Origin: Schmidtea polychroa
Lineage: Eukaryota
Assembly (NCBI GenBank): GCA_044892525.1
Contig: CM097887.1
Span: 88,390,397 to 88,454,396 of the forward strand
Reading direction: 5' to 3'
Length of the DNA stretch: 64,000 nucleotides
The translations under genes were made by a program, and so were the position numbers. Numbering within the stretch: position 1 is the first letter of the stretch; every line of letters starts with the position of its first letter. The notes beneath the pieces were generated by a model. The model ran no database searches. It saw only the letters and a program-made list of their open reading frames with translations, and had not been told where the DNA came from. Below, in pieces: positions 1 to 64,000 of the stretch.

Positions 1-2459
1 TAATAATAATAATAATAATTGGATAAATATAGTCAACATGAGAAATGAAGGAAAGAAAGATTCAATCAGAAATATTAGATAAGTTTCGAATTGGAATTAA
101 CAGAACCTATTTTAGATCGAAAAACATTCAATTAATAAACAGTATAAATAGATTACTTTAAATTATGTTTTAATAATAAGTTCAATTATTATAAATAAAT
201 GGATTGGCCACCGCTAGGTCCATCCCCACCTGCTGAGGATTTTCAACCTTAAAATTCTTAGTATTTTTATGTAGGTCAACTCAAAATTTATGATTTATGA
301 TCAACTTTAGAAACATTCCCCCGCTGATTCAAATACACATTATATAGTTTATTCACATTATACACATTATATAGTTTATACACATTATACATACAAGTCA
401 TACGTACATATTTTGGAGGTTGAAAAAGTGACTGTGTGTGTATGTGGCAATAAATAAGGGATATTTCAGCAACTTTTAAGAACAGACATAATTTTGTTAA
501 AATTTATTAAAAGTATGTATTTTAGGGTTCGAAATGTGTGTGCGTCTGTATATGAAAGCGTTAATATGGGGCAATTTAGAAGGAAAATAACAAATTAAAC
601 ATGTAAATTTTCACAGAAATCCTATTATCACCAGTTATATGTCATTGGAGAGATGAAGAAAATCTCTACCTGTAATTTTTTAAATCGGAGAAAACATATA
701 ATTTTGATCTACTTTATATCCTTGAATAGTTATTGTTAGATTCCAAATTTCTTGTTCGTTAAAGCTTGTTTCTGCAAAGCCATCATAATATATTGCATGT
801 CGATTATTGAAAAGAGCGTTGTGATTGCATTTCAGATTTGAATCCTTCTTTTTGAAAACTTCATCAATAGCTTTAATATCTATCATTTAGAGTTCCCCTA
901 CAAGGAATTGGAATTGAGTTTGATGTAGATTGATTGGATTTACCAATTACCATTGATTTCTTTTAAAATATTCATTATGTAGTTGTGAAACATCTGGAAT
1001 AGTTGCAAAAGTTGTTCAGCTACTTTTAGTTTCTCGGAGCTTGGATTTTTCTTGGTCATTATGAATTATGACCTACATAAGATTCGTAACGAGTTTTTAT
1101 ACCTTCAAAAGATGTAGATTATTCAATCAGAATTAACTAATTTGTCTATTTAATTTGCGCTCGTGGTGTATTCCTATTGTATTTGTGAATCTTTCTATAT
1201 TTATGCGATTAATATTATTCCTATTTTTATTATGTTAATATTGTATTATTATAATTTACCTTATATTTATAGTAATCTTTAGGTGGAAGTTAGGATTTTT
1301 ATTTAACTTATTAAAGCAAACTAAATATTTCTAGAACTTTTTACTCGGTACTTTTAAATTACGATTTCATTCTTCATACATTTCATTCATACCAACATTC
1401 TAAATTTATTATTTTAAATTTATAATTTATAAGTGTTTTAATTTTATTATTATTATCTCCCTATATATTAAAAACAAGAAAAATAAACATGAAAATTTAT
1501 TTCGAAATAATTTTTGAAAAATAAAATCGGCGATGAGCTTTTACCAAGCACCATTCCCCATATCGTTGATAGCGATCTACACAACTGCATCTGACTGTAC
1601 AACTGTATGCCTAACTGTATTCTAATAACATTCCAAAGTGATGGATCGTACATTGCTTCACTTTGGTGTCACTGTATTACCTATATACAGAGTATAGTGA
1701 GAAATATGGGTTGTTTGGATAAAACCTTGAATTGTGGTATAAGTCTTGAGGAATTCAAAACCAAATACTCATTTTTTACATTTATTTTTGGCCCATGATT
1801 CTGATTTAAACCAGAGTCAATTACGCGAATTGCAAATTTACGATTAGATATAAAGTTAATGTAAAAGTTATTTCTGAACCGGTGCATGTTATAATATATG
1901 GAGTATTTGAAAATGTGGTGCAAATTACTGCAAATAGAACAGTATTGGTATAAATGTATAAAGAAATTAGGATAAAGTTGTTATGGAATAAGTTTTTCAT
2001 ATATTATTTGATTTATTGATGTAGTTCTGTTTAGCTTGATCGAATTGGAAAATAAATATTAGAAAATGAGTTTGTTTGGGTATATCCATTGGATAAAATA
2101 CCATTTCTATGTAATAATAAGACATAATTGTCAATAAGCATTCATCTTAACTTGGTAGAGAACATTGGATTGAAATATATATGAAATCGAACAAAATACA
2201 TGTGTTTAATCCTATAGGTTTCTATTATCCGGCTTTATTGGTTTCGAAACTGCATACAATTGGGAAACCAATTGTGTATTATTAAACAATGTTTCAAAAT
2301 CCATCGACTCAATAATGCGGTCAGCACTGCTTAGCATGGTTATTGTACAAACGATTTGATGTTTAATAAATATTTTAAATTAATGCGTTATTTTTAATTT
2401 AATTTTTAATTTTGTCATTTTAATTTTTTATTAATATTTATTTGCATAAATAATACACA

Positions 2460-2614
2460 CCAGTGCATGAGTAACAAGGACTCGTGCAATACCAGTGCAT
2501 TATTAACAGGGATATATACGTGATTAACAAGGAAACATACACATACTCGATTAACAAGGAACTTGCATATCTGATTAACAAGAAGCCATGCACTGATACT
2601 CGATTAACAAGAAA
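2460..2614 (+). repeat. Dispersed short direct repeats (GATTAACAAG core) with variable spacers
   Basis: Exact GATTAACAAG at 2522, 2549, 2573, 2602; degenerate copies near 2469 and 2501; CCAGTGCAT at 2460 and 2492. Confidence 0.75.
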
Positions 2615-2695
2615 CATGCATACAAACTCAATATCTCTCACAAATTGTGTGCATTGCTATAATTAAATGTGCAAAACATTTGTGCTGCCTAATTA

Positions 2696-2919
2696 CCGTA
2701 TATACTCGTGTATAAGCCGATCCGTATATAAGCCGAAGTGAGTTTTTATAGTCAATTTTTTGTCCAAAATCAAGTACCCGTATATAAGCCGAGGTAAAAA
2801 ATAGCTAAAATCTGACTGGCAAAAAATATTGGTTTTTGTTACCCGTATATAATCCGAATGGAAAAAATTAGCTTAAAAAATTGGCCAAAATTTCTCGGCT
2901 TATACACGAGTATATACGG
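2696..2919. mobile_element. pogo/Tc1-mariner-type MITE
   Basis: Perfect 25-bp TIR CCGTATATACTCGTGTATAAGCCGA (2696-2720 / 2895-2919), TA on both flanks, internal repeats of CCGTATATAAGCCGA. Confidence 0.92.
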
Positions 2920-2929
2920 TATATGGGAG

Positions 2930-5358
2930 GATATGAAGTAACTCTATCTGAACTTTGTGAAAAATAGACGAAGGGTCAGTCCGAGCCCTGATAGAGGTCA
3001 ATCACCTGAAAACAGGAAAAGATTTGATAAAATGAGAAACAGAAATTTTGAAGGTAGAAACAATAGAAACAATTTTGATAGAGATAATCGTTATGAATAT
3101 AACTGAAATAATTTTTCTAGAGATAGTCGAGTCGATTTTAATAGAAATAATTCGAGAAATAATAGATATGATAATAGAAAAAACACATATGATTTGAGAC
3201 TTAGACAAACAAGTCCATATAGACAGAATTCATATAGAGAGAGGCGAGGAATAATGATGGTAGAAATAAGGTAAATTTTAATGGACAAATTAAATGTTAT
3301 AATTGCCAAAAATATGGCCACTTAGCAAAAGTATGTAATAATGCGCGAAGTGAATCTCCCAATAGAGTAAGATTTAAAAATGAGCCTGAGATAAAATAGA
3401 TTAATAGTGTTGAGTTGATATCGGCTAATGATGAGATAAATAGTTTGAGAGAGGAATTAAAGGAATTTGAAACTCAATATAGGAGACTTATTGAGAGGAA
3501 TGAATTTCAATGTTTTACAAATGACATAGATTTAGATAACGACGAGTTTCGAGAGGAGAGAGAAGAGGATGAGAAACTTACTTGCCGAAGCAAACAGATA
3601 TAAAGAATTAAAAGAGGACCTAAAAGAGACATTAGAGAAATGGCCTTATGATGATAATGAAACATTGCATATAATAAATAAAGTTCAAGTCGAAGGAATC
3701 GACTTAGAATGTTTGAGAAATTTGATACCACTAATGGTAAAGAGACAAAATATGACACGAGTATTTGAATTAGAAATAGAGTTGAAGGAGATGATAAAAT
3801 GTTATGGTGAATTTGTGAGGAAAAATAAGAAATTACATGAATCACTGAATATAACTATTGAGGCAAAGGACCTTTTGAGGATACTTATACGTAATACAGG
3901 GGTACACGTCTGCACAAAAGTAAACAAAGTGAAACAGTTGCTCAGAGCTAATTGGCCCGAAAAACTAGGAGATAATGATAAAGTTAAGTTGTATTTTAAC
4001 GGCGTAAATATATAATGGACTATGGAATAAATGTCATTGACAATAATATTATATCTTCTGTAGTAGAAAGACAAGAAAGCAATGAAATTGATACATTAAT
4101 TTCTTCGGTATAATTAAGCATAAACCCAATGAGACAACTGTATATTCGCCATACTTCTTAATGTTCCTAAGAGAGCCTGCGACACCGATTGATACAATTT
4201 TCGAGCCTTGAGTATCACAATATTTAGATGCACCAGATTACGTAACATTAATGCAAGAGATACTACAAGAGGTATATAAAGTTCAAATTTAAAAGTTAAA
4301 TTTAGACAAGAACAGTATAAGGCAGATTATGATAAAACTAGCAAACCTCATAATTTCAAAGTGGGAGATAAGATTAGACTTATGCCACCACAAGTAGATA
4401 AAGGCAAAACAACCAAATTAGCAAAACCATTCAAAGGACCATACGGGGTGGTAAAGGTAGTACAGGAAAATCTACATCTACAAAAACACAAAAATGAGGA
4501 TCCTATAATAGTACATGTTAACAAATGTAAATTATCAGAAAAAGAGTTGATAGAAAAACCACCCCAAAAATATAGACTACGATCACATAAAGCATTAATA
4601 ATGGCAGTAACATTTCTAATGATTATAGGGTTAAGCAGATCAACTGAAACAGAAAATAAAAACTTACACTCAATAGAGCATATGATAAGGAATATCTTAA
4701 TTAACATCTCACCTTATAAGGTTAAAGTATATAATCTAAATACATCGCCAATAAGAGATCTATATCTAGAAACAAGTGACAGTATACCTAAACTTATGAA
4801 AAAAAATGAGGATAGATCAACTGACGAATTTGAGAAAGGAAATAGTGTCGAATTCATAAACTTACAACCTGACACCAGTTACACTATCTCTGCACAATGG
4901 AGTACCTTAGTAGACACATCACAGATAAGATGCAAAAGAATAAGAACCACTATAGTAAACAGATATAAACCAATAGAGAAAATTATACCGACGACCATCA
5001 TAACAACAACTACCATAAATTCAATATCCACCCAACAATCATCACAAACATAAACAGGGAAACGATATATAAACCTGTCAGACAAATATATAAAAAATTG
5101 ATAAGGGTAGATATACAAGATACACCAAAACAGTTCGAGGAAAATCTCATAAAATTACTTACGGGGAAACTAATAGTTATAAATAACTGGAAGGAATTAT
5201 AAGCTTTCCAAAATAAGACAATTAAGTCACAATGGCCCTTTTATGTAATAGCTACGAGTGTGTTATCATTTGCAATTTTAGCAATAGTTACTAGAATACA
5301 AGTCTATAAGAAGTACAAGTGGAAATGGCAGCGGTATCGGCACCGACTGGTCAAATAA
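2930..5358 (+). mobile_element. Decayed, internally deleted Ty3/gypsy element (gag knuckle, protease trace, integrase C-terminus, extra membrane-protein ORF)
   Basis: CCHC knuckle CYNCQKYGHLAKVC (3295-3336); protease-like IMDYGINVI near 4015; integrase-like NETTVYSPYFLMFLREPATPID near 4125-4190; GPY/F motif KPFKGPYGVVKV in ORF 4361-5053. No RT/RNase H seen and LTRs not delimited. Confidence 0.8.
4601..5358 (+). pseudogene. Signal peptide + FN3-like domain + Thr-rich stalk + TM + basic tail (env-position ORF; one frameshift, one stop)
   Basis: MAVTFLMIIGLSRS leader in frame with integrase; VEFINLQPDTSYTISAQW FN3-like motif; frameshift near 5030-5050; TAA at 5200; WPFYVIATSVLSFAILAIVT followed by RIQVYKKYKWKWQRYRHRLVK-stop. 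Confidence 0.6.
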
Positions 5359-5865
5359 GTACCAGGGCATTTCCACTTAGGCAAATATATCCCTGGACAA
5401 TATACTCTGTCCACACTGGTATAATAATTTCAAAAAATATGTAAATTGGTCAATGATATATATTAGTATTTATATAATTGTGTATAGAGTAAAACCTTTA
5501 ATGCGCAACAAACATAAATATTTACTTTTTGTTTTTAGAAAAGTGATACAATCAAAACAAATGCAATTCAATTCAACCAATCAAATGCAGTGCAATCCAA
5601 CCAGTTCCCAACAAAATTTACGAAATTCAGAAAGAAATAAACCCAAAAGACATGTACCAATGATTCACAAACATTATAATAGTTTCTATAAAAATCTTCA
5701 AAAGAAAGAAAAACGATGTAAAAATCAACGACTGGTTTAACCTACAAAAAAACTCTAAAAGATTCGTGAAAAATCATAAAATTTGAGTTGACCTATGTAT
5801 AATTTTAGTTGACCTACATAAAAATATAGAGATTTTAGGAAGAAAAAAATCCTCATTGGGGGGTT

Positions 5866-6061
5866 NNNNNNNNNNNNNNNNNNNNNNNNNNNNNNNNNNN
5901 NNNNNNNNNNNNNNNNNNNNNNNNNNNNNNNNNNNNNNNNNNNNNNNNNNNNNNNNNNNNNNNNNNNNNNNNNNNNNNNNNNNNNNNNNNNNNNNNNNNN
6001 NNNNNNNNNNNNNNNNNNNNNNNNNNNNNNNNNNNNNNNNNNNNNNNNNNNNNNNNNNNNN
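5866..6061. other. Assembly gap (others at 36589-36750, 40776-40925, 50124-50342, 50588-50788)
   Basis: Runs of N. Confidence 1.
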
Positions 6062-6063
6062 TC

Positions 6064-6714
6064 AGAGGTATAAAATTGACAGATTTGCACGTGAAACATT
6101 CTTTAATTGATGTCATATTTGCTAGTCAAGAAGGGCTAGGAAATTCCTTCGTATGGGTATTTGGATTGTTAGCCTTATATCCAAGTATTCAAGAAAATAT
6201 TCGGGCAGAAATTAACAAATTCAGAGATGACAATAATGTCGAAGTAACCTTACACTGGAAGTCCAAGATGCCTTATACAAATGCTGTTTTATGCGAACTT
6301 CAAAGATTTGCCTCAGCTGATACCTTTACAGATTTTCATGCCACAATGGATGATATCAATATCGGACCATATGAAATTCCAAAGAATTCATTAATAGTTC
6401 TTAATCTCTATGCAATTCATCATGACAAAAAACGATGGAAAAATCCAGATATTATTGATCCTCAGAATTTTCTGAGCGAAGATGGGCGCACTTTTAAACG
6501 ACGGAAGGATTTTGTACCTTATGGACTCGGTTTACGAACTTGTGTTGGTAACACATTTTCTGAAAACGTTTTGTTTATTCTAATAATGCTATTGGTCGAC
6601 AATTACAAATTGGTATGGGGTAAAAATAAAAAACAGGAAATAATTGATGACAGAAACGCAGTTTTCATTCGGGATGTCGAACCATTCAATATCCAATTCA
6701 TTAGATTGAAATAA
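6064..6714 (+). CDS. Cytochrome P450, C-terminal half (clan 2-like); 5' part lost in the N-gap
   Basis: K-helix ELQR (ExxR), meander DPQNF, heme motif FVPYGLGLRTCVG (Cys at 6541); frame stays open back to the gap. Confidence 0.93.
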   Translation, partial: RGIKLTDLHVKHSLIDVIFASQEGLGNSFVWVFGLLALYPSIQENIRAEINKFRDDNNVEVTLHWKSKMPYTNAVLCELQRFASADTFTDFHATMDDINIGPYEIPKNSLIVLNLYAIHHDKKRWKNPDIIDPQNFLSEDGRTFKRRKDFVPYGLGLRTCVGNTFSENVLFILIMLLVDNYKLVWGKNKKQEIIDDRNAVFIRDVEPFNIQFIRLK

Positions 6715-7009
6715 TATGTTTAAAAAACTTACTCATTGATTTTTTCTTATTCTTTTTTCTATAATTAATTTATTAGAAAACAATCACAAATTTTGTTATT
6801 GTAGAGAATTATCAATTAAAATAAAAGATTTTGAGTTGTTTTATGTAATTATTTGAAATATTGAAAACCTAATTTTTTGAAATTACTTTTAAAAGTATTT
6901 TAATTTGTTTAAAAAATTGTATTTTGTTGAAGCATACCAAGTGAACTGTAGTGATGTCTCACTCTTATAAATTAAATACTGCTTAAATTAAACGAGATTA
7001 AATTAACTA

Positions 7010-7717
7010 CCGTATTTTTCGGACCATAAGATGCACTTAAAATCCTTTCATTTTCTCAAAAATCGTCAGTCGCATTATAATGCGGTGCGCCTAATCGATG
7101 GTTGTGCTTTCTGACCTAGAACCGATTTTACACCTAAATCCGAAATGTAAAAGTTTCTAAGAACTCCAGCCGCTAGATATTTATGTCAATAGGTCGTTTA
7201 AAGTTAAATTGCGAGCTGCGTGGGAACATTGGATGACAGAAGGTGAAGACACATTCACCAAGACAGGAAGGCAACACCGAGAAAGTTACGCCACTATCTG
7301 CCAGTGGATCGTGTATACCTGGGCGAAGGAATCAATCTCCAGTGTCATCCGAGCTTTCAAGAAGGCCGGAATCATCACTGAATAGCTAAGTAACAACAAC
7401 GAGACTGACTCTAATAATGATAATGGGAGGGATCCGGGCATGCTTGATGACAAAATCGCCCAACTGTTAAACTCAGACACTGAAGATGAAGAATTTAATG
7501 GATTTTTGGTAGAGGAATAGAATAAACCAAAGAAGTCAGTGTATCGTTTTGTATTTTATGTGTGTAACACTGACAATGTTGAGAGTTATTGTGAAAGAGT
7601 TGAATAAAGTTTGACTTATCGGAATTTTGTGTCATTTAATGTGTACGCCTTATGTGTGAAAATAAAACCGTTAGCAGTCGATCAATGATATTGCGCCTTA
7701 TGGTCCGAAAAATACGG
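7010..7717 (+). mobile_element. Internally deleted pogo-family DNA transposon
   Basis: Perfect 21-bp TIR CCGTATTTTTCGGACCATAAG, TA TSD (7008-9 / 7718-9); transposase C-terminus LQPLDIYVNRSFK...AFKKAGI...SDTEDEEFNGF. Confidence 0.92.
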
Positions 7718-8600
7718 TATGTCATATTGTGTTTGAGGTTTGGAGTACATTATAATAAAAGCTTATTTGACCCAAATTTAATGAAGATTTTGGCGAAAGT
7801 GCATGTCGAAAATAACATGCAGATATATCCGTAAGTCGATTTAAACTTAAACACGTAAAAAATCATCAATTAAACAAATTAGCCAACAAAACCACCAGTA
7901 ATACTATTTTGTTTGTTATGTAAATTTGGCTGTTTCTTTTTGATATATTAAATATAATAGTTATTATTGAATTCGAATGACGGATGAATGATGTAGTGCT
8001 AGAGCGGAAGCACAATTAACTCTCATGATAAATATGTCGTTAAACCTAATTAATTATTAAGTCAGTTTAGGGGGTGACAAAGTGAAAACTTTATCTCTCT
8101 TTTTCGAATTTTTACTAAAAATAATCGAAAGATCCCTCACTAATTTGAATATAGTTGAATATGATGGCACTTGTGACGGATCTGGCTTTATAATATCGTA
8201 TTTTGATTGAGGTTACAATCTTTTCGTTAGAGCTCCAGTGACACCATTTTTATTCTATGGAAAAAATAATCGGATGTAGCAACAGTTTTCGTCTGTTAAG
8301 TTACTTCTCTGTTGTGTTTCTTCATTTTCGTTTATGTAGTTCTTGAATGGGTTTCTTAAGTATGATCTATTTCCAATGTATAAGTTATTATTGTTATTGG
8401 ATCTGATGTGTCTTTCTTTTCGGTCGGCTAATTCTCTTTTCATGGATGTTTAAAGTAATTAATTATTTAATTATAGAAATTTATTAATAATACAAATCAC
8501 TACAAATTTTTCATATAAATATAAGGTCAAGTAATTGTCCAGTTCGATAACAAAATAGTTTGAGACTACATTTGCATAGAGACAGATATTGTGCTTATTG

Positions 8601-9227
8601 TTAAGTGACCAGATATCCTTTATTGGAATGCGGAACATGTTCAAATCAAAACTGCCTAATCCGGGACTTCTGGCTACTTTATACTAGTGATATGTATAAA
8701 TACACACTAATAATGTGTGCATTATGGAATAATATGACAAGAACACTATTCTTCACTAAAAAGTGTGTAAATTGCATATTTTCATTTTTAAAAAGAATGT
8801 ATACTAATTATTTAACCATATGTATATCTAATCATATTGTACACAACTTACAAAAAACAGAAGGAAGAAGAAACCAAAAAACCTTTTTCGGACACAATTA
8901 TAAAAAAATTTTTAACTTTGCACTTTTGTTTTGTACACTTAAACTTTTTAAACTGAAATAGCAATTATAGAAATAGATTTTTTAAATACTTAAGCAATGT
9001 GAATTCGCTAAAAGCTCATGACATACTTGAATTGAAACATTTAAATTTTTGAAATCAAATAATTGTTAGTAGTTAAACCAAAGCAGTGTTATTTAATTGG
9101 AAAAGTTACTTTACAAATAGATAGCAATAATAAGGTAAGGTGTGCAATACGGGACACTTTCCGGGACAATTTTCAATGCAAGAAATCCGGGAAAGTCCTG
9201 CATAATCTGGGACGTCTGGTCACTCTA
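8601..9227. mobile_element. hAT-type MITE (old)
   Basis: 18-bp TIR with 14/18 match (TAGAGTGACCAGACGTCC type); 8-bp TSD GCTTATTG/GTTTATTG (7/8). Confidence 0.65.
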
Positions 9228-10825
9228 GTTTATTGTGATTACATTTCAGCAACTAATTAGTATAAATTCAAAACGCATAAATATCGAAAAAGCTGAATTT
9301 TGGAAATACAAATTTCAACTGCATAACTATTGACTAACAGAGTTTAGGAAACATTTTAGAACATTTGAATTCGTGGAATTCAACAATCCAGGATAATTGA
9401 AGATATTAGCTCTCTAAAGTTAACATACCTTTATATCTAACGTTACGCAAATTTTACAGAACAGGAATTAATTATCAATTCTATTGATTAAATGCTTCTG
9501 ACAGTTGGTAGAACTTGTTGTAGAAGAATGACACTTAGACAACAGCTTTCTATGGGAACTGATTTGTCAAGTTTTCTTATTTTTTAAATTTAATACTATA
9601 AATTCCTGTTTGTATTTTTAATTTTCTAATTAGAATTTTGTACATCAAAGCGAGTGATGTCAGAATCTAATTTAAAACAACAATATTTGTAATGGGGACG
9701 ATTGAGAGATAGGGCGCAGCATATTTTATGGTAACACTGGGAAACCAAAGGTAATTCAAGGTATTATATTCAAGGTATTATATTATTAGTCCTTGAAATT
9801 AGACTCACTTTTTGATAACGGCTACCAACTAATGTACAGGACTAGCGTCGTTAGCAACGGGTACATGCTGATGATCAATGATTATGCGATGTTACGAATG
9901 GGAAAATGAAGAGAAGCGAGTTACGACCGAAAAGGTGTGATACAAACAAGCACAGAAAGCGAAATTTTCCCTGATCTTAATCTACTAATTGAATGTGAGT
10001 TTACTGGGTTTCAATAAGGGTAATTTTTTTCTTTTTTTAGTTGAGTGTTTTCATCTATTTTACTAAGTGCTCATTAGTAGTATAGGTTTTCATTCGACAT
10101 GTTTGATGGATTTAAGTTCGAGGCTATTTGTTTCATTTATTGTATATTTTTAAATTACAAAATAAGGTTATTGAAAGGATATGGCTGTGTTTCACTATCA
10201 TTCGTAAAGCTATCTATGACAAACTTAAAAGGTGTAGTAATAAACATGACGGGGTGTGATCTTGTTATGTTTTACCTTCTGATATCAATTGCGTTATTGT
10301 ATTTTGCATGAATGTAGTTTGTGCGGTTTTTAGCCTCGGAGTTGCTTACCGGTTCCCATCCAAACTACATAGCACTTGTTATGAATTTGGCTTTATAATA
10401 TCGTATTTTGATTGAAGTTACAATCGTTTCGTTAGAGGTACAGTGACAGCAATACTGGTAACCATGAATATACAACTATGTCGGCGGACACAACCCAACA
10501 TCTTTATTGTGCCATATGTTGGGCTAGAGTTGAACAATTGGGAGCTTGTCTGAATGTGTAGAAATATATAGCGTGGAAATCACACCAAGTCGAATCAAAA
10601 TCTATGGTTTACATCAAATAATACAAACTTAAGTACACAACACCTTGAAGATAAATAAATACGTATAATAAAAACGGTAAACGAAAGAAGTTACAATCAT
10701 CAACTTAGTTAAGGAAGAAACATTGAAACCAGAAACCTTCCAACTCGAAAATAAGAGAACCATAAATAAAAGAACGAATTAATAAGATCAAAAATTAAGA
10801 ATGATTATTGGTCGTACTTCCATAC

Positions 10826-11587
10826 TTTAGGATGAATGTAAATAATACCTATTTGAAATTATATAATATTTATGCATGTTGAATTTGTATGGCTGAATAT
10901 TATGTAATGTATGTCTGGGTGTGATAAGTGCGGTATTGTATTATGTATTTATGTGTATACAATATAATTAGTTCCCCCTGAGTCAGTGGTTCTCAAACTT
11001 TTTTGATCACGACCCAAATTTTTGACATTTCATGCCAAAAATTTTATTGCGACCCACATGACAAAGATTAAATAAATTTAAAAGGCTTAAACTTCCAAAA
11101 TTTATATTTGTAGATCTTTCCATAAGTCATCGCGACCCACCAAAAATTCTTTCGCGACCCAAAAATGGGTCGCGACCCATAGTTTGAGAAACACTGCCCT
11201 GAGTGATAATCCGTTTTTAGTTGATAATAAATCTTGTCTCCAAAGTCTTTCATCATGGCGATCAAGCCAGGACCCACGATAAATAACCAATTAAATGCTT
11301 TTATTCCAAAGTCAAAAATCTTTACCATTGGAAACCGTCTGGACATTTTCTTAGAAAAACTTAGATTTTATTATTTAACTCAAAAATTGCAAAGAGCATT
11401 CATAAAAGCATTCATAAGAGCATTCATGTCAACAAAAGTGGGTAAATTATATGAAGTCAATGAAGAAATTGAAGGTTATGAAGAAAGATTCAGAATCACC
11501 TTTAAAAAACTTTCAAATTTAGGAAGAGATTTAAATGAAGATATTTTATACAAACAAGGTAACAAATTAATTCAAGATTTTTTATGA
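10826..11587 (+). mobile_element. LTR + PBS + gag N-terminal fragment of a gypsy family (also at 22.8-23.5 kb and 62.3-63.4 kb)
   Basis: LTR ends CA at 11255; PBS TGGCGATCAAGCCAGGA (resembles tRNA-Arg 3' complement); ORF from ATG 11255 similar to 63044-63355 and to the start of the 51198 Gag. Confidence 0.75.
10984..11196. mobile_element. hAT (Charlie-like) MITE nested in an LTR
   Basis: TIR CAGTGGTTCTCAAACT (15/16); perfect 8-bp TSD CCCTGAGT (10976-83 / 11197-204); internal GGGTCGCGACCC palindrome. Confidence 0.93.
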
Positions 11588-11891
11588 CTATTGATCGATA
11601 GAATAAAATTTAAATGACTTATAAAATTGTTGGGTTAGAACCGAAAATTGAGAGCTTGTTTTAATGAGTCGGAAATACATAGCATAAAAACAGCACCAAG
11701 TTGAATTAAAATATATGATCATACACCAAACAATACAAAATAAAGTACACAACAACTGAGAATAAATAAAACACGTATAATAAATTCAAGAAACGCAAGA
11801 AGTTGCAATCACCAACACAGTTAAGAGAAATAACGCATTCGAAAAATCTGCCAACTGGAAATTAAAAGAATAAATAATAAAAATTAGGAAT

Positions 11892-12031
11892 GATTATTGG
11901 TCATATTTACATACGAAAGACCATAATCAAATTAGTAAAGAATTATTATTAGTCGTATTTACAAACGAAGGACCATAATCGAATAGATTAAGGATATTAT
12001 GGCTCGTATTTACACACGAAGGAGCTATGGT
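11892..12031 (+). repeat. Three tandem ~52-bp units, each a hairpin with a conserved loop
   Basis: Units at 11892-11928, 11944-11980, 11996-12031; shared core TATTTACANACGAA flanked by complementary arms. Confidence 0.7.
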
Positions 12032-12670
12032 AGAGTACAAATTAATTTTGTTGACGCTATATCTTGGTTATATTTATAAATCTAAATTAGTTCCACTAAT
12101 TGCCAACATTTTAAATGCAGCAGCAACCATCTCTTGTAGAAAACGAACCAGTGATCAAACTCGACACATACTACCTATAAATCATCGCAAACTACTGTCA
12201 AATAAAGTAAATAAATAAGCAACCAAATTAAATCAATTGTTTGTCAATCTGACTTCAAAAATATTAACTGCGATTCAATTCCCTTTAGGAAATATATAAT
12301 TACAAACACTAAAATATCTCTGAAAAACATAATGAGTAAATTATGCTGCTACAAATTTTGATTACTGAAACTGGCTATTCAAAAATTATTCAATTTAGTT
12401 GTTGAAATTATTGTTAAATTTCAGGACTCATGATCGATAGGTATGTGCCGAAGGAAAAGTCGATATTGTATAATAAAAAGTATCCCGTCTATGTGGGAAT
12501 AAATCACACAAAACAAAATTAGCCATATATGAAATTTTATGACATTTATCTAGCTATCATTAATAAATAAAATTTATAATAAAATCAATATAATTTATTT
12601 TCATCAATCGTTTAAATAAATAAATATATTTATGCAATGAATTTAATCTTTATTCCATTTCAACATATTT

Positions 12671-15600
12671 TTATTGCAAGGATCTCTCTAAAGCTTTCTG
12701 TAATGCTGTTTGCTCTTCTTTTGACAGGGTATTAATACAACTGGTAAAGCAATCTCGATTGACCTAAAGAATACCAAGATAATTGTCGCAATAATGAAAT
12801 TAACATTTTATAAACAAAATAAAAAGCAAAATGAGAACTCACCTGGACCATTTTGACTAAATTCATACACCGCCTAAAAGTTGGATGTTCCTCAGGCATT
12901 CCTTCCCTCATTAGACAATATGCAATTGATCGGATCACATGTGGTAAGTTATTACTGATGACCATGTTATTGGTTTCCGCTAAGTCGCACAGAAACCCGA
13001 AAACGTGAGGAGTCTCCTCACTGTCTTCCCATATCGGTAACCAGCTCAACCAAGTGGGCAGAAAAGCCCCTAAATCACCATTGGGAACACATTCTGGTCG
13101 ATATTTACAAATTTTCGATAATGCACTGATTGCATTTTCGGTGCTCGTGTTGAGCTCGTCATCTCTTGAACATGAAGCTTCAACAAGTTCAACGAGAACC
13201 GGCGCAGCCTCTCTCAGTACTTCGATGAATTCAACACCACCATACATTGCCATCAATCCAAACCCATAAATGGCAGCCTGGCGGATTTCCTTGCGTTCGT
13301 GCCTGAGACCATTGACCAATGCAGGCAAATAGTGTTGACAATACTGCCAACTGATCGATCCAACACTTTCAATCATGTCGTCCCAGAAACAGATGCAATA
13401 CTGGAAATCGGTCCATGGGCGGTCATTTTCCTGTAGTTTCATAACATTCGGGAGTAACTGGTCGAAAACTGGCAAAGCGTCCTCTTTGTACACCAGGAAC
13501 AGCGCGTGCATCAAATCCACTAACTTACACAGTACGTTGTCATCTTCATCCTTATCATTTTCCAGTTGTTCTTCGTCTTCCTCGTCGTATTCATCCGATT
13601 TTCTTTTCTCGGCTCTCGCGTCTTGATTCTTAAACATTTCCTCAAACTGTCCATTCATTATCCCAATCAATATTTCCATTCGTTCCCGACTGATCGATTC
13701 TCTACCCATTTTTTTGATACCTTCAGCAATCGCATCCATCATTTCAGCGATTTGAGCTTTATACGGTTCATCGGGGATTGCAATCAACAGGGCTGCAATC
13801 ATTCGATCCCAAAGAGCATTTGTCACGTTGGCACCCAACGGCCGACTACAGTCAATCAAAAACGGGATAATATCTGCAGCACTGCTTCGCACTTCCTCAT
13901 TGAAATAGAATTTCAGCAAAGGAATCATGATATCGGCGACCTGTAGCACATAGGGACAGAATGCATCCGACAACTCTCTGGCATAGCATACCAACATCTG
14001 GCAAGCAGTTGCTTTGTCTTCGAGTCCGCTTGTGTGGATCGCAAAATTCTGATCGTCAGCAATCTTAACGACTTGCCAATCTTTATCGATTTCTTCTGCT
14101 TCTTCGTTGTACATCATGCAGACATCCGGTCGAATGCTTGCGGTTTTCAGGACCGATTTCATGACGAGTGGAAGAAACTCAGCAAATGATTTACCGAGCA
14201 ATTTACACATCCGAGCCCAAGCACTAATCATGTAAGAGTGTTGTGGATCATCGGCGGGATTCGAGTTGTCATCGGTATCGTCATCGGTAGCGGTTTGTGA
14301 TTTCAACAGTAGCTGCATAACGTCTTGTGCGTCTGACATGAATCGATCCCGGCCGACAGCCAATCCCATCAATGAAATGCACTCGATAGTTTTCCCGCGT
14401 AACAAACGCAAATGTTCAGCATTGCACTGTTCCATGAGAAATTTGAGAAATTGCATGAATCCATCATAATAGGAAACAAAATTTTCCCCAACCGAATCGG
14501 CCACCGCGGCAATAGTTGTGACGATTTGTTCCAATACAAGTTTTCGGCCGCTCTGTACGAGTTCGTTGTATTTTTTCTGTAAAACAAGCAGCAACTTTTC
14601 AGTGAGCGCTGGCAAATAGTGGAGAATGACAGATTTCGGTGACGATTCACAGAAATTAACCATAGCTGCTCCAGCGTATGCTTGAACTCTGGGAAATTGA
14701 TCGTTATCTAATACCGATAACAAAGCCGGCACGATTTTCCCGTGATATGATTTCTGTAATTTGTGCCCGAAATCTGTCGACAACTGTCCGACAGCATTGC
14801 AAGCAGCATATCTCACCCGAGGATGCTCATCAGACAACAGTGGCACAATTTCATCGATAATTGATCCAAGAATTTCTTCCATTACTTTATTTAATCCTTC
14901 TGCACAAGATGAAATCGCCATCAATCCACCGTGACGATCTTTCCAATTGGCTGAAAGATGGATAATTGCAAATTTTCAAAGGCATTTCTGGCACTTACCA
15001 CTATGAAGCATAGCGGGAACCGTGCGAGTTATTTCATTCAATACCTTTCTACCTCGCATAGCGCATGCAATTCTATCCAGAGACATCTCAGCGATTATAC
15101 TCGGTGATGAATCATCTTCCTCCTCTTCAATATCCATTGTGGCCCATTCAGGATCGTCGTCAAGGTCTGTCAGCATCTAGTTGTATGGGAAAATTATCCA
15201 ATTTTCATAAAACTTATTTCAACAACTTTAAATAATATTTGAATAAATCCTTGCATATGGTTCGAGTACTTTCTAACAACTCCTGGACAATTTTCAGTCA
15301 ACGATACAAACACTTCAACCGCAAGATGCTTCTGTGATTCATCTACATTGACATTATGCAATATCTGAAAAATACAATATTGAAAAAATCAATAAATGTG
15401 CAACAGAGATAAAAATCTTTTATCGGTATTTATTACTATTTAAAGATAAATATCTATTATTTGTGTTGTCGATCTTAATAAAGATAAGACGAATGATTAT
15501 TTATCATTTTCGTAAATCTACTGACAAAATATTCAGTAGAATAATAACATAAAAATTTGTATTCAAAAGAAATTATGCAATGATCTATTAAATGAAACTA

Positions 15601-17329
15601 AAATTCTTTTTTTGATGATAAAATCATCAACATTTATATTAATTTAAATTATTATGCCACATAAGCACTTGCTAAATTAATGAAAAAATAAAATTTCAAT
15701 TTAAAAATTACATAGAAATAATATTGTCTAAATGCAAAAAAATAACAATTAATATTTACTTAAGTTCAATAGTGTGAATTTATTATTATTATGAGGCTGG
15801 TGTGATATATTAGCGGGGGAATGCTGATTATTGATTTCATCAAAAAATAATTTAAACATCTTTAACTTGTTTTGAAGAACAAATAGAATTTATTTAACAT
15901 TTCGGTTAAGAGATGTTAAACAAAATTTTACTGTATAGAAATATAAATTACAATAAAATAAAATTTATAATTTTATATCCACTGACTATTAATCAGTAGC
16001 TTACTAAAATTAATTTTAATTAAATAAAATATCAATACCAAAAAAAAATTGAAATTTCATTGAGATTCATAGCATTAATAAGATATAATAAATTTCATAG
16101 AATTTAATTATGAGTTGAAATTATATTCACAAATAAAATTCGAATTAATTACCCAGCTAATCCAAATGAAAATGTGGATAAATAAGATAAAAAGTTGAAT
16201 CCAGTAACAAATAATAAAGTCACCAATTTCATAAATCTACCGACTAATTAAGCAGAAATCTAAACAGATTTTAAATAATTTATAAATAAATATATTTTTG
16301 GTAATAATTATGTTAAACAATAAACTTTGTTGAAATATTATTTAACTTACAAATTCTTATAAAATCAAATGGCAAAAACTTACATTCATGCATAATTCCA
16401 ATATTTCATTCATTCTTGGTTTCAAAAATTCGGAAGCCGAATCTGCAATATCAACAAGAGCTTTCATGCATGAATCATCATCCGGATTGTTTGTTATCGA
16501 ATCTGCCGTTGTCTTCATAATAATGTCATCAAATTAAAAAAATATCATAAAAATGATTATTACAGTCAACATCATAGGTATTATGTTCGCCATTTGCGGA
16601 AAAGAACTATTCTCATCGATTTGAGATCCAATGAAGGATGTAAATGTCTTAACACTAGCAACTCTAACTTCAAGACTTTGGATGTTTCCTGATTCATCAG
16701 TTCGAGACATGGTTTTGGCAAAAATCTGACAGATTGAGTTTATATTTGATAATAATTGATCACCCAGTAAATTTGGAAGTGACGAAAACATTTGCAAACC
16801 GATTGCTTTTAGGTTTGAATCCTGACTATTAAGACAACCCTCGAAGATAAAACTTAGCAATTCGGGCCATAATAAATTTCCATTGTCATCTATGAATTAA
16901 TTACTATATTTAATAGAACAATTAGAAAATGATACCAAATTGTTCTTGAGCTATTTCAACCGCGATATCAGATAATTTTTTTCTAATTTGCGGCTGAGCA
17001 TCTTTTACAATCCATTCAAGTAACTTTTGTTTGGTAAAATTTTGAGTTTCTTCAGATAAGCTTCTAAACGATTCATCAAACGAATTATCTAATAGGCGAC
17101 GACATAGAACGCCAGAAAATATTCTAAGTTGGTCATCTTCTTGTGATGAAATAAATTGCAATAACAGTTCAAATCGTGTTTTAGCTTCTATACCGTCATA
17201 AGTTAACTAAAATTAAAAATAAATAAATATTGAAAGAAACAAATTTCTCACTTCAGCTTGATTTCGAATGTCATTATCCTGAGATTGTAATTTCTCCAAC
17301 AATTCTTTAAATTCTTGATTTAAAACCAT
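12671..17329 (-). CDS. IPO5: Importin-5 / karyopherin beta-3 (HEAT repeats), 8 exons: 17329-17252, 17206-16936, 16889-16564, 16512-16384, 15364-15227, 15176-14999, 14950-12843, 12763-12671
   Basis: Recognisable motifs HPRVRYAACNAVGQ, KLVLEQIVTTIAAVAD, LLRGKTIECISL, SYMISAWARMCK, TACQMLVCYA, LLKFYF; all introns GT-AG with compatible phases (45, 46, 51, 1019, 50, 48, 79 bp). Confidence 0.96.
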
Positions 17330-19551
17330 ATTTATTCTATACAAAATTATCGAAAGGAATTACAACTAGACTGTTTACCTCAATACGTTAAACAAGTATT
17401 TAAAAAGCACGAATCAAAATTAAAAGTACCGCCAAACTTTTTATTAATATAAATAAAGTGTTTTATTTAATCTTCAAAATTTGAAAATTAAAAACAAATA
17501 TTATTAAATGCTATTTCTTTATATAATTATTATTCGAATTATAGTTCTTTATCAAAATTCGTAAAATAATAGACATTAAAATCAGCTGACAATGAAAAAT
17601 TTGTAAAATTATTAGATAAAGTAGTATAATGCTTAAAAATCTAGCTATTAATAGCTAATTTTAAAAATTACATGAAATGAATTAAATTAGTGAAATTATT
17701 TACACCAAAGGGCAATTGAAGATGGCTAAATGAACATTGATTAAAAGATAATTAATATAAATAAAATCTACGTGTTTGTGTCGAACCCAGGAGATATTTA
17801 ATTAAATCCGTGACATTAAATTATGGTTTACAGTATAGACGGATTTAAAAATCCATTGTTGGAAGAAAATAAATACATGTACGCACACAAGGTTCACAAA
17901 ATCTACATAATAAAATTTACACACAAATGGACAAAATTAAACTCAAAAAAATTTAATAAACTCTAAAATTTTAATTCTAAAACGATTAAATTTGAATACA
18001 TTTGAGGATATCTCTGATGCTAACCCATTTTAAAACTCCGCCTACATTGTTTTTAGTGAAATTAAAAATGTAGAAAGGATTAAAGTTTTCTCAGCTCATG
18101 AATTTAGCAAAATGAGTTTCAATAATAGATTTTCTGCAATACACCAAGAAGTTAATGTTGAACTCCAAAAACCAGATTAGAATAATTTGAGAAATTACTA
18201 GCATCACATTAAAAGATTCTATCCTTAATTTATGATGAAACAAGGCATTATAGGAGAAATGTTTGGTTTTTGTCCATGTTAAAATATATGTCTTACTTTA
18301 TTCAGCATAAAATCTAAAAAATATTTATATTAAATAAAAAAGAAAATACATTGAATTAAACATTAAAAATTATTGTTAATATTAAAATAAATAAAAAGCG
18401 CAATTGACTGGATTTTACTTAATATCCAATTAGCCATTCTCAATTGCACATTGGTATAGCAGGAAATTTACTATAGCAGTTTGTTTAATATAATAAATCA
18501 TAGAATAAAGCAAAAGGAAATTTATTTCCGCATTAAAAACAATCATAATCATACATAAAGAATTCCAGTTGAGTTTCTAAATGTCAGGGAAATACGGTGA
18601 GAGAAACTCCCTGTTAAACCCCATAATATTCATTGACTACTATGTACCCGTTGAACGGCGTTGGTAATGCACAACAGTGGGTATAAAGAAATTAATTCTT
18701 TATCTAGGACTGCTGGTGTTCTGACGTACCGATTGCTTCATGGACTTACAATAGAACATACCATGCCCTAACCCTTGCCTCTCTTCTTATGATCATATAC
18801 CAATACTTAGTAATTTTTTTCAATAATTAGTATATAATTCGAAATATCGTTCATGTATGATAAGAATTTCTCAAAAAAGACTTGAACAATTATTATTCTA
18901 CTTTACTTAGTAATCAAACTATACTCGCGATTCAATCGCGTTACTCATTTGTCAGTTCAATTTCATTTCAAAACATTTTAGTCTAATCGATGCATCATAC
19001 ATTATTTAGACGTTTCAATCTGTCCTTTTCATTTTCCTCAGCCGGGTCTTAACAGATGGTTTCTTTTCAAATGAAGAAAGATCAATAGGCATGTTATATG
19101 GCCCCAGTATGATCTCAAATGGATCCGGATTAAATAGATCCGTTAAACTGCTATTTGTTGGGCCTGCTCACAAATGATCGATCACCTTCAAATCTCGCAT
19201 GATGATTTGACTTTCTTCGATCTGCCTATGCTGGTACTCGATCGTCTTATTCAGTTTGCTTACGAAATCTGGACGAAACTAAATTGATTCCAGACGTCGG
19301 TACGTTCAAACGAAGGCCTCAGCGTACGCGAATTGCTTGTTAGTCTCTGCTTAAATAATCCAGATTCAACACCAAATTGGAAAATTATAATCACACAAGA
19401 AAAAACTCCTTATGTTATTCATAAAGGTTTTGTAAACAACCTCGAGATCCCGAGGCTGATTCTCGTAGTGGTGATAAAAGCAATACCTACAATGGTAATA
19501 ACAATAATGATGATGATAACAATGACAAGTATAGTAATAGTAGAGGCCAAA

Positions 19552-20535
19552 TGTGAGTAATTGCGTAATTCAATACAATGTGTTAGTTATTGCGCAATAT
19601 ACATTACTATTTAAGAGTGATAACTCTGTGTTAATAATTAAATAAATCTTTAAATAGAACCGATTGTTGATTGTTGTAACTGGTGACCACGCCGAAAGTG
19701 TTCACACAATGACGACTCAAGGAGAAGGGAAAAGATCTGCAAGAGACGCACTACAGAAACGTGTACGAGAACTCTTGGTCATGAAAATTAGAAGATTCGA
19801 CGGCAGATGTACCAAGGAAGCTGAAAAATGGATACAGGTAATTGATGATTGGATCGCTAGGAATAATTTGAAGCGGATAGGAGCATTCGATTTTCTCCTT
19901 TGCGATGAAGCGGCTAAGCTGTGGAAAAATTTCAAAACAGAAAAAACAACAGATAAAGCAGCTAAAGAATGGTTTTCCGAAACATTTACAATTAAATTAA
20001 CTATTATAGACAAGATTAAAGAACTTGCTGCAATTAGACAAGAGGAAAGTGAGAGATATGCAACCTTCGAAATCAGTATATTAAAAATAATATGGGTGAA
20101 GTTATTAATTCAGGAATGAGGGTAGAGGAGATTGCCAATGAAATTATAACTGGACGAGTTAGACACAGAAGACTAAAAGATGCGCTAACAATGAAACCAA
20201 CGATGACATCAGAAGAACGAAATCATAAGAATGTGCGTAGATTATCGATAGTTGAATAACATGACAGAAAGAGAATCTTTCCCTATGCCCAACTTATCCC
20301 AATTACTCGAGAACATATCAAGATCTAGATTTCCTTCTTCTTCAGATCTTGGACAAGCATACTATCAGGTCGCATTAGTAGTAGAAGCACAAGAGAAAAC
20401 GGCTTTTAGTTCCAAAAAAGGTCAATTTTGTTTCATTCGACTTCCATTTGAATAATCAACGGCTCCAGCAACGTCTTAGTGATTAATGAACACGATGTTA
20501 GAGAGCATATTGTTTAATGGAGCAATTGTTTATTT
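19552..20535 (+). mobile_element. Degraded Ty3/gypsy remnant (short LTR, PBS, gag and RT fragments)
   Basis: PBS-like TGGTGACC at 19681; gag-like IRRFDGRCTKEAEKWIQ; RT fragment TERESFPMPNLSQLL...DLGQAYYQV...EKTAFSSKKGQFCFIRLPF. Confidence 0.8.
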
Positions 20536-21355
20536 CCAAACTATTTTTTGGCGATTCTCAACAATCTCCCAAATTCATAGTTATCTTCGCAATTTTCGAA
20601 AGCATCAATTAATCGAATTTTGCCAAGTTCTGATTCTATCAAAATATGGTTTTTTATAATAATATGTTAATAAAATTTACGTTTTTCGATTTTATTCTCG
20701 AAATCAAAAGAAATAGAAGAACCTGGTTGAATATTTGAAATTAAACCTTCACAAAAAGCATAATTTAGAAAGAAATCTGAAATATTGTAAAAAATTTAAA
20801 TTATATGTAAATTAATGAATACATTCCTCACCTTCAAAAATGGCAACGTTTCCAATTTTAATTGTAAAATCTTTAATTGGTTTTGAATATTCAATTATCA
20901 CTTATAGCTATTATAGCGAAAATATTTTCTAAACCAGACAATGAGATATTTGGTTTCATTATAAGTATACTGATAATAATATCTGAAATTCTAAAGAAAT
21001 ATTAAATTCATAAATAATCTTAAAAATCTTAGTGAGATTTTTCTTCATTTTCTCTAGAAAAATTTTCTCTAGAATATTTCAGCCATGTTTTTGTGATAAA
21101 TTGGAAATACTAATATGTTAATTATATATTAATCACTTTTATTCATTAAAGACTCAAAAATTTACATGCATTTTTTTATCACGTGTGCTGTGTTTGTATG
21201 TTAAATTATTTTTCTGCTACTCTCTCAATTTCTTTTTAAAAACTTTAATTCACTAAAACATTAATTTTTATCACACAGCTAAGTTTAAATGTTCCGATAC
21301 TATAACTTTATCAATTTTCTTTAGATTATGCAAACTTTTATTCATTAAAATTATA

Positions 21356-21790
21356 TGTATACATACGCACCTAAAACAATATAGTCATCCCGACACATCA
21401 CCTTCCTCCGGATCTCCTTCCGCCCGCCTGAGTCGGTTGTTCGTAATCTAATCTGCCACCACAGTTCGCCGCCTGCAGTCGGAATAAACCAATCAGTAGT
21501 TGCGCCGGTAGTGGATCTCTGCGCACCCACTTCCGTGCCCCCTGTCGACAAGCCAAGGAGGAAAAACCTCTCCAAGGCAGAGCGCAACGCGAGAAAATGA
21601 GACCTGATAACCGTCGCGCTGGTACAATTACATTAATCAATCGACCCTCATAAAACTGCTCGAGGAGGCATACATATTGCCAGTCAGTAAAAACGAGTTG
21701 GTCCCGGACATTTAGCAAAATGGGTGGTAAAGCCCGACTCTACTTATCGATCAGAGATACGGTTCACCTACATCAAATTTGTGAATAACA
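21356..21790. mobile_element. GC-rich 435-bp insert, possible solo LTR
   Basis: Abrupt GC rise in AT-rich DNA; TG...CA ends; internal AATAAA; no matching TSD found. Confidence 0.35.
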
Positions 21791-22276
21791 ATGTTCATTA
21801 ATGTTCATTTTAGTGCTTTGACTTTGCTTAATAATGAATTGTTTCATTATGTTTTGTCTTCATTCTGAACTAATATAATATGGGATAATTTTGCTAATGT
21901 AATGTTGCGATAAAGTGGGCACTGATGTCGAGACAGAATAAAGCCGGAAGTAGAGAGGTAGGAAAACAGGAACTACCAACGTAAGTCCTTCTAACGGCCG
22001 CTAAGGACACTTCAGAAAAGTAAAGGGGATCAGTTATAAGATAGTAGCTTACCTGCCATTTACTTTTCACCAGCAGTGTGCATTACCAACATGACGGTCA
22101 TCATGGTCAAATTGGTCGCGAATACTTCAAATCATGGGGATTTCAAGTACTGAGACCAAAGTTTACCTTAATTCATTCAATTTTTTCGCCAAAACGCCAA
22201 CATATGGATTGCGTAATTTTATGATTGATATTTCTTATTCAGAATATTGAATGCGTTTATAAATCCTTTCTTTTAA

Positions 22277-22594
22277 CCTCTTACCTGTCCCATTTCTCCG
22301 GGAAAAACGTCTCAAAAAAGGTCGTATTTTTTATTGTCAATAATGAAAGACTAAATTATAAGGATGTTATCCATAAGAAAATTTCATCAAAATCTTATAT
22401 GGTTCAAGAAATATACTGGGCTTGTACAGACAGCGTACGAATCCATACGGGATAATCTAAAACGAAACAGAAGCACAGAATTCCATTTAAATTAAATTTT
22501 TAATTTAATATGAAGCCTGCCCGTATATATACGGGATAATCCAAAATTCCATATTTATTTTGCCCGTATATATACGGGTTAAACCGTTAAGAGG
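22277..22594. mobile_element. piggyBac-like MITE
   Basis: TTAA on both flanks (22273-6, 22595-8); short TIR CCTCTTA; two internal CCCGTATATATACGGG palindromes. Confidence 0.7.
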
Positions 22595-22832
22595 TTAAAT
22601 ATTGTGATTAAAATATTATTTTGGTTTTTATCTTGAAAGTATTAATTTATTATAGGTCTTAAAATACACAATAAAAGACTATAATAAAAGTGTTTGACCA
22701 AAGCGCATAAATTATGTGAGTACATATTATTAGTGGATGATAAAAGTTATTAATATTTATAAAGAAAAAGTTATATTTTTCATTAACTTTACATCTTTAA
22801 AAATATTTTTAATGAAATTAAGCAATCGTATC

Positions 22833-23540
22833 TGTAAGAAAACCTTTGGAGACATAAGATTTATTATGACTAAAAATCTATATATCACTCCGGAAGAGGA
22901 TTATATTGTAAGTATCTTGAGTAGGATACATACATGCATACATAATACAATATCAAACCTTTGACATTCAGACACACATTAGATAATATTCAGTCATAAA
23001 AATTCAATATGCATAAATATTATTTCAAATAGGTATTATTTGCTGTTATCCTACACCAACCCTCGTTTTAAAATGTTTGATCCTTTCAACATTTTTAAAT
23101 TTCATTTTCCATTCTGAAATTCGAAAATGAAACTTCTGTCATGCAACTTCTTTATTATTTTACCTGAACCCTCAAATAAATTTACTAAATTGATCTATAA
23201 TTGTTAAAATATACTTCTTTCCATTAAATTGTTAAAATTAATAAAAATTAAATAATTTAGTTAATTAAATCTATTAAATTAAATTAAAAAATTTGCACAC
23301 ACTCATATTGAAAAATCCAATCTGTCTTGTGACGATTGCATTGATGGTCGACTTGATAAACTCCTTTGATCTACAATTTTATTATTGTTTCTAAATGGTT
23401 TCTTGTGTGGTAGGCTGTTTTCACGAAATCTTTGTTGTTGTCATACTTATGACTGTGGATATTGTTGAACTATGAATTGACTCCGATTTTGGATAAAATT
23501 TGCACAACTTCTTTAGAATGACTTCATATCCACAACGAAA
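22833..23540 (-). mobile_element. 3' LTR (22833-23055) + PPT + decayed integrase-like tail of the 10.8/62 kb gypsy family
   Basis: Collinear with 62268-62960; LTR TGTAG...TACA; purine-rich AAAACGAGGG upstream. Confidence 0.7.
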
Positions 23541-25214
23541 TGAGTATAAAAGCGACCGGCAAGTAAACAGAATTGCCAGTAGGTCGAAGAAACGTAAAGA
23601 AATAATCTAACGAGAGGAAGCAAAGGAAATTTGAACTTAGTAATAACTATATAGTTTTGAATCGAGCGTATCAGAATGAGGCATCTCCCGTCAAAAGATT
23701 AATCTCAGCGCAAGGTTCAGATTAATATTGAAAGGTGCAGATCAAAAGAGTTACTTAAAGTTATGGTTGTTTCATTAAAGAGTGTAATCGATAAAAGTGT
23801 AATTGTATTAGTCTCAAATAAAGATTATTGTGTGGGATTGTCTAACTTAATTTCAAAAAGGACGCAAAAGAGTCAGACCGGGATACAGACTTGAACAAAA
23901 TACCCAACAAAGGTATTGTATACAGCTATTATACAGTATAATTACGAATTTCAGGTTATTTATGATTTAATTTCAAAAAGTATAGATTTATTAATTTTCT
24001 TTCTAAATGCAAATAATTTCGGGAAACCTTTCTTATGTGATCGTAATAAATTCCTCCTTGTTCTATGATTTTGATAAATCTTTTTAATTAATTTTTAAAA
24101 ATCTAAAAATATTTAACCTTAAACTTATTATTTCCATTATACGTTACGTTTTTTGAATGCTTTTTGGTAATCTATCCTTATTTCTCGAATTTCTAAAAAT
24201 TTTTAAATTACAATGAATATGAATAGATAATAATTTACTGATGTTCATATTTATTCCCCCCCCCCCCCTACTCGCGAAAAGGTGAAATGTGATAAAGCGC
24301 TTGAAATATCCTGAAATTGCACATTTTTTATAAATAACAACGCTAGCAATAAATTATTATACCAGAAAATTTTGTTCACCTGTGTGTATTTTTTGTATAG
24401 GGTCGTTGTGTGTAGGGTATGTGTTTATATTTTATATTTCTCACCAAAATTATTTTTCTGCTTTTCTGCAGTAAATGTACTTCATTTATGCCGTTCGCTT
24501 ATAATTATTATTCATATTTCATGTAGGTATTTTTTTCGATATAGAAATTAATCGGGTTTTATAATACCTTAATTTGTGACTAAACGTACCATAATATTTG
24601 CGTTTTTGTATCCAGTGTAACTAGATTTTAAACACGCAGGTAAGTTGTTGTGTTGCCTAAATTATGAAATTTATTGATTGTTTTTAATTATAGAAAGTTT
24701 TATCTAAAATGTATACTGAGTGTACTACTTTCTTGATTTCTATAATAAAAGATGGTGTTCTTTGAAATAGCAAATATCAACACACAGGTAAGTTGGTCTG
24801 TTTATATAAAATAAAGTTATTGATATTATTGTTATATTATAGGTGATATTATCCCATGAAACCGAGGTATATTTTAAGGACATAAATACAAATTATTACA
24901 GCCTTTCTGTGAAATATATTTGTTATATACATTTTAAAAACAATGACTATTTTCAAAGATGTTTCATTCTTAATTTTCCATGTTTTGACAAATTTTAAAG
25001 TAATACTCATTTAATAAATAATCATTCTTAAATTATATTTTATTAAAAATCTTCAAACTCTAATTATTTTAATCTTAATTAAATATGCCATTGTATTTTC
25101 TAATGTAATTAACCGTAAAATATTAATTGTTTGTTTGTTTTCTATAGAATTCCCTACCGTTGGACCTAGGGTGCTGAAATTTTGCATGTGCCCCTCATTT
25201 GACTCGGGACAGGT

Positions 25215-26306
25215 TGTTGTGGTTGGCGTAGTCCTTTCTGGTGATTTGGCAATAGAATCATTTCTTTGACCATTATTCGAGAAAACGCTAAATAATTCTT
25301 CAGTTTTCTTTTTTTCTGGCTGATATAATGATGGATTTTCGCAATGAATTATTTTACAATGGGTAGTATTGAACAAAACCGCGTCACATTGTTTGTAGTC
25401 ACAACAATATTTAATACATTCGTCCCACTCATCTAGCATGATTATCTTTTGTATGATATTAGTTTTATTAACAAGACCAAATGGAAAGTGATTCAATAAC
25501 ACGATTTGTGAATACCTATCATCAGATGAATTAATATTCTTACATACTTCCTCCTTGTTCGAGGTTATGAAATTTAACAATATCAGTAATGTAAATAATT
25601 TTAAAATCATTTGAGAAGAAAAGTAATTAAATTCAATTTAAAGTCAGACAATTTATATAATAAATTCGATTTACACAATTTTTATTTAAATTACAATTTT
25701 CACTTATTTAAGTAAAACAAAAATATATTATAGAAACTATATAAAAAATGTAAATATAATCAGACCAGATAAACATATTCAACAGCCATTTCTCATTTAC
25801 AAAATGTTAACTAAATATAAATTGTCCATGAACCATTTTGACCATTGTCATTCGCATACAATATTTGAGGAAATGTATATCCTTTGCCGTTCTGATCCTT
25901 TTTTGCATTATCACATTGATCAGAATTTGTAAAGACGTGTGGTGGTTTGATAAAAAGATCTTTTCGGGTTCATATTATTGTTAGGATTTGTTCCGTATTT
26001 CGCGAATTGTAATGGATGAGGGTGTTGGTCTATGAGAGCCAACACTAAAACTATTGGGAGCCGAATACAGTTTATCTTGATAATGATAACATGGCATCGA
26101 ATTTGCTTTACTCGTCTGAGATTGATTAATAGAGCCTGATTGATAAGTAGAAGTATTAGCTGATCGCACGACTTTTGATTGACTATACTTGTGTTCTGTT
26201 TGGTCCTTATTCGTTGGTGACCGCGCATTTATATATAATATAATATAATATAATATAGTATAATAGGTATATAGATATTGTTAAGGCCGTGTAACGGCTC
26301 ACTACA
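25215..26306 (-). repeat. LTR copy (1092 bp), itself flanked by CAGGT on both sides
   Basis: Near-identical to 32585-33723 apart from about 5 substitutions and a 47-bp deletion. Confidence 0.9.
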
Positions 26307-26671
26307 CAGGTCATAGGCTATGTTTCACCCCCAGGTTACCCCTCCCCCCCCCCTAGGGTACCCTTAGTCGGTTTTTTTGTCTGTCCGGTCAGCAATTTAC
26401 CATATAAATAATAATTTATTATATGCTTGCTACTTGCAGTTGAAATAAATATAATTTAGTCAAAAGTTTTCAAAGCAGAATTCAAACATGGAGAATTTGA
26501 ATATTATTTGATTAGTGAACCAGTTTGCAATTGGAAAAATATTGCCAGTTATTTTTCGATTTAAATTGGAGTGCGTTTTCGATTTTACAAGTAGTGACAA
26601 TTTATCAAAGGTGGATAGTGTCTAAAAAGGAAATCGGCGATTGATGAATTAATTGATCACATGGAATAAAG

Positions 26672-29600
26672 TTAAGTGAATTTCAGCATCAGATGTGTCA
26701 AATTTTCATTGGAATAGACTCTGGCAAGTCTTGGAGGTTTGGAAATGTCTTCACCAATTTGGCGCACCCAAATCTTATCACTATGTTTCACATTTTTCGC
26801 GGTTCGCTGCTTGTCGGGTTTCGAAACTATTGAGCGAAGATTTAGTAGATTTGTTGTTGCTGGATGTGTATTCTCTGTAGCTAACTTTTCATCGCGTTGG
26901 TAGTTTGTGATCAAGGTACGCGCGATTTCGTTTGAGTCTGTGGCAGGTTCTACTGAAGGGTTTCCGTTCGACGTAGTTGGAATGGGTTCGACTGAGACTT
27001 TCTCTAAATCAGAGTGAAGTTTGTCTTCGTCCACGTCATCAGAAATCATGAAATTTATATTTTGGGTAACACCGTTAATAACGATGTGAGCATTGTTATC
27101 CTTAATGTCGATCAATTTGTAAGGCCCCGAATATCTCGGTTTGAGACCTGAATCCGTAATATTACGAAGATAAACGTGAGTTGCGTCCTTGAAGAACTTT
27201 GGGACGTACGGTGTGTATGAGGAAGCATACGAAAACTGTGGGTTGCTATCGATCGAAAGAAAATGATCTCTAGCCATATCTAATTCCTCAAAGGTAGGAG
27301 CGTTATCGAAATCAACTAATTCGTTAGGTAACGATGTTGAAGAACCGAAAAGTAACTGTGCCGGTGTAGTTCCGGTAGTCCTGGAGGGCGTGTTACGCCA
27401 ACCAAGAAGGACAAAAGGTAAAGCTTTAGTCCAATTAAGTCTCGATGAAAGTATTCCAAGAGAAGTCTTCAAAGTACGGTGAAATCTTTCGATCATGCCG
27501 TTTGTCTGAGGATGGTAAGCAGTTGAACGGAGGTGTTGTATACCGAGCTTTTCAGTTAGTTGTTGAAATAACTGGGATTCAAACTGAGATCCCCTTTCTG
27601 TGATTATTGATTTCGGAACACCGTATCTAGAAATCCAATGTTGCAAAATTGAATTTGCTACAATTTCAGCAGAAATGTTTTTTAGAGGAATAACTTCAAA
27701 CCAACGCGTTTTCCGGTCAATCATGGTTAATAAGTAAGAAAAACCGCGATCAGAAGGCAAGGTCGATGTGAAGAATTTCGAACCTATTTCCGGTCGGATA
27801 GTGAATCATCTGTGGATTAGTGTGTCTAGTGATCTTGTGTTGTTGACAACCGATGCACTGACTCACCCACAATTTCATATCGTGCCTCATTGCTGGCCAA
27901 ACCACATGTGAATGCAATAGGTTGAAGGTAGCCGACGAACCTGGATGATGTAAGTCGTGAATGGAGTGGAAAGCTAATTTCCGTAAGGAATCGTGCAAAA
28001 TCGGTCTTAAAACACCTGATAAAGACGAGTCAAAGTGTACTCCGTCCACGATTTCAAGCTTATCGCCAAAAGCAGCTAGATCTTTTGCCGAAGGTGGATT
28101 GTCGCGGAGGCACTGTACTGGAAATATCGGATCGTGCAATATAACGTTGGTGCTGCGGGAAAGACAGTCTGCAATAACGTTTTCTTTGCCGGCAATGTGG
28201 CGTATTTCGCAAGAAAATTCTGAAATATAACTGATTTGCCTCTGTTGTCGTGGAGATGGGTCTTTCATTCCAAAAAGATAAGTTAGCGGTTTGTGGTCAG
28301 TGTAGATGACAAAAGGACGACCTTCAAGCAAGTGCTTGAAATGTTTGATTGAAAGATATATGCCTAAGAGTTCTCGGTCGAAAGCCGAATATTTCCGTTG
28401 TGCGGAAGAAAGTTTCTTTGAGAAAAACTCTAAGGGTTCAGAAATGTCATTATGTAATTGGTGTAATACTGCACCAATAGCAACGTTTGATGCATCAGTG
28501 GTCAGACTCCAAGGTAAATCAGCATTGGGAAAATGGAGTGTTTGAATTTTCGAAAGTGCCGACTTAGCGTTTTCAAATGCACTGAGTGTGGTATCGCTCC
28601 ATGACACTAAAGACTTTTTTGGTTTTGAAACAAGACCTGAAAGAGGTGACAAAATGTCAGAAACCCCTGGAATAAAACGATGACAATAGTTTATCGTTCC
28701 CAAAAAACTTCTCAGTTGTGAAACTGTTTTTGGAAGTGGGAATTTGGCTATGGTATCTAGTCTATCCGGAGGAGGTCGGATTCCATCTCCGGAAATTAAA
28801 TGTCCCAGAAAACGAGTCTCGTGTTGGAAGAAGGTACACTTATCAACGTTTACCTTAAGGTTGTATTGCCGAAGTGCTGTTAAAGTTCTTGTCAGATGGG
28901 TTATATGCGTCTCTAAATCAGGTGATCCGATTAAAATGTCGTCTATGTAAGGAACTGCGAAAGGCAGGTCCATTAAGACTTGATCAATATACCTTTGAAA
29001 GGTCTGTGCAGAATTACGAAGGCCAAATGGCATATGCACGTACTCGAAAAGTCCGATCGGAGTTATTACGGCTGTTTTTTCTATGTCAGACTCTCGCACG
29101 GGTATCTGATGGTACGCCTTCACGAGGTCGATTGTGGAGAAAATCTTGCCTTTGAAAGACGGTGAAGGATATCACTAACAAGCGGCATGCTATAGGAATC
29201 ATGTACCGTAATAGCATTAAGGTTTCGATAGTCGCCACACGGACAGAAAGTGCCATCTTTTTTTGGGACCAGGTGCAATGGCGATGACCATGGAGATTTA
29301 GATCTCCGAATGGTACCCTCATGTAAGAGGTTAGTGAACTCGGAACGTACAAATTCGAGTTTTTCATTCGACAGTGGTCTAATTTTGCATCTAATTGGTA
29401 AAGATGAAGTTGTGTCGATCGTGTGGCAGTAAAGCGGCTTCGAAACGTCACTTATTGGCGTGTTAAAACACCTATTAATAATATCTAAGGCTATTTTTGG
29501 GTGTTCGATTGTTATAACCGTTTTCGACGGAGTAGTATATATATCGTCCGTTCCTATCCGTTGTGGATCTTCAAAGATGTTTGAGGGAATAGTGCTGCAG

Positions 29601-30004
29601 TTTAATTGGTTATTTATCCTTAAAGTGCGTCCACGGCAATCTACGAGTAGTTCGTTAGCGCTTAAAAAATCAGATCCTAATATGGGGATAATAACCTCTG
29701 CTATATAAAATTTCCACTCAAATAATTGGTCGGACAGAAATGGCAACGAGAAAGCAATTGTCTTTGAATCTAAAGTCTCAACAACACTACCGTTTGCGGC
29801 CTTCAAAGAAATATCGACAGTGTTGAGGTCTGGAAGGTACTCTTTAGGTAAGATCGACAAGCTGGAACCAGTGTCGACAAGGAATTTTAGTCTGTTGGAA
29901 GGAGACGACAATATATTAAAAGCGTTTGACTCTGCTTCTATTAAAAATAAATCTGATTTTGATGAAATTTTGCCTCCCACCTCTGCCGCTAGAAGTGGTG
30001 GCAT
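26672..30004 (-). pseudogene. pol: Pol (protease, RT, RNase H, integrase) broken by two frameshifts (~29130, ~27755)
   Basis: FLVDTGSS; KAYHQIP; YIDD; TTDASNVAIGA; FDRELL; YTDHKPL; IN core TMIDRKTRW...ERGSQF...MIERFHRTLK; GPY motif PRYSGPY. Confidence 0.93.
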
Positions 30005-30066
30005 TATAAGTTTTTTTGATTGTTTGCTTTAGGTTTTGTGTAATTGGAGCAGCCTTCGAAGCATTT

Positions 30067-32244
30067 TTAGGCTTTATCTCCAAACCTGTCGTGGTATATA
30101 CACTTGTCAAGTATCTGACAGGATGGTGCTTTGTCTCGCCAATTGCAACCTAGATGGCAGAACCGTGCCTTGTTACGAAACTTAAAATGGAAACGGCACA
30201 GGTTCCTGGTTGCAGGTGAACGTTGACGAGTATTTTGCACAAAGTGTGATTTTTGGGCATATTGCCTGTCGTCATTTGTCCGCCTGGTGGACATGCTATT
30301 CTCAAGCTCGCTGATGCGTTTATTGAGGCCTGTAATAGCGCAAAGTAAGGCTTCTTCGGTCGAAGGTTTTAAAGAAGAAGAAGAAGGTAAAATTTCGGGG
30401 TTAGTGCTGCTACTTAACTGCACAGAGCAAGTTGGTTGCGGACCAAGTGGCACGACTTCGTTAATCTTGTCGGCCATCTTTGCTAGCTCTACCACGTCTG
30501 CTGTTGACGAAAGCGCTAAAATTTGTTGTGCGTGTGGCGGTAAAGCAGACAGAAAAAATTGCCTCAAGAGTTTTTGATCCGCCGCAGCCTCCGGATGTAT
30601 TTGCGTTAGTTCCGCCATGGCGTGTTGCAAGAACTGTGATGGTTTCCTGCTGCCCAAAGTTTGCGTCTTAAAGTATTTAGTGAAGACGGCAGCTGTAGGT
30701 TCCTTAAAAATATCGAGGATTGCCGTACGCAATTCTTCATATGGGTTTTTAACGCTAGTAGGCGAAGTGCGAAGGATCACGGACGAAAGTTTACTTAATA
30801 TCGTCGGCGGAATCAACGGCAAGATGCGACAGTATTTGTCTCGTGAACTGGTTACCTCGATTCCCTCGAGTGCTAGTTCGGTAGCTATCAGCCAAGTAAG
30901 TGGAGAGTTATTCTCATCCAAAAAATATTGACATAAGTACGTTGATCGCTGGTTGTTGGACCTACGTTTATGTTTTGCCTGTTTGGGGTTGCTGCCTGAG
31001 TCATTCTCCGAATCGGAGGAACCGCCAGAAAGTTGCAACAAACAATGAATGACGCTGTATGGTGTCACTCCATAGTCGCCCAAGGAACGACTGTCGGAAA
31101 GGATGTTGCCGTTATACGACAAGAGAAAACGGCATTTGTGATTAGTCAATATGCTGTAATTTTTAGAAAGACCTTTAATTGTAGTCTCTGTGTCAACTGA
31201 AACGGTTTGTGTCTTATTTGTTCCAGGGTTTTCTATTAATATTTGGAACTTTTTGGGCCCCGGTGCGGCGCTACCCTCTCGTGTGGGCTGATGCTTATTT
31301 AAATAATTTATTATAATTTTATATATGATATCAATAATAATATAAATCAATAATAATATAGTATAATTTAATAATAATATAATAATATAATTTAGAGGTA
31401 ATCGATCTAAGGTACCTGGCGGTGCTGACACGGGCATTGCTTGATTGAGTCTCGATTCGCTGGGAGACGGTTTATTATCGTGAATAAATGGCTGTCCCGG
31501 TGCACGAGAGTTTAATGTGAAAAAATCATTATTCTGTTGCATTAAGAATTCATTTGGATTTGGTCGAAGCATGATGCGTTGTGGGGCTGTGTATAAGACA
31601 TCACTCGTTAGCAATTTGTTATTTGGTATATAATTGTTGATCGGAGTCATTTTTTTACGATTTTCAACGGCAATCATCTCAGCCAATGCTTGCCGGGAAA
31701 CATTAATCGAATCAAAATCTATATCGGCTGTATCTTTATATTTCTGATCGTAATGTGAATTCGGTTTCTCCGAGCCAAATATGCGATTTATATCCATTTC
31801 GTTTCGATCCTGATACTGACCGTAGTTAAGCACACCGTTGTTGTTTGCCTGTTGATTGATGTTGTGATCGTATGACTGATTATTATTGTTGTTATTCTTG
31901 ATTGCGGCGTGGTTTTGAGAATTTAACTGGCAGAAACTTTCCAGCAGAGAATTCGACGAACCAACTGAATTCAAACTGTTCATAAATGATTTCTGATCTG
32001 AAAGCCGTGACAGGGGAGATGTGGAATTCAGTGTACTGTGGAATTCAGTAATATCATTACCAGCTGAGCTATTGAAAGCACTGAATAGGGGAAATTCGGA
32101 TTTAGTATCCGATGATTCAGATTGTAATTGAATACTTTTACTGATAAATTTGAAAGACGATTTATTTATCGGGTCAGCAATTTGAAATTGAACATTTGGA
32201 ATATGATTATTATCTGATATTTGCAGGGGTCGAAATGGAATCAC
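30067..32244 (-). CDS. gag: Extended Gag ORF: Ser/Asn-rich region - hydrophobic helix (31389-31300) - ubiquitin-like domain (31248-31021) - Gag with CHCC knuckle
   Basis: 725-codon open frame (GTG start as called by the ORF track); Gag motifs LGSRKPSQFL, FLSALP, LAKMADKI, CRFHFKFRNKARFCHLGC; UBL tail LSDSRSLGDYGVTPYSVIHCLLQLSGG. Confidence 0.85.
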   Translation of the reverse strand: MIPFRPLQISDNNHIPNVQFQIADPINKSSFKFISKSIQLQSESSDTKSEFPLFSAFNSSAGNDITEFHSTLNSTSPLSRLSDQKSFMNSLNSVGSSNSLLESFCQLNSQNHAAIKNNNNNNQSYDHNINQQANNNGVLNYGQYQDRNEMDINRIFGSEKPNSHYDQKYKDTADIDFDSINVSRQALAEMIAVENRKKMTPINNYIPNNKLLTSDVLYTAPQRIMLRPNPNEFLMQQNNDFFTLNSRAPGQPFIHDNKPSPSESRLNQAMPVSAPPGTLDRLPLNYIIILLLNYTILLLIYIIIDIIYKIIINYLNKHQPTREGSAAPGPKKFQILIENPGTNKTQTVSVDTETTIKGLSKNYSILTNHKCRFLLSYNGNILSDSRSLGDYGVTPYSVIHCLLQLSGGSSDSENDSGSNPKQAKHKRRSNNQRSTYLCQYFLDENNSPLTWLIATELALEGIEVTSSRDKYCRILPLIPPTILSKLSSVILRTSPTSVKNPYEELRTAILDIFKEPTAAVFTKYFKTQTLGSRKPSQFLQHAMAELTQIHPEAAADQKLLRQFFLSALPPHAQQILALSSTADVVELAKMADKINEVVPLGPQPTCSVQLSSSTNPEILPSSSSLKPSTEEALLCAITGLNKRISELENSMSTRRTNDDRQYAQKSHFVQNTRQRSPATRNLCRFHFKFRNKARFCHLGCNWRDKAPSCQILDKCIYHDRFGDKA

Positions 32245-32980
32245 ATAGAACGACTACGGGATCCAAAAAATCACGATCTGGAATTGTCTGAATTAATTTG
32301 ATATACTCTTCTCGATTCGATGACAAACAGGAATGAGCAATTATCAAATGATCTATCAGCCTATCAATATCATGGGATATAGGATTAAATTTTGATGAAA
32401 GTTTTAATTCAGGAAATATTTTGGAAAGCGTATGGAACATATTTTGACGTAATTCCGCTGTTCGTTTATGAGAAACTAACATAGATTGTATTTCCTGTAA
32501 TCTGGATTTAGCAATGATATTAGCCGCTAAATAAGTTTCTAAATGTTCAAATCTTGAACATTGTTCTGGCACTTCTGACACCAATGTTGTGGTTGGCGTA
32601 GTCCTTTCTGGTGATTTGGCAATAGAATCATTTCTTTGACCATTATTCGAGAAAACGCTAAATAATTCTTCAGTTTTCTTTTTTTCTGGCTGACATAATG
32701 ATGGATTTTCGCAATGAATTATTTTACAATGGGTAGTATTGAACAAAACCGCGTCACATTGTTTGTAGTCACAACAATATTTAATACATTCGTCCCACTC
32801 ATCTAGCATGATTATCTTTTGTATGATATTAGTTTTATTAACAAGACCAAATGGAAAGTGATTCAATAACACGATTTGTGAATACCTATCATCAGATGAA
32901 TTAATATCCTTACATACTTCCTCCTTGTTCGAGGTTATGAAATTTAACAATATCAGTAATGTAAATAATTTTAAAATCAT
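32210..32980 (-). CDS. Secreted MANEC/MANSC-domain protein starting within the LTR
   Basis: Signal peptide MILKLFTLLILLNFITS; Cys pattern C...C-x3-CC-x4-C-x9-C-x4-C-x5-C; Thr-rich RTTPTTT; frame continues through the LTR end and PBS. Confidence 0.8.
   Translation of the reverse strand: MILKLFTLLILLNFITSNKEEVCKDINSSDDRYSQIVLLNHFPFGLVNKTNIIQKIIMLDEWDECIKYCCDYKQCDAVLFNTTHCKIIHCENPSLCQPEKKKTEELFSVFSNNGQRNDSIAKSPERTTPTTTLVSEVPEQCSRFEHLETYLAANIIAKSRLQEIQSMLVSHKRTAELRQNMFHTLSKIFPELKLSSKFNPISHDIDRLIDHLIIAHSCLSSNREEYIKLIQTIPDRDFLDPVVVLCDSISTPANIR
32570..32583 (-). promoter_or_regulatory. Primer-binding site, tRNA-Leu type
   Basis: TGGTGTCAGAAGTG one base after the LTR-terminal CA; complementary to the ...CACTTCTGACACCA 3' end typical of tRNA-Leu. 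Confidence 0.8.
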
Positions 32981-33723
32981 TTGAGAAGAAAAGTAATGAA
33001 ATTCAATTTAAAGTCAGACAATTTATATAATAAATTCGATTTACACAATTTTTATTTAAATTACAATTTTCACTTATTTAAGTAAAACAAAAATATATTA
33101 TAGAAACTATATAAAAAATGTAAATATAATCAGACCAGATAAACATATTCAACAGCCATTTCTCATTTACAAAATGTTAACTAAATATAATAATTTCATA
33201 TAGTCCGATTATTTCTAAAGATTTTACAGCCTGCCGATTTGTCCATGAACCATTTTGACCATTGTCATTCGCATACAATATTTGAGGAAATGTATATCCT
33301 TTGCCGTTCTGATCCTTTTTTGCATTATCATATTGATCAGAATTTGTAAAGACGTGTGGTGGTTTGATAAAAAGATCTTTTCGGGTTCATATTATTGTTA
33401 GGATTTGTTCCGTATTTCGCGAATTGTAATGGATGAGGGTGTTGGTCTATGAGAGCCAACACTAAAACTATTGGGAGCCAAATACAGTTTATCTTGATAA
33501 TGATAACATGGCATCGAATTTGCTTTACTCGTCTGAGATTGATTAATAGAGCCTGATTGATAAGTAGAAGTATTAGCTGATCGCACGACTTTTGATTGAC
33601 TATACTTGTGTTCTGTTTGGTCCTTATTCGTTGGTGACCGCGCATTTATATATAATATAATATAATATAATATAGTATAATAGGTATATAGATATTGTTA
33701 AGGCCGTGTAACGGCTCACTACA
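32585..33723 (-). repeat. 5' LTR (1139 bp)
   Basis: TG...CA termini, followed by PBS, outer CAGGT TSD; AATAAA on minus strand at 33056-33051. Confidence 0.92.
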
Positions 33724-34505
33724 CAGGTCATAGGCTATGTTTCACCCCCAGGTTACCCCTCCCCCCCCTAGGGTACCCTTAGTCGGTTTTTTTGTCTGTC
33801 CGGTCAGCAATTTACCATATAAATAATAATTTATTATATGCTTGCTACTTGCAGTTGAAATAAATATAATTTAGTCAAAAGTTTTCAAAGCAGAATTCAA
33901 ACATGGAGAATTTGAATATTATTTGATTAGTGAACCAGTTTGCAATTGGAAAAATATTGCCAGTTATTTTTCGATTTAAATTGGAGTGCGTTTTCGATTT
34001 TACAAATTGAAATTTATTTTGAAAGCTTTTCTTATTGTGAATTAAACATGGAATTGAAGCTGTTATAAAATTAATACTGAAACGTAATAACATCATTAAA
34101 CAAAAAATTAATTTAAAAGAATTATTATAATAAATGTAAACTCAGGCGAAGCCGGGTACAACAGCTAGTATATTATAAATAAATAAATCGATCCCTAAAT
34201 TGTTTAGTAAAGGTTAAATATGAAGGAAATTTGTTAATTTCAAAAGATTCTAAATCTCAAACGGTTTGACTGGCTACTTTTATATAAACAATTTATAATA
34301 AACAAAACGTTAACACTTTGCATCATTTAGAAAATATAATTTTTATGTTCAAATTCTGTTTACTAAATATTTATATTGTGACATCCTGTCTTCGATCAAA
34401 CTTCAGCTTATTGCATAGGTTATATAAATGGTATTTTTCTCATAAATTTAAGTACAAAGTGGTGACCATCGTCCGATCTAGCAACCGACCTTCAAAACAA
34501 ATCGA

Positions 34506-35650
34506 ATGAGAAGCGTCCTTTATATATTTTACTTGAATTTAGTATTCTTTCAAATTTACTGTCAAACCCAAGACGTCTTTTTGGACTCTGAAAGAAATAT
34601 TCAAAATTTTTTCATTCAAATTAGCGAAAAGATTTCGAAGTATGACAGTAACTTGATTGAAAATATAAAAGTAATACATTTTGTCAATATAAAACTCTTT
34701 TATAAGTAAATATGTTTAGATTTCAATGGAACAGGCATCAAAATCTCTGTATAAGGCAACGAGTAATCTAGACAAATCTCAATCAGGAATAAAGTTTGGG
34801 AAAATTTTTATAAGTGTTCCAAATCAATGGAAAACTGAAATAAAAGTTTCTCAACAAAATGTTACTGATAAAGCACATTTCAAAATTGTTCCGAGAAAAA
34901 ATAACAATAATTCAGACAAATCTTGGACAAAACAATATCCAAAATGTGGAAAACCTGGAAAATACTCTAAATTTTCCGCAGAGTTTTTTAATGAAAAGGA
35001 TTTATTGAAAAAAGGTAAATAAGCATGATAAAATTATAAATTTCTTTGGAATGATTTTTATTAAAAATATAAACCAGATACTCGTATTAATCTAAAAATG
35101 TAGATGTTATCCATACAAGTATTTTATTAAAAGTTCATTATATTTATTGGGAACATGTGATGTGTGAAACGTTGTTGATAAGATCGTAGGATCCTAAAAT
35201 CATGTTTAATTTCATAAATAATTAATTATTTAAATTTAAGACATTAAAATTATTTTTAAATTACAATAAAAATTATTTTGCAATTGGTTTAATAAATATA
35301 TAATATCTACAGTTTTTTCCATCCTACCTGATTATGACAGTAAAACTGTAGAAATACACTCATACCTCGCTATACGGCTGCTCTTTATACGGCTTTTCGC
35401 TATAACGGCCTACTTTAATTACGGCACTTTTTCGATTTACGGCCTAAAATGTTTCGTTATACGGCCAAAAATCCTATTGAATTTATATGGAATTGTATCA
35501 AAATGTATTTGATTCGTTATGCGGCGTTTCGCTTTGCGGCCAACTTTCCTGGAACGTATCTAGGCCGTAAAGCGAGGTATGAGTGTATATCTAAAAGATG
35601 TGGATTTGAGTGGCGCTTTCTAATAATTAAATCATTACCTTGTTTATTTC

Positions 35651-35711
<61 letters not shown>

Positions 35712-38700
35712 AATAAATATTGAATAGATTACCCGAAATTTATTTCAAGAGTTTAATAAATATTTAATAAATATATAATAAATATATAATTTTGCGAACT
35801 TTACAGTTTTAACTTTTTCTTTGAAAAATTGATAAGATCTAATCCAAATTAAGAACAGAAAAGGTTGATATCATATACCGTATAACTTCAATTCTTTTAC
35901 ATATTCTAATATCAAATATTCCACACAAATATAATTGCAAATAACATTTTAGAAAGAGAGAGAGAGTTACAAGTAAATTACAACAAAAACAATGAAATTA
36001 AACATTCGACTTACAAATATTTTTTTTGTATTTTGTCTTTTGGCAAATATGACTTTAGGTATTTAAGTACTGAAAATGACTTTTCTGTTGTACAAGTCGA
36101 TATATATGGAAATTAGCAAATTTCTTAAGAGAATATAAATATTTTTATAAAAAAATGGAGAACATAATACAAATTCACAAATAACAGTTGTCGATTTTAT
36201 ATTAATTTATTCAAATATTTTGAATTTAAGTTAAAACTTATATTTAACTCTACGGCGCGTGTACTGCAATATTTGACACAAAACAAAATTAGATACTTAC
36301 GGTAGATAGTATAAAATCATCAAAATTCGTATTGTATTATGTTTAATAGGCTCTCATTTGATATTTTATGACGGTACAAATAGTTTTCTATAGACAATTA
36401 AAAGTGGATCACTCTAACATTAAGGATTTTGTTTTCATGGCAATATTTTATTCGGTATACGTTGATCAAGTTAGAAAAATGTTGACTCCACTTTCAAAGT
36501 CTGGAATCCTATTCTTATTATATTATAAGAACTTTTTTTTCCAATTTCACCACTGATTTCTTTTCCGTTGTATTTATTAAAAAGAACTNNNNNNNNNNNN
36601 NNNNNNNNNNNNNNNNNNNNNNNNNNNNNNNNNNNNNNNNNNNNNNNNNNNNNNNNNNNNNNNNNNNNNNNNNNNNNNNNNNNNNNNNNNNNNNNNNNNN
36701 NNNNNNNNNNNNNNNNNNNNNNNNNNNNNNNNNNNNNNNNNNNNNNNNNTTATTATGATTGATTTTAATTAATAATTTAGCCAGTAAATTAGAGTCTGTA
36801 AATATTATAAGTAGCATGTAGTGAACCCGCTGCACCAAAACGAATAATGCTATCCCCATCGCAAGGAGGGGATATTGAAAATTATCAATATACCGCTAAC
36901 ATTCTTTTCTTCCCACACTCTCAAAATATTTTTAATTTTTCATTTCACAGCAATTAACTGGACAGATTTCAAAGTTTTATAGGTCATTCGATTCGCAACA
37001 ACCTCTTTTACAAAGTAACTGATGATTTACTAGGAAAAAGACAATTCATTTAAAAAAAAACATAAACATTAAATATTTATTTTTATCAATTCCTTGATTT
37101 CAAAGATTTTCAATTCATTCGATTCTTCACAGAATGATTTTCTTAAAAAAATATTTCAATCATATTTTTATAAATTGCCTATGCATTTCTAAATCCTGGT
37201 TGAAAATAAACATGTACTTCTAACTAAATAACTCTATATATCTTTAATATTATATAAAATATAATTTTTATTGATTTGTTTAGTTCGAATTTACACATAA
37301 CATGCATATAGAAAGCCAATCACCATTATGTAAATTTTTAATAATATTTGGATACAACCTTATGATTTTCAACAGATACATTTTGCCTGAATTTTTTTCT
37401 AACTTCTTACAATTTATTGACTTACAATATATTAACTAATACAGTCGAACCTGTTTTTGTGAGATTTTTTATGAGATATATGAAATACATTGTGATTCTG
37501 TTCGCCATATAGGTTAGGTCAATTTCAACGGTGTTGGCATCACTTTGTTTTCTGACAGTGCTTAAGTACATATTACATCAACCAATTTTAATATATCTTG
37601 CACTATCTAATGACATTAGTTAATTACCTACTTTCGAAGGACGTACATACATATCTTTTAACATTAAGAGAGGATTCATTTTCTAATGAGATTAAAGGTA
37701 AATTGATTATTTTTTTCTATTTAAATATATGGAGTATATATAGTTTTATATAATTTCTATTTTATTTTTGGAAATAAGTACTCTGTTAAAAAATTGTAAA
37801 AAAACACTACGAGTTCTTTTCTGGTAAAGCATTAAAAGAGGTATGTAAAAGAAATGTTTGCAAATCGAATGAGCTATAAAAAGTTAAAATCCGTCGAGTA
37901 GATTGCTGAGAAATCCCAAAGTCAAATCTTTTTGAAGCTGCGACATTTTGGAGTAAGATTTTTCATTTATTAAAGTTGTTCAGTAAAGCTCTCTTTATAT
38001 TTAATAATTTTATATATGTTGGAAATCGAAAATAAACTAGAATTTATTAAATAGATTTAATTAATTAGATATCTTAATTTATTAGTGACGTACATTGTAA
38101 AATTATGTTTAAAACAAATCTGTTATAAATGTCATTTATAATTTATTTAGGAAAAAGGATAATGAAAGAGTTCGTGAAACTGAGATATGGAGTATTCAGT
38201 GAACGCCCATACAAGAATGTTTTGTTTGTTCATAATAACATTAGTTTGATAAAAGGAATGTAAGTAAATATGTGTATAATACAATGAAATAAATAAATCA
38301 TATATAAAATATAATAGACAATATTTTAGCATACTCCAATGATGATAATAATACAAATAATAATGTTGACATCGCTAAAAGTATGAAAATGCATAAATAA
38401 ATTCAGGCTTTATTTGAATATTTTGTTTTAATAAAATCTTTTTTACAAACTATAAATTATATTTAAAATAACACTAAGAATATTATTAATTTTAATTTTG
38501 CAACCACTTCAATGCTTCAATATATGAATCCCCCGGAAATTTTTTAAAATATTTTAAAGAAAAGTTTCTAAAAAACTGGAAAATCTTTTGGAATTAGGAA
38601 GATTAGTTTAATTGAATATGAAATGATAGTAAAATTAACAAAGATTCAAAACAAAGTTAAAAACTTTGAACTTGAAAATGTAGAGTTTAATTTTTCTACA

Positions 38701-40642
38701 GAAATGATACAAAAGGTTGTCTGAGACATAAATCTTTTAAAGGAGTTCAATATCTATCGAAAGACATGTACATATATAAAACAATAAATGATTTATTTAC
38801 ATAAAATAAAGAAAAAACATATTTGATGAAAGAATTACAAAATTTCAAAGAAATTATGAATAGATCCTTATGAAAATTTAATGTGATATTTTTAAGATGC
38901 CAGTGATAAAATTGCAACCGCATGACCTCCTAGATTATATTAAATTGTCTTATTAGAGAATTAATCATTAATTCAAAATAATCCTTTCGCTCCCTGGAAC
39001 TATTTTATCATTTGTGCCCTGCGATTCCCACTGTGAAGTACTTTTGATATGCTCTTATCAACGGTGTCCATAATTTAAGTAATTTACGTAAGTTAATTAT
39101 AGTACAACTGGTCGATATGAAATTTTGAAAGAAAGCATTGTTCTTGACGACGAATCTATCTGGCAAATTTCAACTTGATCCAATCACGGGAAGTTGGTTA
39201 ATTTGCCGCAGCAAGATTTGCGTGGGTCATACAAACATTCGAACATTCAAGCATACATAAAAAGTTAAGTTAATATATAGAGTTTAAAAATACTTGCAAA
39301 TTATATTTTAAAATTTAGAATATAAAAATAAGGAATATTTGTTATAATAAAAGTGAATTAAAAATTCAGTAATTTTTTGATTGATTTGAAATAAAACTTT
39401 ATCATTGATTTAGTATGAATGGATAACTAAAATTTAAATACAAATAAAATATAAAATATAATAAGTTTTGTGTTTAATTTTTAAATTACATTTTTAAAAT
39501 AAGTGATTTTAAAATATAGATGTAATCAAAACATTAAATGGAAAGTAAACAACTCTCCTGAAAAATGCAGTGATGAAAATTCTGTTTGTAAATACACAAT
39601 TGATGGAAACCAAAATCATAACTACTCCATAATGTTCGATAGTGACAGCCATACAGTATGTTTATTTTTATTATTATTTCATAATAATGACAATAATAAT
39701 AGTAATAATAATAATAATAATAATATAAAGTGATGATTTCTTGGTAGCAGCATTAATTAAATTTTAAACAATTAAATGATAATACATATAAAAATTTGTC
39801 AAATTGACAAGCAGACAAGTATACCTCAGTAATACGGTGAGAATGGTCCCAGACCACAGCCACATTGCGAGTCACTTGCTGTTTTTTCACTCGATACAAC
39901 ATATAAACACCTTAAAACTTGTTTACACTATCATTTATTATTTGCTCAATAGCACTAGGCTAAAAAAACAGTTTCAATTTAAAAATAAAATACGTAATGA
40001 ATGGGTAAATAAAATAAAGATAATATATTTTAGCTTTTAAAACTTTATTAATATCATTGAAGGAAGGTTGAAAGAGATAGTTGAGAATCGTCATCTGACT
40101 CTTCTACGAATCTAATTCTCTTCTGATGGAAAGTCTAGCGTTGATATTGATGGTTGTTGAGGCGATGAAGGATGTTGAATGATATGATTTGAAGGTGGGG
40201 TATTTGCGTCACTGGCTTAAAATAAGATGTCAATGACGTTTGGTTCATTGAACATCTCTTTCTCTCTCGAAGAATTTCAGTGTAGCATGTGATGTCATTT
40301 AGCAATCTTTTGCCAACTTTCGAACTTCTCTCAAAGTTATTGTCAATTCCGGCTCTTCTTTTCACTAGTCTTATGGACCATGTATATATGGGTATACAGT
40401 GAAGGTATGTATACGTAATATAAATGCGTATTAACACAATTGTAACACTATTAAATTTGGCGGTCAAGTGTAGAGTGATGCGCGTGGAAAATCTTTTAAT
40501 TAAAAGCTGTATAGCGCATGGTTGGTGTAAGAGCAAGACAAGCGCCGAAATATATTTTAGCGCCGTAAAACGAGGCATTTTTTCATTTGTATTAAATGTA
40601 TTATTCGCAGCAAAAGGCTTAATATATCATTTAATTGTTTAA

Positions 40643-40731
<89 letters not shown>

Positions 40732-43700
40732 AATTTTCATTTAGAATTTTATTTATCTTCCTTCCTGCTTTGTATNNNNNNNNNNNNNNNNNNNNNNNNN
40801 NNNNNNNNNNNNNNNNNNNNNNNNNNNNNNNNNNNNNNNNNNNNNNNNNNNNNNNNNNNNNNNNNNNNNNNNNNNNNNNNNNNNNNNNNNNNNNNNNNNN
40901 NNNNNNNNNNNNNNNNNNNNNNNNNAATATTTCATATATGGTATTTCATATGTCTGAAAAAGTACGAGATATATGGAACACAATTAATTTATGTAATTAA
41001 GTGTACAATAGTACAAAATTAAAAAAAGGATTATTTTGGCTTAAATCAAAATAATTTATAGAGTCTAATGCAATAAATTATGAGATACTAAGGATTTAGA
41101 GCAACGATTGGCTTCTTATATGTAAATAATAAATATTTATTTTAATCCAGAGGTTCCCAAATGTTTTTGTGTCGTAGACCCCTTGCCATGTTTTTCAGTT
41201 TTGGGTGACCCCCTACTCACCAGATATTGATTTTTTGTAAATTTCTAACTGTAGTGAAGTTTAATGTTAAAAACTTAAAGTAAAAACACATGTTAAGTTT
41301 CATACATTTATTAATTGAATTTAAATTAAAACTACTCAAAATAAAATTTTGTATCTGTTATATAAAATATACGTAGCATAAAATAAACTAAACAAGAAGT
41401 AAATGTAAAAGTGGGAAGGATGAACCTGATGCTTTATTAATAAATTATCAATTTTATAAGGTTTTATCTTAAATCTTCTCGGCTAATGATGTCCAGTCTG
41501 TTTCTTTTTTTCGTTAGGAGATTGGGAAAAGCACTGAACCATCTTTCCACTAGGTATGACGATGGAAAGGATATTAAAAATTTCCATAATACGGGCTAAG
41601 TAACGGGTATGTTTTTTTGGAGTCAGAATTGCTGATATCCGTTTTTAAACTGAACCTTAAGTTCTTCGTTTGTACTTATTTCAGTCAGTTCCTCCTGTAT
41701 TATGACATTCGTTTCTTCTATGTCATCAAATGGGTTAATTATCCACGGTGGTATTACTATAGTCAAAACATCCTCAAACCTAGTTTCAAAATCTGAATTA
41801 TCTAAATAATTTTTTTTTCTTTATGAATTATTTAAATGTTGAACATAGGATGAAACGACGTCTTACTGGCAATTTGTCTGTGACAAATTGAGGAACTGGG
41901 AAAATTCCTTTGGACAGCCAGCGTACTTCAGTGTGAAGGAGTAATCGATGAAAGTGTTCGTCATTTTCTTCACACAACTGCTCAAATAACCGCATTGCTT
42001 CGGATTCGGTTTACAGCATCAATGACTAATTTAAGAAATTCATGCAATCTAATACTCAAATTTTAGTAACTAAATATTGTCGATGGATGACGCTATGTAT
42101 TGCTGACACTCCTGACACATTTTGCTTTAAATAGCTTATAAATCCACGATAATGTCCAACCACAGCAGGAGCTCCATCTGTAGCTACTGATATTATATTT
42201 GATAAAGGGATTCCTTTTTCAATGAAGTAATCCTTCAAAACATGAAATATTGATTCACCTTTAGTGTCGGTTGTCAAAGTTCTTCGTAGATTTCTTGATT
42301 AATAATAAAACGAAAATATGCCAATAATAATGCTTCATCACCAGGTAAAGTTAACTAGTCCAGTTGTATAGAGCAGCCTTTCCCAAAGTTCTTTACCCCG
42401 GCACCCTTTTTGATTTCATATTTTTGACGGAACCCTATACACAAGATTGACTCATTTGTTGATCTTTTTTATTGAGAATGATCACTTTTTGTAAAAGTGC
42501 TAGGCTTCGGTTCTTCAGAAATATCTTCAGCAGTATTGTTGAAGTGTTTTTATTTTTTAAAGTCCCTTGTTTGAACCAAAGTTCCATCATCACAAAAGTT
42601 TTGGTTAACTATTCACAAAATTTATCGATAGTAAACAAATACTCATACGATGATTTTCAAAAATTGAAAAAATAATTTACTCTTTTATCAAATATTATTA
42701 AAACTAATTATAAATTCGTATTTTTAATGCGTATTTTAAAACAACATAATTAAAAAAACTGTGGTTTACTTTTGAGAAAGAATTGAAAAAGAATTTTAAA
42801 TTGGATCGAATAAAATCGAGAATTATTTATTGATCTTTTTTTTATAAATCTTTTTTTTATGAATTATTTATTTACAAAATGTTCGCGGAACCCCTGCTAT
42901 CAGTCCACGGAACCCCAGGGTTCCGCGGAACACACTTTGAGAAACGCTGCACTACACAAATTGATAATATTTGACAATTGATAATTAAAATTTGAATATA
43001 TTTTTATCATTGAATATACAAACAAACGTTTAAAAATATTATTTAATTTCATGACATTGATCAGTGTATGTTGAGATCCACTATCGTGGACCCCCAATAT
43101 TTTTTCGCTGATGTAGACCCCTTGCAGGTTGTCATAGACCCCTGGGGGTCGATATAGACCACTTTGGGAATCACTGCTTTAATCTAATTTATTTTTATTA
43201 TAACTATAACATATTATAACATATCAAAAGTAAACAAAATTATCCACGTTAATTGTTATTTAAAACTATTTAGCTTTTTTATTACATTATTATTATTTTT
43301 TATTTTTATTATTTAAAATTATCAATTCCTTTTCAGAGTGATTATTTCTGTAATGACAATGATAGACCTCACAATCATCTTGCCTATAATTTACATAATA
43401 TATTTTGCAATGGTAAAAGTGTTTCATCTGTTATTATGAAGCATCAAGATTTTAGTAAATAAAATATTTTTGTATTATATTGCTTATAACATTGCTTATT
43501 TTAAGATAAGAAATCTGCTAAATCTAACTCTTATAAAAATCCAACTTTTCAAATATTACTACAAAGAGGTAGACAAATTGTTTTGGTATTGGATCGTTCA
43601 GGCAGCATGAATGAAGTAAATTAATAGTTTATTTATTTTTTATTGAAATAAAGTAAAACCTTGAATTAAAAGGACCAGTAAATACTGAAAGTCCGTAATA

Positions 43701-46700
43701 TATAAGAATAGGTTTTTTTAAATGTGTTATTTTGAAAAATTGACAAATTTATTGGTGTACTTTTTTTGTATTCTTGTAGGTGTAATTTAATTTAAGTATT
43801 TCCACCATTTCCAAATTCAACTATAAGCAGAAATATGTATACACTGTCCGTTGAATACACGCACACTTACTAGTAAAATACAATCCAAACCACGAGGCAA
43901 AAGTGAAATATATCCGGTTCTGCCCACAAATAGTAAGATGAAAATTGAGCACACAATTTTGAGTTAATTACGTATTATGCAACCACAATACAACGTGAAT
44001 AATATTCACTGAATATTATGTCCAAATTGTCTGCTTATAACAAATTTAATTTGGAAATTGTGTATAAAAATGTTTATCACTTATAACATATTATTATAAT
44101 AATATTACTGTATTTGGTTTACTGTTATAATACTTAATATTTAAACAAATTGTCATTTATTTTCAATTAATTTAATAAATTTACTCTTTCATAATAAAGT
44201 ATAAATGGCCTGAAATTCTTAATAAATATGACAGTTTCATTCCAGTAAAAATAAAATGGACATAAAAAAATTATTTTAAGAAAACTTTAAGAAAATGTAA
44301 ATTTAATGAAAAATATTACTCGAATACATATATTTATTTTTGAACGATATCGTTCAAGACCTCGGAATTATTATCAACCAATTCTTTCTTGATTTATAAT
44401 ACATATCATTGCTAGATGGTAAAACTACTTGTTCTCCAATCGTTGTTATCCTTAACTATAAAACCACTAAAACATCTCGTATTCCTCGTAATTTGCAAAA
44501 ATATAATGAATCCATAATCAAGGAACTAAAATCTTAATATTCAAACAATTTTATTTTAAACATCAAATCATAGTTTAAAATTATAATTCAAAATTGCAAT
44601 TCCATGAGTTATTGTTGTAATTAAATACTGAGTTATAATTAATTAAATGTAATCATTTTTAATTGACGAATTTTCATTTAATTAATTAATATATATATAT
44701 ATATATATATATATTAGCTAAATCACAGAAAAAATATCTGTAAACTTGTAAACATGGCGTATGAAAAATCATATTCACATCTTGAGACACCGTCTATACA
44801 CCGTCTATACAATAGAGTTGAATAATCAATATTGCATACTTACCTGGCGCGAAGAGAAATCTTCGCGTCTCCTGCATAGTACTGATGAGAGCCGAAAGCT
44901 CGAAACTAGTCTACTATTGAGATTTGCACTGGGTATCACACATCTTTTAATGTTTATATATATATATATAGAGTATTTATTAAAAGGCTTGACTATAAAT
45001 CAATAAATATATCGATATTTTTGATATATCTACTGATTTATAGTCATGCTTTTCAATAAATACAATGTCAATGGAAAAGAAATCAGTGGTAAAATTGGAA
45101 AAAAAAGTCCTTATAATATATATAATCTGGAGAGAACTAAAAATAAAAGTTGAAAATATTTTACATAAAATAAATTTTTATTTATGTTATAATTTTGTAG
45201 TTTGCAGACAAAGTCAAAAACGTAGTTGGTAAGTTCATCATGGAATATGTTGAGGAGTCCGCTGAAATCTCTATTGTTACGTATAACAAAGGAGTAAATG
45301 TAGTTTCACCGCTTACAAGTGTTAGCAGTGTCAATACAAGAAAATATTTAAATGATCAAGTTAAAATGATCAAATATTTCGGGTTATCCAAAATTGGTAA
45401 AGGAATAAAAACAGGAATGAAGGTAAGATCTTCTATTTTTTATATTTTATTTTAATTATAAATTAAACGATACTTTTTTGCTTTATATTTTGATTTATTC
45501 AGCTTATGAATAAAATATATTTAATTCGTAACGTAATTACCATGTTGAGTGTTTTGAGTAGCATACCATCTCTCATGTAATAAACATATTAAGGCTGCCT
45601 TAAGGCGGATTTGGTTTCACGCATCATTTTACCACTGAGACCACATGCAAGAAACTTTACTTTTCAAATATATATAAGTTTTGTGGAACTTCATAAAGTA
45701 TGGCCCCATGATTCAGACCAATTTCTGTAGTGTTACGGCACTCAACGTGTTGAATGGTTCATGATCTGTGAAAAAACCTTGTAATCCATCAAACTGATAT
45801 GAGCTTTCAGTAATTGGTTTGTATTATATAAATTGATAAGTATCAATTTAAGATTACTCGTATACCCTAATTTTCCACATTTCAGTTTAGAACTTAAAAG
45901 GGTTTCATTGCTATTTTTGGCTATATAGGTGATTGGCAATAGTTATACTATTTTAGCTAAACATGTGGACTTCTCAAAATGTTTACTTTGTTTTAGTCAA
46001 CGCGTTCGATAAATGCTTTTAAAATATCTTTTCCCGCTGTATTACCATGCATAGATTCGAGTGTCTAGTTACAATTGCCAAACATGGTATTCCATTTATG
46101 TGAATACTCTCATCAAGTGCCACACTGAGGACGTAAACATTTCTTAACGCATCAGTGTGCTGTTCTTTTATATTTTGAACCATTTCTGTAATGCGTCTTT
46201 CAACTGTCCTAGCAGAAGTAGGCATTTCTTTTATCCTTGAAATAATGATGTTTTATTGGGAAGATCATCAAACAGCACTTCAGAGCACTTGAGGAAAATC
46301 TCTTTATTATAATCACTGTCTGTAAATGGCTTTCCAAAATTTACAATGCACTGCAATTTGGCCGCTAGGTTCAGTTGCTTGGTTTTTTCTACCAATCATG
46401 TTTACGAAAACGTTTGTTTGCTTCTCATAGTGAGCCAGAGCATTTTTAATTGATTCATTTTGGTCTGCATCACACTAGAAAAATTCCTTGTGTTTCGTTT
46501 CACAGTGACGTTTTACACTTGATGTTCTGGTAACAACACTTTCCAAACATAAGGCACACAAAGTACGATAATTTTTAAAAATAAACCCATATTCTGTTGT
46601 CCAAGAAGGTTGAAATAAGCGAATTTCAAACTTCATTTTTTTGGAACACGCCATATTGCATATTTAAATAGAACAAGTTTATAATGAGTATATATTATGG

Positions 46701-49700
46701 CAGTAAAAATAAAATTTACTGAACTTCTTACTATTTTAGCTAAATACTATTTATAAAACTAAGCAATAAAGAACAAGTCATAGCACGTTAACAATCGCCG
46801 GCTCACTTTCAAAAATAATCTCATGACTCATGAGACCAGAGTTACCAACTTAACAGAGATACTTTTGAAATAAATCTCATAGTCTGGCAACCTATCACAA
46901 GTCTATGCAGAGGGCTCGACTATGTTGGTACGAAATATTTGAGTAGAATTACACACTGGTCTTAGTGACATTTTTATAGTCAATTTCCTGTTGATTTTTA
47001 TAAATTATTAGTAATTAGACCGATTTTAAATAAAAAATTAATTTTATAACAAATCGCTTTACGTGCTTAGTGATTCGGCTTCGCGTTCCAAGTTTGGCAC
47101 ACGTGCCTTAGGTTGCCAATCCCTGATTTAGACAATGCCTACTGAATGAATTCAAGAAAGATAATAACAATTTTATTGGCATCTACAGGGCCACGTGGAT
47201 CAGTTTCGAATAATAACAGTTTGTCCATTTCAATATCATGAGATAATGCCATCCTTGAACGAAATTGAATGAAATCAGGATATGGAATATAATTTTTATT
47301 GTAATATGATAGCGCTATCATTGAACAACCTAATGATCGCATCTCCGCCGATTGGGTATAGAGCTTATTAATATCCGCGATAGAACGACATATTATGTCA
47401 CAAGGCATTTTATATCCAATTTTAGATTTAAATCGAGCTGCTTCCACTTGTGCACGACATACGTGAGATCGACAATCAGGGATCATACCAGTCATAACAC
47501 CTCCAGTACTTTCAGTAATATTAAACAATCTTGTAGCTGAACTCTTCTCAATCATTTTATCTGGAACCTTTCTTTGTGTAGCTACTACACCATAATTATT
47601 GCCTCGAATACCAACGGAAAGCAATCCATCTAATGCCATTGCCTTAAATGCATATTCGACTTGGAATAATCTCTTTTCAGTTGTCAGAACAATCTTCGCT
47701 TCCATATTTCCGATTTAAAAAATCCACAATTCCAGAATTCGAAAATTTACCCGTAAAACAAAACGACAAATAATTTTTCTCGCGTCTGTGTGCGCACACC
47801 AACAATACTCGATCAAATAATACTGCGCACACAGACGCGATACAGAAGACTCCAAACAACTGCCAGTCCAGAGGCAATCCCCCTCTGATTGGTCGAAACA
47901 CCTACAGTTACTAGTAAATGCATACATTAAATAAATCATTCAGGCAAAGTATACAAATTGAAAGGCAATAGGAAAAAAATGATCTTACATTAAAAACAAT
48001 ATACTTCGTAATTCTAAATGTCACTCTAGTATATCATATTGTAATAAATAATTTTTTGTAAGACTTTTATTTTAATTGTTTCTTAATGATTTCACATCGT
48101 CAGTTAACAGCATTTACGATTGCAAAACTTGTAACATTAAAGTTATTAAATCAATATTTAAACGATATAATATGCATTCTGTTGCTACTTTGTATGCATT
48201 TACTAGTGATTGTATACTTTAACTGAATTTAAAACTTTAACTGTAACATAACTACTAAATAACTTCTAAATTTAAAATTATATCTCAATCAACATTAAAA
48301 CCATAAAAAACAAATGGCATTTAATTCGTCCTTGATCTTTCATGGGATCCAAACCAATAGAAAATTTAAAAGTTTTAAAATGAAGAAATTTAAACATTTG
48401 TTGGGTTAATAATTAGTAAGTTAGTTAATTTCTGACTCCTCGTATTCCCTTTTATAAATATATTGACTAAGACCAAATACAGAACAAATTTATTGACTCT
48501 AAATATAATTTACAAAATCGTCACAATGTTTGATCTCTTCATTCAATACAAATTTTTACACTTTAGGCATAAAACCGAATGAATAATCTATTTTATGGAT
48601 ACATCTATTTTAGTGAAGAACTCGAATACAATTATTTTTGCCTCCTCCACTGTTTTTATCTTTTTGACACTAACTTTATTTTTGATTTCTTCTACCAACT
48701 GGAAATTCATCTTTTTTCAACTCTCGTCTTATACTGTTGAATAAATGATGATTTGATTGATATCGGCCGAATTTTCCCGAATTTTGAGCCTGATTGTTAT
48801 AATAATAAATTAATTCGTCCGTCTTTTCACTTTACACCTGAGCGGTTTTATCAACAATTATTATGGTGACTATTCAGGGTTTCTACATAGTTGGGCTCTT
48901 TAAACCGTGGGTGAAATACCTGTTGATTTAAATTATTTAATCATTGTACATATTTTACATAAAATATTATTTAGATCTATATTACTTAGCGTTTATAACA
49001 TATCTATACAAGTTATACATGCTACTCTTAACCAATATTATATTTTTACGCTCAGTATTCAAGAAGATGCATATTTATTAGCAGAGGACAGTCAAGGTTT
49101 ATTCATGAATTCTTTTACTTACACCTAATCTAAATACTTTAAAATATTGGCAATTAGAATGTTAAATTCTTTTATTTTTTGTTTATATTGAAAGAATTTC
49201 TAAATTTGACACTTTTAATGATGATCCCTTTTTCTAGATTTTGCTTGGAAATAGTACAAAAACTCGAAATGATTTGCAAACAATGATTTTAATAACCGAT
49301 GAACAAATTTCGAGAGACAAAAAATTTAAATATTCTGATGTCATAAAAGCATTGAAAAAGTCGAATATTATCCTTCATGTATTCTCCTTCAATAACAAAT
49401 CGGATTCGACTCTAAGGAAATTAGCCAATAGTTCAGATGGAAGTTATGCAAGATTATTAGGAAACTTTTCGTTTGATAAAATCTTTATGAAATTGTTACT
49501 GAAAAATAAAACAAAAAACTTGAATAAGGTAAGTCTTGTATATTACTTAAATAATTATCTGATCCCATTTACAAATTTCTAGTCACCTTTTATCAAATTT
49601 AAGTAATTTGCTTTCGATAGTTTTGTATATTTAATATACGACTGGGCTTCCTACTCCAAAAGTTTCATCATGTACTTTGCGTTTCACAGTTAAACTATTC

Positions 49701-52700
49701 CTCTTTATACATTTTTTAGCGAGCTAGCCCTCAAAATACATAATATTGTAAGCCTTTAAATAATTGGATAAATTCAGTTATCAAAGAAGATTTAAAAAAC
49801 TGACTTTCTCAAACCGGAAAATATGACACATCCTCTCACGTATTGCATCATCTATCAATCTAAGTACATTTATTATCTATACATTAATCTATTTATTATT
49901 TGTGTTAAAATACTCACGCATGAAATACAGCATATAGCAGTACCACATTTAAACGAAATAAAGCAAATTCATACATTCAAATGTGTAGAACTATTATATA
50001 TATAATAGTAACTTTCTTTCAATAATAAATTAGCCGCTGTACTGAAGAATAAGAAATATAGTTTTCAACCTCTAACTAGAATGCTTTAATCTTATTCACT
50101 TCTTTTTTCATAGAACCCACCCTNNNNNNNNNNNNNNNNNNNNNNNNNNNNNNNNNNNNNNNNNNNNNNNNNNNNNNNNNNNNNNNNNNNNNNNNNNNNN
50201 NNNNNNNNNNNNNNNNNNNNNNNNNNNNNNNNNNNNNNNNNNNNNNNNNNNNNNNNNNNNNNNNNNNNNNNNNNNNNNNNNNNNNNNNNNNNNNNNNNNN
50301 NNNNNNNNNNNNNNNNNNNNNNNNNNNNNNNNNNNNNNNNNNTAATATTGTATTTTCTGAAGATATTTACTTTAATCTTTATTAAGAAAATTGAGTTATT
50401 GCTCAATGATAAATTATACAAATACTCTTATAATGTGACTTACCAAAATAATCTTACAACTGTCAATGTAAATATAAAAAAGAAAATAAGAAAGTATATG
50501 GTAAAAATGTCCAATAAATCAGGATTAGATATATTACCAGTATCAACAAATCTTATCAACAAAGAAACACAGTTAGTGTTTGAAATANNNNNNNNNNNNN
50601 NNNNNNNNNNNNNNNNNNNNNNNNNNNNNNNNNNNNNNNNNNNNNNNNNNNNNNNNNNNNNNNNNNNNNNNNNNNNNNNNNNNNNNNNNNNNNNNNNNNN
50701 NNNNNNNNNNNNNNNNNNNNNNNNNNNNNNNNNNNNNNNNNNNNNNNNNNNNNNNNNNNNNNNNNNNNNNNNNNNNNNNNNNNNNNNNCAAAGATTAAAA
50801 ACCCCAATCCAAGTAATTATATAAAATTTATAGTTCCGATGTTAAAGATCAAGTTTATAGCAGCTTTATTTGTTGAATTTATGTATATTTCATTTGCTAA
50901 ATATTCATATGAAGTTAAATCTAGTTTATTTTATAATATATCACTAAATAAATGTGAGGAAGATTTAATTATTAGCACAATATAATATTATAATAATAAA
51001 TTACATCTGAATTATTACTATTAAGAAATTAACATATACATATATTAAAGTATTATATTCGTATTATATTATGGCGTACATAATTATTATTGTTATTTAG
51101 AAATGCTTAATCGTCAATTTAATGATTTGTTTAGTCAAACCGATATTGTTATAATTTTTTGAATATAATTTGAATTCGACTTCTAGTTTTATTTAACATG
51201 GCGACCCTGGCAATAGTGAATAAGATGATTCCGGATGTTTACGACGGAAGACACGAAATCGAAACTTTCATTGAAGAATGTAAGCGATATTTTCAGTTAT
51301 GTGGGTTAGATCAAGATAACCAAAATATGATGATAAAATGCCTTATTTCAAGAGATATTTTACCGATTTATGAAGCCGTCGATGTCAAATTTATTAATTT
51401 TGAAGATAGACTCAGAGAAGCTTTCAAGAAGCCGTCAACACTGATAGGCGATTTTCTGAACTTATACAATTATGAGAAAGATAACGATGCAGCGCCAGTG
51501 TTTTTCGAAAAGATTGAGAAAATGGTCGACAAAGTATTGAAACACAAGTGGGATAAAAACGAATTAGTCGCTTATTTTTTGATACATTGTGTCAAAGACA
51601 AAGAAATCCAAAAAGAGATCAAGATGCGAGATGCTTTAAAAGTCGAAGAGATCAAGGACGTAATTCGTAAAGTTGATGCTATCAACATTGAAGTTTCTAG
51701 TATTGCAGTTATGCAAAGAAAAGAAACGTTCGCAAACGTAATAAAGAAACGACAAGGATTTGCCGATATACAAGATCGACAACGCAATTTTTCGAATGTT
51801 CAAGAAAGACGAAATTTTGAACCAAGATTCAATTCTATTCCGCACGCTCAAAGCTTCGATTCTGGAAGGAATACTAATCAACAGTATTACCATAGAGACA
51901 ACAGAGCAAGTGGAAGTCGCGTTGTTACATGTTGGAATTGTCAAGAACTAGGACATTCGAGTCGAGAATGCCCAAAAAAGAAGTGTTATGGATGTGGAAA
52001 AGAAGGACACATGATTAGAGAATGTAAAAATAACAAGATAAATTCAGAATTGAGATGCAACGCTTGTAAGGAATCTGGCCATCACCGGGGAGAATGTCCA
52101 TCGATTTCATGCTCAGGATGTGGAAAACGTGGTCATTTGCGGTTTCAATGTTGGGGAACAGCAGACACACGATCATCAGGAAGAAACCAATCTAGAAATT
52201 ACGAGGATAACAGACGATATCAAGACAGATATGCCGATGGAAGAGTGGCAGCTATGGAAGACCGCGGAAACGAAGCGGAGGATTCTCAGTCTACCCGAAG
52301 TGATGGACACCCAAATGGGAGGGCTCCGTCATTAGGCGAGATGATAGGAGCCATGCATTAAAAGGTAATAATGATGATTGTGTGCGCCAAGATAAGTATA
52401 GTATATTTTTTAATAATAATAGTAATAGTAATTTAGACAGTATGTATAATTTTAAAAGTAGTAATAATAATTTAGACAGTATATCTAAATCAAATTTAAA
52501 GGTAAAAAATATTAGATTTAAATCAGATGTAATTTTAGAAGATAGTATTAAAAACGTGAAAAGTAAATTAAAAAAATATGATGTAATAAAGGAAGATAAT
52601 CAGAGTAACAGTAAGATTATATATGACGTAAGAGATAAAACTGATATTAATGATTGTAATTGGATGCGTGATAAAATTAATGTAATTGAAAATAAATGTG

Positions 52701-55700
52701 ATCAGAATTGTAAGAAGATAATAAGTATTTGTGAGGCAAAATTAATAAATAGCAGTAAAAGGTTTGTTTATGACGAAACATTGGATAAACATATAAATAA
52801 TATTTCTGTTTTAAATGACGATTTAGAAATTGTATATGATAAGATGGGTGGAAGACCAAGCGTAATAGTTGGGATTAATAGGATTTATTTCAAACATTGT
52901 CTATTGGATACGGGGGCTAGAATGAATGTAATAGATAGCTCGATCATCAAAGAAATAGGTGAGATATATATTAAACCTCACAATGAAGGAATTTGGTGTG
53001 CAAATGGCAGTCCATTGGAAACATTTGGCAATGTTAAATTGAAGATTCAAATCGGTAACAAAGAAGAGAATGTGATTTTTGTTGTTGTTAAAAAGGTTTC
53101 ACCGTCAATTATTGGTGGGATAGATTTACTTCGTCAATTCAACATCAAGTTAATGAAAATAAACGATAGTATAACTGAAAATACGGAAATAGAAAATAAT
53201 TTTAATGAAATTTGTAATATTGAGGCAAGATTTAGCAACTCATATAATGATGAGAAAAGATTTAGTCGAGCAATAAAATTATTTGATTTAAAAAAAGGAG
53301 ATAAAATGTATCAGATAATTAATGAAAATAAAGAAGTTTTTATGGCTGATAAATGGGACATTGGAAAAACAGATTTATTATGGCACGAAATCAAAACTAC
53401 TGAGGGCCCAATTTACATGAACCCTAGACGACAACCGGCTCATTTAGAAGAAAAAATTGAGGCTATAAAAAATTTGGAAGAAAATGGTATTATTAGGAAA
53501 TGTGATTCGAGTTGGAATACTCCATTGGTATGTGTTTGGAAAAAAGAAAAGAATGACATCAGATTGTGTTTGGATTTTAGAAACCTAAATAAAATAACAG
53601 AAAGACAAATATTTCCAATGCTTAATATTGAACAAATGTTAGATTCACTCAATGGATCCAAGTTTTTTAGTACTATAGATCTTGGAAGTGCATATTATCA
53701 AGTGGAGTTAACAAATAATTCACAAGAAAAAACCGCATTTTCAACAAGGAGCGGACAGTACTGTTTTAATAGAATGCCTTTTGGAATTGCTGCGGCACCG
53801 GCTACATTTCAAAAACTAATGAATATGGTTTTAGGAAAACGTCTGTGGAATACAGCTATTGTATATTTGGATGACATATTAATATTTTCTACAAATAAAG
53901 AAGAGCATTTTAAAAGAATAAATGAAGTATTAATGAAAATTAAGGAAGCGGGATTACGAGTAAATCCAGAAAAATGTATATTTTTAACAAATGAGACAAA
54001 ATCTTTAGGCCATATAATTAATAATGAAGGTGTGAAAGTGGATGAAAATAAAATTGAAGCAATTAAAAATTTTGTAAGACCTCAATGTTTGAAACAACTA
54101 AGAAGTTTTTTGGGGTTGTGTAATTATTATAGAAAATTTATAAAAAATTATTCAATGTTTTCACGAATATTAGAGTCTATATGTGGTACGACTAATGAAA
54201 AACTTATATGGTCAGAAAAATGTGAAGAAGCATTTGAAGAATTAAAAAATGCATTATCGAAAACACCAGTATTAATATACCCTAACTTTCAGAAAGAATT
54301 TATTTTGGACACTGATGCAAGTTTTGACACAATTGGTGCGGTTTTATCACAGTTAGACAAACAGGGACATGAGCGAGTAATTGCATATGGTTCGCATTCA
54401 ATGAATAAGCATGAAATAGGTTATTGTATAACAAGGAAGGAGTTATTGGCCATTTATTATTTTACTCAACATTTTAAACATTATTTGTATGGGAAAAAAT
54501 TTAAATTAAGAACGGACCATAAAGCAATAACATTCATGATGGCAACAAAAAAGCCAATCACGGCACAATTCCAAACTTGGATAAATTTTCTTAGCAGTTT
54601 GGATATGGATATTTCATTTAGAAAAGGTATGGAACATACCAATGCAGATGCATTATCCCGAGATAAGTGTGGACGATGTACTCAATGTATGGAAGTTCAT
54701 GAAAATCCTAAAACAGAAAAAATGAAAACAAGACTTTTAACAATGACAGCTGTTAAGCAAGGTGTGATTTGGCAAAAGGGTAATGTTGAGATAGAAAATC
54801 AAAAAGAATTAATCATGAAAAATGTAAAAACTAAATTTAAGATTGATGATGATGTTATCATGACAAAAGAAAATAAAATTTGGATTCCTAAAAACAATCG
54901 CGAAAAATTTATCAAAGAAATGCATAAAATCCTATGCCACGCAGGTTGCAAAAAAGTGATTGACTACATAAAAGTAAATTATGACATGGATGAATTACAA
55001 ATGATAACTACAGAAATTATTCAAAATTGTGAATTATGTCAAAAAAGAAAAACACTAACAACTAAAACAAAGGAAACTATACTAAAAACGGAAGTGTCGA
55101 AACCGTTTGAAACAATTGCTATAGATTTTTGTGGACCTTTGAAAACAAGTGTACATGGGAAAAAGTATATTTTAGGAATTATTGATATGTGCACTCGATA
55201 TATTTCTCTTACAGCAGTTTCTAAGCAAGATGAGAAAACAACAGCGGACACAATAATGAAATTTTGGATTCTAAAATACGGTTCTCCTAGGATAATTCAA
55301 GTAGATTGTGGGAAGACATTTGAATCAGGTGTGATGAAAGAATTAGCTAAAACCCATAACATAATGCTTCAATTTTCAAGTCCATACCATCATAGTGCAA
55401 ATGGATTAATAGAACGGCAATTTCGAACAATAAGAGATTTCATGAGTACCTCAATTAAAGATAGATTAAAAAGCAATTGGGTAGAGGTATTACCAGAAAT
55501 TGAATTTGCTTTGAACGCAACCGTACAAAGTACATTAGGGAAAAGTCCAGCGGAAATAGTATTTGGGTTTCGAATAACAAGAGAATGGCAAAACAAAAAG
55601 GAAGTTACTAATGACCGAATTAGAATCATTGAAGAGATACAAGAAAAGCAAAGAAATGTTAAGTACAGAAACGCAGATAGAATTAATAGAGAATTTAAAA

Positions 55701-58700
55701 TAGATGACAACGTTTTAGTAAAGATAGACACAAGAAAAAAAGAAGATGATAGATACAGAGGACCTTTTCGAGTGATAAAAAAACTACATGATAGAAGTTA
55801 CGAACTTATGGATAAAGAAGGTAAAACAATGATTCGAAATGTAGAATGGCTAAAGCCTTTTAAACAGGGGGGATGTGAGGAAGATTTAATTATTAGCACA
55901 ATATAATATTATAATAATAAATTACATCTGAATTATTACTATTAAGAAATTAACATATACATATATTAAAGTATTATATTCGTATTATATTATGGCGTAC
56001 ATAATTATTATTGTTATTTAGAAATGCTTAATCGTCAATTTAATGATTTGTTTAGTCAAACCGATATTGTTATAATTTTTTGAATATAATTTGAATTCGA
56101 CTTCTAGTTTTATTTAACAGTAAATAACAGAAAAAATTATTATTAATCATATAAAAGTACATTATTTTTTTCTTACACTAGAAAGTTTTAATTTTTCATT
56201 TGATCATAAAATATTGAAAGTGCAATTCGCAATTCGTATTCTAGCTCTAAATTCATTCCAGAAAAAATATAAATTTGTAATTTATAAAATATATGGCAAA
56301 AACAATTTTTTAAAAATAACTTGTTAATTATAAATAATTACTTGTATTTAATTTCGCTAATTTTGTTGACTAAAAGTATAGGAAATAAGAGATTGAAATG
56401 CATTGTTGAGTACCAGTCTAAACGTTGTCTAAGGTTAAAATGATTATAGCAAAAATATTTTTGAAGAGACACAATCTGTCCTCTTTCAATATCAGATAAA
56501 TGTTTTCTTCTAGGCATTCGGTATATCAGTGTTGTCCAAACTTTTTTGAGCCATGGCACACTTGGCTGAATTAAAAATTTTCGCGGCACACCTAAATTTT
56601 TTTTGCTTTATTTGCAATTTTTTATTGCTCTTTTAATAATCTTTTAATAAGAAATGAAAAACTTATAAACTAAAAAATATTATTATTTAATATTTAAGAT
56701 TCTAAATAAACATAATTAAGCTGCTTACGTATTTTAGATAGTCAATATTTCTAGTAAGAAATATAAATATGATTGTAAACAAATAAATTTCGCACTTAAT
56801 TGACTGATTAACATTTAAATTTGAAATGACTGTTAAAATATCTACAATTCAATTTCCTTTTTTTAAGTTGTTTGGAAAAACAGGGTTTTTTTTGACTTTT
56901 TTTTAAAAAAATTTCACGGCACACCAAAGACAATGCGAAACATCCAATAGGTGTCGGTACACTTTTATACAGTAAAACAAGCAAACTTTTAAATATTTCT
57001 ATTATAAGTATATTGCTACACCTAGTTAGGTATAAAATCTATAGTATAAAACCAATATTTAAAATAATTGTTTAATTTTATGAAACACCCTAAACTTTTT
57101 AAAATGATGAGTTAACATTTTATTTTATATACAGCTATACTTATGTAAATGACTGTACATAGCTGAACAAAAAGTATTTTATTTAACGAGATATGTCAGT
57201 GGCGGATTTAGCTATAGGCGTGGGGGGCAAGTCGCCCCTCCACGCCCCTGTTGAATCCTAATTGGTGCCCCATAAAGATAATTTTTATGAATGTGTACAA
57301 GCATTAATATTAATCCGATCACTGACACTGACAATTTAATATATCTTTGATTTGGAAGAGCTAAATGGATTGAAATGTATTCTACTATCACTGCAGCATA
57401 CAGCTGCTCAGACTTTCCTACAGATCCAGGACTCTACATTAATACGAGCATAAGCTCGAAACTAATACGAAAATTGTTTGAAATCGGACCATGTCAACCT
57501 AGACTCAATGAACCATTTCAATTTCCGACAGATGAATTGGGGCGCAAGTTTCAAATTTCTTGGTACACAAAATGTTTCGGAAAAGGTAGTATGAAGGAGG
57601 AAAGAAATTGGCTTGTCTATTCACCAACAAATCAAAAAATGCATTGCCAAGCTTGCTGGTTATTCGCTAATTGTAAAACTGAAAATTATAGCAAGGAATG
57701 GTCCGACCCAATTTTTGGAAAAAAGGCATGGAAAAAATCGCTAAACATGAAACTTCCAATCAACATCAAAGTGCAATATGTCAATATTTGCTGGCTAAAT
57801 ATCGCATTTCAAATGATAAAACTGTGATATCTGGTTTGATCAGTCAGGAGCGTTATCAAGTGGAAAAAATAGAAGTTTTGAAACGAATGGTAGATGCAAC
57901 GTTGTTTTTAGCAGAACAAGGTTTGCCATTTAGGAAATTTTCGTGAATTGGTATTTTTATTGGCTAAATATGATTCCACTTTGGACAATCATCTAAAGTT
58001 TGAAAAGAAAAATGAACTTTATTTATGTCATGATGTACAAAATGACCTAATTCAATCACTTGCCTTAGAATTATCCGCAAATATTGATAATGAAGTTAGG
58101 TCTGCATAATTCTTTTCTCTAATTGTTGATTCAACAATTGATATATCTAGAGTTGATCAGATGTCAGTTTCTTTAAGATAAGTGTTAAAATCAGGACAAG
58201 TTGTTGAACGATTTATAGGCTTCTACACGTTGGAAAACCGTAATGCTGCAGCATTTTCTAATATATTATTAACGGAGTTACAAAAGCGAAACATTGACAT
58301 TACACTTTGTAGAGGACAGGCATATGATGGTGCCTCTGTGATGTCTGGGATTAAAAATGGTCTTCAAACTAAGATAAAGACACTTTCACCAAATGCCATC
58401 TTTGTTCACTGTTGTTCTCATGCATTGAATTTGGTGACTATTGAAGCAATGTCTATTAACAGCGATGTTCAGTTGTTTTTTGGTACAACAGAAAAGTTGT
58501 ATACTTTCCTTACATCAAGTCTACCACGACTACATATTCTCGAAGAACATCAGAAGTCTCGATATGAATCGACAGTAGATACTCTAAAACGACTTTCTGA
58601 TACAAGATGGGCAAGCCGAAAGCATGCAGTTGATGCAGTTGTTGGATCATTCTCCGCTATTATATCTACTCTAGAAGATATAAATTTTGTGGAATCAAAA

Positions 58701-60759
58701 GAACACAAAGGAAGTGTCAGAGCAGAAGCTATGGGACTATCTATTTTGAAAACAAAATATTCTTTTGTTTTTCTGATGCTATTTCTACAAAAAGCTGTTA
58801 GATAATATCTTTGTGTTATCAAACTATTTGCAACGAAAGGACATTGATATTGCGTTTGCAAAACAATTGATTTATGTTGCCAGAAATAAGTTTGCTGATA
58901 TGAGAAGTGATAAAGCTTTTGAAAGTCTAAATGTTGCTGTAAAATCATTTATTATCAAAAATTGTTCCTAACTAGATGTTGAAAGAGAATTTAAAGAAAA
59001 GCGAGTTGCAAAAAAGAAACGCACGGCAGGTGAACTTAACAGAGATGAAAGGGTTGATGATCCAACTACACGCTTCAAATGTGAAACGTATTTCACTGTC
59101 TTGGATACACTTGTAATGCTTTATAATAATATTAGTATTCACTCAATACTCGCGAAAATAAGTAGTACCATCTTCATAATTTGTGGCGCCCCCTGAAAAT
59201 TTTCCTCGCCCCCCCCCACACACCAAAATCTAAATCCGCCACTGAGATATGTATTTTATATTGTTAATCTAAAATTAGAAAAATGATTTATTTTCAATTT
59301 ATTTTCTTCATTATCTTTGATCTTTTTCCGTTTATTTTCATTTAAATTTTTTAATGTGGATGTTTTCTATTTAACACAAATTTTCACCACTGCTTTTTTC
59401 AAATATTATTAACATTAGAAATAATATTTGAAAAGGAAGTGTCAAATCAGAAACATTGATCTATAGTGAAAACTTAATAAAAATAAACCAAATATTTCTC
59501 AAATATCATTTATTTTAAATACTACCAATCATCATTCCTCTAATTGGAATGAAAATAGTCGTATTTTTTAAAATCATAAATTTATTTCACATTTTTTAAA
59601 ATAGCTTTTGTTTTAATGATATATTTCTAAATATTTGAAGTTATTTGAAATTGTTATGTTTATATTTCATTTACTACTTTTGATATGTAATGTTATCCAT
59701 AATTATACGAAATGCTTGACGCGTGAATATAAAGATGAATTAGCGAAATTGCATTTATAGACATAAAAAGTGAGGGTATACCCACAAAGTTCTTTAAATG
59801 TTATATGGCTATAAAATGTCGGCGGGTGTTGGGAATACTTATGAATATAGAAAAGACTAGCGTTTACTTAAATTTATGTGTGAAGTTCATCCATCAAAAT
59901 TTCATTAGCATCTTGAAGACTCTTCAAATTCGTCATCAAATCTAATTTTAATTTCAAAACAATAAGGAGGATGAGTATTTAAAAGTTCCGTGGTACACAG
60001 ACTTCGTTGTCAACAGTATTATCCATGTTTTGACATAAAATTATTAAAATAACCACCACTTGAAATAAGGTTATAATGAATAATATTGTCTTTAGTTATA
60101 ATGATATATTAACAAATTAAGTTTCTATAAATTATTTTTTAAGTTTCACAATTGTATTACTTATGATAATATTAAATTTTTGAAAAATATAACAAAATAT
60201 TCATAATTTTTAAAAAAATTGTTATTATTTATTATTATTTTATATTTATATAAATAACCTTTAGCCTGGTAAATATCAATTGACCTTCATAAGATCAAGG
60301 AAAAAATCAAAACACCATAATAAACCGGAAAACTCTGAATTATCATTGAAAAACATCCAATATTCAATTTATTCTGAAAATGAAAGAACAAATAAAAGAA
60401 GAATTAACCCAATTGGTTTCATTTCAAAGAACTTTATTGAAGAGATCGACAGCAAAACTTTTCTGACGGTCACGGTTGACCTTTCTGAATGTGGTATAAC
60501 GAATGACGAACGAATCAATGTCATTTTAGAAATGAATTTACCAAGTGATAAAAAAGTTTTTAAAATACTAAAAGACGACGGAATTGGTATGAATTAATGA
60601 TATTCTACTAAATTTTATGTCATAATTCTACATTAGGAGACGATTCGATTTCAAATGACAAAATTTATACCGTAAATATCTATCCTAAAGATCTTCTAGA
60701 AAAAGGATTTTATAATTTTATTGGACAAGTAGAAATAATGAATATAAAAAACACCAAAG
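34506..60759 (+). CDS. CLCA-like: CLCA-like protein (calcium-activated chloride channel regulator family; N-domain + VWA + beta domains). Exons: 34506-34670, 34720-35014, 38151-38259, 39520-39655, 43337-43454, 43506-43615, 45201-45422, 49238-49528, 50387-50812 (partly gap), 60265-60586, 60637-60759; 3' end not located
   Basis: Signal peptide; CLCA-like segments EQASKSLYKAT, VPNQWK, WTKQYPKCGKPG, KLRYGVFSE, YSIMF, NPTFQIL...IVLVLDRSGSM (MIDAS DxSxS), ILITD, LKDDGIG-DD...NDKIY; GT-AG junction phases are consistent and mirror the CLCA exon layout as recalled. Confidence 0.88.
35357..35585. mobile_element. Tigger/pogo-type MITE
   Basis: 22-bp TIR CACTCATACCTCGCTATACGGC (21/22), TA TSD, internal TATACGGC-like repeats. 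Confidence 0.9.
35653..35709. repeat. (TTA)n microsatellite
   Basis: Direct reading. Confidence 0.95.
39816..40580 (-). mobile_element. Internally deleted Tigger1-like transposon
   Basis: Ends resemble Tigger1 termini (ATACCTC...CCAGACCAC...GCGAGTCAC; AAAACGAGGCAT); transposase tail FERSSKVGKRLLNDITCYTEILRERKR...QTSLTSYF. Confidence 0.75.
40643..40729. repeat. (AAT)n microsatellite
   Basis: Direct reading. Confidence 0.95.
41148..43176 (-). mobile_element. hAT (Charlie/Buster-like) transposon, decayed
   Basis: TIR CAGAGGTTCCCAAA/CAGTGATTCCCAAA; 8-bp TSD TTTTAATC/CTTTAATC; transposase fragments SIQLD...ALLLAY, ATDGAPA, IHSVIHRQ. Confidence 0.85.
42374..42949. mobile_element. hAT MITE nested in the hAT element
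   Basis: 16-bp TIR CAGC(C/G)TTTC(C/T)CAAAGT (14/16); GGGTTCCGCGGAAC subterminal motifs; TSD not preserved. Confidence 0.7.
44689..44970 (+). mobile_element. ~240-bp hammerhead-bearing insert bounded by (AT)n tracts (Penelope-like pLTR or retrozyme-like remnant)
   Basis: (AT)n at 44689-44714 and 44955-44970 flank a GC-richer unit with an 11-bp tandem duplication, a GAAA hairpin and the hammerhead. Confidence 0.5.
44876..44917 (+). ncRNA. Minimal type I hammerhead ribozyme
   Basis: Stem I ATAGTA/TACTAT; core CTGATGA; stem II GAGC-CGAAA-GCTC; GAAA; palindromic stem III AC-TA-GT; GTC cleavage triplet (after 44911). Confidence 0.85.
45600..47125 (-). mobile_element. hAT transposon remnant (GTF2IRD2/SPIN-like transposase), one end visible
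   Basis: End CAGGGATTGGCAACC at 47125; fragments GKPFTDSDYIKE, SARTVERRI, SVALDES. Confidence 0.7.
47139..47705 (-). pseudogene. PSMA6: Intronless, 3'-truncated proteasome subunit alpha type-6 copy
   Basis: RLFQVEYAFKA, ATQRKVPDK, GVMTGM, IADINKLYTQSAEMRSLGCSMI, FETDP; C-terminal portion missing and ORF abuts a hAT end. Confidence 0.75.
47905..48212. mobile_element. Tc1/mariner-type MITE
   Basis: 21-bp TIR CAGTTACTAGTAAATGCATAC (19/21), TA TSD. Confidence 0.8.
51198..52361 (+). CDS. gag: Gag with four CCHC zinc knuckles
   Basis: CWNCQELGHSSREC, CYGCGKEGHMIREC, CNACKESGHHRGEC, CSGCGKRGHLRFQC. Confidence 0.92.
   Translation: MATLAIVNKMIPDVYDGRHEIETFIEECKRYFQLCGLDQDNQNMMIKCLISRDILPIYEAVDVKFINFEDRLREAFKKPSTLIGDFLNLYNYEKDNDAAPVFFEKIEKMVDKVLKHKWDKNELVAYFLIHCVKDKEIQKEIKMRDALKVEEIKDVIRKVDAINIEVSSIAVMQRKETFANVIKKRQGFADIQDRQRNFSNVQERRNFEPRFNSIPHAQSFDSGRNTNQQYYHRDNRASGSRVVTCWNCQELGHSSRECPKKKCYGCGKEGHMIRECKNNKINSELRCNACKESGHHRGECPSISCSGCGKRGHLRFQCWGTADTRSSGRNQSRNYEDNRRYQDRYADGRVAAMEDRGNEAEDSQSTRSDGHPNGRAPSLGEMIGAMH
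52304..55906 (+). CDS. pol: Pol (PR-RT-RH-IN) in the -1 frame relative to gag
   Basis: LLDTGA, YLDD, DTDAS, TRKELLA, TDHKA, HHCC, IDFCG/VDCG/IERQFRT, RYRGPF; frame open from 52304. Confidence 0.95.
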   Translation, partial: WTPKWEGSVIRRDDRSHALKGNNDDCVRQDKYSIFFNNNSNSNLDSMYNFKSSNNNLDSISKSNLKVKNIRFKSDVILEDSIKNVKSKLKKYDVIKEDNQSNSKIIYDVRDKTDINDCNWMRDKINVIENKCDQNCKKIISICEAKLINSSKRFVYDETLDKHINNISVLNDDLEIVYDKMGGRPSVIVGINRIYFKHCLLDTGARMNVIDSSIIKEIGEIYIKPHNEGIWCANGSPLETFGNVKLKIQIGNKEENVIFVVVKKVSPSIIGGIDLLRQFNIKLMKINDSITENTEIENNFNEICNIEARFSNSYNDEKRFSRAIKLFDLKKGDKMYQIINENKEVFMADKWDIGKTDLLWHEIKTTEGPIYMNPRRQPAHLEEKIEAIKNLEENGIIRKCDSSWNTPLVCVWKKEKNDIRLCLDFRNLNKITERQIFPMLNIEQMLDSLNGSKFFSTIDLGSAYYQVELTNNSQEKTAFSTRSGQYCFNRMPFGIAAAPATFQKLMNMVLGKRLWNTAIVYLDDILIFSTNKEEHFKRINEVLMKIKEAGLRVNPEKCIFLTNETKSLGHIINNEGVKVDENKIEAIKNFVRPQCLKQLRSFLGLCNYYRKFIKNYSMFSRILESICGTTNEKLIWSEKCEEAFEELKNALSKTPVLIYPNFQKEFILDTDASFDTIGAVLSQLDKQGHERVIAYGSHSMNKHEIGYCITRKELLAIYYFTQHFKHYLYGKKFKLRTDHKAITFMMATKKPITAQFQTWINFLSSLDMDISFRKGMEHTNADALSRDKCGRCTQCMEVHENPKTEKMKTRLLTMTAVKQGVIWQKGNVEIENQKELIMKNVKTKFKIDDDVIMTKENKIWIPKNNREKFIKEMHKILCHAGCKKVIDYIKVNYDMDELQMITTEIIQNCELCQKRKTLTTKTKETILKTEVSKPFETIAIDFCGPLKTSVHGKKYILGIIDMCTRYISLTAVSKQDEKTTADTIMKFWILKYGSPRIIQVDCGKTFESGVMKELAKTHNIMLQFSSPYHHSANGLIERQFRTIRDFMSTSIKDRLKSNWVEVLPEIEFALNATVQSTLGKSPAEIVFGFRITREWQNKKEVTNDRIRIIEEIQEKQRNVKYRNADRINREFKIDDNVLVKIDTRKKEDDRYRGPFRVIKKLHDRSYELMDKEGKTMIRNVEWLKPFKQGGCEEDLIISTI
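56338..56960. mobile_element. Tc1 transposase N-terminal trace plus a partial hAT MITE
   Basis: MPRRKHLSDIERGQIV on minus strand; CAGTGTTGTCCAAAC end near 56528 with CGGCACAC motifs. Confidence 0.55.
57197..59244 (+). mobile_element. hAT transposon (ZMYM1/TTF-finger type), transposase disrupted
   Basis: Perfect 15-bp TIR CAGTGGCGGATTTAG; perfect 8-bp TSD AGATATGT; NWLVYS...HCQACWLF, CRGQAYDGASVMSG, VHCCSHALNL, SDTRWASR; several stops and frameshifts. Confidence 0.95.
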
Positions 60760-62267
60760 GTTATATAATTTTTTTTTGACACAATTATATGACATAATTG
60801 GTTATTATTAAAATTTTAAAAAATAATTAAAATTTATTTAAAAGCCAATAAAATTAAATGTAAAATAAATAAATAAATATTTTGGTAGTAATGATTAAAT
60901 AAATAATAAATATCATTAAATAAATATTTAATTTATCTAAATAAAATTACGGAATTTTATAAAATAGGTAAAGCATAATATTATCGTAGGGTATTCCAAC
61001 TATTAGTGTGATTCTGTAATTTAAAAATATTTATTTCTAATTTGTGATTTTTAATTAATTTTGGTAATTTTATGTTTTAATTATTATTAAAAAATATATA
61101 ACTTGATAAAAATTTGATTATGCCAATAAGTCGTGAATGAATTTTTGCAGCAAAAATTGTTAATACTTAAAAAATAATAATGAGAATAATAAATGAGAAT
61201 AAAATATTTTTTAATTAAAAGATACTCATAAATGTCAAGGTCATATTAATAAAAGAAAACCAATATACAAAATGCGTTTTAATAAATTACATATTGATCT
61301 AATAATATTATTATCATATGTAATCTTTACATCTCAAACCGAGAATTTACTGAATATTTGATTAAAATATGAAAATTACTTGAAATACATAACTTTTTGT
61401 TTTGAAAGTTAATAGAATAAATTAATCTATTATTTTCACTTTTATCTATTGACATTTAAGAATTAATTTGTAAATGTTATATTTTTGATAAATTGATAAA
61501 ACAATCGCGAACAATAAAGGTACAGATAAAAAAATATATTGATTAGAAAAAGATTATCCGCGTCTTTTTTGCAATATTTCTAACTTCTTTTGTTCTTCTG
61601 ATACATGACAAAGTCGACCAAAGTATATTTATAATTAAATAATTACAACTAATTCATAAAATGTACTACAAAATATACTTTTTGACACTTTTCAATGTTT
61701 CTCATTCACACGATTGTAAGATGCAAAAAATCCAGCACGACTTAATGAAAATAATAACCTGATATATTAACAGTCGTTTCCAATGATTTCTTACCTTTAG
61801 TTATTACAATAGGTTATCAAAACTAAAAATTATAACTTTCGAACGTTACAAAGGTTATTATATATGACAACAAAAAATGTTACCAGTAATGTTTATTAAA
61901 ATGTAATAAAAAGAATTTTCTGATTTATTTCTCTGAATATTTTCCACTCTTTCAGAATTCTAATCTTTCTCTTATTTTGATATATTTTTTCACAAAATTT
62001 CTAACTTTTAATTGGCATCAATGTTTTTATTTTTTGACTTTTTAATTTTTGCTTTCATAGTAAATCTGTGGGTGATTTATTAATTGATTTATTAATAATA
62101 ACAAAGATAAAAATAAGCATGATAACGACAATACGTACACAGCAGCACAATAAGTACAATAAAATAATATATACCTAACATTATAATCATGTTGTCATGA
62201 TAATGGTCCTCGAAATCAAATTCAATTTGTTTATATTATCGCTTGTTAATACAATGGACTTTTATTC

Positions 62268-63355
62268 TGTTAGAAGAGTTTGGAGAAATAAGATTTATTA
62301 TGACAAAAACGTATTATCCCTGCGGAAGAGGATCATATTGTAAGTATCTTGAGTAGGATACACACATGTATACATAATACAATAATACAGACACACATTA
62401 CGTAATATTCAGTCATAAAAATTCAATAAGCATAAATATTATTTCAAATAGGTATTATTTACCGTTATTCTACATCACCTTCGTTTTAAAATATTTGATC
62501 CTTTTAACATTTTTAAATTTCCATTCGATAATGAAATTTCTGTCATACAACTTCATTATTATTTTACCTAAACCCTCAAATCTATCTTCATTTTTATTTG
62601 CAACAAGTTTTTTTTAACAAAACAACATCTACAAATTCGAATTGGTCTTACTTCATTGAAAAATAATTCATCTTCTTTATTTCCTTGTTTTTCAAATTCT
62701 AATCTTTCTGATTTACTCTTTTCAATTAATAATTGTAGTTTACATAGTTCATCATTTTCATATCATTATCTGCCAATATTTTCCCCAAAAACAATTTGTG
62801 CAGAACTTATTGTTTCTAAATGGTTCTCTGTGTGGTAGGCTGTTATCACGAAATCTTTGCTGGTTTTGTGGTTGTGATTGTCAATATTTCTGAGCCAGAT
62901 ATTAGCTGCAATTTTGGACCAAATTTGCACAACTTCTTTTGAATGACTTCATAGCCACAATATCTTCGTTTATATTAATATATTTATTTTCTATTGAATT
63001 TTGCAATAAAGAGCAGGTAATTTCTCTTTCCATAACTCGTGTCTTAAGATTTTTTCTGCCTGTCGATCAATAATCTTAAAAACTCTTGATTTGATTCATT
63101 ATCTTTTTTGTAATGGACAGATTCATTCAAATCTTTTCCTAAATTTGAAAGTTTTTTGAAAGCCTTTCTGCATCTCTCTTCATAACTGTCAATTTCTTCA
63201 TTGACTCCTTTATATAAATTAGCCACTTCGGTTGACATAAATGATCATATGAATGTTTTTTGCAATTGAATTGGAGTTTGAGTTAAATCATAAAATATTT
63301 TAATTTCTTCTATGAAAATGTCCAGACTGTCTCCAATCGTAAAGATTTTCGGCGT
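62268..63355 (-). mobile_element. Short gypsy derivative: gag N-terminus joined to a decayed integrase-like tail, PPT and 3' LTR (62268-62474)
   Basis: Gag fragment homologous to 11255-11587; LTR homologous to 22833-23055 and 10826-11255; no RT seen. Confidence 0.72.
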
Positions 63356-63365
63356 TGGTATAGAC

Positions 63366-63430
63366 CAGTGATGTCCAACACAGTCGCCACTCGCCACATG
63401 TGGCGAGTGGGCTATGTGCTTGTGGCGAAT
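63366..63430 (+). mobile_element. hAT-type MITE end interrupting the gag fragment
   Basis: CAGTGATGTCCAAC followed by TCGCCACATGTGGCGA palindrome; other end not found. Confidence 0.55.
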
Positions 63431-64000
63431 GTAGCATTTTTTTTTATGTTTTATTTAATACTTCAATTCTATCCATAATACAAAGTTGTAACCAAAACAT
63501 AAACAACGACAAATTTTTATTTTGTAATCTTACATGCTAAGAAATGCTCATGGCAGATCCCGGTGTGTCAAATTTACGTACACATAGTGTCATGTGATTG
63601 TTTATTAAGAACTAAAATTTCGTTTTTAATTAATTTAGGTGTTTTCAAATAAACTAAAGTAATTTAAATGATTATTATTGTTATTTACCTGCATTGCTGT
63701 TGTTTACAATTGGGTTACAATGAAAAAAAAGGAGATAGCTCTACATTCTACAAAAAATATATTAATCTACCTCTTTCCTCTCATTATAATATGTAGCAAC
63801 TCAGTCAGTAACCGTATACCTGTCGTATACCGAAAAACACTATGTTAGCGTTATGAATGTAATAGATGTAGACAGCAGTACTTCTCTGTAAATTTATATA
63901 TAGACTGCTTTTTCCAACCAATGCACTATGTTCCAACTAACATTACGTACGTACACATAGTGAGACAGTAGGATGTTTTAAGTATCTGCACTCTCATTCA

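Follow-up and report, generated by a model that had tools for sequence, protein, structure and literature searches.

We have identified a young Ty3/gypsy retrotransposon family whose gag frame opens inside the long terminal repeat (LTR), in pieces of host mRNAs joined in frame, and which belongs to a clade in which a ubiquitin-like domain (UBL) ending in Gly-Gly (GG) stands ahead of Gag throughout. On balance, we favor a model in which these host-derived starts open the gag frame and deubiquitinases would free Gag at the GG from a swappable leader.

Anatomy of the insertion

The window is a 64,000-nucleotide stretch of Schmidtea polychroa DNA (contig CM097887.1, positions 88,390,397 to 88,454,396), and all features of the insertion lie on its minus strand. 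A 5-bp target-site duplication (TSD; upstream copy at 33724..33728, twin at 25210-25214) borders a 1139-bp 5' LTR of TG...CA form (32585..33723), of which the first ~350 bp are common to all LTR types. Within this LTR, a captured host cassette (32629..33051) supplies a 5' leader, an ATG (32980), a signal peptide and a MANEC/KIAA0319-N domain. The cassette is a spliced copy of exons 1-2 of the host gene, with a 49-nt GT-AG intron gone, and its end (32629) coincides exactly with the next splice donor of that gene. The first base of the remaining 44-nt LTR tail (32585..32628), previously described as a 'Thr stalk', is the fixed joining point of seven cassettes. The 14-nt primer-binding site (PBS; 32570..32583) is translated through in frame (LVSEV) and leads into a post-PBS segment of ~105 codons (32245..32569; dN/dS ~1.4 among copies), for which no source was found and Pfam gave no match. 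Two in-frame host pieces follow: one from a Trp/Gly-rich UBA-domain gene (32050..32244, 92% identical), which by its architecture we take to be GW182/TNRC6-like, and one from the Asn/Ser-rich disordered part of CNOT4 (31437..32038, 94-98% identical), flanked by microhomology-type junctions. A hydrophobic helix, a predicted membrane span (31300..31389), is encoded by DNA of 95% A+T that resembles an AT-rich LTR stretch. The UBL (31021..31251) ends in LSGG, with the GG at 31021-31026, and Gag (30067..31020) comprises a DUF7041 capsid and two CX2HX9CX3C knuckles; here a premature stop interrupts the second knuckle. Pol (PR-RT-RH-IN; 26672..30028) is in three pieces. A copy of the upstream flank (33724-34017) stands at 26307..26605 in place of the family's usual 3' end, and the 3' LTR (25215..26306), which carries the same MANEC cassette, differs from the 5' LTR by 6 substitutions over an alignment of 1092 bases and by 47 bp in length.

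The original prediction was accurate on the visible parts: two long ORFs (ORF1, 32980-32210, 256 aa; ORF2, 32253-30067, 728 aa) overlap by 44 nt, four N-x-S/T sequons lie in ORF1 and five in ORF2 ahead of the helix, and helix, UBL-GG and Gag follow as described. In Pfam, ORF1 residues 52-106 matched the KIAA0319_N/MANEC-type domain (32.9 bits, cut-off 27) and ORF2 residues 345-407 the ubiquitin domain (33.2 bits, cut-off 25.4); the DUF7041 match of this copy scored under its cut-off. Hydropathy over 19 residues peaks at 2.67 in ORF2 (residues 289-307), where AlphaFold also modelled a long helix, and signal-peptide and membrane-span calls are based on hydropathy together with this model. The UBL is assigned on its terminal GG and its modelled beta-grasp fold (TM-score ~0.89 against ubiquitin/ISG15). 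Missed at first reading was that the signal peptide, the MANEC domain and the 'Thr stalk' lie within the LTR and are present again in the 3' LTR, so that ORF1 runs across the LTR end and the PBS.

Family membership

Paired TG...CA LTRs with a TSD, and gag followed by PR-RT-RH-IN, identify the element as Ty3/gypsy. The family is young, with LTR identities of 98.7-100% and a 5-bp TSD in 26 of the 29 copies having both LTRs. A copy with a 376-bp LTR was considered as a short ancestral form; it also lacks the leader and the start of gag, and was therefore read as a deletion derivative. The PBS corresponds to the 3' end of a tRNA-like repeat whose variable arm is long; ARAGORN and Rfam left this repeat unnamed, and we presume it to be of the tRNA-Leu type. 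With the CsRn1 clade, the family shares the CX2HX9CX3C (CHCC) Gag motif, the PR-RT-RH-IN order, the absence of env after pol and young LTR pairs; it differs in its two knuckles, which its relatives also have, and in its 5-bp TSD, UBL-GG and long captured leader, and may differ in its PBS, given the presumed Leu-type match. In the available portion of PMC2582038, the clade (CsRn1, PwRn1, AgCR) is characterized by the CHCC motif, a 4-bp TSD and a tRNA-Trp PBS, and the word 'ubiquitin' occurs 0 times.

A continuous frame from the LTR through gag

At all 71 family junctions, at least 45 codons are open inside the LTR in the gag frame; an ATG lies at least 30 codons upstream in 64, and in 46 the frame continues across the PBS without a break until gag ends. 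The remaining two frames stay open for 5-44 codons at these junctions, and junctions of unrelated families have 3-7 open codons in 32 of 33 cases. A continuous ORF1-ORF2 frame, as the original prediction envisaged, is thus the family norm. The split in the window copy (32210..32253) is a copy-specific lesion, seen in this insertion and its duplicate scaffold only. The alternative suggestions of splicing or a programmed frameshift at an acceptor-like site are superfluous because other copies are continuous there, and no splice joint was seen at this site in the contigs searched. Reading the helix-coding DNA as an intron was likewise rejected, as its GT/AG pairs would shift the frame. Against this pattern, one junction had 21 open codons and no ATG.

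Host-derived cassettes and their capture

About ten host-derived LTR cassettes are interchangeable, including isochorismatase, ENGase, DDX6, HD-domain, MANEC and unnamed host gene starts, and they are nearly always in frame. Host donors were located for MANEC, isochorismatase, ENGase, cassette B, DDX6, CNOT4 and the GW182-like piece, each read in the donor's frame; assembled contigs of four runs, presumed to be RNA, served solely for finding host transcripts. HD-domain and GPCR pieces were identified by Pfam, which gave no match for cassettes B-F alone or for the GW182-like protein, and a PDB search with a fluke homologue of the latter was without match.

The junctions suggest that capture takes place at the level of RNA and follows two routes. 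Four host introns (49, 48, 43 and 49 nt) are missing from three cassettes, and microhomology at the isochorismatase, CNOT4 and long DDX6 junctions is consistent with template switching. Seven cassettes share one joining base, and the MANEC, ENGase and long B cassettes terminate exactly at host GT donors; a fixed phase-1 acceptor, placed where the LTR tail begins, may have received host 5' exons by splicing. Reverse transcription would afterwards place the cassette in both LTRs. Missing from the short DDX6 form is a 132-nt GT...AG stretch whose end is the fixed joining base. We had expected host exon ends at both DDX6 junctions, which proved partly wrong: the captured stretch of the host gene has no introns, and microhomology joins the long form. 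In the ENGase intron that would have to hold an element for cis-splicing, none was found. Four exact AG matches among 69, taken as candidates for an LTR with a polypyrimidine acceptor, were all coding H-type cassettes.

In LTR-mediated retroposition, as presented in the accessible part of PMC5131818, host mRNA is captured at microhomologies, multi-gene chimeras arise and undergo further copying rounds (Bs1 is cited), and the capture replaces part of the element's ORFs, leaving it non-autonomous. Intron-less host pieces and junction microhomology are found here too, with three junctions at splice donors instead. Compared with that account, captures in our family lie in the LTR and leader in the frame of gag, both gag and pol are still open in many copies, and one fixed base serves several captures that join at host splice donors.

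A bolder extension, which we regard as tentative, is that a widespread, hitherto undescribed gypsy clade acts as a natural gene trap, in which host gene starts, notably those of RNA-silencing genes, become fixed into LTRs. If the LTR ends in a splice acceptor and a UBL release site precedes Gag, an intronic copy would be transcribed and translated as the last part of whichever host gene it sits in, yet would obtain free Gag, independently of its own promoter and start codon.

It is unlikely that the captured pieces are kept for countering host silencing, be it that CNOT4, GW182-like and DDX6 fragments serve as decoys or direct Gag into RNA granules, or that small RNAs targeting the element would strike silencing genes of the host itself. 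Three of the ~10 identified donors do come from the CCR4-NOT/miRNA/P-body machinery (counting the presumed GW182), one distant relative carries CNOT1 and Rrp44/DIS3-like pieces, and the subfamilies with the most copies have the CNOT4 piece as a fixed part. The dN/dS of this piece is the lowest in the leader (0.50), but the interval includes 1 (0.3-1.09); bootstrap intervals for small regions are unreliable. Moreover, a sister subfamily lacks the CNOT4 piece, the window's subfamily lacks GW motifs, and other donors are housekeeping enzymes.

Conservation of the UBL and selection on the leader

UBL-GG ahead of Gag is clade-wide. All 14 aligned proteins, which share 27-37% identity, have the GG, and of 28 distant Gags whose upstream sequence is long enough, 27 show xxGG ahead of the capsid core. 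A GG that is invariant and lies precisely at the end of a UBL is a signature of ubiquitin-type processing, unlike retropepsin sites; on sequence grounds, release of Gag by cutting after the GG is likely and fits this conservation. Upstream of Gag, host fragments occur in several distant relatives and a read-through PBS peptide in 5 of 33. A metagenome scan reduced 123 pattern matches to 4 loci, none with an LTR or PBS in its contig, and a profile search with alignment A1 gave 3 matches only.

From shared alleles, dN/dS is 0.75 for the leader, 0.12 for Gag and 0.07 for pol. The leader differs from Gag (p 0.0003) and is indistinguishable from neutral (p 0.33), so the proposed comparison across copies lends no support to a conserved, constrained ectodomain. 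Leader indels found in at least two copies are in frame in 5 of 6 cases, against 10 of 31 private indels (p 0.03); the leader is kept open-frame by selection, with weak amino-acid constraint. Within the family, UBL dN/dS is 0.59 (4 synonymous, 8 non-synonymous changes), not significantly below 1 (p 0.49). Between element and host, captured pieces have a dN/dS of 0.48 (p 0.011), which could reflect host-side selection or some leader constraint.

The near-neutral leader, the very short leaders of some distant relatives and an ATG at ORF2 residue 273, directly ahead of the helix, would suit a leader that is incidental, with Gag made from that internal ATG. Captures would then be in frame merely because stops or out-of-frame starts would dampen Gag, and the UBL would have a part in folding or turnover, or would be where the protease of the element cuts. 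We think this improbable: selection for an open frame over ~380 codons, together with the LTR cassette, indicates that ribosomes cross the leader, and the GG at the exact UBL end is of ubiquitin type, not retropepsin type.

In the model that we favor, of UBL-mediated release, translation likely starts at a borrowed host start codon within the LTR, and the frame would go on through the PBS and the additional host pieces into helix-UBL-GG-Gag. Cleavage after the GG, likely by host deubiquitinases, would yield a fixed-length Gag and a disposable leader that is discarded. The UBL may be what makes captures tolerable.

Relation to known systems

Pestivirus ubiquitin insertions are processed by host enzymes. 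Those of cytopathic pestiviruses place ubiquitin or a UBL directly ahead of a viral protein, along with mosaic cellular inserts (PMC13517609, as far as the available text extends); they are sporadic inserts in an RNA virus, whereas here a diverged UBL-GG is fixed clade-wide in the Gag precursor. In yeast Ty1, as in our family, GAG starts inside the 5' LTR and the coding sequence includes the PBS; Ty1 has its own fixed start, however, without host cassettes or a UBL. Our search found no paper describing an exon-trapping retrotransposon with UBL-released Gag, or such replication logic. In this logic, the start of gag is outsourced to host genes and N-terminal maturation of Gag, likely, to host deubiquitinases. 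The family constitutes a running exon-shuffling machine: in a single genome, a mobile ORF present in many copies has acquired in-frame fusions with ~10 host genes, and donors and splice junctions remain readable. Escape from promoter silencing, and captured host sequence as a shield against small RNAs, become open to testing.

The membrane-protein appearance of the window copy

The idea of a dedicated envelope-like ectodomain was not supported. MANEC is a minority cassette, present at 4 of 71 junctions, the most frequent cassettes deriving from enzyme genes, and the Ser/Asn-rich part comes from host CNOT4 and the GW182-like gene. The products of both genes are cytosolic, so the sequons there are incidental. 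The membrane-protein look of this copy is likely due to one borrowed piece and not to an envelope. No env family of F or gB type was present among six window ORFs scanned with Pfam, in contrast to env-carrying gypsy elements (PMC13524379, in the part available).

MLV glyco-Gag is an N-terminally extended, membrane-inserted form of Gag. A similar form is predicted here for the MANEC minority only, in which the helix would serve as a stop-transfer and UBL-Gag would stay cytosolic; the extension is variable, host-derived and nearly neutral, and no ectodomain conserved and constrained across copies, as expected of a glyco-Gag-like membrane protein, was found. A signal-like N-terminus, basic residues after the helix, one other MANEC-type copy open from the signal peptide through helix and UBL (669 codons, then a gag break), multiplication of the MANEC LTR to 21 near-complete copies and retention of the helix frame in 38 of 38 distinct open-frame copies agree with a working protein, of surface or envelope-like type, by which Gag would be tethered to membranes. 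Such a role is nonetheless very improbable: MANEC is rare, the lumenal part would be cytosolic host low-complexity sequence, MANEC-type insertions with the leader read are broken ahead of the gag end in 5 of 5 cases against 21 of 64 others (p 0.006, from a biased sample), helix-region alleles comprise 1 synonymous and 5 non-synonymous changes, and the helix is not clade-wide, being strong in no more than 7 of the 17 long-leader distant relatives and exceeding its own shuffle in 1 of 17. Membrane-anchored Gag forms arising by chance capture are a possible first step toward envelopes. In one full-length copy with a broken pol, the helix and most of the UBL are lost in frame.

Architecture of the element

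The components first described for the window copy were all present on the reverse strand: ORF1 (32980-32210) and ORF2 (open from 32253 to 30067) with their 44-nt overlap, a MANEC-type domain, nine sequons, a hydrophobic helix (coding DNA 95% A+T), a ubiquitin-like domain (UBL) with a terminal GG, and Gag. The observation is real, and the phenomenon is more general than first read. The UBL is predicted to form a beta-grasp fold (TM-score ~0.89 against ubiquitin and ISG15). Positions 32585-33723 recur at 25215-26306 as an LTR pair, and thus the signal peptide, MANEC domain and "stalk" belong to the LTR. The primer-binding site (PBS; 32570-32583) lies 3' of the LTR, within ORF1, and a 5-bp target-site duplication (TSD) flanks the element on both sides. 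Two tandem CHCC knuckles (30067-30170) are found in the Gag of this clade and are kept in distant relatives. The knuckle is also found in CsRn1 elements, from which this element departs in having a TSD of 5 bp and, apparently, another primer; it is therefore called CsRn1-like, and not a CsRn1 member.

A family-wide open frame through the LTR and PBS

The 1.57-kb leader matched the genome at 207 candidate places, 40 of which were scored (94-100% identity). The exact LTR-end/PBS junction occurred 127 times, with 100 occurrences listed. We examined 108 loci, comprising the 30 best leader matches, a sample biased toward the window copy, and 78 from the junction list. Of the 113 junctions obtained, a few from duplicate scaffolds or tandem copies, 71 have the family internal start, 33 belong to unrelated families and 9 are rearranged forms of this family. 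The family is very young: both LTRs were found in 29 of 39 ten-kb family loci, the paired LTRs are 98.7-100% identical, and a 5-bp TSD flanks 26 of the 29 two-LTR copies.

ORF1 and ORF2 had been expected to be joined, and the frame from PBS to gag end is indeed unbroken in 46 of 71 family junctions; the split itself was found elsewhere only in a duplicate scaffold of the window locus. Upstream, within the LTR, at least 45 codons are open in the gag frame at every one of the 71 junctions, with an ATG in 64, versus 5-44 open codons in the other two frames. Junctions of unrelated families, only a few of which are represented, have 3-7 open codons in 32 of 33 cases. One junction beyond these sets has 21 open codons and lacks an ATG.

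We consider it probable that ribosomes would initiate on a borrowed host ATG within the LTR and translate across the PBS and leader, and that putative cleavage at GG by a host deubiquitinase would release Gag. In this model such release would make the leader disposable, and captures of host sequence tolerable.

The family PBS matches a tRNA-like repeat over 14 nt only. Copies with a longer match (L004, L100, L056, L085, L099, L111, L152) have a stop directly after it or internal deletions, which would be a cost of translating through the PBS. A tandem 733-bp unit (locus L198, contig G000:C2, 73.95-74.09 Mb) contains tRNA-Gly, tRNA-Gln and one uncalled tRNA-like sequence; its pattern has 2271 matches genome-wide.

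Host cassettes and their capture

The LTR content before the tail was typed as D (21), E (18), F (14), B (5), MANEC (4), short B (4), C (3) and G (2); DDX6 (two lengths), HD-domain, long B, long C and H types were seen later. Donor genes were located for the MANEC, B and DDX6 cassettes, for types D/E/G (isochorismatase, 88-97% identity) and for type F (ENGase). Three cassettes lack the host introns (49, 48, 43 and 49 nt), indicating capture via spliced RNA. Every captured piece with a located donor keeps its native frame; in the G/H types the isochorismatase start is often not in frame up to the LTR end.

Contigs from public runs matched window positions 31442-32036 and 32050-32215, then diverged, and were traced to host CNOT4 and to a Trp/Gly-rich UBA-domain host gene, presumably GW182/TNRC6. 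For one host gene the best relatives were fluke and tapeworm proteins, which points to a flatworm as the likely host. The supposed dedicated Ser/Asn ectodomain is thus made of captured pieces of CNOT4 and the GW182-like gene. In a sister subfamily the GW piece is longer, the CNOT4 piece is absent, and some of its copies have a secretin-type GPCR piece. It is unlikely that the CNOT4, GW182 and DDX6 pieces serve an anti-silencing role.

Seven cassettes share one identical joining base (32628), and three of them stop precisely at the host gene's GT donor. The prediction that both DDX6 forms end at host donors gave a mixed result, host DDX6 being intronless there. The long form is joined through a 7-nt microhomology, and in host DDX6 an AG lies immediately 5' of the base matching the joint. 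In the short form, 132 nt running from a GT up to that AG are missing, which suggests that the joining site has acted as a splice acceptor. The AG is absent from both LTRs of the surviving long-DDX6 copy, and H-type LTRs have CAG at the joining site. Host exons would be joined either in trans or in cis, the latter by splicing into an element inserted in an intron; no LTR was found in the relevant ENGase intron, where such an insertion was sought. Microhomology marks the isochorismatase, CNOT4 and shortened-B junctions, as in LTR-mediated retroposition (PMC5131818).

Locus L176 is a full-length copy with a TSD and a broken pol, and each of its LTRs has a DDX6 cassette; an in-frame deletion has removed its helix and the greater part of the UBL, leaving LSGG. 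The constant LTR part contains two overlapping open frames of ~100 codons each (33337-33645 and 33398-33697), which may be an older capture; one continues in frame into the DDX6 cassette of L176. Beside a truncated B-type LTR at L202, positions 1820-3020 hold an uninterrupted 400-codon frame, which we take to resemble a BAR-SH3 (endophilin-like) protein.

Selection on the leader

Values of dN/dS were calculated from codon variants common to at least two copies among 38 distinct open-frame copies (45 before identical ones were removed; 16 distinct copies for pol). The leader (382 codons; 15 synonymous and 43 non-synonymous variants) had a value of 0.75, Gag (17 and 7) 0.12 and pol (25 and 6) 0.07. 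The leader can be told apart from Gag (p 0.0003) but not from neutrality (p 0.33). The UBL (0.59; 4 and 8; p 0.49 versus neutral) is too short to tell, and the helix region has 1 synonymous and 5 non-synonymous variants. The element-versus-host value of 0.48 (p 0.011) includes host-side selection. Leader indels were compared in a set of 71 copies, with four likely duplicates left out and five others brought in: those common to at least two copies were in frame in 5 of 6 cases, private ones in 10 of 31 (p 0.03). With shared indels mostly in frame and dN/dS near neutral, the leader, judged from these variants, must stay open and its residues matter little. That the leader is incidental, with Gag translated from an internal start, is unlikely: its near-neutral residues would fit, but the open frame kept across leader and LTR cassette speaks for ribosomes crossing it.

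All five MANEC-type insertions read were broken versus 21 of 64 others (p 0.006), which may be due to greater age or sampling.

Relatives and the conserved UBL-GG

A helix-UBL-Gag-start query against 1.84 billion representatives gave 297 matches, 150 of them listed, and this Gag is present in 33 of those listed. Among the 33, xxGG shortly precedes the capsid core in 27, five are too short upstream and one lacks it; the query included the UBL and so favours UBL-bearing matches, but GG is likewise present in matches whose score comes from Gag alone. All 14 aligned proteins (27-37% identity) have the GG unchanged. Pieces of histone H2A, CNOT1 plus Rrp44, 5'-nucleotidase and SCC3 were assigned by Pfam upstream of Gag in 4 of 23 proteins scanned, and the PBS peptide [LM]VSEV occurs in 5 of the 33. 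At the DNA level, two long relatives proved to be frames without interruption (796 and 1303 codons), and UBL-GG-Gag was also seen on a third contig; some of the others could be chimeras of gene calling. A strong hydrophobic stretch is present in only 7 of 17 long-leader relatives, exceeding its own shuffle in one. On these alignments, the conserved invention is the UBL-GG, rather than the helix or ectodomain.

The element is likely not an envelope carrier. The predicted type I protein with a MANEC ectodomain and cytosolic UBL-Gag would survive as a by-product in the MANEC minority (4 of the 71 family junctions), where the helix would hold UBL-Gag in the cytosol; a genuine envelope-like function is improbable.

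Ty1, glyco-Gag and deubiquitinase processing provide the background for comparison. The comparison papers were PMC5131818, PMC2582038, PMC12471100, PMC13517609 and PMC13524379. We found no paper describing a UBL-GG before a retrotransposon Gag; Repbase, Dfam, GyDB, most subscription journals and supplements were outside the search, and prior annotation there is possible.

Other features of the locus

Some 290 bp of upstream flank (33724-34017), which resembles a Helitron-type miniature repeat, are copied at 26307-26605 before the 3' LTR, displacing the family's usual 3' end. L002/L161 (contig C29), a near-identical duplicate of the window locus, flanks included, probably represents a haplotype scaffold that was left unplaced. 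The 247 nt at 50952-51198 recur without a mismatch as a direct repeat at 55873-56119, 4.9 kb away, and the pair may be another young LTR element.

Follow-up and report, generated by a model that had tools for sequence, protein, structure and literature searches.

How an open reading frame with a MANEC-like domain came to lie inside a long terminal repeat, and whether it is kept there for its own product, is the question raised by this locus of Schmidtea polychroa. The window is the whole 64,000-nucleotide stretch analysed (contig CM097887.1, positions 88,390,397 to 88,454,396). Direct reading confirmed a frame of 256 amino acids at 32980-32210 on the (-) strand, with its ATG within the LTR, 396 nt before the LTR end (32585) and downstream of an AATAAA (33056-33051). 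The frame crosses the LTR/att end and the primer-binding site, where it is read T-T-L-V-S-E-V, and continues for 124 codons beyond the LTR end. A sequence-only reading took it for a stand-alone secreted MANEC protein; the ORF is instead the beginning of gag, in a copy that carries a frameshift. We consider it likely that the MANEC frame is the gag front of a young Gypsy LTR family, that it comes from the spliced exons 1-2 of a host KIAA0319-like gene, and that it was gained by joining of the exon-2 donor to a cryptic acceptor located 44 bases short of the end of the LTR.

Results

The element lies on the (-) strand, as do all of its features given below. Its 5' LTR (32585..33723; 1,139 bp, TGT...ACA) starts where family copies begin, at 33723, and the target site duplication ACCTG (33724-33728 and 25210-25214) flanks the element. 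The 3' LTR (25215..26306; 1,092 bp) has a 47-bp deletion and 6 substitutions relative to the 5' LTR, and the Cys-to-Tyr change reported earlier for this copy was found to be Cys96Tyr. At about 1,420 bp, the direct repeat in the window is longer than the true LTR, since a further stretch of about 281 bp from the 5' flank (source 33724-34004) was also copied ahead of the 3' LTR, at 26307..26590. This copy replaces the last ~130 internal bases of the family, including the purine tract; other family copies show a short purine run there. Duplicated host DNA as an explanation of the ~1,420-bp repeat was ruled out by 21 near-identical genome matches and by the TSDs, which define the 1,139-bp LTR. The pol region (26672..30004) encodes protease, RT, RNase H and integrase in that order, in three pieces with frameshifts near 29,140 and 27,760. 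The primer-binding site (32570..32583) is translated in frame and is complementary to a tRNA 3' end, that of a long-variable-arm (likely Leu) tRNA; the matching tRNA-like gene sits in tandem tRNA arrays, and ARAGORN called no anticodon for it. The pol order, the paired TG...CA LTRs with a short TSD and the tRNA-complementary PBS place the element in Ty3/Gypsy. Identical 5-bp TSDs were found in 10 of 13 paired copies, and the LTR pairs of 13 copies are 0-6 substitutions apart.

Within the LTR, the U3-R-U5 boundaries given here are putative. The candidate U3 (33067..33723) is common to sister LTR types, and LTR positions 1-680 share 92-96% identity across the MANEC, ENGase, PP2C-like and ISOC types. 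The first 50 nt of the LTR may resemble the planarian spliced leader. An 18-nt unit containing the AATAAA (33049..33066) may serve as a short R, and is present in one or two tandem copies immediately before the host segment, depending on LTR type. It is followed by the captured host mRNA front (32629..33051), which consists of about 70 nt of 5' UTR and the KIAA0319-like spliced exons 1-2, and by a 44-nt LTR tail (32585..32628), whose first base is the fixed junction and the putative start of a splice-acceptor exon.

The domain itself (residues 52-106; 32663..32827) matched KIAA0319_N (PF23597, E 5.6e-8, 32.9 bits, cut-off 27), and the proposed MANEC family itself (PF07502) scored below its threshold (E 0.0085, 16.8 bits, cut-off 25.5). 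The wider MANEC/KIAA0319-type assignment and the predicted origin in a host gene were borne out, and the donor gene was located at G000:C4:69.36 Mb. The first 117 codons of the ORF are its spliced exons 1-2, with 12 substitutions over 352 coding nt; the 47-nt GT..AG intron of the gene is absent from the LTR, and the match stops at the exon-2 donor. Downstream exons of the gene include weak EGF-like matches, a K319L PKD exon and a TM-like exon. In RNA-like contigs the intron is spliced out and exon 2 is followed by exon 3. Three contigs from four contig sets pass the exon-2 end, all into host exon 3 and none into the LTR tail, a result that is neutral for or against exon trapping because contigs lose rare forms. 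One contig, possibly a mosaic created in assembly, fuses LTR-like letters with exons 1-3. About 30 kb of the KIAA0319-like locus contained no element remnant, and 22 kb of the ENGase locus contained none except for one 79-nt match at 76%. A cis insertion at these loci must therefore have been lost or never fixed.

The frame of the window copy (32210..32980) is the front of gag, cut off near 32,220 by an indel that shifts the frame to a stop at 32210. At this indel the window copy differs from at least 7 of 8 other copies, and its 256-aa product is a by-product of a later frameshift. The remainder of gag follows in the shifted frame (30067..32253) and contains a neutral leader, a hydrophobic segment (about 31389-31333), a ubiquitin-like domain (PF00240, E 5.3e-8) with its C-terminal Gly-Gly at 31021, and a DUF7041 capsid-like region (about 30909-30700). 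A Gag start within the LTR and read-through of the PBS are known from yeast Ty1, where the start is the element's own fixed sequence, in contrast to the exchangeable host exon of this Gypsy family. Among typed PBS-bearing copies, 56/62 have an in-frame Met in the LTR. In 23/50 non-MANEC copies with enough sequence, the frame runs on without a stop for at least 850 codons beyond the PBS. The internal region is kept, with gag open throughout in 23/54 typed copies. None of four MANEC-type copies has an open gag (Fisher p = 0.13 against 23/50), and the MANEC type may therefore move in trans.

The dN/dS of shared substitutions is 1.69 and 0.67 in the leader, 0.10 in the capsid and 0.07 in RT; it drops from about 0.6-1.7 upstream of the Gly-Gly to 0.1 or less behind it. 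This Gly-Gly is retained in 56/56 copies; the family has LSGG or LFGG where canonical ubiquitin ends in LRGG. The ubiquitin-like domain ending in Gly-Gly is predicted, and likely, to free the capsid from any leader. A short-word homologue search gave no result for the PP2C-like front, the MANEC front or the ubiquitin-capsid region, and a HMMER search gave 58 distant matches, mostly long proteins with several matched stretches. The predicted fold of the ubiquitin-capsid region (single sequence, low confidence, pLDDT 57.6) had no structural match at E <= 0.001; among its weak matches were HIV CA and, with probability 0.96 and E 1.6, the MLV capsid CTD.

In sister LTRs the same slot holds other host sequence, namely ENGase, isochorismatase, DDX6-like, PIAS-like and PP2C-like segments. 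The KIAA0319-like, ENGase, PP2C-like and PIAS-like exons all stop at a GT donor in phase 1 and are fused to one identical base, 44 nt before the LTR end. A fifth junction at this base starts from a GT that lies within the DDX6-like segment and is a cryptic donor; 132 nt are lost there, in frame. Five separate host ends, those of four exons and of this cryptic donor, therefore fall exactly at a GT and meet the element at a single position, which is the signature of exon trapping by splicing. Exon 3' ends account for 4/6 captures with known host frame, in addition to the cryptic donor, and the chance of four exact exon ends is, by a rough estimate, ~1e-7. In all six of these captures the host frame agrees with that of gag ((1/3)^6 = 0.0014). 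A pyrimidine-rich AG directly ahead of the junction base is supplied by DDX6-like host sequence, and a CAG is present there today in four PIAS-type LTRs. The AG is absent from the MANEC, ENGase and PP2C-like types. Use of the acceptor is shown indirectly, by L196, and both surviving long-form DDX6-type LTRs have GG, not AG, at the acceptor. A further type, 'MFPF', was considered as a purely element-native U5 and rejected, since its last 76 nt, including the first 21 nt of the tail, match a host exon at C4:25.44 Mb. This exon lies near a weak PDE match (E 5.6e-4, under the cut-off), and an upstream exon was not found within 10 kb; the type was excluded from the in-frame count, which covers captures of known host frame.

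Discussion

The view that the LTR encodes a selected, secreted 256-aa MANEC accessory protein is already largely refuted, and we regard it as very improbable. It would account for the signal-like residues 1-17 (hydropathy 2.0-2.5 in 9-residue windows), for a domain that is intact in most copies, for the lack of any stop substitution in the MANEC stretch of 21 LTR copies, and for the fact that all four MANEC-type gag frames examined are broken downstream. These frames, however, break at differing places (118, 124, 226 and 528 codons past the LTR end), so no common secreted product is kept, and unrelated genes fill the same slot in sister types. The amino-acid changes are also neutral: the same 21 copies show 15 nonsynonymous and 3 synonymous changes in the MANEC stretch, equal to the neutral expectation (binomial p = 1.0). 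Two of the 15 fall in Cys codons (Cys85Phe and Cys96Tyr), which mutate freely, an outcome that the earlier reading had itself named as refuting it. A working signal peptide on the MANEC front would be a point against a gag front, as Gag would enter the ER.

Two other routes concern how the host exons arrived. The first is RT template switching: every capture would have arisen when the enzyme, in the course of strong-stop synthesis, moved at a microhomology to a host mRNA packaged alongside, and no host exon would have been spliced to the element. This would explain the DDX6-like junction (6 shared nt, in a gene that lacks introns) and the isochorismatase junction (mid-exon, 8 shared nt). It would also explain the short PP2C-like form, in which 45 nt between repeats were deleted in frame, and probably every upstream junction at the AATAAA. 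The donor introns checked contain no element, and template switching is the route described for LTR-mediated retrocopies (PMC5131818). Even the MANEC junction, taken alone, also fits a 6-nt microhomology with a 6-nt slippage on a PIAS-type template. As a general account this route is nevertheless unlikely, given the precise GT ends that meet at one base. In addition, the tail shares 1 nt with KIAA0319 exon 3 and 0 nt with the inferred next ENGase exon, a comparison that covers two of the four exon-end junctions. An intermolecular splice, in which host pre-mRNA donors were trans-spliced onto an unpaired, outron-like acceptor near the 5' end of the element RNA, predicts a junction signature identical to that of cis trapping. 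It fits the two donor loci without an insertion remnant, and spliced-leader trans-splicing has been reported in free-living flatworms (PMC12582326). Rare unfixed intronic insertions would likewise leave no remnant, however, and we judge this route still more doubtful than template switching.

Exon trapping could have proceeded as follows. An acceptor-bearing copy within a host intron (or a trans-spliced RNA) would give a transcript with host cap, 5' UTR and exons, followed by the tail, PBS, gag-pol and U3-R. Phase-1 donors alone would set the host ATG in the gag frame, so that Gag-Pol synthesis and packaging would be confined to RNAs with such a donor. Minus-strand strong-stop DNA would then copy the host exons and jump to the RNA 3' end just past the AATAAA, so that the host front would be written as U5 into both new LTRs, and the new LTR type would spread. 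For the DDX6-like and isochorismatase fronts, the route was instead a template switch at microhomology. The element can probably dispense with the leader: host deubiquitinases would cut after the ubiquitin Gly-Gly and release the capsid, and thus only the reading frame of the leader would be constrained.

A broader reading, which we offer tentatively and hold at slightly less than even, is that the family is a self-renewing natural gene trap. It would have no fixed start, and would borrow both 5' UTR and Gag start codon from any host gene that happens to be spliced to the U5 acceptor. The acceptor would be renewed when a trapped exon ends in AG, the leader would be shed via the ubiquitin spacer, and the LTR types would record genes expressed where the element transposes. 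In the MANEC type, the signal peptide and the pre-ubiquitin hydrophobic segment could give a membrane-anchored Gag precursor.

The closest published case is SVA_F1 (MAST2 exon 1), with chimpanzee pt_SVA_D6 (STK40 exon 1) as a second example (Damert 2018, PMC6139936). In SVA_F1, as is proposed here, a subfamily was founded by a host first exon spliced to an element acceptor. The same source suggests that an earlier 5' transduction can provide the next acceptor, which the DDX6-like and PIAS-like segments appear to do in this family. SVA, however, is non-LTR, L1-dependent, non-coding and non-autonomous, whereas the present element is an LTR element with gag-pol; its host exons sit in both LTRs and probably give an in-frame Gag start, and at least four genes appear to have used one acceptor. 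Tan et al. 2016 (PMC5131818) describe LTR-mediated retroposition, which shares intronless host mRNA pieces, multi-gene chimeras and microsimilarity at some junctions. There the retrocopy replaces internal ORFs, whereas here gag-pol is kept and the host piece is part of the LTR; its 3' junction is in most cases the end of an exon and not a microhomology. In the BARE-2 and Veju template-switch chimeras, as summarised in a review (PMC13317346), foreign sequence also enters the LTR via reverse transcription and founds a subfamily, but in BARE-2 it comes from another retrotransposon and gives a promoter instead of a translated host exon. PMC4558846 reports the opposite arrangement, in which the donor lies in an LTR and the acceptor in the host, and the available text of neither that paper nor PMC13524379 describes host exons trapped into an LTR as a Gag start. 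A literature search (subscription papers and supplements aside) found no description of this host-exon/LTR/Gag arrangement.

Exon trapping that founds retroelement subfamilies has been described for non-LTR SVAs, and gene capture by LTR elements is usually attributed to template switching in the internal region. Here a gag-pol-bearing LTR family appears to have replaced its U5 time and again with spliced host exons, always joined at a single base. Selection on the host front acts on the frame only, and the U5 and the Gag N-terminus can be replaced almost wholly. For annotation of this genome, a caution follows: what looks like a 'secreted MANEC gene', or like a fragment of ENGase or ISOC, can be a passenger of an LTR. 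The family offers a short candidate acceptor, and it may provide a route for exon shuffling and for the dispersal of signal peptides and host 5' UTRs over dozens of loci.

Results

The ORF at 32980–32210 (minus strand) encodes 256 amino acids, with a hydrophobic N-terminus followed by a Cys-rich domain. The frame crosses the LTR end and the PBS, as the sequence-only reading had proposed. The domain that it recognized is of MANEC/KIAA0319 type: KIAA0319_N scored above the Pfam cut-off (E 5.6e-8), MANEC below it (E 0.0085). The ORF begins in the 5′ LTR (33723–32585, minus strand; TSD ACCTG); 3′ of it Pfam found a ubiquitin-DUF7041 ORF, then protease, RT, RNase H and integrase in Gypsy order, and the 3′ LTR lies at 26306–25215 (minus strand). 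About 281 bp of 5′ flank are substituted for the end of the internal region in this copy. The flank copy (26307–26590, from 33724–34004) sits before the 3′ LTR, with the purine tract replaced, and is probably a post-insertion conversion event; we take the copied flank to be part of a DINE-1/Helentron-type repeat. A region on contig C29 duplicates the window at 99.9%, including the flank copy in front of the 3′ LTR.

The genome searched comprises 781 Mb with four large contigs. With 40 of 107 candidates scored, the MANEC stretch gave at least 21 matches at 99–100%, of which two belong to the C29 duplicate; a further match, at C4:69.36 Mb, was split. At this split locus, the MANEC sequence is interrupted by a 47-nt GT..AG intron. 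Exons further 3′ contain weak EGF matches, a TM-like stretch and a K319L PKD match (E 3e-10), consistent with a KIAA0319-like donor gene. In contigs from presumed RNA runs, the intron is spliced out and exon 2 runs on into exon 3. The host part of the LTR, from 33051 (AATAAA end) to 32629 (exon-2 donor) on the minus strand, is made up of roughly 70 nt of 5′ UTR followed by exons 1–2. Over 352 coding nt, 12 substitutions separate it from the donor; because three of these recur in a contig running on into host exon 3, the difference is partly allelic. Just 5′ of the donor gene, about 5.5 kb upstream of the exon-2 end (L101), lies an intronless ORF, presumably a Rho-family GTPase from its motifs.

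Exact genome matches listed numbered 87 for the LTR end and 68 for the PBS stretch, and most were fetched. These copies have the 5′ part of the LTR in common and differ before the LTR end. The ENGase type comes from a GH85 locus (C1:266.5 Mb) with one intron lost, and the PP2C-like type, which we so label from a motif and which lacks Pfam support, from a gene with two introns lost. The isochorismatase (ISOC) type has a host-derived segment before the LTR end, and the PIAS-like type has two internal exons, spliced together, that follow the ISOC front; the PIAS-like donor exons occur twice, at C1:206.90 and 207.01 Mb (L254, L255), about 102 kb apart. The DDX6-like type derives from an intronless helicase (DEAD E 1e-33), which we presume to be DDX6-like. 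The last exon of the MFPF type, source of the first 21 nt of the 44-nt LTR tail, maps near a weak PDE match. In some LTRs, U3 too has host content, the 3′ end of an mRNA with a lipin LNS2 domain (E 5e-51; L084:1213–1671, G000:C4:89.84 Mb) and an apparent 3′ UTR, so both LTR halves are exchangeable. The first 50 nt or so of the LTR (33715–33665, minus strand), which may resemble a planarian spliced leader, are followed by an open frame of about 85 codons, and U3 itself may be an old captured mRNA front. C309 (L089) holds a head-to-tail tandem array of the element with LTRs in common, of a shortened 783-bp type.

The PBS is stretched to 18 nt in L017 (G000:C1:26.388 Mb), L009, L061 and L222; in L017 it reaches beyond that into sequence of the tRNA T-loop, as though the primer had been copied during reverse transcription. 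One element has a PBS after both of its LTRs. The primer tRNA end has 2,274 matches genome-wide; tRNA genes (Gly, Gln, likely Leu) form a large tandem array with a unit of about 733 bp at C2:73.95–74.09 Mb (L290, L291). The window also contains an unrelated Gypsy element (50952–56119, plus strand) with identical 247-bp LTRs, whose gag ATG (51198) begins on the final base of the 5′ repeat, an importin-5-like ORF of 729 amino acids without introns (12732–14921, minus strand), a proteasome alpha fragment (47139–47705, minus strand) and a cytochrome P450 C-terminal fragment (6268–6714, plus strand).

Discussion

The KIAA0319-like, ENGase, PP2C-like (long form) and PIAS-like segments each end exactly at an exon end before GT, all in phase 1, and all join one base, 44 nt from the LTR end. 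The chance of four exact exon ends, with frame allowed for, is roughly estimated at 1e-7. In a fifth LTR, 132 nt are missing between a cryptic GT of the DDX6-like segment and the same base. These junctions suggest, at the sequence level, that host exons were captured by splicing onto the element. The pyrimidine-rich AG directly 5′ of the junction base came with the DDX6-like front; the PIAS-like exon ends in CAG, so the AG was restored, and the PIAS-derived AG is present in four LTRs (five pattern matches, one unrelated). Three points count against splicing: no element remnant was found in two donor loci, GG occupies the acceptor position in the one long-form DDX6-type LTR pair that survives, and the MANEC junction, taken alone, could alternatively reflect microhomology with slippage. 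The DDX6-like front itself was joined via 6-nt and ISOC via 8-nt microhomology. On the 5′ side, an 18-nt unit with AATAAA, present once or twice depending on the LTR type, marks the start of the host piece or lies immediately before it; a jump of strong-stop DNA to the RNA 3′ end would place the start there. The U3-R-U5 limits within the LTR are those that we infer.

An in-frame Met lies inside the LTR in 56 of 62 typed PBS-bearing copies, and 23 of 50 non-MANEC copies (at least 2,620 nt fetched each) stay open for at least 850 codons past the PBS. The long gag frames stop where pol starts, in the −1 frame. Host frame and gag frame agree in all six captures of known host frame, and the host ATG appears to serve as Gag start. 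Translation of the PBS is Ty1-like. In MANEC copies gag is broken in 4/4 (Fisher p = 0.13), at differing positions. Indels that shift the frame lie near 32,220, 29,140 and 27,760 in the window copy. Given these indels and the open gag of other copies, the 256-amino-acid product is a truncated Gag and not the secreted protein first envisaged.

The MANEC stretch evolves neutrally, since 21 copies show 15 nonsynonymous and three synonymous distinct changes (287 and 64 sites, respectively). Three copies have an indel in an A run. The Cys codons, expected to be conserved across LTR copies, changed freely, with two of the 15 nonsynonymous changes falling in them. For five fronts pooled, comparison of LTR with donor gave a ratio of 0.37, host-side change included. 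With the window copy as reference and substitutions common to at least two copies, a class that also contains changes private to the window copy, dN/dS was 1.69 in the first 110 codons after the LTR, 0.67 in the N/Q-rich leader, 0.59 in ubiquitin, 0.06 in the linker after Gly-Gly, 0.10 in capsid and 0.07 in RT. Gly-Gly is kept in 56 of 56 copies. These data fit a model in which deubiquitinases would free the capsid from its leader. Most copies have a hydrophobic segment (19-residue mean 2.67) 5′ of ubiquitin; this segment and the MANEC signal peptide together might, by prediction, yield a type I membrane precursor whose capsid lies in the cytosol.

Exon trapping by a retroelement has been described for SVA_F1/MAST2 and pt_SVA_D6/STK40, and the mechanism there is like the one proposed here, although the Gypsy element is not an SVA (PMC6139936). 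LTR-mediated retroposition shares intron loss and some microhomologies, but here gag-pol is kept and the cargo is placed in the LTR (PMC5131818). The arrangement of this family was not found in the open-access literature searched. The feature is a variant of known capture mechanisms and new as such. A family-wide exon trap supplying the Gag start is a more interesting view of this ORF than a secreted protein.

What the first reader, a model, noticed from the sequence alone, without database searches (positions are those of the whole stretch)
31021..31248. 76-aa ubiquitin-like domain with intact di-glycine fused to the Gag N-terminus
Seen: FQILIENPGTNKTQTVSVDTETTIKGLSKNYSILTNHKCRFLLSYNGNILSDSRSLGDYGVTPYSVIHCLLQLSGG is exactly 76 residues. 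From position 50 it aligns without gaps to ubiquitin (L50, D52, R54, L56, D58, Y59, S65, H68, L71, L73, G75, G76 identical). It is in frame with CHCC-type Gag and is followed by an acidic Ser linker. I44, K48, K63, R72 and R74 equivalents are changed. Established: Ub/UBL fusions such as UBA52, RPS27A and FAU are cleaved after GG. Inference: a captured processing tag, folding chaperone, N-end-rule switch or ESCRT/proteasome handle for Gag.
Basis: partly seen in the sequence, partly recalled or inferred. Interest (0 to 1): 0.88.

Follow-up and report, generated by a model that had tools for sequence, protein, structure and literature searches.

The report
Ubiquitin-like tag fused to retrotransposon Gag
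A jumping gene of the retrovirus-like kind carries a ubiquitin-like domain ending in Gly-Gly directly in front of its capsid protein, and about three dozen related elements keep the same Gly-Gly, so the host's own ubiquitin-cutting enzymes probably trim the capsid protein free.

Summary
It lies on the minus strand.

- **Domain:** window 31021-31248 encodes a 76-residue ubiquitin-fold domain. It scores 38.7 bits against Pfam PF00240 (cut-off 25.4). The AlphaFold model has pLDDT about 90 and matches ubiquitin/ISG15 with TM about 0.9.
- **Context:** the domain ends in Gly-Gly and is in frame with a short acidic linker and a CHCC-type Gag. It sits inside an LTR retrotransposon, 25215-34004.
- **Not a one-off:** in 36 related Gag proteins from metagenome assemblies, both glycines are invariant (37/37 with the window). 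Position 73 is Leu in 31/37 and no Pro follows the GG. The ubiquitin Ile44 patch and Lys48/Lys63 are not kept.
- **Not an N-terminal domain:** no member has a start Met at the domain. Translation must begin upstream, in the LTR or at the primer-binding site, and pass through a variable leader. Several leaders carry fragments of host genes.
- **Best explanation (inferred, not shown):** a captured ubiquitin serves as a processing signal. Host deubiquitinases cut after GG and free Gag from the leader.
- **State of this copy:** it is defective, with one premature stop in gag and two frameshifts in pol.
- **Literature:** I found no description of this architecture in the papers I could search.

The parts
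32585..34004 (-). 5' LTR (1420 nt), TG...CA termini
   Evidence: About 99% identical to 25215-26589, with one 48-nt indel. It ends 1 nt before the primer-binding site.
32572..32583 (-). Primer-binding site, 12-mer TGGTGTCAGAAG
   Evidence: Lies directly after the 5' LTR. The same 12-mer sits upstream of the UBL-Gag gene in sister loci L002, L003, L004, L006 and L007.
31249..32980 (-). Leader: coding-like sequence from an ATG inside the 5' LTR, through the PBS, up to the UBL. It is read in two frames in this copy.
   Evidence: An ORF of about 250 codons starts at 32980. The UBL-Gag frame is open for more than 330 codons upstream of the UBL. The two are in different frames. GC is 36% against 25-27% in the flanks.
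32663..32827 (-). KIAA0319_N / MANEC-like domain encoded inside the LTR, after a hydrophobic N-terminus that looks like a signal peptide
   Evidence: PF23597 scores 32.9 bits against a cut-off of 27. The same ORF start is present in the 3' LTR at 98% identity.
31435..31539 (-). Leader segment 89% identical (31/35 aa) to an unrelated S/N-rich protein fragment (P0163), which then continues differently
31294..31395 (-). Very AT-rich stretch (about 13% GC) kept open in frame. It translates to an I/L/Y/N-rich hydrophobic segment.
   Evidence: Kyte-Doolittle 19-residue mean is 2.67. Comparable I/L/F-rich stretches lie upstream of the UBL in many relatives.
31021..31248 (-). Ubiquitin-like domain (the finding), 76 aa
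31021..31026 (-). Gly-Gly codons at the UBL/Gag junction
   Evidence: Invariant in 37/37 aligned family members.
30937..31020 (-). Acidic/Ser-rich then basic linker (28 aa), predicted disordered
   Evidence: pLDDT is 50-66 in the alignment-based model. Coordinates.
30022..30936 (-). Gag core (DUF7041-type, helical), with the CHCC box and a second Cys/His motif. Broken: one premature stop.
   Evidence: PF23055 hit. Helical model with pLDDT above 90.
30145..30198 (-). CHCC box, CX2HX9CX3C
   Evidence: The motif definition is from PMC2582038.
26672..30025 (-). pol (protease, RT, RNase H, integrase). Broken: two frameshifts, no in-frame stop.
   Evidence: Pfam RVP, RVT_1, RT_RNaseH, Integrase_H2C2 and rve. 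tblastn with four intact relatives gives 3 segments, 2 frame changes and 0 stops.
25215..26589 (-). 3' LTR (1375 nt)

Best explanation
The 76-residue domain is a diverged ubiquitin, about 31% identical to ubiquitin. An ancestor of a subclade of CHCC-Gag (CsRn1-like) Ty3/gypsy retrotransposons captured it, and it is kept as a host-operated cleavage signal.

In these elements the first reading frame does not start at Gag. It starts upstream, in the U5 end of the LTR or at an ATG overlapping the primer-binding site. It then runs through a leader whose sequence varies freely between close relatives and sometimes contains pieces of host genes.

Host ubiquitin C-terminal hydrolases or USP-type deubiquitinases normally cut polyubiquitin and ubiquitin-ribosomal-protein precursors after Gly76. 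Here they would cut after the invariant Gly-Gly. That would release Gag, and Gag-Pol after the -1 frameshift, with a defined and mostly Ser/Ala/Gly/Thr/Met N-terminus. The leader-UBL piece would be discarded.

Shown: the fold, the in-frame position, the family-wide invariance of GG, the absence of a start Met, the variable leaders. Inferred: the cleavage itself, the enzyme, and the purpose.

The copy in the window is defective, so nothing is claimed about activity at this locus.
For: Fold and family: PF00240 at 38.7 bits. The AlphaFold2 model built from 37 sequences has pLDDT 89-96 over the domain and b-b-a-b-b-b topology. Foldseek matches ubiquitin and ISG15 C-domain at TM about 0.9 and rmsd 1.0-1.6 A.

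The domain is part of the element. It lies between two 99%-identical LTRs, after a PBS, in frame with Gag.

Conservation in 37 sequences that share only 22-36% identity with the window: G75 and G76 in 37/37, L73 in 31/37 plus 4 Ile, position 72 Arg in 25/37, and the residue after GG never Pro.

No member has a Met at the first UBL residue (0/30). Every complete member has 14 to 871 in-frame residues upstream.

P0011 and P0012 have 94% identical Gag and 80% identical UBL, yet leaders of 871 and 820 aa show no detectable similarity.

A host fragment lies between PBS and UBL, so inside the element, in L007 (CNOT1 CAF1-binding domain). The window has the equivalent in its P0163-like segment.

P0021 carries a UBL 71% identical to a ubiquitin unit but nests among members whose UBL is at most 30% identical. 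This suggests repeated replacement by host ubiquitin.

The linker after GG is predicted disordered.

Precedent: captured cellular ubiquitin in cytopathogenic pestiviruses acts as a processing signal cut by cellular ubiquitin C-terminal hydrolases (PMC8310069). Such polyprotein fragments come up as structural matches.
Against: No cleavage has been observed. All support is comparative.

The Leu8-Ile44-His68-Val70 patch, which many deubiquitinases also contact (established knowledge), is not conserved. Position 44 is T/S/C in 26/37 and position 70 is N/H/S in 21/37.

The window's own tail has Gln72 and Ser74 instead of Arg.

Only 11 of 37 members still reach E<=0.01 against PF00240.

In locus L001 only the C-terminal half of the domain is left before GG, and a Met follows it. 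The module can therefore decay while Gag remains.

The relatives are contiguous ORFs called on metagenome contigs, and cluster representatives may be biased towards long ORFs.
Confidence: 0.6

Rival explanations
1. The domain stays attached to Gag. It works as a docking handle for proteasome shuttle factors, ESCRT components or other ubiquitin-binding proteins, as the UBL domains of Rad23- or Ddi1-type proteins do.
For: Real beta-grasp fold directly on Gag. Retroviral Gag proteins are known to use ubiquitin in budding (general knowledge; reviewed in PMC10144533, seen).
Against: Non-cleaved UBL domains do not need a C-terminal Gly-Gly (established knowledge), yet here it is the only invariant feature. 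The Ile44 patch used by most ubiquitin-binding domains is not conserved. A Gag that stayed attached to the domain would also carry leaders of 14 to 871 unrelated residues.
Confidence: 0.12
2. Cleavage happens, but the selected product is the released leader-UBL with a free Gly-Gly end. That product is conjugated to other proteins as a ubiquitin-like modifier.
For: GG is invariant and position 72 is Arg in 25/37. Arg72 matters for E1 recognition in ubiquitin (established knowledge; counts).
Against: The N-terminal leaders are long, unrelated and sometimes hydrophobic, which fits poorly with a modifier. Lys48 and Lys63 equivalents are not kept. The window has Gln72.
Confidence: 0.08
3. The domain mainly raises the yield or solubility of Gag, as ubiquitin does for the ribosomal proteins fused to it. 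Removal of the leader is a by-product.
For: This is the known behaviour of natural and engineered ubiquitin fusions (PMC9703124, listed). It is compatible with all the data above.
Against: It does not explain why the domain never carries the start codon, or why leaders are so variable. It is not exclusive of the best explanation.
Confidence: 0.1
4. It is a passenger: a recently captured or adjacent piece of a host ubiquitin gene with no role, or an artefact of reading through non-coding DNA.
For: This copy is defective. Host gene fragments do get into these leaders.
Against: The same architecture recurs in about 36 protein clusters that are only 22-36% identical to the window. The fold is predicted with high confidence from their covariation. 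The domain lies inside the LTR pair.
Confidence: 0.03

Closest known systems
Natural ubiquitin-fusion precursors (polyubiquitin, ubiquitin-eL40/UBA52, ubiquitin-eS31/RPS27A, FUBI-eS30/FAU)
   Same: A ubiquitin-fold unit ending in Gly-Gly is joined in frame to an unrelated protein, with no Pro after GG. The tail residues are the best-conserved part.
   Different: Here the unit is internal: a leader precedes it and it has no start Met. It is only about 31% identical to ubiquitin and lacks the Ile44 patch and Lys48/Lys63. The downstream protein is a retrotransposon Gag. Cleavage has not been shown.
Captured cellular ubiquitin in cytopathogenic pestivirus polyproteins (PMC8310069)
   Same: A mobile or viral genome picked up host ubiquitin coding sequence, sometimes with neighbouring host fragments. 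It uses it as a processing signal cut by host hydrolases to create the N-terminus of the next protein. These polyproteins appear as structural matches.
   Different: Those are sporadic RNA-recombination events in individual virus strains. Here the module is fixed and old in a whole subclade of LTR retrotransposons, and it sits before Gag.
CsRn1-like clade of Ty3/gypsy LTR retrotransposons (CHCC Gag; PMC2582038)
   Same: CX2HX9CX3C Gag box, PR-RT-RH-INT order, DUF7041-type Gag.
   Different: The paper describing the clade does not mention ubiquitin (0 occurrences). More distant CHCC/DUF7041 Gag proteins in my search have no UBL. The UBL-bearing relatives also carry a second Cys/His motif after the CHCC box.
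Ddi1/Ddi2 (UBL plus retropepsin-like protease)
   Same: A ubiquitin-like domain and a retroviral-type aspartic protease occur in one gene product.
   Different: Ddi1 is a host gene. Its UBL is N-terminal, is not followed by Gag, and is not a Gly-Gly cleavage unit (from general knowledge, not tested here).
Yeast Ty1, whose Gag reading frame begins in the 5' LTR and contains the PBS
   Same: The first ORF starts in U5 or at the PBS, so the PBS is translated (L003: ATG 28 nt before the PBS).
   Different: Ty1 is a copia-type element without a UBL. This comparison is from general knowledge.

Membership tests
Ubiquitin family domain (Pfam PF00240, beta-grasp) | Profile score above the curated cut-off | tested here: met
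   38.7 bits against 25.4, E=8e-10.
Ubiquitin family domain (Pfam PF00240, beta-grasp) | Beta-grasp fold | tested here: met
   AlphaFold2 with a 37-sequence alignment gives pLDDT 89-96. Foldseek to ubiquitin/ISG15 gives TM about 0.9 and rmsd 1.0-1.6 A. The single-sequence model was uninformative.
Ubiquitin proper | Near-identity to ubiquitin, Ile44 patch, Lys48/Lys63, Arg72/Arg74 | tested here: not met
   31% identity to a ubiquitin unit. S44, N48, P63, Q72 and S74. It is a ubiquitin-like domain, not ubiquitin.
Cleavable ubiquitin-fusion precursor | C-terminal Gly-Gly directly followed in frame by another protein, no Pro at P1' | tested here: met
   GG in 37/37, Pro in 0/37.
Cleavable ubiquitin-fusion precursor | Ubiquitin unit carries the initiator Met (first unit) | tested here: not met
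   0 of 30 members have Met at UBL residue 1. Leaders are 14-871 aa. In this respect it is comparable to the internal units of polyubiquitin.
Cleavable ubiquitin-fusion precursor | Actual cleavage by deubiquitinases | not testable with these tools
   No expression or proteomic data are available.
LTR retrotransposon, Ty3/gypsy | Two LTRs with TG...CA, a PBS next to the 5' LTR, gag then PR-RT-RH-INT | tested here: met
LTR retrotransposon, Ty3/gypsy | Target-site duplication and polypurine tract | tested here: not met
   The flanking 5-mers differ, and no purine run lies next to the 3' LTR. This may reflect recombination between copies.
CsRn1-like clade | Gag CHCC signature CX2HX9CX3C | tested here: met
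   The box at 30145-30198 fits. Definition from PMC2582038.
CsRn1-like clade | tRNA-Trp primer-binding site (PMC2582038) | not tested
   No tRNA gene is in the window, and no tool-supplied tRNA was available to compare. I make no assignment.
CsRn1-like clade | Placement in an RT/pol phylogeny with named clade members | not tested
   No named reference elements were available from the tools.

The most novel reading that the evidence does not exclude
The Gly-Gly ubiquitin module makes Gag expression indifferent to whatever is translated upstream. This has let the lineage repeatedly take up 5' pieces of host genes into its U5/leader region.

Fragments seen: a MANEC-like secretory N-terminus in both LTRs of the window, a Dis3/Rrp44 N-terminus plus a CNOT1 fragment, a cohesin SA fragment, histone H2A and a 5'-nucleotidase.

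The element would then behave like a natural 'leader, cleavage cassette, cargo' design. Some leaders, such as fragments of RNA-decay and chromatin factors, may themselves act on the host once released.
Probability: 0.25. Interest if true: 0.85.

Novelty: new variant of a known kind. Interest (0 to 1): 0.72.

Why it matters
LTR retrotransposons and retroviruses are thought to mature their Gag with their own aspartic protease. A whole subclade that outsources the first cut to the host ubiquitin system would be a new way for such elements to depend on, and be exposed to, host proteostasis.

It would also explain how these elements tolerate translated, rapidly changing leaders that start in the LTR and contain host gene pieces. 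That would offer a natural example of the ubiquitin-fusion trick used in protein engineering.

Practically, 'UBL + DUF7041 Gag' is an architecture that annotation pipelines could misread as a host ubiquitin-fusion gene.

Tried and rejected
- **Single-sequence structure prediction** gave mean pLDDT 48 and was useless.
- **Intron reading of the AT-rich stretch** before the UBL. It begins with GT and has AG ends, but neither candidate length is a multiple of three. Relatives keep equivalent stretches open in frame, and no tool predicts an intron. I treat it as translated and joined nothing.
- **dN/dS** between the two tandem copies in L003 had no power: 6 differences, all in the leader.
With P0012 it returned only contigs I already had in effect. 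L011 has no LTR pair.
- **Rfam and tRNA scans** of the window found nothing.
- **Source organism** could not be identified. All relatives come from unnamed metagenome or Logan contigs.
- **Gag sequence against PDB** gave no significant hit.
- **Eight literature searches** found no paper describing a UBL-Gag fusion in a retrotransposon. A ninth attempt was rejected for term syntax and never ran. The library lacks most subscription journals and Repbase reports, so this is absence of evidence only.
- **Host fragments upstream of the PBS** in L006 (H2A), P0028 (HSP90) and P0022 (Arp8). Whether they belong to the LTR or to flanking host DNA could not be decided, because those contigs lack a second LTR.
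Full report
**1. What is in the sequence**

The quoted 76 residues are the translation of the reverse complement of 31021-31248. The plus strand gives an unrelated, stop-containing frame.

The domain sits in a long minus-strand open frame. Downstream of it come:
- a 28-residue linker (acidic and Ser-rich, then basic);
- a DUF7041-type Gag;
- an 18-residue Cys/His box of the form CX2HX9CX3C.

Pfam's ubiquitin family model scores 38.7 bits (E=8e-10) against a curated cut-off of 25.4. phmmer against PDB sequences aligns it to ubiquitin.

A single-sequence AlphaFold2 run was uninformative. With an alignment of 37 family members the domain is modelled at pLDDT 89-96 with the ubiquitin strand-strand-helix-strand-strand-strand order. 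The linker is disordered and Gag is helical. Foldseek places the domain on ubiquitin and the ISG15 C-terminal domain, at TM about 0.9 and rmsd 1.0-1.6 A over 74-81 columns.

**2. The element around it**

- **LTRs.** Direct repeats at 25215-26589 and 32585-34004 are about 99% identical, apart from one 48-nt indel. They start with TG and end with CA.
- **PBS.** The 12-mer TGGTGTCAGAAG begins 1 nt after the 5' repeat. The same 12-mer precedes the homologous gene in five sister loci.
- **Genes.** Between the repeats lie gag and a protease-RT-RNase H-integrase pol.
- **Missing features.** There is no target-site duplication and no obvious polypurine tract.
- **Class.** This is a Ty3/gypsy-type LTR retrotransposon. 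The CX2HX9CX3C box is the signature that defines the CsRn1-like clade (PMC2582038).
- **Composition.** The interior is 36-46% GC, in a 25-30% GC host region.
- **Neighbours.** The window also holds importin-beta, cytochrome P450 and proteasome alpha exons. It contains a second, unrelated gypsy element with an ordinary CCHC zinc-knuckle Gag and no UBL.

This copy is defective. Compared with four intact relatives:
- gag carries one premature stop near its C-terminal end;
- pol carries two frameshifts and no in-frame stop;
- the gag-to-pol shift of -1 is shared with all relatives and is natural.

I give no positions for the defects.

**3. Is it a family feature?**

A HMMER scan of 1.84 billion representative proteins with the UBL+Gag stretch found 2624 hits.

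Among the 150 best, 136 are Gag relatives. Of these, 39 fit a loose pattern: an aliphatic, aromatic, Ala or Pro residue, then any residue, then GG, within 50 residues upstream of the Gag core. Two or three of the 39 look like chance, leaving about 36 real.

These include almost all hits with E below 1e-26. The called protein of the closest word-index hit (P0001) starts after the GG, but its DNA encodes the C-terminal half of the domain plus GG directly before the called Met.

The more distant CHCC/DUF7041 Gag proteins mostly begin within a few dozen residues of the Gag core and have no such unit. Ten with at least 80 residues upstream also lack it.

I aligned the window with 36 members that are 22-36% identical to it. 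Column counts are:

| Position | Counts |
|---|---|
| 75 and 76 | Gly 37/37 |
| 73 | Leu 31/37, Ile 4/37 |
| 72 | Arg 25/37 |
| 74 | Leu 11/37, Arg 11/37 |
| 44 | Thr, Ser or Cys 26/37; Ile 2/37 |
| 48 | Lys 10/37 |
| 68, 70 | variable |
| after GG | Ser 16, Ala 4, Asn 4, Met 4, Gly 3, Thr 2, one each of Lys, Val, Gln, Asp; Pro 0 |

Eleven of the 37 still match PF00240 at E<=0.01. Two of them, P0021 and P0045, match at about 1e-23.

**4. The domain is internal, and what precedes it is variable**

None of 30 members with sequence at that point has a Met at the first UBL residue. Leaders of 14 to 871 residues precede it in the same ORF. These ORFs were called on metagenome contigs and are contiguous.

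In L003, two tandem copies share a roughly 175-nt LTR. The ATG lies 28 nt upstream of the PBS. In several members an ATG overlaps the first bases of the PBS, so the protein begins or continues with the PBS translation.

In the window, an ORF of about 250 codons starts at 32980, inside the 5' LTR. It encodes a hydrophobic N-terminus that looks like a signal peptide (by eye) and a KIAA0319_N/MANEC-like domain (32.9 bits against 27), and it reads through the PBS. Its first 126 residues recur at 98% identity in the 3' LTR, so this coding fragment is part of the LTR.

The UBL-Gag frame is a different frame, and it is open for more than 330 codons upstream of the UBL. Whether the two were once one ORF cannot be told.

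Residues 236-270 of that leader are 89% identical to the start of an unrelated S/N-rich protein fragment (P0163), which then continues differently.

A 13%-GC stretch follows. It is kept open and translates into a strongly hydrophobic segment. Similar stretches precede the UBL in many relatives.

Other leaders contain recognisable pieces of host genes:

| Fragment | Member | Evidence |
|---|---|---|
| Histone H2A | P0017 | |
| Cohesin SCC3/SA HEAT repeats | P0012 | |
| Rrp44/Dis3 CSD1 and CNOT1 CAF1-binding domain | P0042 | |
| 5'-nucleotidase | P0014 | |
| HSP90 N-domain | P0028 | |
| Arp8 (weak, E=1e-3) | P0022 | |

In L007 the CNOT1 piece lies between PBS and UBL, so it is inside the element. 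The Dis3 piece ends about 100 nt before the PBS.

For H2A, HSP90 and Arp8 the fragments lie 240-340 nt upstream of the PBS. I cannot tell LTR from flank there.

P0011 and P0012 have 94% identical Gag and 80% identical UBL, but leaders with no detectable similarity.

**5. Most likely mechanism**

The conservation is concentrated in the C-terminal tail and the Gly-Gly. It is not on the surfaces that ubiquitin receptors read.

By established knowledge of ubiquitin precursors, a peptide bond after Gly76 is cut by deubiquitinases unless Pro follows. Non-cleaved UBL domains do not keep the GG.

The simplest reading is that the module is a host-cut processing signal. It frees Gag, and Gag-Pol, from a translated leader that the element cannot avoid, because its reading frame starts in U5 or at the PBS.

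The exposed residue is mostly one classed as stabilising by N-degron rules (30/37). A degradation switch is therefore not the conserved purpose.

The near-canonical ubiquitin of P0021 (71% identical to a ubiquitin unit) nests among members with very diverged units in a neighbour-joining tree of Gag. The tree has no support values. This suggests that the module has been refreshed from host ubiquitin at least once.

The closest precedent is the cellular ubiquitin captured by cytopathogenic pestiviruses. It acts as a processing signal cut by cellular ubiquitin C-terminal hydrolases (PMC8310069). Such polyprotein fragments and other viral ubiquitins are the structural matches in the viral structure library, and no retroviral Gag is among the 50 matches listed.

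Cleavage itself is inferred, not shown. The loss of the Ile44 patch is a point against easy recognition by general deubiquitinases.

**6. Novelty**

Eight full-text searches, plus reading of the CsRn1-clade, rotifer-LTR and giant-transposon papers, found no description of a ubiquitin-like domain fused to Gag of an LTR retrotransposon. The library is incomplete.

I rate it a new variant of known kinds: an LTR retrotransposon with an accessory domain, and a ubiquitin-fusion processing signal.

**7. Limits**

- The source organism is unknown.
- Relatives are unnamed metagenome or Logan contigs.
- Cluster representatives may favour long ORFs.
- The tree is unsupported by resampling.
- The signal-peptide and membrane-segment statements rest on hydropathy only.

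In my private working I recalled from memory the first residues of ubiquitin. While wondering which tRNA primes the element, I also recalled the 3' ends of a few tRNAs and one retroviral primer-binding site. I stopped, used none of these letters in any call or conclusion, and make no tRNA assignment.

In my working I also related ORF bounds printed by the ORF listing to where frames change. Those places are not repeated here.

Consensus lines printed by the alignment tool were not used.

Noticed in passing
window 32585-32980 and 25215-25610 (minus strand): Both LTRs contain the start of an ORF with a hydrophobic N-terminus and a KIAA0319_N/MANEC/PAN-like domain (PF23597, 32.9 bits). A host-like secretory N-terminus has therefore become part of the LTR next to the PBS. 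At 1.4 kb the LTR is far longer than the roughly 175-nt LTR of relative L003.
   Followed up: partly
window 31435-31539 (minus strand); P0163: 35 leader residues are 89% identical to the beginning of an unrelated S/N-rich protein fragment from a metagenome set, which then diverges. This looks like a captured piece of a host gene inside the element's leader.
   Followed up: partly
window 31290-31415 (minus strand); relatives P0009, P0011, P0012, P0019, P0021-P0024, P0028, P0045: An extremely AT- or T-rich stretch is kept free of stops just upstream of the UBL. It translates to an I/L/F/Y-rich hydrophobic segment (KD 2.67 in the window). It could be a membrane-like peptide, or an RNA/DNA-level element that merely has to stay open. 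This is unresolved.
   Followed up: partly
L007 258-3248 (P0042); L006 987-3092 (P0017); L008 228-4046 (P0012); L009 256-1860 (P0014); P0028; P0022: Leaders of related elements carry in-frame fragments of host genes: Dis3/Rrp44 plus CNOT1, histone H2A, cohesin SA, 5'-nucleotidase, HSP90 and Arp8. The CNOT1 piece lies between PBS and UBL. For several others, LTR and flanking DNA cannot be told apart.
   Followed up: partly
P0021 residues 179-250, P0045 residues 127-198: Two family members carry an almost canonical ubiquitin (PF00240 E about 1e-23; 71% identity to a polyubiquitin unit for P0021), although their Gag groups with members whose UBL is barely recognisable. This suggests replacement of the module by host ubiquitin.
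   Followed up: partly
window 32572-32583; L002 1044; L003 142 and 5218; L004 214; L006 1675; L007 1358: The 12-nt primer-binding site is identical across elements whose Gag is only about 30-40% identical. It is translated in any of the three frames in different members. In several an ATG overlaps its first bases.
   Followed up: partly
window 51198-55906 (plus strand): A second Ty3/gypsy element has two long open frames. Its Gag has classical CCHC zinc knuckles and no ubiquitin-like domain, and its pol is 25-36% identical to the first element's.
   Followed up: partly
window 34005-34040 and 25190-25214: There is no target-site duplication around the element, and no purine-rich tract next to the 3' LTR, despite 99% identical LTRs. 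A 48-nt indel (33191-33238) distinguishes the two LTRs.
   Followed up: no
window 30022-30145 (minus strand) and relatives: UBL-bearing relatives share a second Cys/His-rich motif downstream of the CHCC box. It is absent from the more distant CHCC Gag proteins in the hit list.
   Followed up: no
L003 1-10324: This contig holds two copies of a 5.08-kb element in tandem, sharing LTRs. Their leader-UBL-Gag ORFs differ at six nucleotide positions, all in the leader, and are both open; gag and pol are called as open ORFs in both copies.
   Followed up: partly
L002 9871-12567: A family-B DNA polymerase (DNA_pol_B_2) gene with a faint Endonuclease_7 hit lies next to a UBL-Gag element. It may be a Polinton/Maverick-like neighbour.
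   Followed up: no
window 12732-14924 (-), 6076-6714 (+), 47139-47705 (-): Host exons for importin-beta, a cytochrome P450 and a proteasome alpha subunit. Exons are long in a 25-30% GC genome. The organism was not identified.
   Followed up: no
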